Source of the DNA: Leucoraja ocellata
Lineage: Eukaryota
Direction of reading: 5' to 3'
Assembly: GCA_036785375.1 (NCBI GenBank)
Contig: JAWMAR010000352.1
Location: 2,294,001 to 2,358,000 of the forward strand
DNA length: 64,000 bases
In this document: in pieces, positions 1 through 64,000 of the stretch
How positions within the stretch are numbered: position 1 is the first letter of the stretch
How the letters are laid out: every line of letters begins with the position of its first letter
Translations under genes and position numbers: made by a program
The notes under the pieces: model-generated
What the model saw: only the letters and a program-made list of their open reading frames with translations
Told to the model about the DNA's origin: nothing
The model's database searches: none

Positions 1-660
1 TTCCTGGGAACAATTATCTCCAAGGATCGTGAGTGGGGGGCTGCCATCGACTCCACAGTCAAAAAGGCACCACAGAGGATATAGTTCCTATGGCAGCTGA
101 GGAAGCACAATCTGCCACTGGCAATTCTACACGGCCATGGTAGAGTCTGTTCTCACCTTCTCCATCATGGTCTGGTTTGGCTCAGCCACCAAGCACGACA
201 CCTGGAGGCTGCAGCGAATCGTCCGATCAGCTGAGAAGGTTATTGGCTGCAACCGTCCCTCCATTGATGAACTGTACACTGCAAGGGCCAGGAAGCGAGC
301 GGGCAAGATCACCTCTGACCCCTCTCACGCCGACCACAAACTCTTTGAATCACTTCCCTCTGGAAGGCAACTTCGGACTGTCAAAGCTGCCACAGCGAGA
401 CATAAAAACAGTTTTTATCCACGAGTAGTTGCTCTACTCAACAGCCAAAAACCTGTAGCCTCCCTTTGATTTGGTATTTTGTTGGTTCACATGCTTGATC
501 AATGGTATTTTATCATTAATGTTTTATTATTATTATTATTGTTTAGTGTTTTCTGAGTCATTCGTAACTGCCACTGTATGTCATGTTGTTACTTGTGGAT
601 GGAGCACCAAGGCAATTTCCTTGTAGTATGTGACAAATAAACTTGACTTGACTTGACTTG
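1..660 (+). mobile_element. Rex1/Babar-type LINE 3' fragment
   Basis: ORF 137-469 (ESVLTFSIMVWFG...LPSGRQLR...KNSFYP) resembles the Rex1/Babar C-terminus; ends in AATAAA plus a (CTTGA)n tail at about 635-660. Confidence 0.8.
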
Positions 661-677
661 TACAGGCTGTATATGCA

Positions 678-840
678 NNNNNNNNNNNNNNNNNNNNNNN
701 NNNNNNNNNNNNNNNNNNNNNNNNNNNNNNNNNNNNNNNNNNNNNNNNNNNNNNNNNNNNNNNNNNNNNNNNNNNNNNNNNNNNNNNNNNNNNNNNNNNN
801 NNNNNNNNNNNNNNNNNNNNNNNNNNNNNNNNNNNNNNNN
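678..840. other. assembly gap (N run)
   Basis: 163 consecutive N. Confidence 1.
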
Positions 841-920
841 CTGATAAAAGAATACTTCCTTATTTTACTTCCGTTTCCATATGCTAATCTATCCCTCACA
901 CATTTGTGTTCTCCACACAG

Positions 921-996
921 TGACGGCCGCTGAGGATGAGGATACTGGCTCCCTGAGTGTTTGTCAGTCGATACTCGACCAGCGGACATAACCCAG
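921..996 (+). other. candidate non-coding 5' exon of the Siglec-like gene
   Basis: Pyrimidine-rich acceptor ...ttctccacacAG (919-920) and donor CAG|GTACGT (997) in apparently non-repetitive sequence; the signal-peptide exon has its own acceptor, so an upstream exon is expected. Confidence 0.35.
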
Positions 997-1270
997 GTAC
1001 GTAATTCCGTGTCTGTCGCTCGTTCCCACGTACAACCACCAGTTCAGCTGAGTTGCGACTTTGTGTAGAGTCTGATCACTGAAATACTTTGTGTATTAAG
1101 GTAACCAGATGCTGGTTCACACCATAGACACAAAGCGCTGGAATAACTCAGCGGGACAAGCAGCATCTCTGGAGAATTTCGTTTAGTTTATTGTCACATG
1201 CACCGAGTTACAGCAAAAAGCCTTTGTTCAATGCTAACCGACCAGTGGGAAGACAACACATGTTTACAAT

Positions 1271-1500
1271 CAAAGATAGACACAAAATGCTGGAGTAACT
1301 CAGCGGGACAGGCAGCATCTCTGGATAGAAGAAGGGTCTTGTCCCAAACCCATTCCTTCTATCCAGAGTCTAGAGATATGGAAGGGTAAGGTGTGAAAAC
1401 CCATTCCTTCTCTCCAGAGATGCTGCCTGTCCCATTGAGTTAAGCCAGCATTTTGTGTCTAACTTCAGTTTAAACCAGCACCTGCAGTTCCATCCTACAC
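1271..1500. mobile_element. miniature head-to-head Penelope-like 3'-end insertion
   Basis: Minus-strand PLE 3' end (1271-~1340) and plus-strand PLE 3' end (~1400-1500) flanked by ACACATG(T/A)TTACAAT at 1256-1270 and 1497-1511. Confidence 0.7.
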
Positions 1501-1699
1501 ATGATTACAATTGTTCCATTTACAGTGTACAGATAGGGGAATAGTGTTCAGTGCAAGGTAAAACCAGCAAAGTCTGATCAAGGATAGTCCGAGGGTCATC
1601 AAAAAGGTAGACAGTAGTTCAGCGCTGCTCTCTGGTTGTGGTTGGATGATTCAGTTGCCTGATAACAGCTGGGAAGAAACTGTCCCCAAATCTGAGAAT

Positions 1700-2250
1700 C
1701 AGGGAGAAGGAATGGGTGATTATTTTGGGTCAAGACCGTTCTTGAGACTGAGAGTCAGGGGAGAGTAGGGCAGAGATAAGGAAGTGAAGGTGTGAAAACA
1801 ATACAAAGGGAACGAGGATGGATGAAAATGTAGAATAGATCATTGTTAGCTAGGAGAAGGTGACAACGAAGCAAACAGAAATAAGATTTAATCAAGGGGA
1901 CGTCAGACTGGTTGAAGAATAGGAAAGGGGAGGGATGGAAAAAGAGGGAAAGCAAGGCTACGGAGTTAGAGAAGTAGATAATTCATTGGTATCATTAAAA
2001 AATAAATTGGATAGGCATATGGATGAGAAGGGAATGGAGGGTTATGGTATGAGTGCAGGCAGATGGGACTAAGGGGAAAAGAAGTTGTTCGGCACGGACT
2101 TGTAGGGCCGAGATGGCCTGTTTCCGTGCTGTAATTGTTATATGGTTATAATCGTACCGATGTAAGCTGCCCAAGCGATATATGAGGTGCTGTTCCCCAA
2201 TTTGCCTTGGGCCTGTCTCTAACAGTGAAGGTGGCCCAGGACAGAAAGGT
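1700..2250 (-). mobile_element. Penelope-like 3' fragment (end of GIY-YIG) with a nested CR1 3' end at about 1996-2150
   Basis: EQHLIYRLGSL motif in ORF 1995-2273 resembles the C-terminus of the 52.5-58.4 kb PLE; degenerate hammerhead region at 1713-1750. Confidence 0.65.
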
Positions 2251-2294
2251 ATTTCTGTGTCTCCCTCTCCCATGACTCTCAGTATATATTGTAC

Positions 2295-2850
2295 TCAATA
2301 TTGTGAGCAATTTTGGGCCCCATATCTGAGGAAGGATGTGCTGGCTCTGGAGAGGGTCCAGAGGAGGTTTACATGAATCATCCCAGAAATGAGTGGGTTA
2401 ACATATGATGAGTGTTTTATAGCACTGGGCCTGTACTCGCTGGAGTTTAGAAGAATGAGGGGGGAACCTCTCAACGTACAGAATAATGAAAGGCTTGGAT
2501 AGCGTGAACGTGGAGAGGATGTTTCCACTAGTGGGAGAGTCTAGGACTAGAGATTACAGCCTCAGAATTAAAGGATGTTCTTTTAGGAAGGAGATGAGCA
2601 AGGATATCATCAGTCAGAGGGTGGTGAATCTGTGAAATTATTTGCCACAGTAGACTGTAGAGGGTAAGTCAGTGGATTATTTAAGGCAGAGACGGATAGA
2701 TTCTTGATTTGTACTGGTGTCAGAGGTTATGGGGAGAAGGCAGGAGAATGGGGTTAGGAGATAGAGATAGGTCTGCAATGATTGAATGGTGAAGCAGACT
2801 TGATGGGCTGAATGGCTTAATTCTGCTGCTATCACTTATGACCTTATACA
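2295..2850 (+). mobile_element. CR1 LINE 3' fragment
   Basis: [22 protein letters not shown] motif; CR1-type 3'UTR. Confidence 0.85.
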
Positions 2851-3025
2851 GTACGACCAGCCTGGGTTGTGTGCAAACACTGAATTCTGGTACACATGGC
2901 AATTATACAATCAGACCAATAGATGGGCCGAAAAAAGGGCTGGCATGGACATGGTGGGCCGAAGGACCTGTTGTGATCTTGGATGGAGCTGTTCCCAAAG
3001 CAAGCTGCGATGCATCCTGATACAA

Positions 3026-4160
3026 TCTATCTTCTGTCTACACTATTACTAAAACTCTCATCTTGACCACTTCCCCTCTGTGTTGTTTATAAATTTGCTC
3101 AAAAACGGTTCAGATGTCGCCCGTCCACAAGCTGCCGAGAATAAAGCTGAAGCAGCAGAGTGTGGGCTGTTGACCCCCCTCCCACACCCCACTCCCCCAC
3201 CCCCCCACTCCCACATGCCCCCCACTCCCACACCCCCCTCCCCCACCCCACTCCCCTACACCTCCCCTCACCTGCACCCCCTCCCATACACCCCGCCCCC
3301 TACACATCCCTCCCATACACCCCCTCCCCTACACCCCCCTCCCCTACACCCCCCTCCCGTACACCCCCCTCCTGTACACCCACCTCCCGTACCCCCCCTC
3401 CCATTCACCCCCACTCCCAAACACTCCCCCTCCACTACACCCCCCTCCCGTGCACCATCCCCCTCCCATACAGCCCCCCTCCACAACACCCCCCTCCCCA
3501 ATACCACCACTCCCGTACACACCCATCCCCAACACTCCCCCTCCACTACACCCCCCTCCCGTGCACCATTCCCTTCCCCTAAACCCCCCTCCGATACAAA
3601 CCCCCTCCCCTACAACCCCCCTCCCGACCATCTCCCCTCCCGTACACCCCCCTCCCCTACACTACCCTCCCCAACACCCCCCTCCCCTACACTACCCTCC
3701 CCAACACCCCCCTCCCCTACACCCCCCTCCCCAACACCCCCCCCCCCCTACACCCCCCTCCCCAAAACCGCCCCTCCCCTACACACCCCTCCCCAACAAT
3801 CACCCTCCCCTACACCCCCCTCCCATACATACCCCTCCCCTACACACCCCTCCCCCACAGCCCCCCACAACCACACCCCCCTCCCCCACACACCACTCAC
3901 TCCCGCTCCCCCACAAACCCCCTCCCCCACACCACCCCATTCCCCACACTCCCCATCCCCCACACCCGCCTCCCCCACACCCCCCTCCCCCACCACACCC
4001 CTGCCCCACATCCATGCCCCACACCCACACACCCCCTACCACCCACACCCCTCCCACACACACGCCCTCCCCTAGCCACAAGCCAACCCTTAGCCACACA
4101 ACCCCACAAACCCCCTCCCCACACACCCCATCCCCCACACACACCCCCTTCCCCACATCC
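3026..4160 (+). mobile_element. non-autonomous Helitron-like 5' portion followed by a ~1 kb C-rich low-complexity tract
   Basis: A|TCTATC...ACACTATTACTAAAACTCTCATCTTG start matches the 5' end of the 35621-36034 element; 3170-4160 is CCCCTCCC/ACACCC-rich; no 3' CTAG end seen. Confidence 0.5.
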
Positions 4161-4660
4161 TGACTTTGGGTGCTGCCTGTACGGAGTTTGCCCGTTTACA
4201 GATTGTATTCTGCTGCTGCAAGTAAGAATCTCATTGTACTATCTGGGACATGTGACAATAAAACATTCTTGAATCTGGCCTCTTGACCTGCTTGGGTTTT
4301 TATGGTTTCCTCCCACATTCCAATGACGTGCAGGTTTGTAGGCTAATTGGCTTGGCAACATTGTAAATTGTCCCTCGCGTGTGTAGGATAGTGTTAGTGT
4401 GCGGGGGATCGCTGGTCGGCACAGACTCGATGGGTCGAAGGGCCTGTTTCCACGTTGTGTCTCTAGACTAAACACAGAACTAGTGTGTGAACGGGTGATC
4501 GATGGTCTGCGCGGACACGGTGGGCTGAAGGTCCTGTTTCCGTGTTGTATCTCAAAAAGTAAACATAGAACTAGTGTGTTAACGGGTGATCACTGGTCGG
4601 CATGGACTGGGTGGGCCGTGGGGGCCTGTTTCTGTGCTGTATCTCTAAACTAAACTAAGC
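4160..4660 (+). mobile_element. V-SINE/HE1-type SINE body with tandemly repeated 3' ends
   Basis: Central domain GGTTTCCTCCCACA; three copies of ...GATC..TGGTC...GGCCTGTTTC...TCTCTA(A/G)AC at about 4395-4658. Confidence 0.65.
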
Positions 4661-4911
4661 TCTGAGCAATTTCTTGTGGTCTTGGGCAGAGCTGGTCCCA
4701 AACTAAATTGTAACGCAACCTAACAATGTTCTTTCACAGTTCATGTGGAGAAGTCGGTGTGAGTCACTGGAGAAATGCTGAACTTCCTTCATCTTTTGAG
4801 CACGATAAGACATCAGTTTAAAACCCCTGACACCCGGACGAATTCACAATCTATCTTTCTCTGCCTCAACAATATCCACTGACTGGGCTGCCACAGCCTT
4901 CTGTGGCAAAG

Positions 4912-7900
4912 AATAGTAAGATTAAACGAGTACTTACCAGTATGAAGTTTGATCTGTATTTTATGAGGAGTTACGATGAGGGATTACGTGAAGAAGCCCG
5001 CTCAGTGCGCAGGTGCGGCATACTTCCAAGCAGCGGTGTTTGAATCACAGATAGACACAATATTTGAAGTAAACATAGTAAAGATCAGTGAGACATCAGT
5101 TTATTAGTTTGATCTATATAATGAGGGTGGGAGCGGAGGGCACGTAATCCCTCATCGTAACTCCTCATAAAATACAGATCAAACTTCATACTGGTAAGTA
5201 CTCGTTTAATCTTACTATTTTACTTCGGAGTCACGTGAGTGACTGCGTGAAGATTTCAAAGGTCTGTGATTTCAAACCGTGTAACAGTTTTTATTTTCAC
5301 TCACTGCCGAAGTTCTTGAGGGAGGAAGTGTTATCGTAATCAACCAATGGATCTGCTTTCTCAAGAAACAGAAAAGTATTTGTTAACAATAACAACATAA
5401 ATAGCTCCCCTGAGCTTAAATTAAATATTTGCAGTTTGTAATATTCTGTCTGCAATTAAATCAGGCTTATCAACGGTTTACAATAAAAATGTTCTGAACG
5501 TCGTTTCCCTTGACCATCCTGCCGTATTGAGAATGTGGTTAACCGGGATGTCCATTCGTTCAGCCGCTGATATCAATGCTGCCCTAGTGGAATGGGATTT
5601 AAATGTATTATTATCTATTCCAGCAGCTTTCAGTACCTGTTTGAGCCACCTTGAAGTGGTTTGGCTTGTTACCCCGTCTTGGGGTTTCTTGTGGTTGACC
5701 CATAGGCTTTTCCTCTCCCTCTAAGATTATGGGTTGTGTCTATATATTGTTGTAGATGGGTCACCACACTCAACCTGGACTGTGGTGGGTAGGCCCGGAA
5801 TACCACCAGTGAATAGTAAGATTAAACGAGTACTTACCAGTACGAAGTTTGATCTGTATTTTATGAGGAGTTACGGTGTGGGATTAAGTGAAGACCCCAG
5901 CAGGTACTGCGCATGCGGCATACTTCGAAGCAGCGGTGTGAAATCACAGAATAGACACAATATTTGAAGTAAGATAGTAAAGATCACGAGACATCAGTTT
6001 ACTAGTTCGATCTGTATAATGAGGGTGGGAGCGGCGGGCACTTAATCCCTCACCGTAACTCCTCATAAAATACAGATCAAACTTCGTACTGGTAAGTACT
6101 CGTTTAATCTTACTATTTTACTTCGGAGTCACGTGAGTGATTCCGTGAAGACTTCAAAGGTCTGTGATTTCAAACCGTGTAACAGTTTTTATTTCACTCA
6201 CTGCCGAAGTTTATGAGGGAGGAAGTGTTATCGTAATCAACCAGTGGATCTGCTTTCAAAAGAAACAGAAAGGTATTTGTTAACAATAACAACATAAAAG
6301 AGCTCCTCTGAGCTTAAATTAATATTGCAGTTTGTAATATTCTCCTGCAATTAAATCAGGTTTATCAACGGTTTATAATAAAAAATGTTCTGAACGCGGT
6401 TCCCTTGACCATTCTGCTGTATTGAAAATGTGGTCAACCGGGATGTCCATTCGTTCAGCCGCTGATACCAATGCTGCCCTAGTGGAATGGGATTAAATGT
6501 ATTATTATCTATTCCGGCAGCTTTCAGTACCTGTTTGAGCCACCTTGGAGTGGTTTGGCTCGTACCCCGTCTTGGGTTACTGTGGTTGACCCATAGGCTT
6601 TCCTCTCCCTCTAAGATAGTGGGTTGTGTCTATATATAGTAGTAGATGGGTCACCACACTCAACCTGGACTCTGGTGGGTAGGCCCGGAATCCCACCAGT
6701 GAATCGGGCGTTCCTGGTCCATATAGCCATATAACGACTGTAGCACGGAAAACACAGGCGATCTCGACCCTGCTAGTTCGTGCCGAATCCATATACCTGC
6801 GAGTTAGATATTACCAGACCTAAATATGAACTTAATGCGTCTGGGGTAATCACCATGTATCCAGTCTAGTTTATGGAGTGACCGGACTCTTTGAGCGTGT
6901 ATGAGAGCCATAAGCATGAGCCTTTTTTAAAACATAGATTAAGCAAGCTGAGGGATCTGGCTGGTGCCATTCTCTGAGGTATGTCAATATCACACCAATA
7001 TCCCATACATGGGTATATACCTGGGTGTTTGGGGCTTATATTATAGTTGCCCTTCATAAGTTTACCTTCAGTGGATGGGATCCCATGCTCTGCTGTCATG
7101 CTGTTTTAGATAAGCAGATAAGGCATTCCATGCTGTATTTACGGCACTGTAACTCACCTTTTAGTCATGGTGTAGATGTTCCAGGAACTCCAATACGTCA
7201 GTGGTTGAATAGTTCGTTGTCCCTGCGTCGTGGCAGTATTTTACCCATGTTAGCTTTTAGTGACTGTTCGCAGGGATGCCGACATGGTGGTAATGGTTCC
7301 TTTGGATAATCCCAGTCCCTGGTAAGGTCTATTCAAAACCTGCACCCAGGAGTTTGATGTTTCCCTGGCATGGGTGGCTTATGCCTGATACTGGGTTGAG
7401 TCAGCAACCATGGTCCACTAGGGAAATCCATAGGTGACTCGCCCACCGTGTCGTGATGAACTGGGAACCATGGCAGTGTAGGCCGGTCGGGCACGTTCAA
7501 TATCTCGGAGACAGATCCCATCTGTATTGCGAAGTGCCCGACTGATGAGGCAGAAGGGAGGAAGGCAAAGCAGAAATTCCCCCTTCCAGCGTATAGGGAT
7601 CTATCGCTGCTGCCTCTAATCTGGTTCCTAAGTCACATACATGGGTTACTGGTGATTCCGTCTTGTGCAACCAAATTGATATCTGGCTTTCAAACTGCTT
7701 AATAAATTTAGCAGATATTTTGGGTTATGACTTCTATTCAATGTAATCATAAATTTTACCCCGTGACATGGTGTCTCCCACTGTGTTCTAGCTTCCTAGA
7801 ACATAGGCAGCTGATAGTTAAAATGTCTTTTGACACACCATTGCCAGATTTGTTTGACCAATTTGTTGCACAATAATGATTATTATGCTCCCCATATGGT

Positions 7901-10900
7901 TGATATAAGCCACTACCATAGTATTATCAATCCGTAACCACATATGTACGTGCTGCATTTGAAATGCATATGCTTTTTAGCCCAATAGGCGATCACCAAT
8001 CCCAAGAAGTTGATGCCCGGTATGTGTAGTAACGATGTTTGTGACTTGGTCCATCTGTTACCTGTGCTGGATATGGAGTTTAGTTGCTCCCCAGCCTAAA
8101 GTACTGGCATTGGTTTTTAAAATACCCAAGTTGGGATTGGTGATGATAATAGGGCTGAAAACTATGCCAAATATATGTCTGCCCACCACCTTAATTGTGA
8201 TATAGCTTCAGTGGGTACATTCATGATTTGATTATAGTGACCCAAGTATCTTGGCAAAGTAACAGTCATATGGACGGAATTATTATTGAATCCCAGATAA
8301 TCCTTGGTAGTAACGCTTCAATTCTGGTTTATCTGGGCGTGGGATGAACCTCAGCTTTAGGGAGCTGTTTCGTAGCTAGAACTGCTCCACAGCTAATTCC
8401 TTTGTTTCCCCTAATATGAGGATATCTTCCAATATGTGCCATGATTATGCTTGTTTTCTTGATATTTTCATGGCCATTTATAACAGTTTAGGGCTGAGGT
8501 TTAGACCATATGAAATGCTATATGCTCCCATGGTTGCCCTAACCGGGATATCCATGATCCAGGTAAATATATTTAGGTATCTATAATGATCCTAGTATAT
8601 GGGTATAAGATAGTTAGCATCTTCCATATCAATGCTCCCCATAGGTATCCTTGGGAGATCAGATGTCTGGCCGTGACAAAACCCCGTCTCCATCTTAAAG
8701 TGGATATACTCAACAGATTTATTTAGTGATATTAGATCAATGATGATGCTACATTCACCATCTGTTATAGTTTTGGTGAATATATTCGATACAAATTCCA
8801 ATGGTTCATTTTTACTCCCAAGATCCGTTTGGTAATGAGCCTTTTTAGTTCAGCTTGCCTTCTCACTTCTCTTTTCTTAGAGGGAGAAAATGCCCTTTGG
8901 GCGCATTGCTGAACTGGCGGTAATATGCCCAATTTGAATTCGTTTTTATCCTCTAATACTGTTGAGTATATTTTAGTTATTTGTGACAGCATCCCATGCT
9001 TTATCCACAAGTGTAAATGCCCCCCCCCCATGCAGTTAGTAGAACACCCTTGTTTTAGTGTAAACTGGGAGGAACCAGACTACCTACCTCCATGCTTGTT
9101 GTTTTTCATGAAGGCGTAGTTTGCTGGTATGCTGGTGCTGTCGGTGGGGCGGCGCATCTTCCCACGGCTCCGCTCTGGGCCCCATCTATAAAGAACTATG
9201 GGGGATGTGAAGCGGTCACCAGGCTTTCACCAGTCCTTGTTTGATATCGCTGGTGGATGCCGAGGGGTGCTGCCAGCTGGGTGTTGGATGCGATGTCCTG
9301 CTCGTCCCATAGCCTGCCTTCATGAGGCGCACAGATTGGCTGCCTCTCTTCCCGCAGCAGTGGTTTGCATAGCCCCATATATTCGGGGTTGCGGGCAGGT
9401 CTATATGCACCATTGTTCAGTCGAGTATCCCAAATATGGGAACATCTTATGCGTCAGCACCCTGGTAGTGCAAAGGGATAGTCCTTATCCTGGGAGAATA
9501 TAATCCGTGGAAAAGGCGGCATTGTGGTAACATCTTGACCTGTAGAATTCGCTGCTTGTCTGCGAGTCTACTAGACCCAGCTGCCTGCGGATTTGCCTCT
9601 GGAAAGGCCTGCTCCTGCAGGGCTTTTGTTGGGAAGATGGTCGCGTGGAGGAGCCATGTAGTGGCCCACGACACCCAGTAGCTCTTCCTGATCCTGCTCC
9701 CCTGGCATACTGCTGTTCTCGTCCGCCTGCCCAGCGCTTAAGCCAGCCCAGCCCTGGCCTCCTTAGCTAGCCTCTAAAAAGGGAGCAAAAGGGGTGCGCT
9801 AAATTGGAGGAGGCATAGCTCAAACTCCGCTGTTGCATCAATCCCTCGACAAGGGAGATGGCTAGTGCAATAGCACTGGGGTAGGAGTCAGCTCCCTTGG
9901 CATTCAGCCAGTGCCCCTTTTCTCCTGGAGGTAAATTCCATGACCTCCTCTGGCTTGGGGAGACAGATACTCTTATTCTTGCTGTCTTCAACCTGTGCCA
10001 GTTTTGGAGGAAGTTGGCTCCTGTAGAACCTTTAAATTGGTAAGATTTTCCCCTTACCTGCATGTAGAGGCTGCCTGCCGTATTCCAGGCGGCATTGTGG
10101 CGGTTCCCGGGCGGTGATTCTCCTAGTCAGGAGTCTGCAGGGCTGCCGGTCGGGTTTTTAAAACTTCGCGCTGGTCCGCTGCTGTTTCCAAACAGCTGTT
10201 CAGCGGACCGGTATAGCGCAGCACCCTGCAGCGGTCCGCAGCGTTTGCAGTCCGGGTAGCGCTTTTTCCCCCGTCCACTGTCGGCTCCACGCTGGAGTCG
10301 AAACGGGGCCGCTCACCATGCCTCTCTACTTTGCTCCCCCTGGAGCAAAAACCACAAGGCCCGATGAAGGTAAGTACTTACCTCTCGTCCTTGGATGCGG
10401 GAGCTAGCCCGACTCCCACTGGCCGCGTTCTGCACAGCTGCGTAATGTCGCATGCGCAGTACCTGCTGGGGTCTTCACGGAATCACTCACGTGACTCCGA
10501 AGTAAAATTGGGCGTTCCTGGTCACTTAGGTTTTTACCAGACCTAGAATAATGAGCGTAATGCGGTCTGGGGTGATCACCATGTTATCCAGTCTAGTTTT
10601 ATGGAGTGACTGGACTCTGTGAGCGGATACGAGAGCCATAAGCATGAGCGTTTTTAACATAGATTGTGCAAGACTGAGGGATCTAGCGCCATTCTCTGAG
10701 ATATGTCAATATCACACTGATATCCCATGCATGGGTATACCTGGGTTTTTGGGGCTTGTTATTATAAATGCCCTTCATAAGTTTTATCTTCAGTGGATGG
10801 GATCCTATGCTCTGCTGTCCTGCTGTTTTTAGATAAGCAGACAGGGCGCTTCGTGCTGTATTTACGGCACTGTAACTCACCTTTTCATCATGGTGTAGAT

Positions 10901-11545
10901 GGCCCTGGAACTCCAATACGTCAGTGGTTGAGTAGTTTTGTACGTTGTCCCTGCGTCGTGGCAGTATTTCCCATGTTTGCTCTAGGTGACTGTTCGCAGG
11001 GATGCCGACATGGTGGTAATGGTTCATTTGGATAATCCCAGTCCCCGGTAATGTCTATTCATACCTACAACCCAGGGGTTAGATGTTTTTATGGCATGGG
11101 TGGCTTATGCCTGATACTGGGTGTCAGCAACCATGGTCCACTAGGGAATCCATAGGTGACTCGACCACCATGTCGTGATGAACTGGGAACCATGGCTGTG
11201 TAGGCCGGTCGGGCACCTTCAATATCCCGGAGGCAGATTCCATCTGTATTGCGAAGTGCCCGACTGATGAGGCAGAAGGGAGGGAAGCAAAAGCAGAAAT
11301 TCCCCCTATCCAGCGTGTAGGCATCTACCGCTGCTGCCTCTGATCTGGTTCCTCAGTCACATACATAGGTTACTGGTGATTCCGTCTTGTTGCAACCAAA
11401 TTGATATCTGGCGTTCAAATTGCTTAATACCTTTAGCAGATATTTTGGGTTTGACATCCATTCAATGTTATCGTAAATTTTCCCCCGTGACGTGGTGTCT
11501 CCCACTGTGTTCTAGCTTACCTAGGAGATAGGCAGCCGATAGTTA
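4912..11545 (-). mobile_element. DIRS-like retrotransposon copy A (5'-truncated; split by copy B)
   Basis: Terminal 79 bp (4912-4990) perfectly complementary to the ICR (5141-5219); YR remnant in ORF 10683-11027 (SYSAVNTARSALS...HPL..KLMKGIYN.KP..PRY...WD); methyltransferase-like remnant 11124-11324; interrupted at 5811/10509. Confidence 0.9.
5812..10508 (-). mobile_element. DIRS-like retrotransposon copy B, structurally complete, coding-decayed
   Basis: ~30-bp ITR (5888-5917 vs 10449-10478); ICR 6039-6152 complementary to both termini; RT remnant 8592-8801 (FVSNIF...IIDL.SLNKSVEYIHFKMET); MT remnant 7333-7521; YR remnant 6300-7250; AAT at both junctions. Confidence 0.92.
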
Positions 11546-11940
11546 GCCTTCTGTGGCAAAGAATTCCACAGATTCACCACCCTCTCACTAAAGAAATTCC
11601 TCCTCATCGCCTTCCTAAAGGAATGTCTAATTCATAGGCTTTGACCCCTCCCACTAGTAGAAAAGTCCTTTCCACATCCACTCTATCCAAGCCTTTCACT
11701 ATTCGGTAGGTTTCAATGTGGTCCTCCCTCATTCTTCTAAACTCCAGCTAGTACAGACCCAGTGCTGACAAACGCTCATCATATGTAAACACACTCATTC
11801 CTGAGACCATTCCTGTAAACCACCTCTGGACCCTCTCCATAGCCAGCACATCCTTCATCAGATGCGGGGCTCAAAAGTGTTCACAATATTCCAAATGTGG
11901 CCTCACCAGCTCCTCATAGAGCCTCAGCATTGCATCCATG
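11545..11940 (-). mobile_element. CR1 fragment hosting the DIRS insertion (its other part is about 4850-4914)
   Basis: GCCTTCTGTGGCAAAGAATTCCACAGATTCACC CR1 sequence resumes after the DIRS. Confidence 0.8.
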
Positions 11941-12036
11941 TTGCTTAATGTGTATTGGTTGCTGGAGTTTTACTGCAATAACTTTCTCTTCCAGACCGGG
12001 AGATCGGGTAACTGACGGGATATCTGGGATCGGACA

Positions 12037-12076
12037 ATGATCGGGAGATCGTTCTTCCTCCTCTCCCTTCTCCAAG
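12037..12076 (+). CDS. Siglec-like signal peptide exon ([13 protein letters not shown])
   Basis: Acceptor tttctcttccAG at 11993-11994, ATG at 12037, phase-1 donor CAAG|GTAC. Confidence 0.8.
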
Positions 12077-15000
12077 GTACCATCAGCAGCAACTCAGAAG
12101 TGTTTACGGGGAGTGATGCACTGTTGGAGGGGTGGTGAGGAGGGAGTGATGCACTGTGGGAGGGGCGGTGAGGAGGGAGTGATGCACTGTGGGAGGGGCG
12201 GTGAGGAGGGAGACTCTACCACTACGCCACCATGCTGCTCTTCTACGCTCTGTTCACACCGGGTCCACAGCGCAGGATAAACGGTGTGGAAAGTCCAGTG
12301 AACTGACAGGGTGTTCATTGCTAAAGATTGTTCCTTCTCTCCTCAGCCGTGATGTCGGGAGAGTGGAGTGCGGACAATCCCAGAGCTGTGACAGCGCAGA
12401 ACGGTTTGTGTGCACGGATTCCGTGTCGCTACAGATACCCGTCGAAACTGAACAGTGAACCACGGACTGGAATCTGGTTTAACAGTGAGTCGCACAAAGA
12501 TCCTGTAGCCTTCCACTCCGGGAATCCCAGTCTAGCAGCAACAAGGTTTCAGCATCGGACCCGGCTGTCAGGAGACCTGAGAAACAAGGACTGTTCCCTG
12601 GTTATAGACAACGTCACGCCGCAAGATGCAGGTCCTTATAGTTTCAGAGTTGAATTCGATAAGCGAAATCGTTACAACTACCCCACTGTAACAAAGCTCA
12701 CTGTTAGTGGTAAGTGCTCTGTATAATTCACTATTTCACTCAACAGTTTCTCCCAGCTGTTATCAGGCAACTGAACCAACCTACCACAACCAGAGAGCAG
12801 TGTTGAACTACTGTGACCTCACTGGTGACCCATCGGACTATCCTTGATTGGACTTTGCTGGCTTTACCTTGCACTAAACGTTATTCCCTTATCATGTATC
12901 CATACACTGCAAATGGCTCGATTGCAATCATGTATAGTCTTTCTGCTGAGGCAGATAGTAGTTCAGGACCACTCCCTGGTTGTGGTAGGATGATTCAGTT
13001 GCCTGATAACAGCTGGGAAGAAACTGTCCCTGAATCTGGAGGTGTGTGTTTTCACACTTCTATACCTTGTAAAAACATCCTTGCTCGTGTGGGACTGGGA
13101 TTTCAATGTGAACCGATATATCCAGTGATATTTAACTAACAGTATTTGTTTCTCTGTGTGTTAGATTTCACGGATAAACCCACGATATTCCCAGCTGAAT
13201 TGGTGGCAGGAAAGCCTGTGGACATGACCTGCTCCTTCAGCACCACGTGTGATGGAACGAAACCCACCTTAACCTGGGTCACCCCCGCTGATGTACCACC
13301 GTCAGCCTCACACAGCGTAACTCAGCACGGTGACACTCTGACATATACTTCTGTTCTGTCCCTGACCCCAGCGCTCAAACATCACGGGCAAAACCTCACC
13401 TGCAGAGTCACATACCCAAATGTGTCATCGGAGCAGACCCTCACACTGAATGTGGAATGTAAGTACGGAGATCGTATATTGTGCAGGAACATCAATAATC
13501 TATTAGCAGCGCTGGTATATAAGGTCATAGACGATAGGTACAGAATTAGGCCATTCAGCCCATCAACTCTACTCTGCCACTCAATCATGGCTGATCAATC
13601 TCTCTCTCCTAACCCCTTTCTTCTGCCTTCTCCCCATATCCACTGGCACCTGTACTAATCAAATCAACACCAAAAGCTGGAGAAACTCAGCAGGACAGGC
13701 AGCATCTCTGGAGAGAAGGAATGGGTGACGTTTCAGATCGAGAACCTTCTTCAGACTGAAAGTCACGGGAAAGGGAAACGAGAGATATAGACGATGATGT
13801 AGTGAGATGTATGACCTACCTGATCTCCTGGTTGCTAAACACATTAATTCTCCTTCCCATTCCCACACTGAACTTTCTGTCCTCGGACACCACCATTGTC
13901 AGAGTGAGGTTAAATGCAAATTGGAGGATCAGCATCTCATATTTTGTTTGGGCAGTTTACAGCCCAGTGGTATGTATATTGATTTCTCTAACTTCAGGTA
14001 GCCCCGGCATTCCCTCTCTCTCCATCCCTCCCCCACCCAAGTCTCATCAGCTTCTCGTTCTCACACAACAAACTACAAACAACGGCCTATTCCCTTTATC
14101 ATCGTTAATCTTTTGCATATCTTTCATTCTTTGTTCTATATGTCTCTACACCATCGTCTATATCTATCATTTCCCTAAACATAGAACTAGTGTGTGAATG
14201 TGTGATCGATGGTTGGCGCGGACTGCGTGGGCTGAAGAGCTTATTTCCGCAGTGGATCTCTAAAGTCTGCAGACTAAAGTCTTTTACAAGGGACACCGAA
14301 AGTGCCGCAAAACTGGTTGCTGAATGTTATCTGTTTGCAGACGCCCCCCAGAATCTCTCAATCACTTCCCCCCGACAATGTGAACAATTCCTGGGTCAGT
14401 ATAAAGGAAGGAAACTCTGCAGCGATCCTCTGCTCCCTCCAGAGTTTCCCAGCGTCTAACCTGACGTGGAGACATCAGTGTCACGCCGAACACACAACGA
14501 GCTGTGGATAGACATAGACATAGACATAGAAAATAGGTGCACGAGGAGGCCATTCGGCCCTTCGAGCCAGCACCACCATTCATTGCGATCATGGCTGATC
14601 GTCCCCAATCAATAACCCGTGCCTGCCTTCTCCCCATATCCCTTAATTCCACTAGCCCCTAGAGGTCTATCTAACTCTCTCTTAAATCCATCCAGTAACT
14701 TGGCCTCCACTGCTCTATGTGGCAGGGAATTCCACAAATTCACAACTCTCTGGGTTAAAAAGTTTTTTCTCACCTCAGTCCTAAATGGTTTCCTCTTTAT
14801 TCTAAGACTGTGGCCCCTGGTTCTGGACTCGCCCAACATTGGGAACATTTTTTGTGCATCTACCTTGTCCAGACCTTTTATAATTTTACATGTTTCTATA
14901 AGATCTCCCCTCAACCTTCTAAACTTCAGTGAATACAAGCCTATTCTTTACAATTCCCTCAGCTGACAGGGAAGGATGCTGGGGTCTATCAGTGTGTGGC

Positions 15001-15124
15001 GGAGAATGAACATGGGACAGCAGAGAGGGATGTGACCCTCACTGTAGAATGTGTGTAGATACACACTGTCATGTCTATGTAAAGGCAGATGGTTTATTGG
15101 CCCATGAGAGATGCTGGAATTCAC

Positions 15125-15196
<72 letters not shown>

Positions 15197-18100
15197 ACAC
15201 ACGCACTCAAACACACACACATTCTCTCACAAACAATCGCCACACACACGCTTTATCTCTCTCTCTCTTTCTCTCTCTCACACACGAACTCACTCACTCA
15301 AACACAAACAGACACACACACATCCTCAAGATCTTGGAGAAAACCCACGCAGGTCATGGGGAGAATGTGCAAAGTCCGTAGAGAAAGGCCTCGTCAGGAT
15401 TGAACCCGAGTCTCTGGCGCTGTGAGTCAGGAGCTCTACTCACTGCGCCACCGTGCCGCCGACATCTACAGCCTTTTGTGCTCCCCACCTGTATGTAGCC
15501 TGTCTCACGTCTGCCTGACATTGTTGGATTATATTGGTCTTTCCACCCAGAAACCTTCAATGCCTCCCTCTATGTATCGTCACTCCTCACGTTGCTTAAA
15601 CACAAAGTAGTGGAGCAAATCAGTGGGTCAGGCAGTGTCTTTAGAGTCATAGAGTCTTACAGCATGGTAACAGGCCCTTTGGCCCAACTTGCCCACACCG
15701 GCCAATGAGCCCCATCTATACTCATCCCACCTGCCCTACTTCGGCCCATATCCCTCCAAACATGTCCTATCCATGTTACCTATCCAACTGTTTTTTTAAA
15801 CGTTGCAATGGTCCCAGCTCGTTCCTTATAAAAGGACTGGACAAGCTAGATGCAGGAAAAATGTTCCCAATGTTGGGCGAGTCCAGAACCAGGGGCCACA
15901 GTCTTAGAATAAAGGGGAAGCCATTTAAGACTGAGGTGAGAAACATCTTTTTCACCCAGAGAGTTGTGAATTTGTGGAATTCCCTGCCACAGAGGGCAGT
16001 GGAGGCCAAATCACCAGATGGATTTAAGAAACAGTTAGATAGAGTTCCAGGGGCTAGTGGAATCAAGGGATATGGGAAGAAGGCAGGCACGGGTTATTGA
16101 TTGGGGACGATCAGCCATGATCACAATGATTGGCGGTGCTGGTTCGAAGGGCCGAATGGCCTCCTCCTGCACCTATTTTCTATGTTTCAATGTTGCATAC
16201 ACTCACCACACTCTGCATGAAAACAAAGTTACCCCTCAGGATCTATTAAAGATAACTCAGCGAGCCTGTCTTGCTGAGTTATTCCAGTTTTTTGTGTCTA
16301 CACGATAACAATACTGTCATCCACTGTGTACACATACTAGATAAGGCAATAACGTTTAGTGCAAGAAAAAAACAGTAAAGACCGATCAAAGATTAATTCG
16401 GGACTGCTCTCTGGTTGATGTAGGATGGTTCAGTTGCCGGATAACAGCTGGGAAGAAACTGTCCTTGAATCTGAAGCTATGCATTTTCACACTTCTGTAC
16501 TTCTTGACCGATGGGAGAGGGGAGGAGAGGAAGTGGCTGGGGATCGACTCGTCCTTGATTATGCTACTGGCCTTTCCAAAGCAGTGTGAGGTGTAGATAG
16601 AGTCAACCGGCCAACATGCCCCATCTACACTAGTCCCACATGCCTCCGTTTGGCCATGTCCCTCCAAACCTGTCCTATCCATGTACCTGTACAACTGTTT
16701 CTTAAACAGTGGGATGGTCCAAGCCACAACTACCTCCCCCGGAAGCTCATTCCATACACCCACCACCCTTTATGTGGAAAAAAGTTAACCCTCAGGTTCC
16801 ATGAAATCTTCTCCCCTCTCATCTTAAATCTATGTCCTCTGATCCTCGATTCCTCTACTCTGGGCAAGAGACTGTGCATCTACCTGATCAATTTTTCCAA
16901 ATGATTTTGCACACCTCTATAAGATCACTCCTCATCCTCCTGCACTCCAAGGAGTCCCAGCCTGCCCCAACCGCCCAGTAGCTCAGGCCTTCAATCCTGG
17001 AGGACAAGGGTAGCTGACGTTTCAGGTGAGTTAGGTCTTTTATTCACTGTTGTCCTCTTGAGTTTCATAGCCTGTATAAATCATTATCACCTACCCCAGA
17101 GCCAACAATGGACCATTGTGGGCTCGATGTTTTACCTGATCATCGTTACTATTGCTTATCTTTCATTTATTTGTGCCGTTTATATCACTCGTTTCCAACT
17201 ACCCGACTCTCAGTCCGAAAACGGGCCTGTCAGATTTTCACTGACTGTAACTGCAGGAAAAATGTTCCCAATGTTGGGGGAGTCCAGAACCAGGGGTCAC
17301 AGTTTAAGAATAAGAGGTAGGCCATCTAGGATTGAGATGAGGACAAACTTTCTTCAGCCAGAGAGTTGCGAATCTATGGAATTCTCTGCCACAGAAGGCA
17401 GTCGAGGCCAATTCACTGGATGTTTTCAAGTGAGAGTTACATTTAGCTCTTGGGGCTAGCGAAATCAAGGGATTTGGGGAAAAAACAGGAAAGGGGTACT
17501 GATTTTAGATGAACAGCCATGATCATATTGAGTGGCACTGCTGGCTTGAAGGTCCGAATGGCCTATTCCTGCACCTATTTTCTATGTTTCTATGTAACCA
17601 TATAACAATTACAGCACGGAAACAGGCCATCTCGGCCCTACAAGTGGCGACTCACCCGTTGCAGCGGCCCCTACAGCCTGTCTGTCTTTTTTTTATTTTT
17701 TGTCTAGTTAAATGTAGTGTTTGGTGTTTTTTAATAGTGTTTTTAAATGTGTACATGTGGGGGGCGGGGGGGGGAGGGGGAAACTGTTTAAATCTCTTTC
17801 CTGTCCGGGAGACCCGACCTTTTCCCTGTCGGGTCTCGGTTGTCGTTGGGGCCTAGCACCGTGGAGCGGCCTCCAACCTGAATGACCCGGGGGCTCGGGA
17901 GACTGCTGAGCTGCGGACCACTCACCTGCTGGCCGGCCTCGGAGCGTGGGGAGCGGTGGTGACTCGCTGCTGCAACGCGACTCCTGGGGCTCGGAGGTTC
18001 CAGCAACGCAGCCGCAGGTCCGGTGAACTGGGACATCGGGAGCTCGCGGGTCCGGGGGGAGAGACCACTTCCCGGAGCTCCCGCAACGCGACTTCTCCAG

Positions 18101-21100
18101 CCCGTGTCGCGGGGTTGGAACGACCCGGACCGGGACCGTACATCACCTGGCACGGCTTCATGGCCGTGGGACTCACCAATGCCCGTGGGGGTTCCAACCT
18201 TGTACTTTCAGACCGGGAGCGGGGCCGTAAATCGCCCCGCGCGGCCTAAAATGGCCGTGGGACTTATCATCACCCGCCTGGGGGCTTGGACATCGGGAGA
18301 GAAATTGAGAGCAGGGGAGAGAAAAGACTTTGCCTTTCATCACACTGGGTTCACTGTGATGGATGTTTGTGTGAATTTAATTGTGTGTATGTCTGTAGGA
18401 CATGGTCTTTGTTTGTATGGCTGTGGAAACAACATTTCGTTTGAGTCTCACTGGGGCTCAAATGACAATAAATTTGTATTGTATTGTAAGTCCATGCCGA
18501 ACAAATTTTTTTCCCCTTAGTCCCACCTGCCTGCACTCGTACCATAACCCTCCATTCCCTTCTCATCCATATGCCTATCCAATTTATTTTTAAATGATAC
18601 CAATGAACCTGCCTCCACCACTTCCACTGGGAGCTAATTCCACACCGCCACCACTCTCTGCATAAAGAAGTTCCCCCTCATATTACCCCTAAACTTCTGT
18701 CCCTTAATTCTGAAGTCATGTCCTCTTGTTTGAATCTTCCCTATTCTCAAAGGGAAAAGCTTGTCCACATCAACTCTGTCCATCCCTCTCATCATTTTAA
18801 AGACCTCTATCAGGTCCCCCCTTAACCTTCTGCGCTCCAGAGAATAAAGACCTAACTTATTCAACCTATCTCTGTAACTTAGTTGTTGAAACCCAGGCAA
18901 CATTCTAGTAAATCTCCTCTGTACTCTCTCTATTTTGTTGACATCCTTCCTATAATTGGGCGACCAAAATTGTACACCATACTCCAGATTTGGTCTCACC
19001 AATGCCTTGTACAATTTTAACATTACATCCCAGCTTCTATACCCAATGCTCTGATTTATAGGCCAGCATACCAAAAGCTTTCTTTACCACCCTATCTATA
19101 TGAGATTCCACCTTCAAGGAACTATGCACGGTTATACCCAGATCCCTCTGTTCAACTGTATTCTTCAATTCCCTACCATTTACCATGTAACTTGGTCATG
19201 CTTGAATAAATAGCAATACAACTCGATCACTTGATTTTAAAGCATTCATGCATGGTGGAGGTATACTGTAGTCATAGAGTGATACAGTGTGAAAATAGGC
19301 CCTTCGACCCAATTTGCCCACACCCGCCATCATGTCCCAGCTACACTACCTGCTTTTGGTCAATATCCCTCCAAACCTGTCCTATCCATGTATCAGTCTA
19401 ACTGTTTCTTCAAAGTTGAGATAGTCCCTGCCTCAACTACCTCCTCTGGCAGCTTGTTCCATACACCCACCACCCTTTGTGGTGAAAAAGTTACCCCTCA
19501 GATTCATATGAAATTTCATCCCTTTCACCTTAATTCTGTCCTCTGGTCCTTGATTCACCTACTCTGGGCAAGAGGGTGCATTGAAACGTATATTTCTAAT
19601 GCATTTTAGATTTCTCAAAACTCTTTCTTTTAAAAAAAGTGATGTTCCCACAAACATATACCCCCTTTATTATTGTCATTGTTTAATGATTCTAAATGAT
19701 AAGGGATATGTCCCACCACTATTTGAGGTGGGGGTGGCCTGTATTATTATCGTCTAGTTTTTTGGAGTTCTAGCAATAACAAAAATAATAATCACCTGCT
19801 CCTATCTCTGATGTGGGCCCTATAATATCTTAAAAATACTTAAAACAAAAAACATTGAAATCATACTTCTACAAGGCACTAAAACATGATTTTAACGCAC
19901 CAAATTTCAAAAGGTCCCAACCGTGGGAGCACCTTCCTCCCACACAGTCTCTCAACTCCCTCGCCGATTAACCGCAAGGCCGGTGATCAGTGATCGCTCA
20001 GCCCCCCCACTTTCAAAAACGCTCCGTAGCCCCTGATAGAAACATAGAAAATAGGTGCAGGAGTACGCCATTCGGCCCTTCGAGCCTGCACCACCATTCA
20101 ATATGATCATGGCTGATCATCCAACTCAGTATCCCGTACCTGACCTCTCCATACCCCCTGATCCCCTTAGCCACAAGGGCCACATCTATGTACCTCTTAA
20201 ATATAGCCAATGAACTGGCCTCAACTACTTTCTGTGGCAGAGAATTCCACAGATTCACCACTCTCTGTGTGAAAAATGTTTTTCTCATCTCAGTCCTAAA
20301 ATACTTCCCCCTTATCCTTAAACTGGGAACCCTTGTTCTGGACTTCCCCAACATCGGGAACAATCTTCATGCACCTAGCCTGTCCAACCTCTTAAGAATT
20401 TTGTAAGTTTCAATAAGAACCCCCCTCAATCTTCTAAACTCCAGTGAGTACAAGCCGAGTCTATTCAGTCTTTCTTCATATGAAAGTCCTGCCATCCCAG
20501 GAATCAGTCTGGTGAACCTTCTCTGTACTCACTCTATGGCAAGAATGTTTTTCCTCATATTAGGAGACCAAAACTGTACGCAACACTCCAGGTGCGGTTT
20601 CACCAAGAGCCTGTCCAACTGCAGTAGAACCTCCCTGCTCCTATACTTAAATCCTTTTGCTATGAATGCCAACGTACCATTCGCTTTCTTCACTGCCTGC
20701 TGCACCTGGATGCCTACTTTCAATGACTGGTGTACCATGACATCGAGGTCTCGTTGCATCTCCCCTTTCCCTAATCGGCCACCATTCAGATAATAATCTA
20801 CTTTCCTGATTTTGCCACCAAAGGGGAGAACCTCACATTTATCCACATTATACTGCATCTGCCGTGCATTTGCCCACACACCCAACCTATCCAAGTCACC
20901 TTGCAGCCTCCTAGCATCCTCCTCTCAGCTAACACTGCCCCCCAGCTTCATGTCATCCACAAACTTGGATATGTTGCATTCAATTCCCTAGTCCAAATCA
21001 TTAATATATATTGTAAATAGCTGGGGTCCCAGCACTGAGCCTTGCGGTACCCCACTAGTCACTGCCTGCCATTCTGAAAAGGACCCATTTATTCGTACTC

Positions 21101-24100
21101 TTTGCTTCCTGTTTGCCAGCCAGTTCTCTATCCACATCAATACTGAACCTCCAATACCATGTGCTTTAAGTTTGCATACTAATCTCTTATGTGGGACCTT
21201 GTCGAAAGCCTTCTGGAAGTCCAGATACACCACATCCACTGGTTCTCCCTTATCCACTCTACTAGTTACATACTCGAAAAATTCTATAAGATTCGTCAGA
21301 CATGATTTACTTTTCATAAATCCATGCAGACTTTGTCCAATGATTTCACCACTTTCCAAATGTGCTGCTATTCCATCTTTAATAACTGACTAGCAGTTTC
21401 CCCACTACCGATGTTAGACTAACTGGTCTGTAATTCCCCGTTTTCTCTCTCCCTCCCTTTTTACATTAACTACCCTCCAATCCTCAGGATCTTCTCCAGA
21501 ATCTAAAGAGTTTTGAAAAATTATCACTAATGCATCCACTATTTCTGTGGCTACTCCCTTAAGTACTCTGGGATGCAGCCGATCTGGCCCTGGGGATTTA
21601 TCGGCCTTTCATCCATTCAATTTACCTAACACCACTTCCCGGCTAACCTGGATTTCACTCAGTTCCATCTCATTTGACCACTGGGCCCCTGCTATTTCCG
21701 GCAGATTATTTACTTCTTCCTCAATGAAGACAGAACCAAAGTAGTTATTCAATTGGTCTGCCATGTTCTTGTTCCCCATGATCAAATCACCTGTTTCTGA
21801 CTGCAAGGTACCTACATTTGCTTTGACTAATCTTTTTCTCTTCACATATCTATACAAACTTATGCAGTCAGTTGTTATGTTCCCTGCCAGTTTTCTTTCA
21901 TAATCTATTTTTCCTTTCCTAAATAAGCCCTTTGTCCTCCTCTGCTGGACTCTGAATTTCTCCTAATCCTCTGGTAGGCTGCTTTTTCTGGCTAATTTGT
22001 ATGCTTCATCTTTTGTTTTGATACTATCCCTGATTTGCCTTGTTATCCACGAATGTACTAACTTCCCTGATTTATTCTTTTGCCAAACTGGGAAGAACAA
22101 TTTTTGTAGTTCATCCATGCAGTCTTTAAATGCCTTCCATTAGCTATCCACCGTCAACCCTTTAAGAATTAATTGCCAATCTATCTTGGCCAATTCACGT
22201 CTCATACCCTCAAAGTTACCTTTCTTTAAGTTCAGAAACCTTGTTTCTGAACTAATTACATCACTCTCCATCCTAATGAAGAACTCAACCATATTATGGT
22301 CAATCTTGCCCTAGGGGCCACGCACAACAAGACTGTTAACTAAAGTGCCAGTCCCACGAGCATGCGACTGCATGCAGCGAGCGCGACCAAACCGGAAGCG
22401 GGGGCCGCGCGGAGGTTGAATGATCCCCGTACAGGGCCTGTCCCACCAGCATGCAACTGCATGCAGCGAGTGCGACCAAACCGGAAGCGGGTGCCGCGCG
22501 TAGTTCGAGTGATCCCGTACGAGTTGAGGTGAAGTTTGAGCAAAGTCCGCGGGATGGTCACGCTAGGCGTACGCTGTCAAGATGCTGCGTAGGGCATCGA
22601 GACCCTGCACATGCCCGTTGAAGTAGTGCGTACGGCCTCAATGGGGCTGCGGGCCGGCAGGCCGTTGCCGCGCGGAATTTTTGAACTGTGAGTTTTTCGG
22701 AGCCCCGTGCGATGTTGGGACCTGCTCCGCACATCTCTATACGGCTCCGGCGATCGAAGTGGGACTGGCCCCGCGAGGCCGTACGGCTCAAGCGACCACG
22801 TTAGTTCGAGCTTGCCGCATGCAGTCGCATGCTCGTGGGACAGGCCCTTAACCCTTCATCATTACTCAATACCCAGTCTAGAATAGTCTGCTCTCTCATT
22901 GGTTCCTCTACATGGTCGTTTAGAAAACTATCCCGCATACATTCCAAGAAATCCTCTTCCTCAGCACCCTGCCAATTTGATTCACCCAATCTATATGTAG
23001 ATTGAAGTCACCCATTATAACTGTTTTAACTTTGTTGCACGCATTTCTAATTTCCTGTTTGATGCCATCTCCAACTCCACTACTACTGTTGGGTGGCCTG
23101 TACACAACTCCCACTAGCGTTTTCTGCCCCTTAGTGTTTCACAGCTCTACCCATATCGATTCCACATCCTCCAAGCTAATGTCCTTCCTTTCTATTGTGT
23201 CAATCTCATCGCTAACCAGCAATGCTACCCCACCTCCTTCTCGTTTCTGTCTATCCCTCCTGAATATTGAACATCCCTGGATGATCAGCTCCCGGCCTTG
23301 GTCACCCTGGAGCCTTGTCCAACTATATCATATTCATTAATAACTATCTGCACATTCAACTCATCCACCTTATTAAGAATGCTCCTTGCATTGAGACATA
23401 AAGCCCGAAACTATGTTTCTATGTTTCTATGTTTCTATGAAACGTTGCCTATTTCCTTCGCTCCATAGATGCTGCTGCACTCGCTGAGTTTCTCCAGCAT
23501 TTTTGTATACCTGAGACATAAAGCCTTACGGCTTGTTTTTACAACACTCTTACCCCTCATACAATGATGTTGAAAAGTGGCCCTTTTTGATTTTTGCCCT
23601 GGATTTGTCTGCCTGCCACTTTTACTTTTCACCTTGCTAACTATTGCTTCTACCCTAGTTTTACCCCCCTCTGTCTCTCTGCTCACACATTTAAGAAATC
23701 CACCAGCTCTTATTCTCTGTTTATTATATTTTTCTTCTTTCTCCCCTACATGTTGGGTCTGAGTGCTTCCCTTCTCTGCCTCCTGCCTCACACACTGTCT
23801 ACTAGCTTTCTCTATTTGAGTCCCTCCCCCCAACCGTTCTAGTTTAAAGTCTTCCCAGTAGCCTTTGCAAAATCAACCCGCCAGGATATTGGTCCCCCTC
23901 GGGTTCAAGTGCAACCCGTCCTTTCCAAAAGAGGTCCCAATGATCCAGAAACTTGAATCCCTGCTCTCTGCACCAGTCCTTCAGCCACGCATTTATCCTC
24001 CACTTCACTCCATTCCTACTCTCACTGTCGCACAGGCAGTAATCCTGAGATTGTAACCTATGCGGTCCTTCTCCTTAACTCTCCTCCAAACTCCCTAAAT

Positions 24101-27100
24101 TCTCCTTTCAGGACCTCTTCTCTTTTTCTACCTATGTCAATGGTACCTATATGTACCACAAACTCAGGCTCCTCTCCCTCCCATTTCAGGATATCTTGGT
24201 CATGTTCAGACACATCCCAGACGCTGGCACCAGGGAGGCAAACTACCATCCGGGTCTCCTGACTGCGTCCACAGAATCGCCTGTCTGGCCCTCTAACTAA
24301 AGAGTCCCCTATTACTAATGCCCTCCTTTTCTTTTCCCTACCCTTCTGTGCAACAGGGCCGGTCTCTGTACCGGAGGCCTGGCCACTGTCACTACCCCCA
24401 CGTAGGCTGTGCCCCCCAACAGTGCGCAAACAGGAGTACTTATTGCCAAGGTGTACAGGCACCGGGGTACCCTCTAGTCCCCGCCTCTGCCCCTTGCCCC
24501 TCCTAACCATGACCCACTTGTCTGCCTCCTGTGGTCTTGGAGTCACCACCGCTCTGTAACTCCTCTCTATGACGTTCTCACTCTCCCTGACCAGACAGAG
24601 GTCATCGAGCTGCTGCTCCAGGTTCCTAATACGGTCCCTTAGGAGCCCCATCTCGACACACCCGGCACAGATGTGGATGTCTGGAGGGCTATCAGACTCC
24701 ATGACCTCCCACATCTAACATCCAGAACAGTAAACTGCCCTGGCCCTCATTCTCCCCCTTACCCAGGATACAATAGAAAGTGCAGGAAGAAATCAGCAGG
24801 GATCTGACTCCAAATCAGCTGCTTTCTCTAGTCCGCTTCCACCAATCAGCAGCTTCCTCAAGCCCACTTGTTTTGAAATGCCAATGGAACGTTACAGATT
24901 TGGGTTCCTCCCGCTCCAACCGCCTCTGTAAGAACAAAGCCCCGTGCTCGGGTTTTAAGCCTACCGCTCGGACGTTGCTCCTCCCACACCAACGGTTCCT
25001 GGTCCTCTATCTGCTGACTGCCTGCTGACTAAAGACATTCTTCCTCATTTCCTTTCTAAAAGAGTGCCCTTTAATTCTGAGGCTATGCCCACTGGTCCCA
25101 CCAGTGGAGCCATCCTCTCCACATCCACTCTATCTATGCCTTTCATTATTCTGTAAGTTTCCATGTCCCCATCTCAACCTTCTGATCTCCAGTGAGTAGA
25201 GGCTCAGTGTTGTCAAGCACTCATCATATGCTAACCCACTCATTCCTGGAATCATTCTTGTAAACCTCCAATGGACCCTCTCCAGAGCCAGCACATCCTT
25301 CCTCAGATAGAAAAGCTTCTATAACAACACAATCACACTGCTGAACTCGGAGTCCCGACGATAGATTTCTCTGGTCCCTCCGTCCCCTTTGTTTAATCAT
25401 TCTGTATTTCCTGATTATTCTGTATCTTCCCTCTTTCTATTTTTTTTGTTTTTTCTTTATGTACAACTACTACGGACTGACGCAAAACTGCATTTCGTTG
25501 TACTGATACTTGTATTTGTGCAATGACATTTAAGTTGAATTGTATTGAATTGAATTGAATATGGGGCCCAAATCTGCTCGCAACATACCAAATACGGCCT
25601 GACCAGCGCCTTATAGAGCCTCAGCAGTACATCCCTGTTTTTTGTATTCCAGACCTCTTGATATAAATGCTAGCATTGACTTTGCATTCTTTTCTACCGT
25701 TTCGGCTTGCAAATTAACTTTTTGCAAGTCCTGTACCAGCATTGCCAAGTCCCTTTGCACCTCCGATTTCTGGATTCTCTCTCCATTTAGAAAATACTCT
25801 ACACCTTTACTCTTATTATCAAAATGCATGACTTCACACTTTGCAATACTGAATTTCATCTGCTACTTCTTTGCCCTCTACTAACCTATCCAAGTCCTTC
25901 TGCAGACTCCTTGCTTTCTCTACGCTACCTACCTTAGCATCATCTGCAAACTTGGCCACAAAGCCTTCAATCCCCTTATCCAAATCATTAATATACAACG
26001 TTATGAGAAGCGGCCCCAGCACCGACCCTTGTGGACTCCACTGGTCACTGGCAGCCAACATGATAAAGCTCTTTTTATTGCAACTCTTTGCCTTCTGCCA
26101 TCCAGCCAATCCGCTATCCATGCTATTATCTTCTCTTTAATACCATGGGTTCTCATCTTCCCCAGCAGCCTGACGTACGGCACCTTATTGAAGACTTTCT
26201 GAAAATTTAGGTAATGAAACATAGAAAACAGGTGCAGGAGTAGGCCATTCTGCCCTTCCAAACAGCACCGCCATTCAAAATGATCATGGCTGATCATCCA
26301 AAATTAGTACCCCTTTCCTGCTTTCTCCCGATATCCCTTGATTCCATTCGCCCTAAGAGCTAATTCTAACTCTCTCTTGAAAACATCCAGTGAATTGGCC
26401 TCCACTGCCTTCTGTGACAGAGATTTCCACAAATTCACAACTCTCTGGATGAAAAGGATTTTCCTCAACTCAGTCCTAAATGGCCTACCCCTTATTCTTA
26501 AACTGTGGCCCCTGGTTCTGGACTTCCCCAACATCGGGAACATTTTTCCTGCATCTAGGCTGTCCAATCCCTTCAGAAATGTTCTATGTTTCTTTAAGAG
26601 AACCTCTCATCCTTCTAAAGTTCAGTGAATACAAGCCCAGTCAAACCATTATTTCCTTATATGTCAGTCCTACAATCCCAGGAATTAACCTGCTGAACCC
26701 ACGTTGCACTCCCTCAATAGCAAGAATGTCTTTCCTCAAATTAGGTGACCAAAACTGCACACAATACTCCAGGTGTGTTCTCACGAGGGACCTGTACAAC
26801 TGCAGAAGGCCCACCTTGCTCCTTTTCACAAATCCTCTCGCTATGAAGGCCTACATGCCATTTGCTTTCTTCACTGCTTTCTTTCATCCACACCCACACT
26901 TCTGTCTGTCCTGGTATTAACTTCCTCAAAGAACATCAGCAGATTTGTCAGGCAAGATCTTCCCTTCACAAAACCATGCTGACTTCGGTCCATTTTGTCG
27001 TGAACTTTTAAGTACTGCGTAACCTCTTCCTTTACAATTGAATCTAAAATCTTACCAACCACGGAAGTCAGGCTAACCAGCCTATAGTTGCCGTTTTCTG

Positions 27101-30100
27101 CTTTGATCCGTTCTTGTAAAACGGGATGATATTTGCAAATTACCAACCTTCATGAACCACTCCTAACTCTAGTGATTCTTGAAATATCACAACTAATGCC
27201 TCCACAATCTCTCAGGCCACCTCATTCAGAACGTTGTGGTGCAGTCCATCTGTTCCAGGTGACTTATCCATCCTCAAACCTTTCAGTTTTCCTAGCACCT
27301 TCTCCTTAGTAATCGCCACTCCACTAACATTCACCCCCTGTCTCTCTAGGATTGCATGCACACTGATGGTGTCCTCCACGGTGAAGACTGATGCAAAAAA
27401 GTTATTCAATTCCTTTTCCATTTCTTGACTTCTCCTGCATCATTCTCCAGCGGCCCAACGTCCACTTTTGCCTCTTTTATTACTCTTTATATATCCATAG
27501 AAACTCTTGGTATCATCTGTTACATTATTGGCCAGCTTACATTCGTACTGAAGATAGACACACAAAAGCTGGACTAACTAAGCGGGACAGGCAGCATTTC
27601 TGGAGAGAAGGAATGGGTGACATTTCGGGTCGAGGCCGTTCTTCAGGCTGATTAGGGATAAGGTAAACGATGGATACAGACTCTGCTCCGTCCAGAGTTT
27701 CCCAGCATCTAACCTGACGTGGGTACATCTCGGTTTCATGCTGAACACAAGATGTTCCAGAAACGAGCTGTGGATGGAGTTCCCTCAGCTGGCATGGCAG
27801 GACGCTGGGGTCTATCAGTGTGTGGCGGTGAATGAACATGGGACAGCAGAGAGGGATGTGACCCTCACTGTAGAATGTGAGTAGACACACACTAACACAT
27901 CCCTCAAAACGTCATAAATGATAGGGGCAGAATTAGAATGTCGAATGGCCAAGGCTACTCCACCATTCAATCATGGCTGATCTATCTCTCCCTCCTAACC
28001 CCATTCTCTTGCCTTCTCATAGAGCCATAGAGTTATAGAGCCATTGATTCATGGAGTCATAGAGAGTGATACAGCTTGGCAACAGCTCAACTAGCTTTCA
28101 ACAGCCTACTAGTCCCAGCTACATTAGTCCCACCTGCCCATGTTTGGCCCATATCCCTCCAAACTTGTCCTAACCATGTACTTGTCTGTTTCTTAAATGC
28201 TGGGATAGTCCTAGCCTCAACAACCTCCTCTGGCAGCTCATTCCATACAACAACTACCCTTTGTATGAAAAAGTCACCCCCTAGATTCCTTTTAAATCTT
28301 TTCCCCTTCACCTTGAACCTACGTCGTTTGGTCGTCGATTCACCTACTCTGGGCAAGAGACTTGGTGCATCCACCCGATCTATTCCTCTCATGATTTTAA
28401 ACACCTCTATAAGATCACCCCTCACCCTCCTGCTCTCCAAGGAAGAGAGTCCCAGCCTGCTCAACCTTTCCCTATAGCTCAGGCCCTCTAGTCCTGGCCA
28501 CATCCTCATGAATCTTCTCTGCACCCTTTCCTGCTTGACAACATACTTCCTATATTTTCTCTCTCCTCTTCTAAGATAAGGAAGATTAGATAAAATTATT
28601 TGAAGCATTGTGTGCAGTTCTGGTCACCCCATTACAGGAAGGATGTGGTCAGGGTGCACAACGCTGCCTAGTTTAGAGAGTATTACCAATAAGGAGTTTT
28701 AAGGGGGGCACACAGTGGTTCAACGGTAGAGTTGCTGCCTCACAGCACCAGAGAGCCAGGTTCAATCTTCACTACGGGTGCTTGTCGGTACAGAGTTGGC
28801 AAGTTCATCCCATAACCTACGTGGGTTTTCTTCGGGTGCTCCGGTTTCCTCCCACACTCCAAAGATATACAGGTGTGCAGGATAGTATGGCTTGGTATAT
28901 TTGTAAATTGTCCCTAGTGTGTGCAGGATAGTATATGTGTGGGGATCGTTGGTCATCTCTGGAGTTCATGTTCATAAGTGATGGGAGCACAATAAGGCCA
29001 TTCGGCCCATCAAGTCTACTCTGCCATTCGATCATGGCTGATCTATTTCTCCCTCCCCTGCCCCATTATCCTGCCTTCAGCCCATAGCCTCTGACACCTG
29101 TACTAATCAAGAATCTATCTATCTCTGCCTTAAATATATCCACTGACTTGGCCTCCACTGCCGTCTGTGACAAATAATTCCACAGATTCACCACTGTTCA
29201 AAGGCTGAACGGAGACCTGATAGAAATATATAAAACTATGAGTTGCATTGGGAAGGTAGACAGTCAGAATCTTTTTCACATGGTGCAAATGTCAAGGTTG
29301 AGAGGGCAGAGCTTTAAGGTGAGAGGGGAAAATTGTAAAGGAGATGTGCGGGGCAACTTTTACAATACGATACAACACAATATAACTTTATATATCCCTG
29401 GAGAGAACTAAATACACAAAATACACAAATACAAAATACTTGAAATATGAAATTAAAGTGACGAGTGGAAAGGCTTGGGGGCTGTGCAAAGATTACGTGG
29501 GAGGGGGGGGGGGGGCGATGGGGAGGCGAGTCAGTCTCAGTCTACACTACGACAGAAGGGGGAGGAGTTGTACAGTTTGATAGCCACAGGGAAGAAGGAT
29601 CTCCTGTGGCGTTCTGTCCTGCATCTTGGTGGAACCAGTCTGTTGCTGAAGGTGCTCCTCAGGTTGACCAATGTGTCATGGAGGGAGTGAGCTGTATTGT
29701 CCAGAATGCTCCACAGTTTGAGGAGCATCCTCCCCTCCAAGACCAACATCCCATGAATCCAACTCCGCTCCCAGAATGGAGTCGACCTTCTTGATGAACT
29801 TGTTGATCCCATTGGTGTCTGCAGACTTCGCCCTGTTGCCCCGGCACACGGCAGCGAAGAAGATGGCACTGGCCACCACCATTAGTAGAACATCAGCAGC
29901 TTCTTGCTGCAGATGTTGAAGGAGTGGAGCCTTCTCAGAAAGCTCTTGTAGAGGACTCAGAGTTCTTGGATCAGTCCTGTTTACTAAAGATAGACACAAA
30001 ATGCTGGAGCAGCCAAAAATGCTGTAGAAACAATAGACAATGGACAATAGACAATAGGTGTAGGAGTAGGCCATTTGGCCCTTTGAGCCAGCATCGCCAT

Positions 30101-33100
30101 TCAATGTGATCATGGCTGATCATCCCCATTGGGCTTTATTCTTTCGAGCGCAGAAGGTTAAGGGGGGACTTGATAGAGGTTTTTAAAATGGTGAGAGGGA
30201 TAGACAGAGTTGACGTGGAAAAGCTTTTCCCACTGAGAGTAGGGAAGATTCAAACAAGGGGACATGACATGAGAATTAAGGGACTGAAGTTTAGGGGTAA
30301 CATGAGGGGGGACTTCTTTACTCAGAGAGTGGTAGCTGTGTGGAATGAGCTTCCAGTGAAGGTGGTGGAGGCAGGTTTGTTTTTATCATTTAAAAATAAA
30401 TTGGATAGTTATATGGATGGGAAGGGAATGGAGGGTTATGGTCTGAGCGCAGGTATATGGGACTAGGGGAGATTATGTGTTCGGCACGGACTAGAAGGGT
30501 CGTGATGGCCTGTTTCCGTGCTGTAATTGTTATATGGTTATATGGTTATCAGTACCCCGTTCCTTCCTTCTCCCCATATCCCATGTCTCCGCTATTTTTA
30601 AGAGCCCTATCTAGCTCTCTCTTGAAAGTATCCAGAGAACCTGCCTCCACCGCCCTCTGAGGCAGAGAATTCCACAGACTCACAACTCTCTGTGAGAAAA
30701 AGTGTTTCCTCGTCTAATTTCAAAATGGCTTACTCCTTATTCTTAAACTGTGGCCCCTGGTTCTGGACTCAATGCATTTTGTTGTCTCTGTACTGTACAC
30801 TGACAATGACAATTAAAATTGAATCTGAATCTGAATCTGAATCTGACTCCCCCAACACCAGGAACATGTTTCCTGCCTCTAGTGTGTCCAAGCCCTTAAC
30901 AATCTTATATGTTTCAATGAGATACCCTCTCATCCTTCCAAACTCCAGAGTGAACAAGCCCAACCGCTCCATTCTCTCAGCATATGACAGTCTTGCCATC
31001 CCGGGGATTAATCTTGTAACCCTACGCTGCACTCCCTCAATAGCAAGAATGTCCTTCCTCAAATTAGGGGACCAAAACTGCACGCAATACTCCAGGTGTG
31101 GTCTCACTAGGGCTCTGTACAACTGCAGAAGGTCCTCTTTGCTCCTATATTCGATTCCTCTTGTTATAAAGGCCAACATGCCATTCACTTTCTTCACTGC
31201 CTGCTGTACCTGCATGCTTACTGATGTTTTAGGACCCCCAGATCCCATTGTACTTCTCCTTTTCCCAACTTGACACCATTTAGATAGTAATCTCCCTTCC
31301 TGTTTTTGCTACCAAAGTGGATAACCTCACATTTATCTGCATTAAACTTAATCTGGATGCATCTGCCCACTCCCCCAACCTGTCCTAGCCACTCTGCATT
31401 CTCATAGCATCCTCCTCACAGTTCACACTGCCACCCAGCTTTGTGTTACCTGCAAATTTGCTAATGTTACTTTGAATCCCTTCATCCAAATCATTGATGT
31501 ATATTGTAAATAGCTGTGGTCCCAGCACCGAGCCTTGCGGTACCCCACTAGTCACTGCCTGCCATTCTGAAAGGGACCCGTTAATCCCTACTCTTTGTTT
31601 CCTGTCTGCCAACCACTTCTCTATCCAGGTCAGCACTCTACCCCAATACCATGTCCCCTAATTTTACCCACTAATCTCGTATGTGGGACCTTAGTTGAGT
31701 ATGTGTTTTGTTATTTATTCTATGTTATGTTATGACTGCAGGCTAAACCATTTAGTTGCACTGAATGACAATAACATTGAATCTGAATCTGAATCAAATG
31801 CTTACTGAAAGTCCAGGTACACTACATCCACTGGCCCTCCCTTGTCCATTTTCTGAGTTTCATCTTCAAACAATTCCAGAAGATTAGTCAAGTCAAACTC
31901 AGCGGGTGAGGCAGCATCTATGGAGCGAAGGAAATAGGCAACGTTTCGGGTCGAGACCTTTCTTTAGACCGATGTGAGTGTAGGGCGGGGCGGGAAGAAG
32001 AAAGGAAGAGGGCTGTGGGAGAACTGTGGGCTGAGGGAGAACTGGGAAGGTGAGGGTAAAGCCGGTACTACCTGAAATTAGAGGTCAATGTTCATACCGC
32101 TGGGGTGTAAACTGCCCAAGCAAAATATGAGGTGCTGCTCCTCCAATTTATGATGGGCCTAACTCTGGCCATGGAGGAAGCCCAGGACAGAAAGGTCGGA
32201 TTCAGAATGTGAGGAAGAGTTGAAGTACTGAGCCACTGGGAGATCAGGTTGGTTATTGCAATGCTGGAGTAACTCAGCGGGACAGGCAGCATCGCTGGAG
32301 GGAAGGAATAGGTGACATTTTGGGGCGAGGCCTTTCTTCAGACTGGTGATATTTGTATAAGGTACTTGTACTCCCTGGTAAACTGTTTAACAATGGAGAG
32401 CATCTGCAACACACTGCCAAGGGCAGTGATGGAGGCAGATAGGACAGATCCTTCTCTCCAGAGATGCTGCCTGTCCCGCTGAGTTTAATCCAGCATTTTG
32501 TGTTTGATCTCCTAGAAATATAGAAAAATAGGTGCAGGAGTAGTCCATTCGGCCCTTCAAGCCAGTACCACCATTCAATATGATCTTGGCTGATCTACTA
32601 AAATCAGTATCCCCGAGTCCTGATTTTTCCCCATCCCTTGATTCCTTTAGCCCTAAGCGCTAAATCCAACTCTCTCTTGAAAAAGATCCAGTGAATTGGA
32701 CTCCACTGCCTTCTGCGGCAGATAATTGCACAGATTCACAACTCTCTCATGTCTTGTTCCTCCTTCTCCAGATGCACCAGTGATTTCCTGGGATTCGGGA
32801 TGCACTCACACACCTGAGAGTGTCACCTGTGTGTGTGCGGCCAGGTGCAACCCACCCGGAGAGCTCACCTGGCACCTCCCCCTCGCCAACTTCAGCGGAA
32901 ATCAAACCCGCGGACATCTCCACACCTGGCAGGTGGCAAGCGGGCATCTGGTGAATGGCTCCCTCACTCTGAGAGGGGGTGGGGGAGGAGAGGACGTGAC
33001 GGCCGTGTGCTCAGTCCGAAACCGGCACGGGGAAGCCATGTTCATGGTGTATCTGTGGACGGAAGGTGAGGACATTTATGGGCGAGGGAAGTCAGAGAGC

Positions 33101-36100
33101 CAGAGGGTCATACTGTAATGGCCATTTCTAACTTTTACAATGTCTAACTTTCCATTGCCATTACTACACAGGTAAGTAGGAGTGATCTTACACAGACCAA
33201 AACAGAACAGATCTTCCAGTCATTCTTTATTGAAGTAGTTGTACAAACAAAGTGATTAATGTACCAGGTTCTCTTTATTCTCATACAAGTTGTAACTTCC
33301 TGTCCTCCCGATCTGTGTGAACTGTGTACCCTCCACCTCCTGTAGCTGGTCTGATTCACTCCCTGTCCACTAAGCCCATGTGTTACACCCCTCCATTCAT
33401 CAAATGACCGCCTCTATGTGTCCAAAATAATAGCGCTAGAAATATCTAGACAAACTAATATAATATGCCAACAGTAGTTGGCTGAAACATAAATGACTCC
33501 TACACATACCGTATGGAAACAGCCCCTTCGGCCTAAAATGCCCACACCAACCAACATGTTGCACCTACACCAGTCCCACCTGCCTGCATTTGGCCCATAC
33601 CCCTGCAAACCTGACCTCATCGTGTACCTGTCTAATTCTCCAGTGCTGGCAACATTCTCATTACACAATACCCTTAGTGTTGTATAATGAACCGGATTTC
33701 ATAAGGGAACTCGAGGTAAAGGAGCCATTAGGAGGTGGTGACCACAATATGTTTTAATCTGCAATTTGAGAGAGAGAAGGGAAAATCAGAAATGTCAGTA
33801 TTACAGTTGAACAAAGGAAACTATGGAGCCATGAGGGAGGAGCTGACCAAAGTTGACTGGAAAAATACCCTGGCAGGGATGACAGTGGAACAACAATGGC
33901 AGGTATTTCTGGGAATAATACAGAAGGTGCAGGGTCAGTTAATTCCAAAGAGAAAGAAAGATTCCAAGGGGAGTAAGGGGCGACCGTGGCTGACAAGGGA
34001 AGTCAGGGAGAGAATAAAAATAGAAGAGAAGAAGTATAACATTGCAAAGATTTGAGTATAGAAGTTGGGATGTAATGTTAAAATTATACAAGGCATTGGT
34101 GAGGCCAATTCTGGAGTATGGTGTACAATTTTGGTCGCCTAATTATAGGAAGGATGTCAACAAAATAGAGAGAGTACAGAGGAGATTTACTAGAATGTTG
34201 CCTGGGTTTCAGCAACTAAGTTACAGAGAAAGGTTGAACAAGTTAGGGCTTTATTCTTTGGAGCGCAGAAGGTTAAGGGGGGACTTGATGGAGGTTTTTA
34301 AAATGATGAGAGGAATAGACAGAGTTGACGTGGAAAATGCTTTTCCCACTGAGAGTAGGGAAGATTCAAACAAGGGGACATGACTTGAGAATTAAGGGAC
34401 AGAAGTTTAGGGGTAACATGAGGGGGAACTTCTTTACTCAGAGAGTGGTAGTTGTGTGGAATGAGCTTCCAGTGAAGGTGGTGGAGGCTGGTTCGTTTTT
34501 ATCATTTAAAAATAAATTGGATAGTTATATGGACGGGAAGGGAATGGTGGGTTATGATCTGAGCGCAGGTATATGGGACTAGGGGAGATTATGTGTTCGG
34601 CACGGACAAGAAAGGTCGAGATGGCCTGTTTCCGTGCTGTAATTGTTATATGGTTATAAAGATGAGTGGGAAGCCAGAGGATTGGGTAACTTTTAAAGAG
34701 CAACAGAAGATAACTAAAAGGGTAATGCGGGGAGAAAGGATGAGTTCGGAAGTTAAGCTAGCCAAGAATATAAAGGAGGATAGTAAAAGTTTCCTTAGGT
34801 ATGTGAAGAGGAAAAAATTAGTTAAGCCAAAGTTGGAATCTTGAAGACTGAAACAGGTGAATTTATTATGGAGAACAGGGAAATAGCAGACGTTGAACCG
34901 GTAATTTGACAATAGACAATAGGTGCAGGGTAGGCCATTCGGCCCTTCGAGCCAACACCACCATTCAATTTGATCATGGCTGATCATCCGCATTCAGTAA
35001 CCTGTTCCTGCCTTCTCACCATATGCCTTGACTGCTATCTTTACGAGCTCTATCTAACTCTCTCTTGAATGCAGTCGATCTGTTTTCACTAAGGAAGACA
35101 CAAACAATTTCCCTGATGTACTAGTGGCCACAGGATCTAGGGTGACGGAGGAAGTGAAGGAAATTCACATTAGGCAGGAAATGTTGTTGGATAGATTGAT
35201 GGCACTGAAGCTGATAAATCGCCAGGGCCTGATGACCTGCATCAGGGTACTTAAGGAAGTGGCTCAAGAAATTGTGGACGCATTGGTGGTCATTTTCCAA
35301 TGTTCTATAGATTCAGGATCAGTTGCTATGGATTGGAGGGTAGCTAATGTTATCCCACTTTTTAAGAAAGGTTTGAGAGAGAAAACAGGGAATTACAGAC
35401 CAGTTAGCATGACATAGGTGGTGGGGAAGGTGCTGGAGTCAATTATAAAAGATGAAATAGCGGCACATTTAGATAGCAGTAACAGGATCAGTCAGAGTCA
35501 CATTGATTTACGAAGGGGAAATCATGCTTGACTAATCTTCTGGAATTTTTTGTGGATGTAACTAGGAAAATGGACAAGGGAGAGCCAGTGGATGTAGTGT
35601 ACCTGGACTTTCAAAAAGTACTAGACTAAGTGGGACCCATTGGGACTGTGAGGAGCCAATGAGGGGGACCAGAGGGGTTGCTTCGCTGATCGTTCTCCTC
35701 CGGACAGCTCGCGGATTCAATCAACACGGCTTGAGGACTGAGCCCCGCCTCCGGGATTTATTCTCCTTGCCCCCCCGATGATTAACAGCGAGTGCCAGAA
35801 GGGGTGTAACCTTCATGGTGACTGACAGGCGAGACCAATCTGCTGATCTCACAATTTTTTAAACCTTCATAACTTTTGTAATCGGAAGAAAATTTGGTGC
35901 ACTTGGAGCAGAAGAGGACGGTGAGTAAGGTGGCGAAAAAACCTTGCGATAGTGGGTACCGTTTTTGTGCAAATTTAAAAACAACGCAAACCGGAAGAGG
36001 ACAAGATGATAGTTTTAGTAATAGTGTTGATAGATTTGATAAGGTCCCACATAGGAGATTAGTGAACAAAATTAGAGTACATGGTATTGGGGGTAGGGTA

Positions 36101-38001
36101 CTGACATGGATATAAAATTGGTTGGCAGATAGGAAACAAAGAGTAGGGAGTAACGGGTCCCTTTCAGAATGGCAGGCAGTGACTAGTGGCGTACCGCAAG
36201 GCTCGGTGCTGGGAACGCAGCTATTTACAATATACATCAATGATTTAGATGAAGGGATTCAAAGCAACTTCAGCAAATATGCACATGACAGAAAGCCGGC
36301 GTTCCACAGGGCTGTGTGCTGAGCCCCCTCCTCTACTCCCTCTTCACCTACGACTGTACACCTGTACATGGTACTAACACCATCATCCAATATGCAGATG
36401 ATACGACGGTGATTGGCCTCATCAGCAACAACGATGAGTCGGCCTATAGGGAGGTGGTCCAGCTCCAAGCAGCATGGTGCGCTGACAACAACCTGGCCCT
36501 TAACTCCAAGAAGACCAAGGAGCTCATTGTGGACTACAGAAGGTCTAACGGTGACACGCACACCCCCATCCATATCAACGAGACGGAGGTGGAACTTGTT
36601 TCCAGCTTCAGGTTTCTGGGGGTCAACATCTCTGATGACCTCTCTTGGACCCACAATACCTCAACACTAGTCAAGAAGGCTCACGAGCATCTCTTCCTCC
36701 TGAGCAGACTAAAGAAGGTCAATCTGTCTCCTCCAATTCTGGTGAACTTCTACCGCTGCACCATCGAGAGCATCCTTACCAACTGTATCACAGTACGGTA
36801 TGGCAACTGCTCTGTCTCCGACCGGAAAGCACTGCAGAGGGTGGTGAAAACTGCCCAACGCATCACCGGTTCCTCACTCCCCTCCATTGAGTCTGTCCAG
36901 AGCAAGCGATGTCTGCGAAGTGCGCGCAGCATCGTCAATGACTGTTCTCACCCCAACCATGGACTGTTTACCCTCCTACAATCCGGGAGGCGCTACAGGT
37001 CTCTCCGTTGCCAGATCAGCGGGTTTAAGAACAGCTTCCTCCCTGCAGTTGTTACACAACTTAACTCTGCACCTTGGTGATTGCCAGTAACCCCTCCCCC
37101 CGGACATTCTTTCCCCTAGAAAAAATTGCACTACTGCTACTGTATGTATATATATATATTTTACTGTTCCATTGTTCTATGTTCGCTCTTCTGGGTGAGA
37201 TCTAACTGCATTTCGTTGTCTCTGTACTGTACACTGCACAATGACAATAAAGATTGAATCTGAATCTGGGTGGCAGTGTGAACTGTGAGGAGGATGCTAT
37301 GAGGATGCTGAGTGACTTCAGCAGGTTGGGCGAGTGGGCGAATGCATGGCAGATGCAGTTGAATGCGGATAAATGTGAGGTTATCCTCTTTGGTGGCAAA
37401 AACAGGAAGGCAGATTATTTTTCTGAATGGTGTCAAGTTGGGAAAAGGGGAAATACATAGAGATCTTGTTCATCAGTCACTGAAAGTAAACATGCAGGTA
37501 CAGCAAGCAGCGAAGAATGCCAATGGCATGCTGGCCTTCATTACAAGAGGAGTTGAATATAGGAGCAAAGAGGTCCTTCTGCAGATGTACAGGGTCCTGG
37601 TGAGACCACACTTGGAGTATTGTGTGCAGTTTTGTTCTCCAAATTTGAGAAAATACATTCTTGCTATTGAGGGAGTGCAGCGTAGGTTCACAAAGTTACG
37701 GGATGGCAGGACTGTCATAGGTTGATAGGATGAAGCTGCTGGGCTTGTAGACACTGGAATTCAGAATGATGAGAAGGGACCGTATTGAAACATATAAGAT
37801 TATGAAGGGATTGGACACACTAGAGTCAGGAAACATGTTCCTGTTGCGAGAGTCCACAAGGGGCCACAGTTTAAGAATAAGGGGTTGGCCATTTAAAACA
37901 GAGATGAGGTAAAACTTTTTTACCCAGAAAATTGTGAATCTGTGGAATTCTCTGCCTCGGAAAGCAGTGAATGCCAATTCTCTGGATGCTTTCAAGAGAG
38001 A

Positions 38002-38082
<81 letters not shown>

Positions 38083-41000
38083 GCTTTATTTCAGATACAG
38101 GTCCATATAACACATCAAACAGTATAAAGAATTACAAAAATACATTAAAAAATTGCATATTAGCCTAAAAGATATACAAGCTATTGCACCAATGCTGTCT
38201 TAGCCTAGAAGTGAATCTATAGCAGCTTTTCAGAGGGCTGACTAGGGCTTCAATTATGTGGTTCTCTGACTTGTCCAGGCGACACATAAAACTAAACATC
38301 AGCTGTCTTAAGAGTGCCTCACAGGTTGGCACTCTAGTAGACAGAGACAATTGACTGGCACTATGCCACCTAGGAACACGAAGTAGCAACCTCATTGCAT
38401 CATTGTACGCTACCTTAAGCCTCTGCATACACCTTTTCTTATAATTAGACTACAATTGAACAGTATATAACGGTGTGATGTAGGTTCTGAACAGGGAACA
38501 CTTCACAGAGTCAGAGCACATAGAAAACTTCCTTATAAGCATGTTGGCTTGAAGATAAATTTTACAGCGCTGTCGGTAGAGGTCTTTGTCATCCGTCCAG
38601 TCATCAGATATGACATGACCTAGGTATTTAATTTCCTCACACACTGCAAGAGGACTGTCTGACAAATAAAAGGTCGGAAAGGTTGATTCCCTGTCCTCAG
38701 CGCTACTAACTATCATTATGCGGCTTTTCTTAGCGTTATTCCCTTTATCCTGTATCTGTACACTGTGGACGGCTCAATTGTAAACATGTGTTGTCTTTCC
38801 GCTGACTGGATAGCACGACACAAAAGCTTTTCACTGTACCTCGTTACACGTGACAATACATTATACTGAAAACACACCTCTGGTTGTTCTTACAGATAAA
38901 AGCTTCAGTATTTGGATACAAGTTTTGCTCAGACCAGGGATAATAATACTGATGGCTGTGCTAGCTGGATTCTTCATCAACAAGTATATACTGCGGTAAG
39001 TTTAAATAAATCCACATTTTTACGAGAATGGTTAACATATGATGACCGTTTGTCACTTACTGGGCCTGTAGTAGCTGGAGTTTAGAAGGATGAGGGGGAG
39101 ACCTCATTGAAATGTAGTGAATAGTGAATGGCCTGGATTGAGTGGATATGGAGTGGATGTTTCCAGTAGTGGGATAGTCTGGGACCAGAGGCGACAGCCT
39201 TAGGATTAAAGGACTACCTAAAGGAAGAAGAGGAGGAGTTTCTTCAGTCAGAGGGTGGTGAATCTGTGTAATTCTTTGCCACAGAAGGCTGTGGAGGCCA
39301 AGCCAATCGATAGGTTTAAGGCAGAAATAGATAGGTTCTTGATCAGTACGGGAGTTAGGGTTATGGGGAGAAGGCAGGAGAATGGGGTTGAGAGGGAAAG
39401 ATAGATTCAGCGGAGTAGAATTGAATTGCAGAGTAGACTTGATGGGCTGAATGGCCTAATTCTGTCCCTTGAACTTATGAAGGGTGGAGCCCACAATGGC
39501 ACTTTGTTAGCTGGGGAAGGAGTGCTAAAGACACGGATAGAAGGATGCGAACATCTAAACCTGTCCCATCCATGTACCTGTCTAACTGTTCCTTAAATAT
39601 TATTCACATGGCTCAACTACTTCCTCCGGTAGCTCGTCCCATTCATCCACTACCCTTTGTGTGAAAATGTTAGCGCTGAGGTTCCTATTGAATCTCCCCC
39701 CCCCCCCCCCCCCACACCTTAAAGCTCTGTCCTCTGCTCCATGATTCCCCACTCTGGGCAAGATGCTCTGTGCGTCTACCCGATCTATTCCTCTCATGAT
39801 TTTAAACACCGCTATAAAATCACCCCTCATCCTCCTGTGTTCCAAGGAATAGAGAAGCCGCCTGCTCATCCTCTCCCTGTAGCTCAAGCCCTCGAGTCCT
39901 GGCAACATACACGTAAATCTTCACGGCACCCTTTCAAACTTGACAACATCTCCCCGACAATATGGTGCCCAGAACGGAACACAATACTCTAAATGCATTG
40001 AAACCTACTGAATAGTGAAAGGCTTGGATTGAGAGGATGTTTCCACTAGTGGGAGAGTCTAGGACTAGAGGTCGTAGTCTCAGAATTAAAGGACGTTCCT
40101 TCAGGAAGCAGATGAGAGGAATTTCTTTAGTCGGTGGTGAATCTGTGGAATTCTTTGCCGCAGAAGGCTGTGGAGGCCAAGTCAATGGATATTTTTTAAG
40201 GCAGAAATGGATAGGTTATTGATCAGTACGGGTGTCAGGGGTTATGGGGAAAAAGGCAGGCAAATGGGATTAAGAGGAAGAGTTAGATCAGGCATGATTG
40301 AATGGCAGAGTAGACTTGATGGGCCGAATGACTTCATTCTGCTCCTATCATTAATGACCTCATGACTTTATGACCAACATCTAATACAACTGCAACTTTG
40401 TACTTGGACTTTGCTGATGTGCTGTAAACTTGGTGTGATCTTCTGTTGCTGCAGGAGGGAAGATGCTTCAGGAAACCAAGACCCCAATGTGCTGAACAGC
40501 CCATACTCTGCCATCAATCAGGTAGTGGAACTTTGTATTTAATCTCAAATACGGATGATACAAACGTGGGTACAAAAAGCTGGAGTAACTCAGTGGAACA
40601 GGCAGAATCTCTGGAGAGAAGGAACAGGTGATGTTTCGGTCGAGACTCGAGGGGCCTGAGCTACAGAGAGAGGTTGAGGAGGCTGGGATTCTATTCCTTG
40701 GAGCGCAGGGTGATGAGGGGTGATCTTATGGAGGTGTATAAAATCATGAGAGGAATAGATCGGGTAGATGCACACAATCTCTTGCCCAGAGTAGGGGAAT
40801 CGAGGACCAGAGGACATAGGTTCAAGGTGAAGGGGAAAAAAATCTGAGGGTTAACTTTTTCACACAAAGGGTGGTGCGTGTATGGAACGAGCTGTTGGAG
40901 GAGGTAGTTCAGGCTGGGACTATCCCAAAGTTTAAGAAACAGTTAGAAAGGTACATGGACAGGACAAGTTTGGAGGGATATGGACCAAGCGCAGGCAGGT

Positions 41001-41578
41001 GGGACTAGTGTAGCTGGGACATGTTGGCCGGTGTGGGCAAGTTGGGCCGAAGGGCCTGTTTCCACAATGTATGACTCTATATAGAAGGTGATGTAGAGAG
41101 AGATAAAGAACAATGAATGAAAGATAGATGTAAACAAAGTAACGATGATAAAGGAAACAGGCCACTGTTAGTGGTTTGTTGGGTGAAAACGAGAAGCTGG
41201 TGCGACTTGGGTGGGGGAGGGATGGAGAGAGAGGGAACACAGGGCTACCTCAAGTGAGAAAAATCAATGTTCATATCACTGGGCTGCAAGCTGCCCAAGC
41301 GGAATATGTGATGCTGGTCCTGCAATTTGCGTTTAGCCTCACTCTGTCAATGTTGGACAGAAAGGTCAGTGTGGGAAGGGGAATTAAAGTATTTAGCAAC
41401 CGGGAGTATGAATATTGATGTATCTAACCTCATGAGTGTGTGTGAGAGAGGGTGTGAGTGTGAAAGAAAGTTTGAGAGAGGGAGACAGTGCTAGAAGGGG
41501 GGGGGGGGACAGAGTGTGTGAAACTGCGAGTTTGAGACAGAGTGCGTGAGGGAGAAAGAGCAGAGTGAGAAAGAAAGA

Positions 41579-41626
<48 letters not shown>

Positions 41627-41966
41627 TGAGAGAGAGAGAGGGAGGGAGAGAGAGAGAGTGAGAGTGTGTGAGAGGAGAACATAAACAACATGGCTGAACC
41701 TGGGTCTGTGGGAGTTCAGGAGTTGTGAACCTTCTCGCTGATGGTATTAAATGCCGGGCCACACTGCTCTGTACTAAACCCACAACTGCCCGTCTGCTTC
41801 CCTTTCCTTCCAGAGCGCGGGGAGTGGAGAGAACGGGCCGGCCCCAGTGGAGCGGAAAGGAGGAGGGGAATCGGTAAAGGGAGAAGAGCAAGTGGCCGTG
41901 TACGCCAACCTGCAGGAGGTGCTGAGCAGCGGAGACACTGGGCACAGTGGCGAGCAAAGATACTAG
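12037..41966 (+). CDS. Siglec/MAG-like sialic-acid-binding Ig lectin (spliced model: 12037-12076, 12347-12709, 13165-13458, 32772-33065, 38896-38995, 40455-40521, 41814-41966; 1311 nt, 436 aa)
   Basis: All junctions GT-AG with compatible phases (1,1,1,1,2,0); signal peptide, V-set, two intact C2-set domains, TM, cytoplasmic SPYSAI and AVYANL; two further Ig exons are broken, so functional status is uncertain. Confidence 0.8.
12109..12210 (+). repeat. 33-bp minisatellite, 3 copies, in the Siglec intron
   Basis: GGAGTGATGCACTGT(T/G)GGAGGGG(T/C)GGTGAGGAG repeated three times. Confidence 0.9.
12347..12709 (+). CDS. Siglec V-set domain exon
   Basis: [14 protein letters not shown] and D.G.Y.FRVE; essential Arg codon AGA at 12646-12648; acceptor ctcctcAG and donor G|GTAAGT. 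Confidence 0.93.
13165..13458 (+). CDS. Siglec C2-set domain 2 exon
   Basis: DFTDKP...[15 protein letters not shown]...YTSVLSLTP...[10 protein letters not shown]...TLNVE; extra Cys for the inter-domain bond; donor T|GTAAGT. Confidence 0.92.
13667..14175. mobile_element. inverted pair of Penelope-like 3' fragments
   Basis: Minus-strand 3' end with hammerhead-like region (13724-13758) joined to a plus-strand GIY-YIG end ([14 protein letters not shown]...[19 protein letters not shown]). Confidence 0.7.
14341..15050 (+). pseudogene. disrupted Siglec Ig exon 3 (frameshifts plus CR1 insertion)
   Basis: YAPQNLSI...[21 protein letters not shown] and [30 protein letters not shown] halves; extra C at 14368-14373; deletions near 14475-14497; CR1 at 14510-14951. 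Confidence 0.88.
14510..14951 (-). mobile_element. CR1 3' fragment inserted in an Ig exon
   Basis: ORF 14609-14938 (RRLRGDLIE...RTRGHSLRI...[12 protein letters not shown]); (TCTATG)n tail at the left end. Confidence 0.9.
15128..15320. repeat. (CA)n/(CT)n microsatellite
   Basis: direct inspection. Confidence 0.95.
15325..15460 (-). mobile_element. tRNA-derived V-SINE 5' part
   Basis: Reverse complement starts GGCGGCACGGTGGCGCAGTG (A box) and contains GGGTTCAATCC (B box). Confidence 0.75.
15826..16187 (+). mobile_element. CR1 3' fragment
   Basis: [27 protein letters not shown]; very similar to the 14510-14951 family. Confidence 0.85.
17645..18486 (+). mobile_element. GC-rich non-autonomous retroelement with (TTGTA)n tail, nested in a CR1 3' end
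   Basis: Ends AATAAATTTGTATTGTATTGTA; the CR1 3'UTR is continuous across it (GGCCCTACAAGT|...|AAGTCCATGCCG). Confidence 0.55.
18487..19190 (-). mobile_element. young CR1 subfamily 3' part (close relatives at 30131-30548 and 34050-34656)
   Basis: ORF 18634-19074 ([32 protein letters not shown]). Confidence 0.88.
19590..20035 (-). mobile_element. probable hAT-type non-autonomous element end
   Basis: Minus-strand terminus CAGGGGCTACGGAGCG...; partner end not identified. Confidence 0.35.
22344..22848. mobile_element. PIF/Harbinger-type MITE
   Basis: TIR AG(T/G)GCC(A/T)GTCCCACGAGCATGCGACTGCATGC; TAA duplicated at 22341-22343 and 22849-22851; internal duplication of the left end. Confidence 0.85.
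23406..23511 (+). mobile_element. 106-bp Penelope-like 3' fragment with 14-bp TSD
   Basis: TGAGACATAAAGCC at 23392-23405 and 23512-23525; the insert matches about 58334-58408 apart from a nested (CTATGTTT)n tract. Confidence 0.85.
25030..27545 (-). mobile_element. nested CR1 fragments
   Basis: RT motifs [29 protein letters not shown] and [10 protein letters not shown] in several minus-strand ORFs. Confidence 0.85.
27681..27876 (+). pseudogene. 5'-truncated Siglec Ig exon 4 (paralog of exon 3)
   Basis: Open frame [18 protein letters not shown]...[25 protein letters not shown] with intact donor T|GTGAGT; acceptor and 5' third replaced by a PLE fragment (about 27550-27680). Confidence 0.88.
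28020..28555 (-). mobile_element. CR1 3' fragment
   Basis: ORF 28087-28608 [22 protein letters not shown]. Confidence 0.85.
28703..28958 (+). mobile_element. V-SINE/HE1-type SINE
   Basis: tRNA-like head followed by the V domain GGGTGCTCCGGTTTCCTCCCACACTCCAAAGA. Confidence 0.85.
29362..29960 (-). mobile_element. Rex1/Babar-like LINE 3' fragment
   Basis: [12 protein letters not shown] and [20 protein letters not shown]; (TTGTA)n-like tail. Confidence 0.7.
30030..31890 (-). mobile_element. CR1 RT/3' fragment with nested CR1 and short Rex1-like 3' ends
   Basis: ORFs 30769-31248 and 31385-31636; (GAATCT)n-tailed inserts at about 30770-30846 and 31690-31797. Confidence 0.85.
32772..33065 (+). 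CDS. Siglec membrane-proximal Ig exon (MAG domain-5-like)
   Basis: [34 protein letters not shown]...GSLTL...VCSVRNRHG; acceptor ttctccAG and donor G|GTGAG. Confidence 0.9.
35621..36034 (-). mobile_element. non-autonomous Helitron
   Basis: Minus strand reads A|TCTATC...CTAG|T (5'-TC, 3'-CTAG, AT target, no TSD); imperfect subterminal hairpin near 35632-35648; interrupts CR1 ...AAAGTA|TTTGATAAGG. Confidence 0.8.
36290..37266 (+). mobile_element. Rex1/Babar LINE RT and 3' end
   Basis: ORF 36316-37080 ([30 protein letters not shown]); (TGAATC)n tail. Confidence 0.9.
38003..38740 (-). mobile_element. RTE-X-like LINE 3' part with (AAT)n tail
   Basis: ORFs 38450-38716 and 38165-38428 ([21 protein letters not shown]); long (TTA)n at 38003-38082; clade call tentative. 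Confidence 0.6.
38896..38995 (+). CDS. Siglec-like transmembrane exon ([34 protein letters not shown])
   Basis: Acceptor ttgttcttacAG; donor CG|GTAAGT; phase matches the preceding Ig exon; hydrophobic segment. Confidence 0.85.
39030..41400. mobile_element. cluster of CR1 and PLE fragments in Siglec introns
   Basis: CR1 C-terminal motifs in ORFs 39600-39908 and 40037-40222; PLE 3' pieces at about 40570-40645 and 41085-41400. Confidence 0.75.
40455..40521 (+). CDS. Siglec-like cytoplasmic exon with ITIM (SPYSAI)
   Basis: Acceptor ttgctgcAG; phase 2 in, phase 0 out; [23 protein letters not shown]|GT. Confidence 0.78.
41433..41675. repeat. (GA)n/(GT)n microsatellite tract
   Basis: direct inspection. 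Confidence 0.9.
41814..41966 (+). CDS. Siglec-like terminal exon with ITIM-like AVYANL
   Basis: Strong acceptor cttccctttccttccAG; SAGSGENGP...[13 protein letters not shown]...RY*; TAG at 41964-41966. Confidence 0.8.
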   Translation, partial: SAGSGENGPAPVERKGGGESVKGEEQVAVYANLQEVLSSGDTGHSGEQRY

Positions 41967-42670
41967 AGGAGCTACTCCACTAGTAGCTTTGGTGGCGAGG
42001 GGGTGGAATACGCTGAGCTCTGGTTCCACTCCAAGCAGGGGAAGGGGTAGGTGGGAGGAGGGAGAGAGGAGTGGTATGGAGGGGGGGAGGGGAGGGGTGG
42101 TGAGGAGGGAGGGGAGAGGTGGTATGGAGGGGGGGAGGGGATGGGTGGTGAGGAGGCAGCGGCGTGCTATGAGAGGGGCAGTGAGGAGGGAGAGGCGATG
42201 GGGAGAGAGCGCTGCACCAGCCTTAACTGCCTTGGGTTTCATAGATTAATTAACCCTCTGTAGATGACATAGTGGGATAACATAGAACTAGTGTGTGAAT
42301 GGATGATCGATGGTCGGTGCAGACTCGGTGGGCTGAAGGGCCTGTTTCCCCGCTGTATCTCTTTAGAAAAGCCTTTGTTTCTTTAGAACACAGACTGTTC
42401 CGCGGGTAACTATTAACATTGACAATAATTGCTTCTATCAAATGATAGTCTGTTAAACACAGTCTTTACCTGCAGTTACAAAATCCACTGGTAGCTATTA
42501 AATGAAGACTTTTATTTTTTGACAATCCTGTGGGATTGTTGCTAATATTATTCTGAAGCTCTTGCTGTTGTAGCACCATGTTCTATAACAAGTTTCATAG
42601 CAAGCAACTCTCTGTGTGGCATTGGTGAGTAATAATAATAATGAAATGCAGACGCTGGAAATCTGACAAA

Positions 42671-42971
42671 GGGTGGCACGGTGGCGCAGCGTTAGAGTTG
42701 CTGCCTCACAGCGCCAGAGACCCGGGTTAGATTCTGACTACAGGTGCTGTCTGTACGGAGTTTGTACGTTCTCCCCGTGACCTACGTGGGTTTTCTCTGG
42801 CATATTCGGTTTCCTCCCATACTCCAAAGATTTGTAGGTTAATTGGCTTGCTGTAAATGTAAATTGTCCCTGGTGTGTGTAGTGTGCGGGGATTGCTGGT
42901 CGGCGCTGACTCGATGGGCCGAAGGTACTGTTTCTGCGCTGTGTTTCTAGACTACACTAAACTATAACTAA
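42671..42971 (+). mobile_element. full-length V-SINE/HE1-type SINE
   Basis: A box GTGGCGCAGCG, B-box-like GGGTTAGATTC, V domain, (CTAAA)n-like tail. Confidence 0.88.
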
Positions 42972-43144
42972 TCATTCATGAAGTGGAGCAGGTGCACGAT
43001 TAATCCTGATGCTATTTTTATATCATTAAATGTTTTCTGCAGAGGATTTGGATTTGTTGCATTTGTAAACAAAGAGATTAAAATGCTGAACCATTACAGC
43101 CACATGTCTCAGAATTATGTTTTAAACATCTCTTTTATTTGATT

Positions 43145-43672
43145 GTTGGTCTCCTAATTTGAGGAAAGACATTCTTGCTATTGAGGGAGTGCAGCGTAGG
43201 TTCACCAGGTTAATTCCTGTGATGGCGGGACTGACATATGATGAAATAATGGATCGACTGGGCTTGTATTCACTGGAATTTAGAAGGATGAGAGGTGATC
43301 TTATAGAAACATATAAATCCTTAAGTGATTGGACAAGGATGCAGGGAAAATGTTCCCGATATTGGGGGGAGTCCAGAACCAGGGGGTCACAGTTTAAGAA
43401 TAAGGGGTCGGCCATTTAGGACTGAGATGAGGAAAACCGTTTTCACCCAGAGAGTTGTGAATCTGGGAATTCTCTGCCACAGAAGGCAGTGGAGGCCAAT
43501 TCACTGGATGTTTCCAAGAGTTAGATTTAGCTCTTTGGGCTAACGGAATTAAGGGATATGGGGACAAAGCAGGAACGGGGTGCTGATTTTGGATAGTCAG
43601 CCATGATCATATAGAATGGCGGTGCTGGCACGAATGGCCGAATGACCTACTCCTGCACGTATTTTCTATGTT
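43145..43672 (+). mobile_element. CR1 3' fragment
   Basis: [19 protein letters not shown]. Confidence 0.85.
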
Positions 43673-44249
43673 TCCTCACTGTGTCTCTAAACTAAACTAA
43701 AGCCTTCCTATTACATTCCTGTCTGAATATCTTGTAAAAGTCACGATTGTGTCCTTTTTAAAGATCCTTTTTTTTAAATTTCAAAATATACTTTATTCGA
43801 GAAATAAATATATCCAATAGATGATTCTTACAACACTTGATCCAACATTCTCGGAGGCTATACATACATTCAATAATGTTTACACAAATTACACACATTT
43901 ATCCCCCACCCTTGCCACTCATGTGGCCCACTGGCGTGGAATCCCTTCCCTTATTTTTGAGGGGCGTCTCCACCACACCCTGCCCCCCATGTCCAGCAGC
44001 GGAAGGAACCTAGACTGTGGTCCTCCCCCACCGAGCCTTTTTTTAATATCAAAAATTGTAATCAATTATTAAAAATAATATTTACAATACAATCAAACAA
44101 ACCAGAACCCACCTCCATAATACAAGACCAACAAATATACTAAATAAACGACTATACAACTATGTTACAACCCTTGTCAAGGATGCATTTCACCCCCCCC
44201 CGCTGTGCCCAACGGTCCCGGAAATCCCCCAGGACAGTGCGCAGCAAAG

Positions 44250-44622
44250 ATCCTATAAGGGGTAAGAGTGTTGTAAAAACAAGCCTGAAGGCTCTGTGTC
44301 TCAATGCAAGGAGCATTCGTAATAAGGTGGATGAGTTGAATGTGCAGTTAGCTATTAATAATTGGGATCACGGAGACATGGCTCCAGGTTGACCAAGGCT
44401 GGGAGCTGAACATCCAGGGATAATCAATATTCAGGAGGGATAGACAGAAAGGAAAAGGAGGTGGGGTAGCGTTGCTGGTTAGAGAGCAGATTAACGCAAT
44501 AGGAAGGAAGAACATGGAGCTTGGAGGATGTGGAATCGATATGGGTAGAGCTGCAAAACACTAAGGGGCAGAAAACATTAGTGGGAGTTGTGTACAGGCC
44601 ACCTAACAGTAGTAGTGGAGTT
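44250..44622 (+). mobile_element. CR1 endonuclease fragment
   Basis: LNARSIRNKVDEL; GVVYRPPN-encoding sequence at about 44583-44606. Confidence 0.8.
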
Positions 44623-44873
44623 TGTACCCCAGTTAAATTTTGCGTCCACGTGGGTGAGGATCTATGATCCAGTGACCTTTCGTGAAATCACCCTATAGAA
44701 AATCAATAGGGAACAAGATGCTAATTTCCAAGTATGAAAATGGCCATAACTGTTTAAATACTTGAGATGTGAAAGTGAATTAGGTGTCAAATTAAACTTC
44801 TTGTTATGCTTTATCTGATGGGATAAACTGCAGACTTGATCTTTTAAATCTCAAAATTTTGTAACATTGCTAC

Positions 44874-46305
44874 ATTACTGCCTGTCCATTATCGTCAATA
44901 TTCAGGCAACAATTAGAGAAGTTGAATTTTCCACACACCCCTCCTTTTTCGGCTAGGATGTAGTCCAGGGCCAATCGATTTAGGTATATTGCTGTTCTCA
45001 TCTGTGTTTGCTCCTTTGCCAACATCTCTAGTGCTGCAGCCGTCCGATGAGTGATCACCTCCAATACAGCCTGCAATCGGATTATCCGGTTTAGCATGTA
45101 CACTGGGGTACGATATCCCCAGGAACCATCCTGAGCCCAGGTGGCTGGCCCATAGTATGAGATGATTCGGGCCGGAGGCCACTCATCATCCTCCCAGGTT
45201 CCTATGTCTAACTCTCTTTTCTTCCTTTGTAAGTCATCAAACACTGGCGTGCCCAGCATTCGTCCTCCTTCATCTGGCAACAAAAAGAATCCCGGCTGCA
45301 CCAGCCCAATAAAACACGCTCCACTCCATTTTCCCAGAAGTACTGAATAGGCCTTATGTCCACAGATCCAGAGTAATCCCTCTGGAGCAGGTCCACTCAC
45401 CGTGTTACTTTCCCAGAGATCCCGTAAGACTGGTAACCCCATATGGGTTGTTTCCTGTGCAGTTCCAGATCCAGCTCTTGTCTGTCTTGTCTCTGACTGG
45501 GGCAATGATTGTACAGTTCTCCCAGTCCTCTTCGGCCAGATACCATTTAGGTTGCTCAGGCCACCAGGTCCGTGTATGGTTTTCCCACAAGGTTAGGATG
45601 CGTTGACAAGGACTGATGCCGACTTCTTCTTTCCCCGGAGTTCTTGGTCGGGCTATACATTCCGTTCCTAGTGGAGTGTCGGTCAAGAGCCACTCCTGAG
45701 GTCCTGGATCTCCTCCTTCCGTGATGTTCCACTCAAATAGGTCCCACACTTCGACAGTTGATCCCCTCCAAGGCCATCGAGAACTCATAAAAGGTCCTCC
45801 ACAAACCCAGCAGTCCTTAACATCCAGCGTCTGAGCAATCCTGGTCCACGAAGAGATTCCCTCCCAATTCAGGAATTTCTATCTGCTTCTGTATCTCCTC
45901 GTACAAGGATGCATATAGTTGAGGTCTCTTAGTTGGGGCTGGTTGAGTTATCTCTTTTTCTTGTAGCCCCTTTATCAGTATTTCCTTTTCCTTGTCTAAA
46001 TATTCCTTCCCCAACTGGGACCCTGTCCCCCATTGCCCGGTTTTCCATTAGCAAAGCCATCTCTCTCCTCTGGGGCAGATTCAATACATCCTCATTCCTG
46101 TGTATCCCAAATTCTGCACTAAGTAGTATTCTACTCCCTCCTTACAACTGGTTCTGGTTTTATGGGTATAACACGAGTCATGCACATAGAAATGATAGGT
46201 AAAATACCTTCTGGTTTGTCCGCCATATCTGCTGGGGTGGTAACATTTATCACAGCTGTCCATACATTTACTTACAGCGACGATCATAATTAGCACGAAT
46301 GCCAA
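44874..46305 (-). pseudogene. env: ERV env, frameshifted and truncated before the membrane anchor
   Basis: Signal peptide; CWVCGGP; furin site RKKR; [37 protein letters not shown]; [14 protein letters not shown]; CX7CC. Confidence 0.9.
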
Positions 46306-46323
46306 GCACTGTATCGTAATCTT

Positions 46324-49300
46324 TTAGTTCAATCGTTCTTTATCAAAGATCAGAGTCAGTGGTTTCTTTCCTTGTCTTACTGTCCAGTCCCCCTCAGCCG
46401 GAGGTTCCACTGGTCCCTTTATTCGCACTGCGTGTGTCCACCCTTTTTCTTTTGTCCGCACTGCTGTTTCCGTGGTCAATAGTACCAAATACGGACCAGT
46501 CCAACAGGGTTGCAACTTTTCTTCCTTCCACGATTTTACAAGGACCCAGTCTCCCGCTTTCACAGAATGGATCGGAAAGTCAAGAGGGGGGATTTCGTAG
46601 GGGGATACTGCTATATCCTTTTGTGGAGCGGTTCGAATTCTGAGCAAGGCTATTGGCAAACACTTAGTCCAAGGTAGCCTAGTCTCCTCCATTAATTTGG
46701 TAATTTGTGTCTTCAAAGTGCCATTCATCCTTTGCACCATTCCCGGACTTTGTGGATGCCAGGGAGTATGCAACTTCTATTTTATCCCTAGGGCATCACA
46801 GATGAGCAAGTGGGCCTTTGAGGCGAAATGGGTTCCTCGATCTAAATCGAGAGATTCGATGATTCCATACCGCAAGATTATTTGTTCCAATAGAATTTTG
46901 GCTACCACCTGAGAAGTGGCATTTACTGTGGGGAATGCTTCCACCCAACGGGTAAAGTGATCCACCACCACTAGGAGGTATTTCTATTTCTGTATCCTGA
47001 TGAGTTCACTAAAATCTACCTGTACTCTCTGGAATGGCCTGATGGCTAACTGCTGCCCTCATCACTTTCTTATTTATCTTCTGACAGATCACACAGCTTG
47101 AGACTCCTTGTTTAGCCAGAGTGTATATCCCCCTGCAAGCATACGTACGTAAAAGAGTGTCACATAATGCCTGAGCCCCCAGTGTGACTGGGAATGTAAT
47201 CTTCCCAATAATTCTCTGATAACCTCCTTATTTAGCAGTTGCTTCCCATCCGGTGTCCACCATCGTCCATCTTTTGTTATTCTTGCTCTCAGCTCATTCA
47301 TCCTATCTATATCGAATTCGGAGAACACGGGTATCTTCTCTATCCCTTCCCTGAGAGGTATTAGAGACATTATCTTTACCGTCCCCTGTAAAGCTGCCCG
47401 TTTTGCCGCCTCGTCCGCGGCTCTGTTTCCCCGGGCCTCTGGAGAATTTCCCTTCTGGTGTCCTGCCACATGTACTACTGCTATTTGCTCTGGCTTTGTT
47501 AATGATTCCAAGGTTTTCTCAATCAACTTTTCATGTGCTAACTCTTTCCCTCTCGCTGTTATCATTCCCCTCTCCTTCCAAATCTTTCCAAAGGTATGCA
47601 CCACCCCAAAGGCATATATTAAATCAGTATATATGGTGCCTTTTTTGCCTTCAAGTAACTCCAATGCACGCATCAGGGCATAGAGCTCACAAGACTGAGC
47701 TGACCAGCTCCCAGGTAATCGTCCAGATTCTATATCACTTAACGTATCCCCGTCGATTATAACGTATCCACTGTGTCTTTTCCCATCTATGCACCAGGAT
47801 GACCTGTCTATGAACCATCGGCTTCCCTCGGCCAGAGGCTGTTCCTCAAGGTCTTCCCTACTCTTGGTCTGCAATTATATTATTTTGCTACAATCATGCT
47901 CTGGGTTCCCTGTCTCCTCTTCTTTTTCTTCGGGCGGGTACAGGAACTGAGAGGGGTTTAAGTTTTTGTCCGTATTTATGGTCAAATCATCCTTTTCCAT
48001 CAGAATAGCTTCATATTTTAATATCCTCGAGTGTCAACCACCTACAAGACTTCTGTGTCAATATTGTTCTTACTGTATGTGGGGTGGAGACCACCAAGGC
48101 CCCCCGAAGGTCAACTTCCTGCTCTCCTCTACTAGGTTTGCTGTGACTGTATACAGACAGGCCATCCTCGTGACACTGGGTCCAATATCTTTGATAAAAA
48201 TGCCACGGGCTGCCCGTTTACCCCTCTCCTTTTGAGTCAATACCCCGAGAGCTATCACGTTTTCTGCATTTACAAACAGATGGAAGGGTTGGTCTATTCA
48301 AGGCAGGGCCAAGACAGGGGTGGTTATCAAACTATTCTTCAGCTGGTGGAAATCCTGTTGTTCTTTCGGGTCCCATTCTACCTTATCTTTCTCATCTCCT
48401 AGCTTATTATACAAGAACTGGACTTGTCTGACGTAGTCATCAAACCAGAGTCTACAGTACCCAATTAGCCCCAGAAATGTTCTGATTTCCTTTTTATTCC
48501 GAGGCATCGGCAAGCCTGTGATTCCTGCGATTCTTTCAGGTTTTATTCTTCGTTTTCTCCCACTAATCATGTGGCCCAGGTACTTCACCTTTTGTTCCAC
48601 AAACTGGGTATCTTTGATACCCTCAGACCCTTTTGTCCCAGGAAATTCAGTAATATTATAGTGGCATCTCACACCTCCCCTTCTTCTTCTCCAGAGATCA
48701 GTAGGTCATCCACATACTGCAAGAGCTGGATCTGGGGGGGGACATGGGTATTCCTCTAACACTTGTTCCAAGATTTGGCCGAACAGGTTTGGAGATTCTG
48801 TAAATCCCTGAGGAAGTACTTTCCAACGGAACTGTTGCTTTCTTCTAGTTATTGGGTTTTCCCATTCAAAGGTGAACAAGTCTCGGGTTTCCTCATCCAA
48901 GGGACAACTCCAGAAGGCATCTTTTAGTTCTGCCACACTGAACCACTTGTGACTGGGGGGTATCCGTCCCATAACCGTGTATGGTTTGGGGACCACAGGA
49001 TGTCTACCCCGGACCACCTTATTTAGTTCTCGAAGATCTTGTACAAGCTGGAATGTTCCATCCGTCTTCCGTACGGGTAAGATCGGGTATTATAAGGAGA
49101 CATGCAACTTTCCAATACTCCCTCCTTCAATAGATTTTGCATGATTGGTTGGAGTCCCTTTCGTCCCTCGATGGAGATGGGGTACTGCCTGACTCGCACG
49201 GCATCATACCCTTCCCGGAGGGCTATCCGGAGGGGTGGTATTCTTAATCCCCCTCTATTTCCTTCCTTAGCCCAGATCTGGTCATTGATCCTCTGTTCGT

Positions 49301-49650
49301 CTTCTTCTTTTAGTTTATATAGTTGGACCACTATCCGCCCTTCTACAGGTGCAGTTCCTATTCCTAACTGGATCTGCAGATCCTGTCCCATTAAGTTTAC
49401 TCCGGCCTGTGGAACTAGAATCAAATCTTCCACCGCTTCCCTATTTTCATATTTGACTTTTACTCCTTCTATCACTTTCCCTCCTACTCCAGAAATGTTC
49501 ACATGCCCTTCTCCTGTTGCCATCCCTTTGGGTATTCTGGTCACACTTGATCTCTCAGCTCCCGAATCCACCATGAACACTGTGTCTTCTCCTTGGGGTC
49601 CGAGTTTTAAATTTACTAGGGGTTCCCGTTTGTGTCCAGTTAATAACATT
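46324..49650 (-). pseudogene. pol: ERV pro-pol pseudogene
   Basis: ORFs 49023-49649, 48706-49017, 48298-48672, 47089-47874, 46777-46971 and 46324-46773. Confidence 0.92.
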
Positions 49651-50300
49651 TGACTGGTAATTGTCTTTTTTAATGTTTTTTAAATCATTTCTTTTTAAAT
49701 GGCTCACAAGCAGCGTTTGAGTAATTTCGTAGTAACCGGAACCGACCTGACTCGCAGGGTAATTAACATTGCGGGGCAAGTTTTTGTGTGTGACATAGGG
49801 TTACATTCATAATTCTGTTTGTTCATAATTGTGTTAATTCTTGTTAAAGAATAAAATGTTTATAAACACACATACATGAATGTGATATAAATGTATATAA
49901 TCATATAACGCACACAATTATATTTCTTCTGATCCAATAATGAACTTTATTTCAGACTAGACAAGGGACATTAAATAAGAAACATTGTAAATAAGAAACA
50001 TTGTAAACCTCCCCGTAACTTCACACACCTTAGGCCTAATATCCCCCCCCCCCCCCCGGCACTGCCTCGCCTGCCCCCTCACTACAATGTCTCCGCCCCC
50101 TCCTATGCCCCTTTCCCCACTGCCCCGGGCCGCGCACTCCCTCTCCCTGCTGCGGAAACAAAGATGCGATCTTTGGCCGGAAGTAAGATGGCGGAACAAG
50201 ATGGCGGAGGCTGGTTGCTAAAATGGGTTCTAGAATTGCCCATGAGCGTACTACACGTTTGCGTAAGAGTAACCCATCTTGCTCCGCTATAAGATCTTTG
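49651..50300. mobile_element. unclassified repeat fragment (probably DNA-transposon-derived)
   Basis: Abruptly replaces ERV gag and the H3 promoter; duplicated AAGATGGCGGA motif; ends CTATAAGATCTTTG. Confidence 0.35.
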
Positions 50301-50340
50301 ATTCCAGTGCCTCTATTTCAGGCTGTAATACAAGTGTTGA

Positions 50341-50757
<417 letters not shown>

Positions 50758-50780
50758 ACTCGGAACCAAGGACAACAAAA

Positions 50781-50822
50781 GGCTCTTTTAAGAGCCACCA
50801 ACCCGGCTGTGGAAAGAGCTGT
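50781..50822 (+). promoter_or_regulatory. histone 3' stem-loop and histone downstream element
   Basis: GGCTCT-TTTA-AGAGCC (50781-50796) then ACCAA; purine-rich GAAAGAGCTGT at 50812-50822. Confidence 0.93.
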
Positions 50823-51180
50823 GTCCTCCTGTTCATTGTCCTCTTACATTACGGTCCCGGCCTTTCTTACCACAACTGGCACCGTAGTCACAGCTGCCGA
50901 GCGGAGTCTGACCCCACGGGCTCCAGTGTCCCGGGGCGGGACCCGGTTACCATGTGAATCCCCTTTAGATGCGTTCTCGTCTCCCCAAGAACAAACTCCT
51001 TTATTGATCAGTTTCCCCCGCGTCACATGTCATTATTCGGCCCTTCCACAGACGTGAGTTGTCCTGAATTAATGTCTGGGTTGTTTTATCCTTCACATGC
51101 TCTACCCAGCTGTTCATTATATCATTACAGTGGCGGCCCGGGCTATCAGCGGGACTTTATTTAGCAACGTTCCACGCTCG

Positions 51181-51600
51181 CTATAGGGTGATTTCACAAA
51201 AGGTCACTGGAGCGTAGATCCTGACCCACGTGACCGCAAATTTTAACAGGAGGACACTCGTCACTTCCGGTACATGTTAGTGAATGGGAAAACACGCACT
51301 TTCACACCCGTTAAAAACATCGAAAACAGCCAGTTTTTGAGCTGCAATTTACTGTGCCAGTCGGGGTGACCGTGAGGCACAGCTACCTAAATTTACAGTC
51401 CAAAAGAAAGATAGAAACTAAGGTAAATTCAAGAGGGAGCTGAAGGTGTAAAAACAGCGGAAGTGCTTAGTGGACATTTGTCGTGGAGATTTAAAGATCC
51501 AAAATATCGGGAATTATCGCGTTTGCTCGCTGCATTTCATCAAAAGTAAGGCATTATTGACTTTTTTATCTTTTTATCTTTATTCATTTATTACATGAAA
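51181..51600 (+). mobile_element. DNA-transposon-like end; inverted counterpart at 44625-44698
   Basis: CTATAGGGTGATTTCAC(A/G)AAAGGTCACTGGA...CCCACGTG shared in inverted orientation over about 75 bp. Confidence 0.55.
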
Positions 51601-51608
51601 AGTTTTAA

Positions 51609-52176
51609 AAGTGAAAAATCCATCAGTAAAATTGCAAAATCGTCCATGGTTCTCAGATGGGTGCAAAATGAAAACGTTTCTGAAGCTACATTTACCATTT
51701 TTTAAATTATCGTAAACTATCAATGCGTTTTGAAATAAAGCATCTCAAGCATCTATAGCTGCGACTAAATCTGCGTTAATACTCTCTTCTTGTTGCACGT
51801 ACACGTGCATGGCGTTCTTGTGCACATTGTTTATATTGCTCACAGTGGGTGCCCAATCAGGATTGTTGACATCATTCCATGCTGCAGGCTTGTCTGTTAT
51901 TAGATGATAAATAAATAAGTAGTTTGGGTGAATGTGCAGGGTTTAAACAAGAAACATTGAGAAATATATTTTGGCAAATAATAAAATGTCCAACTAACAG
52001 CTGACAATTATCCCATTCCTTAGCTTGCATCTGAGTAAAATTTATTTCAAAACGCATTGATAGTTTACGATTATTTAAATGGTAAATGTAGCTTCAGAAG
52101 CGTTTTCATTTTGCATGTTAAAACCTACCTGAGAACCATGGGCAATTTTGCAATTATACTGACGGATTTTTCACTT
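51609..52176. mobile_element. Kolobok-like MITE
   Basis: TTAA|AAGTGAAAAATCC...GGATTTTTCACTT|TTAA; imperfect TIRs of about 130 bp. Confidence 0.7.
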
Positions 52177-52506
52177 TTAATTAGTTAGAGAAAACTCCTT
52201 GTCCAGTCCCTCCCGACCACCATTGGAGACACCTCACACGTCCAACTCTTCAATAACTTGCAATTCTAGGACACCATTGGCTCATCGAATTTATGTTGTA
52301 TTTTTAATTGTCTACAGTATATTGTGTTGTTACTTGCGGGCAAAGCACCAAGGCAAATTCCTTGCATGTATACTTAATACTTGGCTAATAAAATGTATTC
52401 AATTCAATGCAATCCTATGGAGTCCCTTTACACCTCCATCACCCACCAGGAAAGGCCTCACAGTTCTTCTTTGAACAGAGACCCAATCAGTTCCCCTCTA
52501 TGAACA

Positions 52507-55440
52507 GTGTTTAAGAGGGAACTGCAGATGCTGGAGAATCAAAGGTTACACAAAAAAGCTGGAGAAACTCAGCGGATGCAGCAGCATCTATGGAGCGAAG
52601 GAAATAGGCAACGTTTCGGGCCGAAACCCTTCTTCAGACTGATCGGGGGCGGGGGTGGGTGGGGACAAGAAAGGGAAAAGGAGGAGTAGCCCGAAGGCTG
52701 GGGGATGGGAGGAGACAGCAGGGGGGCTGAGGAAGGGGAGGAGACAGCAAGGACTAACAAAATTGGGAGAATTCGATGTTCATGCCCCCGGGATGCAGAC
52801 TCCCCAAACGGAATATGAGGTGCTGTTCCTCCAATTTCCGGTGCTGCTCCCTGTGGCCATGGAGGAGACCCAGGACAGAGAGGTCGGAGACGGAGTGGGA
52901 GGGGGAGTTGAAGTGCTGAGCCACCGGGAGGTCAGCTTGGTTATTGCGGACCGAGCTGAGGTGTTCGGCGAAACGATCGCCCAACCTCCGCTTGGTCTCA
53001 CCGATATAGATCTGCTGACATCTAGAGCAGCGGACGCAATAGATGAGGTTGGAAGAGATGCAGGTAAACCTCTGTCGCACCTGGAACGATTGCTTGGGTC
53101 CTTGAACGGAGTCGAGGGGGGAGGTAAAGGGACAAGTGTTGCATCTCTTGCGGTTGCAAGGGAAAGTGCCCGGGGAGGGGGTGGACCGAGAGGGAAGGGA
53201 AGAATTGACAAGGGAGTTATGGAGGGAGCGGTCTTTGCGGAAGGCAGATATGGGGGAGATGGGAAGATGTGGCGAGTGGTGGGGTCACGTTGGAGGTGGC
53301 GAAACTGACGGATTACTTTTTGTATGTGACGGCTGGTGGGGTGAAAGGTGAGGACTAGGGGGACTCGGCCCTTGTTGCGAGTGCGGGGATGGGGAGAGAG
53401 AGCAGTGTTGCGGGGTATGGAGGAGACCCTGGTGCGAGCCACATTTATGGTGGAGGAGGGGAACCCCCGTTCCCTGAATAGTGAGGACATTTCAGATGTC
53501 CTGGTGTGGAACGCCTCATCCGTGGAGCAGATGCGGCGTAGACGGAGGAATTGGGAGTAGGGGATGGAGTCCTTACAGGAAGCAGGGTGGGAAGAAGTGT
53601 AGTCCAGATAGCCATGGGAGTCAGTGGGTTTATAGTGTATGTCGGTCAGGAGTCTATCACCTGCAATGGAGATAGTGAGGTCAAGGAATGGTAGGGAAGT
53701 GTCGGAAATGGTCCAGGTGTATTTGAGTGCCGGATGGAAGTTAGTGGTGAAGTGGATGAAGTCAGTCAGTTGTGTGCCGGTGCAGGAGGTGGCACCAAAG
53801 CAGTCGTCGATGTAGCGGAGGTAGAGCTCGGGGATGGGGCCCTGGTATGTATTGAACAAGGATTGCTCGACGTAACGTACAAATAGGCCGGCATAGCTGG
53901 GGCCCATGCGTGTGCCCATAGCTACGCCTTGTATTTGGAGGAAATGGGAGGAGTCGAACGTGAAGTTATTGAGGGTAAGGACCAGCTCCGCTAGGCGGAG
54001 GAGAGTGTCAGTGGCTGGGTATAGGTTGCTTCTCTGGTCGAGGAAGAACCGGAGGGCTATGAGACCATCGTGGTGGGGGATGGAGGTGTAGAGTGATTGG
54101 ACGTCCATGGTGAAGATGAGGGGGTGAGGGCCTAGAGAATTGAATGCGCGGAGACGACGGAGAGTGTCTGAGGTGTCTTGAACATAGGTAGGGAGGGATT
54201 TAACCAAGGGTGATAGGATGGAGTCAAGGTATTTGGAAATGAGTTCGGTGGGGCACGAACAGGCGGAGACAATGGGTCTTCCGGGACAGTCAGGTTTGTG
54301 GATTTTAGGGAGAAGGTAAAATCGGGCTGTGCGGGGCTGGGGAACGATGAGGTTGGAGGCTCGGTCGGGTAGGACATTGGAGTGGATGAAGTTGGTGATG
54401 GTGCTGGAGATGGTGGCCTGGTGCTCGTCAGTGGGGTCATGGTCCAGGGGTAAGTAGGAGGAGGTGTCCGATAGTTGGCGCGTGGCCTCAGCTTTGTAGA
54501 GATCGGCGTGCCAGACTACCACGGCACCTCCCTTGTCAGCGGGTTTGATAACCAAATCTGGGTTGTTGCGGAGTGAGTCGATGGCAGAACTTTCATGTGG
54601 TGAGAGATTGGAGTGAGACAGGGGAGTGGAGAAGTTGAGGCAGTTGATGTCGCGACGGCAGTTATTGATAAAAAGTTCTAAAGCCGGAAATTGGCCACGA
54701 GGGGGGTTCCACGAGGAGGGGGTGCGTTGGAGACGGGAAAAGGGGTCATCAGTGGGGGGCGAGGACTCCTTCCCATGGAAGAAAGCTGTGAGGCGGCGGC
54801 GACGGTAGAAGCGCTCCAAGTCGTGGTGGGCGCGGAATTCATTGAGGTGGGGACGGAGGGGGACAAAGGTAAGACCTCTGTTGAGGACGGTCCGTTCGGT
54901 GTTGGAGAGGGGGAGGTCGGGGGGGATGGTGAACACTCGACAGGGATGGGGGTTGGGGCCGGAGGAAGGCAGGTGGGGACGAGGCGATGTGTGGTGGGGG
55001 GGTGGTGGGTGGTCAGGGGGTGGGGTGGTGAGAGGGCTGTGGTGTGGGTGGGGAAGAGCAGGGGCCACACAGTTAGAGGGGGTGGGGGGAGGAGACTTAC
55101 AGTTAGAGGGGGTGGGGGGAGGAGACTCAGTCGAACTGCCACTGAGGTAGACCAGGCTGGGTCGACTGGCACTAGGACCCAGTGGAGTCAAACCCAGGAG
55201 AGTGGGAGAAAGCAGCGTGAGGGCTTCAGGCCCAGTGGAGAGTCCAGGCTCCAGGTAAGGCGACGGCTGTGGGTTGTTGGAGGGAGGTGGAGTGGCGCGG
55301 GTCAGCGGACCCGATGGTGAGAGTCCAGTGGTGCGGGTCAGCGGACCCGATGTTCGGAGTCGATGGGCGGTTGAGTCGGGGTCCGCGGGCGATGTGTGGG
55401 AGGTCCCGGTGGGCGGATGGTCGGCGGTGCGGTGCAGCGG
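52507..55440 (-). mobile_element. Penelope-like (Neptune-type) element, left arm
   Basis: ORFs 52780-55614 and 52754-53080: KPADKGG, MDVQSLYT, GVAMG, YLRYIDD; GIY-YIG LIYCVRCSRCQQIYIGET. Confidence 0.95.
52607..52641 (-). ncRNA. minimal type I hammerhead ribozyme motif
   Basis: Exact reverse complement of 58311-58345. Confidence 0.7.
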
Positions 55441-58407
55441 GGTGCTGCACCGCACCCCGCTCATCTCATCGCCTTCCCGGGCTGGCCGAGCCTTGCCGCC
55501 CCGCCGACCATCCGCCCACCGGGACCTCCCACACATCGCCCGCGGACCCCGACTCAACCGCCCATCGACTCCGAACATCGGGTCCGCTGACCCGCGCCAC
55601 TGGACTCTCACCATCGGGTCCGTTGACCCTCGCTACTGCACCTCCCTCCAACAACCCACAGCCGTCGCCTTACCTGGAGCCTGGACTCTCCACTGGGCCT
55701 GAAGCCCTCACGCTGCTTTCTCCCACTCTCCTGGGTTTGACTCCACTGGGTCCTAGTGCCAGTCGACCCAGCCTGGTCTACCTCAGTGGCAGTTCGACTG
55801 AGTCTCCTCCCCCCACCCCCTCTAACTGTAAGTCTCCTCCCCCCACCCCCTCTAACTGTGTGCCCCTGCTCTTCCCCACCCACACCACAGCCCTCTCACC
55901 CCCCCACCCCCTGACCACCCACCACCCCCCCACCACACATCGCCTCGTCCCCACCTGCCGTCCTCCGGCCCCAACCCCCATCCCTGTCGAGTGTTCACCA
56001 TCCCCCCCGACCTCCCCCTCTCCAACACCGAACGGTCCGTCCTCAACAGGTCTTACCTTTGTCCCCCTCCGTCCCCACCTCAATGAATTCCGCGCCCACC
56101 ACGACTTGGAGCGCTTCTACCGTCGCCTCCGCCTCACAGCTTTCTTCCATGGGAAGGAGTCCTCGCCCCCCACTGATGACCCCTTTTCCCGTCTCCAACG
56201 CAACCCCTCCTCGTGGAAACCCCCTCGTGGCCAATTTCCGGCTTTAGAACTTTTTATCAATAACTGCCGTCGCGACATCAACTGCCTCAACTTCTCCACT
56301 CCCCTGCCTCACTCCAATCTCTCACCACATGAACGTTCTGCCATCGACTCACTCCGCAACAACCCAGATTTGGTTATCAAACCCGCTGACAAGGGAGGTG
56401 CCGTGGTAGTCTGGCGCGCCGATCTCTACAAAGCTGAGGCCACGCGCCAACTATCGGACACCTCCTCCTACTTACCCCTGGACCATGACCCCACTGACGA
56501 GCACCAGGCCACCATCTCCAGCACCATCACCAACTTCATCCACTCCAATGTCCTACCCGACCGAGCCTCCAACCTCATCGTTCCCCAGCCCCGCACAGCC
56601 CGATTTTACCTTCTCCCTAAAATCCACAAACCTGACTGTCCCGGAAGACCCATTGTCTCCGCCTGTTCGTGCCCCACCGAACTCATTTCCAAATACCTTG
56701 ACTCCATCCTATCACCCTTGGTTAAATCCCTCCCTACCTATGTTCAAGACACCTCAGACACTCTCCGTCGTCTCCGCGCATTCAATTCTCTAGGCCCTCA
56801 CCCCCTCATCTTCACCATGGACGTCCAATCACTCTATACCTCCATCCCCCACCACGATGGTCTCATAATAATAATAATAATAATAATCATAGCCCTCCGG
56901 TTCTTCCTCGACCAGAGAAGCAACCTATACCCAGCCACTGACACTCTCCTCCGCCTAGCGGAGCTGGTCCTTACCCTCAATAACTTCACGTTCGACTCCT
57001 CCCATTTCCTCCAAATACAAGGCGTAGCTATGGGCACACGCATGGGCCCCAGCTATGCCGGCCTATTTGTAGGTTACGTCGAGCAATCCTTGTTCAATAC
57101 ATACCAGGGCCCCATCCCCGACCTCTACCTCCGCTACATCGACGACTGCTTTGGTGCCACCTCCTGCACCGGCACACAACTGACTGACTTCATCCACTTC
57201 ACCACTAACTTCCATCCGGCACTCAAATACACCTGGACCATTTCCGACACTTCCCTACCATTCCTTGACCTCACTATCTCCATTGCAGGTGATAGACTCC
57301 TGACCGACATACACTATAAACCCACTGACTCCCATGGCTATCTGGACTACACTTCTTCCCACCCTGCTTCCTGTAAGGACTCCATCCCCTACTCCCAATT
57401 CCTCCGTCTACGCCGCATCTGCTCCACGGATGAGGCGTTCCACACCAGGACATCTGAAATGTCCTCACTATTCAGGGAACGGGGGTTCCCCTCCTCCACC
57501 ATAAATGAGGCTCGCACCAGGGTCTCCTCCATACCCCGCAACACTGCTCTCTCTCCCCATCCCCGCACTCGCAACAAGGGCCGAGTCCCCCTAGTCCTCA
57601 CCTTTCACCCCACCAGCCGTCACATACAAAAAGTAATCCTCCGTCAGTTTCGCCACCTCCAACGTGACCCCACCACTCGCCACATCTTCCCATCTCCCCC
57701 CATATCTGCCTTCCGCAAAGACCGCTCCCTCCATAACTCCCTTGTCAATTCTTCCCTTCCCTCTCGGTCCACCCCCTCCCCCGATACTTTCCCTTGCAAC
57801 CGCAAGAGATGCAACACTTGTCCCTTTACCTCCCCCCTCGACTCCGTTCAAGGACCCAAGCAATCGTTCCAGGTGCGACAGAGGTTTACCTGCATCTCTT
57901 CCAACCTCATCTATTGCGTCCGCTGCTCTAGATGTCAGCAGATCTATATCGGTGAGACCAAGCGGAGGTTGGGCGATCGTTTCGCCGAACACCTCCGCTC
58001 GGTCCGCAATAACCAAGCTGACCTCCCGGTGGCTCAGCACTTCAACTCCCCCTCCCACTCCGTCTCCGACCTCTCTGTCCTGGGTCTCCTCCATGGCCAC
58101 GGCGAGCAGCACCGGAAATTGGAGGAACAGCACCTCATATTCCGTTTGGGGAGTCTGCATCCCGGGGCATGAACATCGAATTCTCCCAATTTTGTTAGTC
58201 CTTGCTGTCTCCTCCCCTTCCTCAGCCCCCCTGCTGTCTCCTCCCATCCCCCAGCCTTCGGGCTACTCCTCCTTTTCCCTTTCTTGTCCCCACCCACCCC
58301 CGCCCCCGATCAGTCTGAAGAAGGGTTTCGGCCCGAAACGTTGCCTATTTCCTTCGCTCCATAGATGCTGCTGCACCCGCTGAGTTTCTCCAGCTTTTTT
58401 GTGTAAC
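55441..58407 (+). mobile_element. Penelope-like (Neptune-type) element, right arm; RT plus GIY-YIG in one open frame
   Basis: ORF 55269-58172 with RT motifs, Cys linker CNRKRCNTC and GIY-YIG; 14-bp TSD around the whole dimer. Confidence 0.95.
58311..58345 (+). ncRNA. minimal type I hammerhead ribozyme motif
   Basis: CUGAAGA (58315-58321), A, GGGU-UUCG-GCCC stem II, GAAA, palindromic ACGU, GUU site. Confidence 0.7.
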
Positions 58408-58965
58408 CCCCTCTATGAACAACCTTGTCTCCCTGGCAGAAGCTGTCCTCCCCTCAATAATTTCTATTTTGGCTCCTCACGTTCTTCAGGTTAAACATGT
58501 AGCCATGAGTACTTGCACGGACCCAAGCTATTCCACATTTTTGTTGGTTATGTCAAACAATTCTTGTTCCAAATGTGCACTGGCACCATGCCCCAAATGC
58601 TTCCCTGCCGCATCAATAATTGCATCGGGACTGTCCCTTGCACCCGTGCAGAAACCATCGATTCCATTATCTTTACCATTAATTCTACCCTGCCCTCTTT
58701 CACGTGGCCGACTTTATAACCCATCTCCATCTTCTTGATCTCTCTGTCTCCCTCAAAGAGGACAGGCAATAGACTGGCATCTGCTGCAAACCTACTAACT
58801 TCCAATGTTATCTGTACACCTCCTTCCATCCTGCCCCTATATCCTTTGTGTCCTGTAGTTCTGCACTCACTCCCCTGTCCCCAGAAAGAACAGATCCTTT
58901 GATTCTCATCTTTCACCCCACCAGCCTCTACATACAACACATTATCCTCTGGCATTTACGCTAAC
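58408..58965 (+). mobile_element. old degenerate Penelope-like RT hosting the dimer (its other part is about 52420-52506)
   Basis: LQVKHVAMSTCTDPSY is a decayed LQIQGVAMGTRMGPSY; collinear across the TSD. Confidence 0.8.
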
Positions 58966-59587
58966 GTCACCTTTTTGTTCACTTGTTCCTTTTTCAGAGA
59001 TATATACAAAATAGTGCAACACCATCACCATAAATAAAACAAAATAAGAAAAACAACAATTAAAATTAAAAAAGTAAGTAGATAGGGGGGAAAAAAAGTA
59101 AATAAATAAAAAATAGGAATAAGACCGTGTGGTTCACTTACCAAATTTAAAAAAAAACATTACATTGATTAGTTATCTGGAGATAATTCAATATTCAGAC
59201 AAACACACCATCTAGTTCTATATAACACAATCTTCCCATATCTAGTTAGGCATTTATCTAATTGGTGTCATGGCTCAAATGGTCCATTTTTCCCAGATCT
59301 TCTCAAATGAATTCTCCTTGACTCTCAAGGAATATGTATTTTTTCCTTATTAAAGATGTCTCGCACAATTTCTAACCACTGTTCCTGTTTTGGACTTTTT
59401 TTCATTAAGCCACTGCCTGGTAATGGCCTTCTTACTTGCTGCAAGCAAAACTTTAATCAAATATGTATCTTCTATTTTTACAATATCTTTAATACACCCC
59501 AGATACATCACAGGGCAGGTATTTGGGATTTTATAACCCAAGATATTTTTTTTCAAATGCATTAACACTTTCCCAGTATGGCCTTAT

Positions 59588-60507
59588 GATAGAATTTGAT
59601 AGAATTTTATTTGCCACGCAACCAGGGTCGGTGGTATTTGGGTTGTCAGCAGCGGTACAATAATAAAGAACACACAATAATAAACAACCACAATAAAAAT
59701 GTTACACAAACATCCACCACAGCACTGTGGTGGAAGGCACAGAACTTGGCCAGTCCTACTCCGTTTTCCCCCGTGGTCGAGACCTCCACCCTCCGCAGCC
59801 GTTGCTGCGGGCGTCCAGATGGTAAGGGACAAAGTCAAAATCAGGGTAAGTCCAGGATCAGCTCTTCCCCACCAGAGACCGCGGCTTCAGGCTGGTGTAG
59901 GCAGCAGGCCAGCGGTCGAAGATTTAAGGATCCTGCCGCGCCGCAGCCAGAAGCACCGCAGACTGCAGGGCCGATGGTCGAAGCTCCCCTCCAGGGGTGA
60001 TGGTAAGTCCATGCTGGACCCGCGGTAGAAGTTGGCCGCGGGCCGGCAGTGATGGCCTCTTCTTCGCCCGGTTCCCCCACGAGGGATCCCAGGCTGCAGA
60101 CGCCACGCCAGCTGGAGCTGTGCAGACCGCGGCTTCAGGCTGCTGGCTGCCGCGGGCCAGCGAAACGGAGAGCTCCCCTCCAGCGAGCACCAGCGAGGGC
60201 TCACCCGCTCCACGCTGAGAGTCCACGCTGCGCCCGCCGCTGAAGCCCCGGGCGCGTCTCCGGGAAAGGCCGCGCCGATCCTTGTTGTTAGGCCACGGGG
60301 GAGGCGACCTGGAAAAAGTCGCCTCTCTGTGGAGGGGGCGAACAAAGCGGTTTCTCACTTACCCCCCCACACCACCCCCCACACAAGACACACAAAGGAA
60401 CATTAAAACAAACTTTAAAAAACTTTAAAACATACTAAAAATTGAAAACACTAACGCGCTGCTGACACAATCACTGCAGTGCCCCCTACGACTGTCTATT
60501 ATCCGTA
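59588..60507 (-). mobile_element. GC-rich non-autonomous retroelement nested in L1
   Basis: Minus-strand end AATAAAATTCTATCAAATTCTATC; L1 is collinear on both sides. Confidence 0.55.
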
Positions 60508-61754
60508 TTATCTTTATACAGTTGCAGAAAATATGCGAGTGGTCTGCCTCCGTACTCCCACACAGCCTCCAACAGTGTTGTTGGACAGCAAGTTGTCTGC
60601 TTTTTATTTTGGGTGTTATAAAAAAGCCAGATAGATTCTTCCAGCAAAAATTCTCGCCATACAAGTGAGCTTGTTGATGAACACTGTGTTTCACACATTT
60701 GATACCGTTCTTCTTCTGTTATTTGAATCGTTAATTCTGCTTCCCATTTTGTTTGATGTAGAGCGTTGATTCTCCCCCGCTTCCCACCAGAGCTTGGTTG
60801 AAAGCAGAGATGACCCGAGACCCCTTCTGTTTCTATGCATCCACAATCACCTTGATCACATTATTTGAAGTTTCATCTAATTCTGGCCTTATCTCTTTTG
60901 TAAAGTAGTCTCTTCATTGCAAGTATCTAAAAAAATCTTTGTTTTCGAGACCATACTTTGACTTTAAATCTTGGAAGCTCATAAACTCGCCATTATCTGA
61001 AACTGTATACATTGCCGTTATGCCTTTTTGTGCCCATTCTTTAAATCTTGAATCATACACCCCTGGCTTAAACTTTGAGTCATATGCGAACCACTTCAAT
61101 GTGTGAACCCCTCTTTTTAATTTATATTTTTCCACTATAACATTCCATATTTCTAAAGTAAATGCTACTATTGGATCCATAGCATGTCTCAAAGCCCCTC
61201 TCAGATATTTGTCTCCCACCAAAATCGGGGTCTGGTAACCCTGTATCTCCCTTTCCATTTCTTTCCATCGAGATTCATAATCAAGTCTACACCAACAAGC
61301 CAGAGGTCTGAGTTGAGCTGCATAAAAGTATTTCCTCAGATTTGGTAAAGGCATTCCACCCTTGCTTTTCAGCAGTTGAAGTGTTGTTAGTTTTATTCTT
61401 GTTGTTTTTCTATTCCAAATGAATCTAGAGATCATTTTATCCCAGGCTATGAATTTATCTTGGGGAACATTAATTGGGAGAGATTGGAATAAATATAGTA
61501 GTTTAGGTAGGATATTCATTTTTACTGTTTGTATTCTGGCACTGAAGTCTAGAGGAAGGGTAAACCACCTTTCAACATCCTTTTTGATGTTTTCTTCAAT
61601 TTTGTTATGATTAGTTTCAAACAAGTTGGAAAGTGTTTTGGTTATAGTTACACGAAGATACTGCATTGTTTTAGAATTCCATTTCAGATTATATGCATCT
61701 CTGATTTGTTGGGATGGAGAATAATTGAATGAAAGAATTTGTGTTTTTGTTATA

Positions 61755-63394
61755 CAGGTGCACAACCTTTTTATCCGAAAGCCTTGGGACCAGACACTTT
61801 TCGTAATTCAGAATTTTTCGGCTTTCGGAATGGAAGATTTTTAGCGTAGATTTTAACGGCTGGCTCAGTGGTAGAGTGCTCGACTCGTATCCGCAAGGTC
61901 GCGAGTTTGCGCCTCGATCCCGGCAGTTACTCGATCGCGAGTTTGAGTCTTCAATGTAGTTTTTTCTTGCAGAATAGGAGAGAATAGGGAGGGTAAGGCT
62001 GGTATCATTCTCTGCGAGATGATCTTAGTGCAGGAGACAAGTGTAGGAGAGGTGTACTGACTGTGTGGGCAGAACTTTGGAAGTGATTGCCCACCATTCT
62101 CAAAAGCCGCTGTGTCTCCCTGTCCCTCCAACTCCAGAGGAATCCGCTCCCCGATGGGCCGCTACGGTGACAAGTGGCAGTTCGCCCACAGCCCGAGCTG
62201 CGCCCCCTCATTCGCAACCCGTGTTCCTCTGGAGTTGGAGCGGGGCTGGGCTAGAGTTGTTGCTGGCTGTGAGTCTCTGGGATCTCCGTGCTTGCAGTGG
62301 GCCTGGGGGTCGGTGTCCCGATGAGGGGGCGCAGCCCGGGCTGTGGGCGAACTGCCACTTGTCGCTGTAGCGGCGCATCGGGGAGCGGCTTCTGGTGGTC
62401 CTGACGTCTCTCAGCTCCTGTCCAGGGGGGTGGCCGGAGACGTCAGGACCAACAGGAACCCGCTCCCCGATGCGCCGCTACAGCGACAAGTGGCAGTTCG
62501 CCCACAGCCCGAGCTGCGCCCCCTCATCCGCAACCCGGGTTCCTCTGGAGTTGGAGCGGGGCTGGGCTAGAGTTGCTGCTGGCTGTGAGTCTCTGGGATC
62601 TCCGTGCTTGCAGTCGGTGTCCCGTTGGTCCTGACGTCTCTGGTCACCCCCCTGGAATGGAGCTGAGACTGGGAACTGTACCGCCCTTGCCCCCTCCCTC
62701 TGCAACTGCAAACAACCCCACAGTTCCCAGTCTCAGCTCCTGTACAGAGGGGTGGCCGGAGACGTCACAGCCCGAGCCATCAGCTTCTGTCCCTACGGGG
62801 ACAGCGGAGAGCGTGTTCCTCTGGAATTGGAACAGGGCTGGGCTGCTGCTGGCTGTGGGTCTCTGGGTTCTCCGTGCTTGCAGTGGGCCTGGGGGTCGGG
62901 TCCTGACGTCTCCGGTGACTGGCACTGGCTCCAACGTGAAGACAGTGCAAAGCCCCCGCGCCGGTGCAATGGGCGGGGAGCTGGGGAGGGGAGGGAAGGG
63001 GTCACACACATGGCCGGGAAGCAGAGGGGTGTAGGTGGGGTGAAACTGAAGGGAGCGACAATTTGCTGCTGCCTGCCCGCTGAGTTAAAAAGTTCCCACG
63101 CAAGACTCACGATACACTGTGTATCGTGAGTCTACCATGGGAACTTTTTAACTCAGCGGGCAGGCAGCAGCAGATTGTCAATTATTAACCCTCCCGCGCA
63201 ATATACCCTCACCTTCTCTTTTATGAATGGGGATTTAGTTCCCCTTTCTTCGAGGACTGACCGGAGGCTCCGCTGTCACCTCTGCGGGCCACCCTCGATG
63301 AACGTTTTCAAGGACCTTTCTTCAAGGACTGAAAAAATGGAGGTTTTCGGAGGTTTTCGTTATTTGGATCAACGGATTAAAGGTTGTGCACCTG
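61755..63394. mobile_element. Tc1/pogo(Tigger)-type non-autonomous element
   Basis: TA|CAGGTGCACAACCTTT...AAAGGTTGTGCACCTG|TA; removing it restores L1 GYKLNITKT. Confidence 0.9.
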
Positions 63395-64000
63395 TATTCA
63401 GTTTATACCCCGAGTACTATCCATATGTTTCAAACAGGTTCATTAGATTTGGGAGACAGATATCTGGTCGTTCAAGAAAAATAATGATATCATCAGCAAA
63501 AAGACCAATGATATGTTCTTTCCCCCCTATTTTGACCCCTGCAGGTCTTCTCTCTGCCTTATTGCTTGTGCTAAGGGTTCAATATACAAAACGAAGAGAG
63601 TAGGAGAAAGACAGCATCCTTGCCTTGTGCCCCTCTCTAACTGGATCCTTTTTGATATGTTTCCATTTACCTTAATCCTAGCTGTAAGCTCCTGATATAT
63701 TGTTTTAATACACCGAATTGCATCTTCATTGAAACCAAATCTCCTTAGTGCTTCATATAACAACACCCAACTAACACTATCAAAGGCTTTTTCTGCATCT
63801 AAACTGAGCAGAACCATATTTGTATCCTTTTTTTGATCAATATCCACAATGTGGAGGGTTCTTCTAATATTATCCTGTTTTTGACGTCCCCGAATAAATC
63901 CAGTTTGATCTTCATTAATCAGATCTGGTACAAAAGTATGAGTGCAGGCAGGTGGGACTAAGGGAAAAAAAGTTGTTCGGCACGGACTTGTAGGGCCGAG

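Follow-up and report, generated by a model that had tools for sequence, protein, structure and literature searches.

Can a single Siglec-type receptor join an arginine for an activating adaptor to tyrosine motifs for phosphatases, or does such a mixture mark a receptor that is changing from one kind into the other? The question is raised by a locus in a 64,000-nucleotide stretch of DNA from Leucoraja ocellata (here called the window), for which a first-pass annotation had proposed a possibly dual-signal Siglec of a cartilaginous fish with a transmembrane (TM) Arg and two inhibitory-type Tyr motifs in its tail. The gene lies on the plus strand and spans positions 12037-42050, and the feature first described comprises its last three exons; two broken Ig exons were absent from that description. 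Its exons are, in order, signal peptide, V-set, C2, two further Ig exons, an exon resembling MAG domain 5, TM and two tail exons; the splice sites are all of the canonical AG/GT type. By blastn, a second V, C2, D5 or TM exon was not found within the 64-kb window. The features are as follows:

12037..12076, plus strand: coding part of the signal-peptide exon, same sequence as the N-terminus of the Amblyraja protein P0047
12347..12709, plus strand: Siglec V-set exon, intact (Pfam V-set, 4e-11), essential Arg at 12646-12648
13165..13458, plus strand: C2-set exon, intact (Pfam C2-set_2, 1e-9)
14341..15050, plus strand: Ig3a exon, broken by a frameshift near 14370, two small deletions and a ~440-bp repeat insertion at ~14512-14950
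27681..27876, plus strand: remnant of the Ig3b exon, without its 5' third and acceptor, 86-94% identical to pieces of Ig3a
32772..33065, plus strand: membrane-proximal Ig exon, MAG domain 5-like, intact (MAG residues 395-479, E 1.5e-9)
38896..38995, plus strand: TM exon of the Arg type, Arg codon AGA at 38931-38933, Pro codon at 38934
40455..40521, plus strand: first cytoplasmic exon, SPYSAI at 40498-40515
41814..41966, plus strand: final coding exon in its present form, AVYANL at 41895-41912, premature TAG at 41964-41966
41947..41999, no strand assigned: 37-bp palindromic insertion (41955-41991) with an 8-bp target duplication, terminal inverted repeats matching at 11 of 12 positions
42000..42050, plus strand: cut-off ancestral tail with the canonical ITIM VEYAEL (42003-42020) and the ancestral stop, by comparison with P0047

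The ectodomain bears out the proposed Siglec-like identity. The V-set matches sialoadhesin (1e-20) and MAG (5e-18), and its F-strand essential Arg, intact as had been claimed, aligns with Arg97 of sialoadhesin. Siglecs carry three cysteines in the V-set and an extra one in C2, and the exon translations contain this set. The C2-set exon is 91-94% identical to five skate relatives; the membrane-proximal Ig exon has MAG residues 395-479 as its best PDB match and shares 89-90% identity with Amblyraja paralogs. Every named match in the ectodomain searches (46 proteins; 120 of 126 matches listed) comes from a shark, ray or skate. A quick IQ-TREE phylogeny, with SH-aLRT support only and with the 123 of 144 relatives that passed a length filter, places the window gene near P0047 in a 28-row clade (SH-aLRT 100) whose named members are all skates, which supports the suggested cartilaginous-fish origin. 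The gene is a real MAG-like Siglec paralog in a skate-only clade. It has the V-set, three further Ig exons and the D5-like domain in common with MAG (Siglec-4); unlike MAG, it is one of many fast-diverging paralogs, and 'MAG-like' refers here to the resemblance in domains.

Two of the five Ig exons are broken, the deletions in Ig3a having been read by eye against Ig3b. Both can be skipped in frame, all Ig exons having the same phase, and the number of Ig domains differs among relatives. A model without the two Ig3 exons is 1311 nt long and encodes 436 amino acids with zero internal stops. Five of six lesions, counted by eye, fall (p about 0.01) into the two Ig3 exons, whose share of the coding DNA is 29%. 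Because the lesions cluster in this way, the other exons look constrained, which suggests that they stayed under constraint once the Ig3 exons had been dropped.

The TM exon and its Arg codon read as first annotated, and a check of the TM boundaries by hydropathy puts the Arg into the N-terminal half of the membrane-spanning stretch. The best-scoring hydropathy window contains it whichever of the four lengths is used (position 4, 4, 6 and 8 of 17, 19, 21 and 23), as do 11 of the 12 top windows, the remaining one excluding it; by hydropathy, then, the gene has the basic residue inside the membrane that characterizes activating Siglecs. A hydrophobic segment is present in 105 of the 144 relatives. 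Among 40 aligned relatives, the Arg column holds Thr in 25 and Arg or Lys in none. Identity between the window TM and that of P0047, which is of the Thr type and joined to an ITIM-bearing tail, is 78%. No Arg-type TM occurs among the 181 retrieved proteins, so that the annotation may be missing this exon. A TM-plus-tail search of cluster representatives returned 40 matches, of which five were family members, none Arg-type, and the other 35, which match over short repetitive stretches, were put down to chance; scanning metagenomes for the TM pattern returned no match.

The aligned relatives first suggested that the Arg was private to the window copy, as the first-pass annotation had warned it might be, but this was ruled out by genomic contig sets of three other organisms (X1, X3 and X4), aligned to window positions 38850-39040 only. 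Arg-type TM exons are present in all three (X1 records 3 and 4, X3 record 12, X4 record 17), and Thr-type contigs occur beside them, so that the Arg-containing and Arg-less versions called for at the outset were both found. The window's G at 38932 makes up a third of the depth in X4 and about half in each of X1 and X3, contig depths not being copy numbers. Phased by unique depth sums, the Arg-type contigs agree with the window in Gln at -4, in the Arg and in a third Ile; at +1 they read Thr and at +7 Ser. These Gln and Ser residues lie on one helix face with the Arg, a pattern spotted post hoc. The window's Pro codon (38934) is in no contig of X1, X3 or X4, and its Ile (38916-38918) and Asn (38979) also differ from the Arg-type contigs. 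All three of these changes, which occur only in the window, are non-synonymous, and the private Pro and Asn point to a weakened window copy. In X3 record 9, codon 38931-38933 reads Lys on a Thr-type background (depth 125). The agreement of X4 with the window extends into the intron, across about 39022; other contigs diverge there. An Arg-type TM exon is thus present in skates, and it derives from the inhibitory Thr-type exon. Summed word depth in X3 reaches about 47,000 at 38870-38905 and 38975-39020, against hundreds in X1 and X4. RNA run X23, of which about 6% was covered, had 0 reads on 38850-39040; with X1, X3 and X4 it makes up the four runs compared out of 24 candidates.

The end of the gene differs from that first assigned. 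The stop at 41966 was brought in by the 37-bp insertion, which is flanked by an exact 8-bp duplication and carries the in-frame TAG; behind it the ancestral frame resumes with VEYAEL, which had been overlooked. We take the insertion to be MITE-like, from general features of hAT elements. Its pattern of duplication and terminal inverted repeats occurs once in the 64-kb window, and two ends at 44245 and 50300 resemble its terminal repeat, have no matching target duplication and possibly belong to a related element family. The cut-off tail is identical to P0047 at 15 of 16 residues, and so slight a divergence weakly suggests a young and perhaps private insertion. A canonical ITIM (LEYAEL, VEYAEL and VEYADL) forms the distal motif of the relatives P0047, P0002 and P0048, whereas that of the window copy lies behind the premature stop. 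The predicted tail nevertheless has 73 residues and two Tyr motifs and is not the short Tyr-free tail of activating Siglecs. Of the two motifs that had been claimed as inhibitory, SPYSAI fits (S/I/V/L)xYxx(I/L/V) and is the only remaining one to do so; AVYANL is present, yet its Ala at Y-2 fails the strict pattern. Where SPYSAI has its Tyr, the three closest relatives (again P0047, P0002 and P0048) have a His, and stingray paralogs also vary between His and Tyr there, without the aliphatic residue at +3. The inhibitory half of the dual-signal claim is thus weak for the window copy. Among the 34 family tails with both Tyr motifs, the ITIM pattern is met by the distal motif in 22 and the proximal one in 11, with at least one in 31, and the proximal YANL-type motif is conserved across these tails. 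The first tail exon has 23 residues, six of which match neither P0047 nor P0002. Translation past the donor of the TM exon (38994-38999) runs into an immediate stop, and intron retention would therefore give a tailless form.

A different Arg-bearing TM is found in eight of the 144 relatives:

P0068, P0070, P0103, P0117 and P0139: shark proteins whose tails have about 7-14 residues and no Tyr
P0011, P0013 and P0023: stingray proteins, one short-tailed and two long-tailed, the long tails looking like annotation run-ons

The best ectodomain identities of these proteins to others are 91% (P0068-P0042), 91% (P0070-P0126), 87% (P0103-P0040) and 94% (P0023-P0024), and 79-80% for P0117 and P0139. In the best-matched ones, ectodomain identity to Tyr-tailed paralogs from the same species is thus 87-94%. 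Highly similar ectodomains on Arg short-tailed and Tyr-tailed proteins make the classical paired-receptor pattern, and this separate class is likely to consist of activating paired receptors. The window TM is unrelated to the shark Arg TMs (z about 0); the stingray Arg TMs score z 2.7-3.6 against the window and about 0 against P0047, and compared with the shark ones z is 3.6-4.5 for P0023 and 1.1-1.3 for P0013. In other skate and shark paralogs (P0002, P0030, P0035, P0048, P0090 and P0095) a Glu lies within or ends the TM segment. The skate paralogs P0059, P0063, P0065 and P0067 have an uncharged TM and a tail of 6-7 residues, and might be decoy receptors.

Our preferred, still tentative, reading is that the window gene records a switch from an inhibitory to an activating receptor of the kind seen in short-tailed KIRs, since it shows both KIR-type changes, the TM charge and the tail stop. 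The 436-residue product, formed by skipping both dead Ig exons, would consist of V, C2 and D5-like domains, the TM and the 73-residue tail, and would bind sialylated ligands. Its TM Arg would engage the paired Asp residues of a dimeric ITAM adaptor, more likely of the FcR-gamma or zeta type than DAP12, judged from the Arg position, and the receptor would signal with little SHP-1 recruitment. The product would serve as a counter-receptor to its Thr-type inhibitory siblings. Stop codons in a last exon are not expected to trigger nonsense-mediated decay, and since the premature TAG sits there, the transcript should escape it.

The comparison with known systems is close in some respects and loose in others. 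As described in PMC2213150, activating KIRs arose by two changes, a TM charge and a tail stop; like the window gene, they gained a basic TM residue, lost the ITIM to a stop and are nested among inhibitory relatives. Their basic residue is a Lys, that of the window gene an Arg placed in the outer TM half; the stop in the window gene, unlike theirs, was brought in by an insertion and follows the proximal Tyr motif, and the activating role of its product is a prediction. PMC6890642 describes Siglecs that pair with DAP12 through Lys or Arg, and an Arg alone therefore does not name the adaptor. Mouse CD33 has a TM Lys and no bona fide ITIM (PMC6890642), and together with Siglec-14, -15, -16 and -H, all with a basic TM residue, no bona fide ITIM and inhibitory relatives as here, it is covered by PMC6890642, PMC4042635 and PMC5701461; the window gene differs from them in belonging to a MAG-like five-domain elasmobranch family of separate origin and in having kept a long tail. 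For FcR-gamma, PMC13107469 reports that CD89 (FcalphaRI) binds it through an Arg near the top of the TM (QNLIR), and PMC4536121 that NxxR marks its partner receptors. Like the window gene, CD89, GPVI, LILRA, NKp46 and OSCAR have their Arg in the N-terminal TM half (same two sources). With CD89 (PMC13107469) the window TM (QVLLR) has Gln -4 in common, whereas it lacks the Asn at -3, and thus the NxxR motif, and the window gene's ectodomain is unrelated.

For the switch speak the Arg codon kept in all three contig sets and the Lys at the same codon in one X3 contig, Gln -4 as in CD89 with Ser +7 on the same face in the other organisms, a TM near that of the Thr-type P0047 and unlike the shark Arg TMs, the lack of Arg or Lys in the column among aligned relatives, and the lesions gathered in Ig3 exons beside others that look constrained. 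Against it stand the missing NxxR, the lack of any Arg-type TM among the retrieved proteins, the perhaps young and private insertion, the non-synonymous window-only changes and the two Tyr motifs left in the tail. The non-synonymous window-only changes are also a reason why a somewhat less likely alternative comes close behind, in which the window copy is a pseudogene allele from the Arg-type lineage, dead or in decay, whose mix of motifs does nothing. Two dead Ig exons, an insertion-borne stop, a Pro directly after the Arg, an Asn in place of an interfacial Tyr, the divergent first tail exon and the fact that no stored protein is encoded by the window locus would all fit decay. The open 1311-nt model with canonical splice sites and the essential Arg argues against it, as do lesions confined largely to skippable exons in a family with varying Ig number.

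That the window copy itself signals both ways, the Arg recruiting an ITAM adaptor and SPYSAI and AVYANL recruiting phosphatases, as first proposed, appears improbable. Dual-motif receptors with a TM Arg and a Tyr-bearing tail exist in KIR2DL4 and chicken CHIR-AB, the window gene differing from them in the removal of its canonical ITIM. SPYSAI fits the broad consensus, the YANL-type motif is conserved family-wide and the Arg is common to three organisms; however, the canonical ITIM that the three skate relatives share is the distal motif, and the window copy has lost it, AVYANL is non-canonical without its -2 residue, and the SPYSAI Tyr is not conserved. The dual-signal reading is partly supported for the lineage, more so than for the window copy, and a dual-signal type is possible in other Arg-type copies. 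Least probable, in our view, is an inert Arg that snorkels at the outer interface, or a helix that begins at Pro-Gly, which would leave a weakened inhibitory or decoy receptor. The neighbouring Pro, the absent NxxR and the one top hydropathy window without the Arg agree with this, but other Arg-type copies read Thr instead of Pro, and a second basic state (Lys) at the codon and the companion polar changes on one face argue against it.

An inhibitory-to-activating process is already known from mammals, and PMC6890642 describes a TM basic residue and an ITIM as mutually exclusive in mammalian Siglecs. A broader scenario, which we consider unlikely, is that skates hold a multi-copy, truly dual-signal Siglec lineage with a TM Arg on an intact ITIM tail, and that the 37-bp transposon remnant in the window copy represents the second step of the switch, ITIM removal. 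If so, recurrent gains of Arg or Lys from Thr at one codon, together with the separate Arg-bearing, short-tailed class of sharks and stingray, would mean that cartilaginous fish invented activating Siglecs more than once. Our preferred reading, if right, would add the oldest jawed-vertebrate lineage to those in which inhibitory receptors have repeatedly given rise to activating ones (KIR, Ly49, Siglec-16), a transposon insertion being what removed the ITIM. If the window copy is simply dead, it reflects ordinary birth-and-death in an immune gene cluster. In the open-access literature we found no paper on elasmobranch Siglec TM types or on such a switch, and no source on skate signalling adaptors; the available portions of PMC13358205, PMC4042635 and PMC6288428 hold nothing on cartilaginous fish.

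Several further features lie around the gene. Upstream, nested repeated blocks at about 4900-11500 look retroelement-like by eye. On the minus strand, at about 44900-49650, lies a broken retrovirus-like element with a stop-free piece that matches Pfam RVT_1 (4e-12), the rest being read by eye. An open stretch of 983 codons at 55221-58169 (plus strand) shows reverse-transcriptase-like and GIY-YIG-like motifs by eye, had no match in Pfam and is presumably Penelope-like; a similar stretch lies inverted at about 53000-54900. A histone H3 gene at 50347-50757 (plus strand), 8 kb downstream of the Siglec gene, has a premature TGA at 50695.

Follow-up and report, generated by a model that had tools for sequence, protein, structure and literature searches.

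The 64,000-nt stretch of DNA from Leucoraja ocellata analyzed here (the window; contig JAWMAR010000352.1, positions 2,294,001 to 2,358,000 of the forward strand) contained a 5.9-kb unit made of two arms of a young Penelope-like element (PLE), lying head to head within the reverse transcriptase (RT) gene of an older PLE and enclosed by one target-site duplication (TSD). The features of the unit, its target and a related stub were as follows, in window coordinates:

23392..23525, plus strand: solo stub of the same young family, 106 bp, 95.8% identical over 71 nt, with a perfect 14-bp TSD (23392-23405 / 23512-23525)
52198..52506, plus strand: left piece of the older, decayed PLE RT (the target), ending with the first TSD copy; recognized by tblastn on the empty site and by blastn, at 64% to the young arm across the site
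52488..52506, plus strand: target stretch matching the end of the tail in 16 of 19 columns, noticed after the fact
52493..52506, plus strand: first TSD copy, 14 bp, or 13 bp if one base is microhomology
52507..55445, minus strand: left arm, a 5′-truncated, probably Neptune-type PLE with a tail; RT core at about 53797-54303
52507..52544, minus strand: one-sided PLE tail of the left arm, 37-38 nt
52610..52637, minus strand: candidate minimal hammerhead-like core of the left pLTR (CTGAAGA, short stem II, GAAAC), read from the sequence; motif class as in the available text of PMC4209133
52757..53284, minus strand: left-arm linker CX4CxxC and GIY-YIG with CC core, no longer in frame with the RT owing to a 1-nt deletion near 53257
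55426..55456, no strand: apex stem-loop, with a perfect 13-bp stem (55426-55438 / 55444-55456) and a 5-nt loop (55439-55443)
55444..58407, plus strand: right arm, a 5′-truncated, probably Neptune-type PLE lacking the tail
55457..55502, plus strand: 46 nt of family sequence found in the right arm only, flanked by a short CCCCGC repeat and in frame with the ORF
56863..56886, plus strand: (ATA)n insertion of 24 nt, in frame, in the right arm only, duplicating a 5-nt flank
58315..58342, plus strand: candidate minimal hammerhead-like core of the right pLTR
58408..58421, plus strand: second TSD copy
58422..58961, plus strand: right piece of the older, decayed PLE RT

The TSD, CCCCTCTATGAACA, occurred exactly twice in the window, at the two positions above, and had no occurrence on the minus strand; the chance of such a duplication was ~9e-9 with fixed ends and 9e-5 when 50 nt of slack was allowed at each end. 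The arms were aligned outward, from 55425 downward and from 55503 upward, so that 52507-55425 (minus) was compared with 55503-58407 (plus) over 2,877 columns. They differed by 25 substitutions (0.87%), with an excess of transversions (15 of 25, against 10 transitions), and by six internal indels of 1, 2, 24, 3, 1, and 1 nt. At its 3′ end the left arm extended 38 nt beyond the end of the right arm, or 37 nt with the C at 58408 assigned to the element; because the next base of the family is a C and the TSD begins with a C, a 37-nt tail with a 13-bp TSD is a possible reading. When the insert and one TSD copy were removed, the flanks aligned to the young element with 64% identity over 481 nt, ungapped at the site (blastn), and a single tblastn segment of a shark relative spanned the reconstructed empty site. 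The insertion target was therefore the old PLE RT. With its single TSD, its collinear empty site and the family-rare letters shared by its arms (see below), the 5.9-kb unit is one insertion of a young PLE into an older PLE. A preliminary description of this DNA had proposed two near-identical arms of ~2.9 kb placed head to head, one 14-bp TSD around the unit, a left arm about 37 nt longer at its 3′ end, a decayed PLE RT as the target and a single insertion event, and all of these were confirmed (the TSD being 13 bp if the shared base is assigned to the element). The center was not a 63-nt spacer; it consisted of the 13-bp stem and 5-nt loop, followed by the 46 nt present only in the right arm.

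Protein searches gave 356 relatives at E ≤ 1e-20 among 8,000 scored, and both RT and GIY-YIG were clear in these relatives. In the left arm, Pfam matches to RVT_1 (E 1.6e-5) and GIY-YIG (E 5.4e-4) were both under the curated cut-offs, and the right-arm ORF gave no Pfam match, with a frame open across RT and EN. The closest named proteins were from bamboo shark (67%) and devil ray (72%), the best matches ranging from 64 to 72%, while further relatives at ~50% identity comprised many unnamed proteins and a few from marine invertebrates. The GIY-YIG domain had a CC core, LIYCVRCSRCQQIYIG, with two cysteines between GIY and YIG, followed by two histidines (CCHH motif), and a DKG motif was present, ADKGG being invariant across a 20-sequence alignment. 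The linker carried CNRKRCNTC, a motif of the CX2-5CxxC type that was also found in 70 of the 71 relatives with a recognizable GIY-YIG CC core (71 of 120, among the matches listed). According to the available text of PMC8557442, this linker distinguishes Neptune and Nematis from Penelope/Poseidon, which lack it. An assignment to Penelope/Poseidon (Poseidon had been the first guess) was rejected because the motif was present, and the element is best described as a probable Neptune-type EN+ PLE, a call made from the linker motif, which Nematis shares, and not from a tree.

The element shares with the Neptune clade the C-terminal GIY-YIG with CC core, the CX2-5CxxC linker, the DKG motif and a pLTR with a candidate hammerhead-like core. 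As in EN+ PLEs in general, a PLE-type RT was followed by a C-terminal GIY-YIG in a single ORF, and an inverted 5′-truncated copy occurred together with a one-sided 30-40-nt tail and a TSD. The candidate hammerhead consisted of the core motifs CTGAAGA and GAAAC and a short stem; it had no Rfam match, and its predicted fold differed from the hammerhead fold. Helix I is poorly defined in minimal hammerhead motifs (PMC4209133, available text). In the Rfam scan only a histone stem-loop reached the gathering level, and weak matches near the left junction were due to chance. A direct 5′ pLTR or partial tandem was absent, both arms being truncated within a proline-rich open frame; the direct 5′ pLTR is optional in PLEs, in which all variants occur (PMC8557442, in part). 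Since both arms end inside the ORF, the copy was likely dead on arrival, with no promoter of its own. In the right arm, frameshifts near 55861 and 56047 compensate each other, and one nucleotide is deleted near 58163. The (ATA)n tract of this arm is a microsatellite born within an RT gene.

Further PLE copies occurred elsewhere in the window. The solo stub and the right arm shared a short 3′ end, to within one base. The 5′ end of the stub carried roughly three copies of an 8-nt unit that echoes the GAAAC motif in inverted form and looks like the product of repeated snap-back at the hammerhead. An older mini head-to-head PLE palindrome at ~1258-1513 had arms of 79% identity, a right-side tail (~1462-1500) and an imperfect 13-bp duplication. 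More decayed PLE ends lay at 31895-32346 (minus), 13672-13988, 27558-27652, 40574-40639 and 41241-41406, among them one partial tandem and one head-to-head pair. The window also contained a single C2-set immunoglobulin-domain exon (13167-13457, plus; Pfam PF08205, E 7.8e-9), to which tblastn added no second Ig exon in the window, a C-rich minisatellite of ~1.1 kb with a 15-16-nt unit (3050-4270) and an assembly gap of 163 N (678-840). Upstream of the 5.9-kb unit, a histone H3 copy (50350-50822, plus) had its 3′ stem-loop at 50776-50822 (Rfam RF00032) and a frame interrupted only by a TGA at codon 116 (50695-50697); it is a young pseudogene, a null allele or the product of a base error. Directly upstream of the H3 copy lay a broken endogenous retrovirus-like element in several frames (~44870-49700, minus), with Pfam matches to RT, RNase H and an MLV-type integrase C-terminal domain, and with protease-like and env-like stretches that had no Pfam match.

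The left arm was compared, over the region 51500-55500, with contigs of three DNA-type runs and of one run (X15) that is possibly RNA, its type being a guess and its contigs, which show neither strand nor locus, covering the family rather than this locus. The young family was abundant, with 93,000-130,000 contig records per DNA-type run aligned to these 4 kb, and its summed depth dropped steeply from the 3′ end toward the apex, as expected for 5′ truncation. Immediately 5′ of the hammerhead core, at 52639-52643, ~70-116 contigs per listed position in runs X1, X2, and X4 left the family sequence for AT-rich DNA, which suggests this as the starting point of many family stubs. The variant comparison covered 40 of 164 rows, 30 of the 40 lying within the element. 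The arms agreed at 22 of these 30 rows, and at five of the 22 (53778, 53889, 54374, 54642, and 55209) no less than 94% of the depth summed over the family carried another letter in each of the three DNA-type runs, a share that rose to at least 99.9% at 53889 and 54374; this depth is a rough measure and not a copy number, and some differences went uncounted. All five of the family-rare shared letters changed an amino acid. At the listed rows where the arms differed, the family letter was that of the right arm in eight of eight cases; these differences are therefore private changes of the left arm, which was the reference of the comparison, so that private changes of the right arm cannot appear in it. 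Coding differences between the arms were mostly non-synonymous (19 of 24), which fits neutral decay and not two active sources. The preliminary description had asked whether the arm letters trace to one or two sources, and the shared family-rare letters among the 40 of 164 rows point to one. Judging from these letters, which gene conversion could also give, the arms were probably almost identical at first, being derived from a single source copy or cDNA, and have since decayed neutrally.

Contigs in all three DNA-type runs joined 55500 to 55427 on opposite strands, and therefore the 46 nt confined to the right arm are contiguous family sequence. Because the tail is found only in the left arm and these 46 nt only in the right arm, neither arm is, as it now stands, a plain copy of the other. 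The short 3′ end appears to be a start site of the family, since the right arm ends no more than one base from the end of the solo stub, which has its own 14-bp TSD. Independent truncation of the two arms within 10-55 nt of each other would have a uniform chance of 0.7-4%, and fold-back contigs at the hammerhead hairpin do exist in the family (32 in X4 at 52627). As each arm has private family sequence, the truncations lie close together, hairpin fold-back contigs occur and the solo stub has its end at the same point as the right arm, the favored and quite probable origin of the unit is one in which both target strands were cut and primed at two RNA start points and the halves were joined by snap-back at a short hairpin. 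The element's enzyme likely cut both strands of the target 13-14 bases apart, and both cut ends likely primed DNA synthesis at two fixed start points of the element RNA. The long site would have served the left (top-strand) primer, whose product includes the tail, and the short site the right (bottom-strand) primer. A single long cDNA would then have folded back at the apex and been copied, or two cDNAs would have annealed at the hairpin. The arms would have been near-identical on arrival, with neutral decay since. A Poseidon PLE studied in vitro cleaves and extends the two target strands, initiates at a pair of RNA sites on either side of the tail, and is predicted to be a dimer (PMC11167929, available text); these data come from a Poseidon element, whereas the element here is probably Neptune-type. 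Dual-strand priming and fold-back had been offered as alternatives in the preliminary description. Two primers are indicated by the tail together with the fixed short end, and snap-back by the symmetric hairpin apex; the two mechanisms are compatible, and both probably operated here.

The main rival is a pure fold-back with a later deletion, in which synthesis of a cDNA started at the tail end, this cDNA turned back on itself at the apex and served as template for the second arm, the endonuclease resolved the product 37-38 nt short, and the left arm later lost 46 nt. This sequence of events has a small chance of being the true one. The hairpin apex, the symmetric ends and the shared family-rare letters all agree with it, as does the C-rich repeat in the 9 nt beside the apex, in frame on the sense strand of the left arm, and both self-priming (PMC3846280) and EN-mediated resolution of the tail (PMC8557442) are proposed in the available parts of the literature. 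The 46-nt difference between the arms could be a later deletion, which would permit a pure fold-back. However, copying would have to stop exactly where the solo, non-palindromic stub ends, a point matching the RT start site of a relative in vitro, and the later deletion is an extra requirement. Two separate back-to-back insertions, subsequently homogenized by gene conversion, are unlikely: PLEs do insert into their own kind, as the PLE target here illustrates, and conversion could yield the shared rare letters, but a single TSD surrounds the unit with none inside, the empty site is exactly restored, and the same hairpin truncates both arms. Least likely of all is a fold-back artefact of library or assembly. 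Long inverted repeats are hard to assemble (PMC8557442, available text), and no contig across the locus junctions or the empty site, nor any spanning read, was present among the listed rows (24 of 3,575 loose ends and 15 of 335 joints, uninformative either way), yet the flanks, far from mirroring each other, are collinear and together make up a single old RT, 25 substitutions and six indels (the 24-nt insertion among them) separate the arms, and the tail and TSD follow a biological pattern seen also in two other insertions of the window.

Inverted 5′-truncated structures, mentioned as a PLE trait in the preliminary description, are indeed a published signature of these elements (PMC8557442, PMC3846280, available text). 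The architecture is not unusual: the 37-nt overhang is the published "tail", a one-sided PLE feature of 30-40 nt (available text of PMC8557442, PMC3846280, and PMC11167929), and head-to-head is the most frequent inverted PLE arrangement, with junction palindromes read as self-priming (PMC3846280, in part). In the available descriptions of canonical EN+ PLE insertions (PMC8557442; the rotifer units Pen2a_Av and Pen2_Av in PMC3846280), the likeness extends to a 5′ head-to-head copy, flanking inverted repeats, one TSD, a one-sided tail, a short palindrome at the inverted junction and a host site that is another retroelement. The rotifer units have 8-10-bp TSDs and a 31-bp tail and invert only the ~200-bp pLTR. 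The skate unit differs in its 13-14-bp TSD, in the lack of a direct 5′ pLTR and in the length of its arms, each of which spans 2.9 kb and almost the complete ORF. In PAc (Poseidon of Anolis carolinensis), two start sites likewise bracket the tail and both strands are cut and extended, which would explain the asymmetry seen here (PMC11167929, available text). PAc belongs to another clade and prefers AT-rich targets unlike its RNA start site, whereas the TSD here has a G+C content of 50% and the target site is similar to the tail.

The 19 target bases up to the top-strand cut matched the sense of the left-arm tail end in 16 of 19 columns (two gaps, one mismatch), ending one base from the end of the tail. 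Because of this match the left junction folds as a hairpin, which was exposed by a chance IRE-like Rfam match. Anchored at the cut and the tail end, in a test designed after the match had been seen, the alignment scored 19, a value reached by none of 4,991 window positions, none of 2,628 PLE sense positions and one of 3,000 shuffles. In an unanchored comparison (44-nt window, either strand), 82 of 7,866 window positions, 12 of 870 PLE positions and 45 of 5,000 shuffles scored as high (~1%). The match was found in one of three insertions, the tail-less stub having an anchored score of 5 and the older tailed mini-palindrome a score of 8, vs. 19 here. The PLE tail might conceivably be a targeting guide, its RNA pairing with the target strand (R-loop) and setting the cut in register with the long start site, such that tail-like targets would favor two-primer dimers; this idea is a doubtful one. 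The fly endonuclease is reported to need the tail for recognition and cleavage (cited in PMC11167929), and the start sites of PAc are not homologous to the cut DNA (both in the available text of PMC11167929). No report of tail-like targets was found in the literature on PLE tail and target preference, and none on PLEs in shark, skate or elasmobranch, within a search of openly available article texts. A 23-nt pLTR pattern had no match in metagenome contigs or in viral contigs, and a protein profile search of viral contigs gave no relative. Metagenome relatives were scanned for inverted repeats in the best 80 of 360 confirmed loci; these were present in 14 of the 80, none of which had a usable TSD and tail. 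One of them, the marine metagenome relative L014, had an inverted hammerhead-bearing pLTR around its ORF (1005-1133 and 3536-3663, upstream of the ORF), and no TSD was found for it. Tail-guided targeting cannot be shown by one locus. If the match between tail and target holds genome-wide, the unexplained tail would gain a role in target choice, which bears on PLEs as programmable gene-insertion tools.

That the dimer was retained because a hairpin RNA silences the family is very improbable, and silencing by Penelope inverted repeats is an idea already in print for the fly element (PMC3681739, available text). A transcript of the two 2.9-kb arms, which are 99% identical, would form a duplex if it were made, siRNAs have been mapped to inverted repeats of Penelope in transgenic flies (PMC3681739, in part), and the H3 copy, 1.7 kb away, is the closest gene on the upstream side that is oriented toward the unit. 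However, the center has no promoter-bearing pLTR, the arms are decaying with indels, the upstream H3 copy has a premature stop, and silencing of the element by such siRNAs is described as inefficient (same source, available text). A hairpin RNA would need read-through from outside, because both arms lack a 5′ pLTR. Rearranged copies of Drosophila Penelope resemble the skate unit in their long inverted repeats of the element body and their potential dsRNA; the fly siRNA was shown by small-RNA mapping (fly data from the available text of PMC3681739).

The unit is thus a real, single, young PLE insertion with long arms, and its architecture is ordinary for PLEs and already known. What is new here is that the arms share family-rare letters, indicating one source, that the center is a 13-bp stem with a 5-nt loop, and that a 106-bp stub with a 14-bp TSD has the same short end. 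The locus is valuable as a clean and young record of how such an element transposes, a cycle described as still undefined in reviews, and its long arms allow one to ask whether both halves share one template; they appear to.
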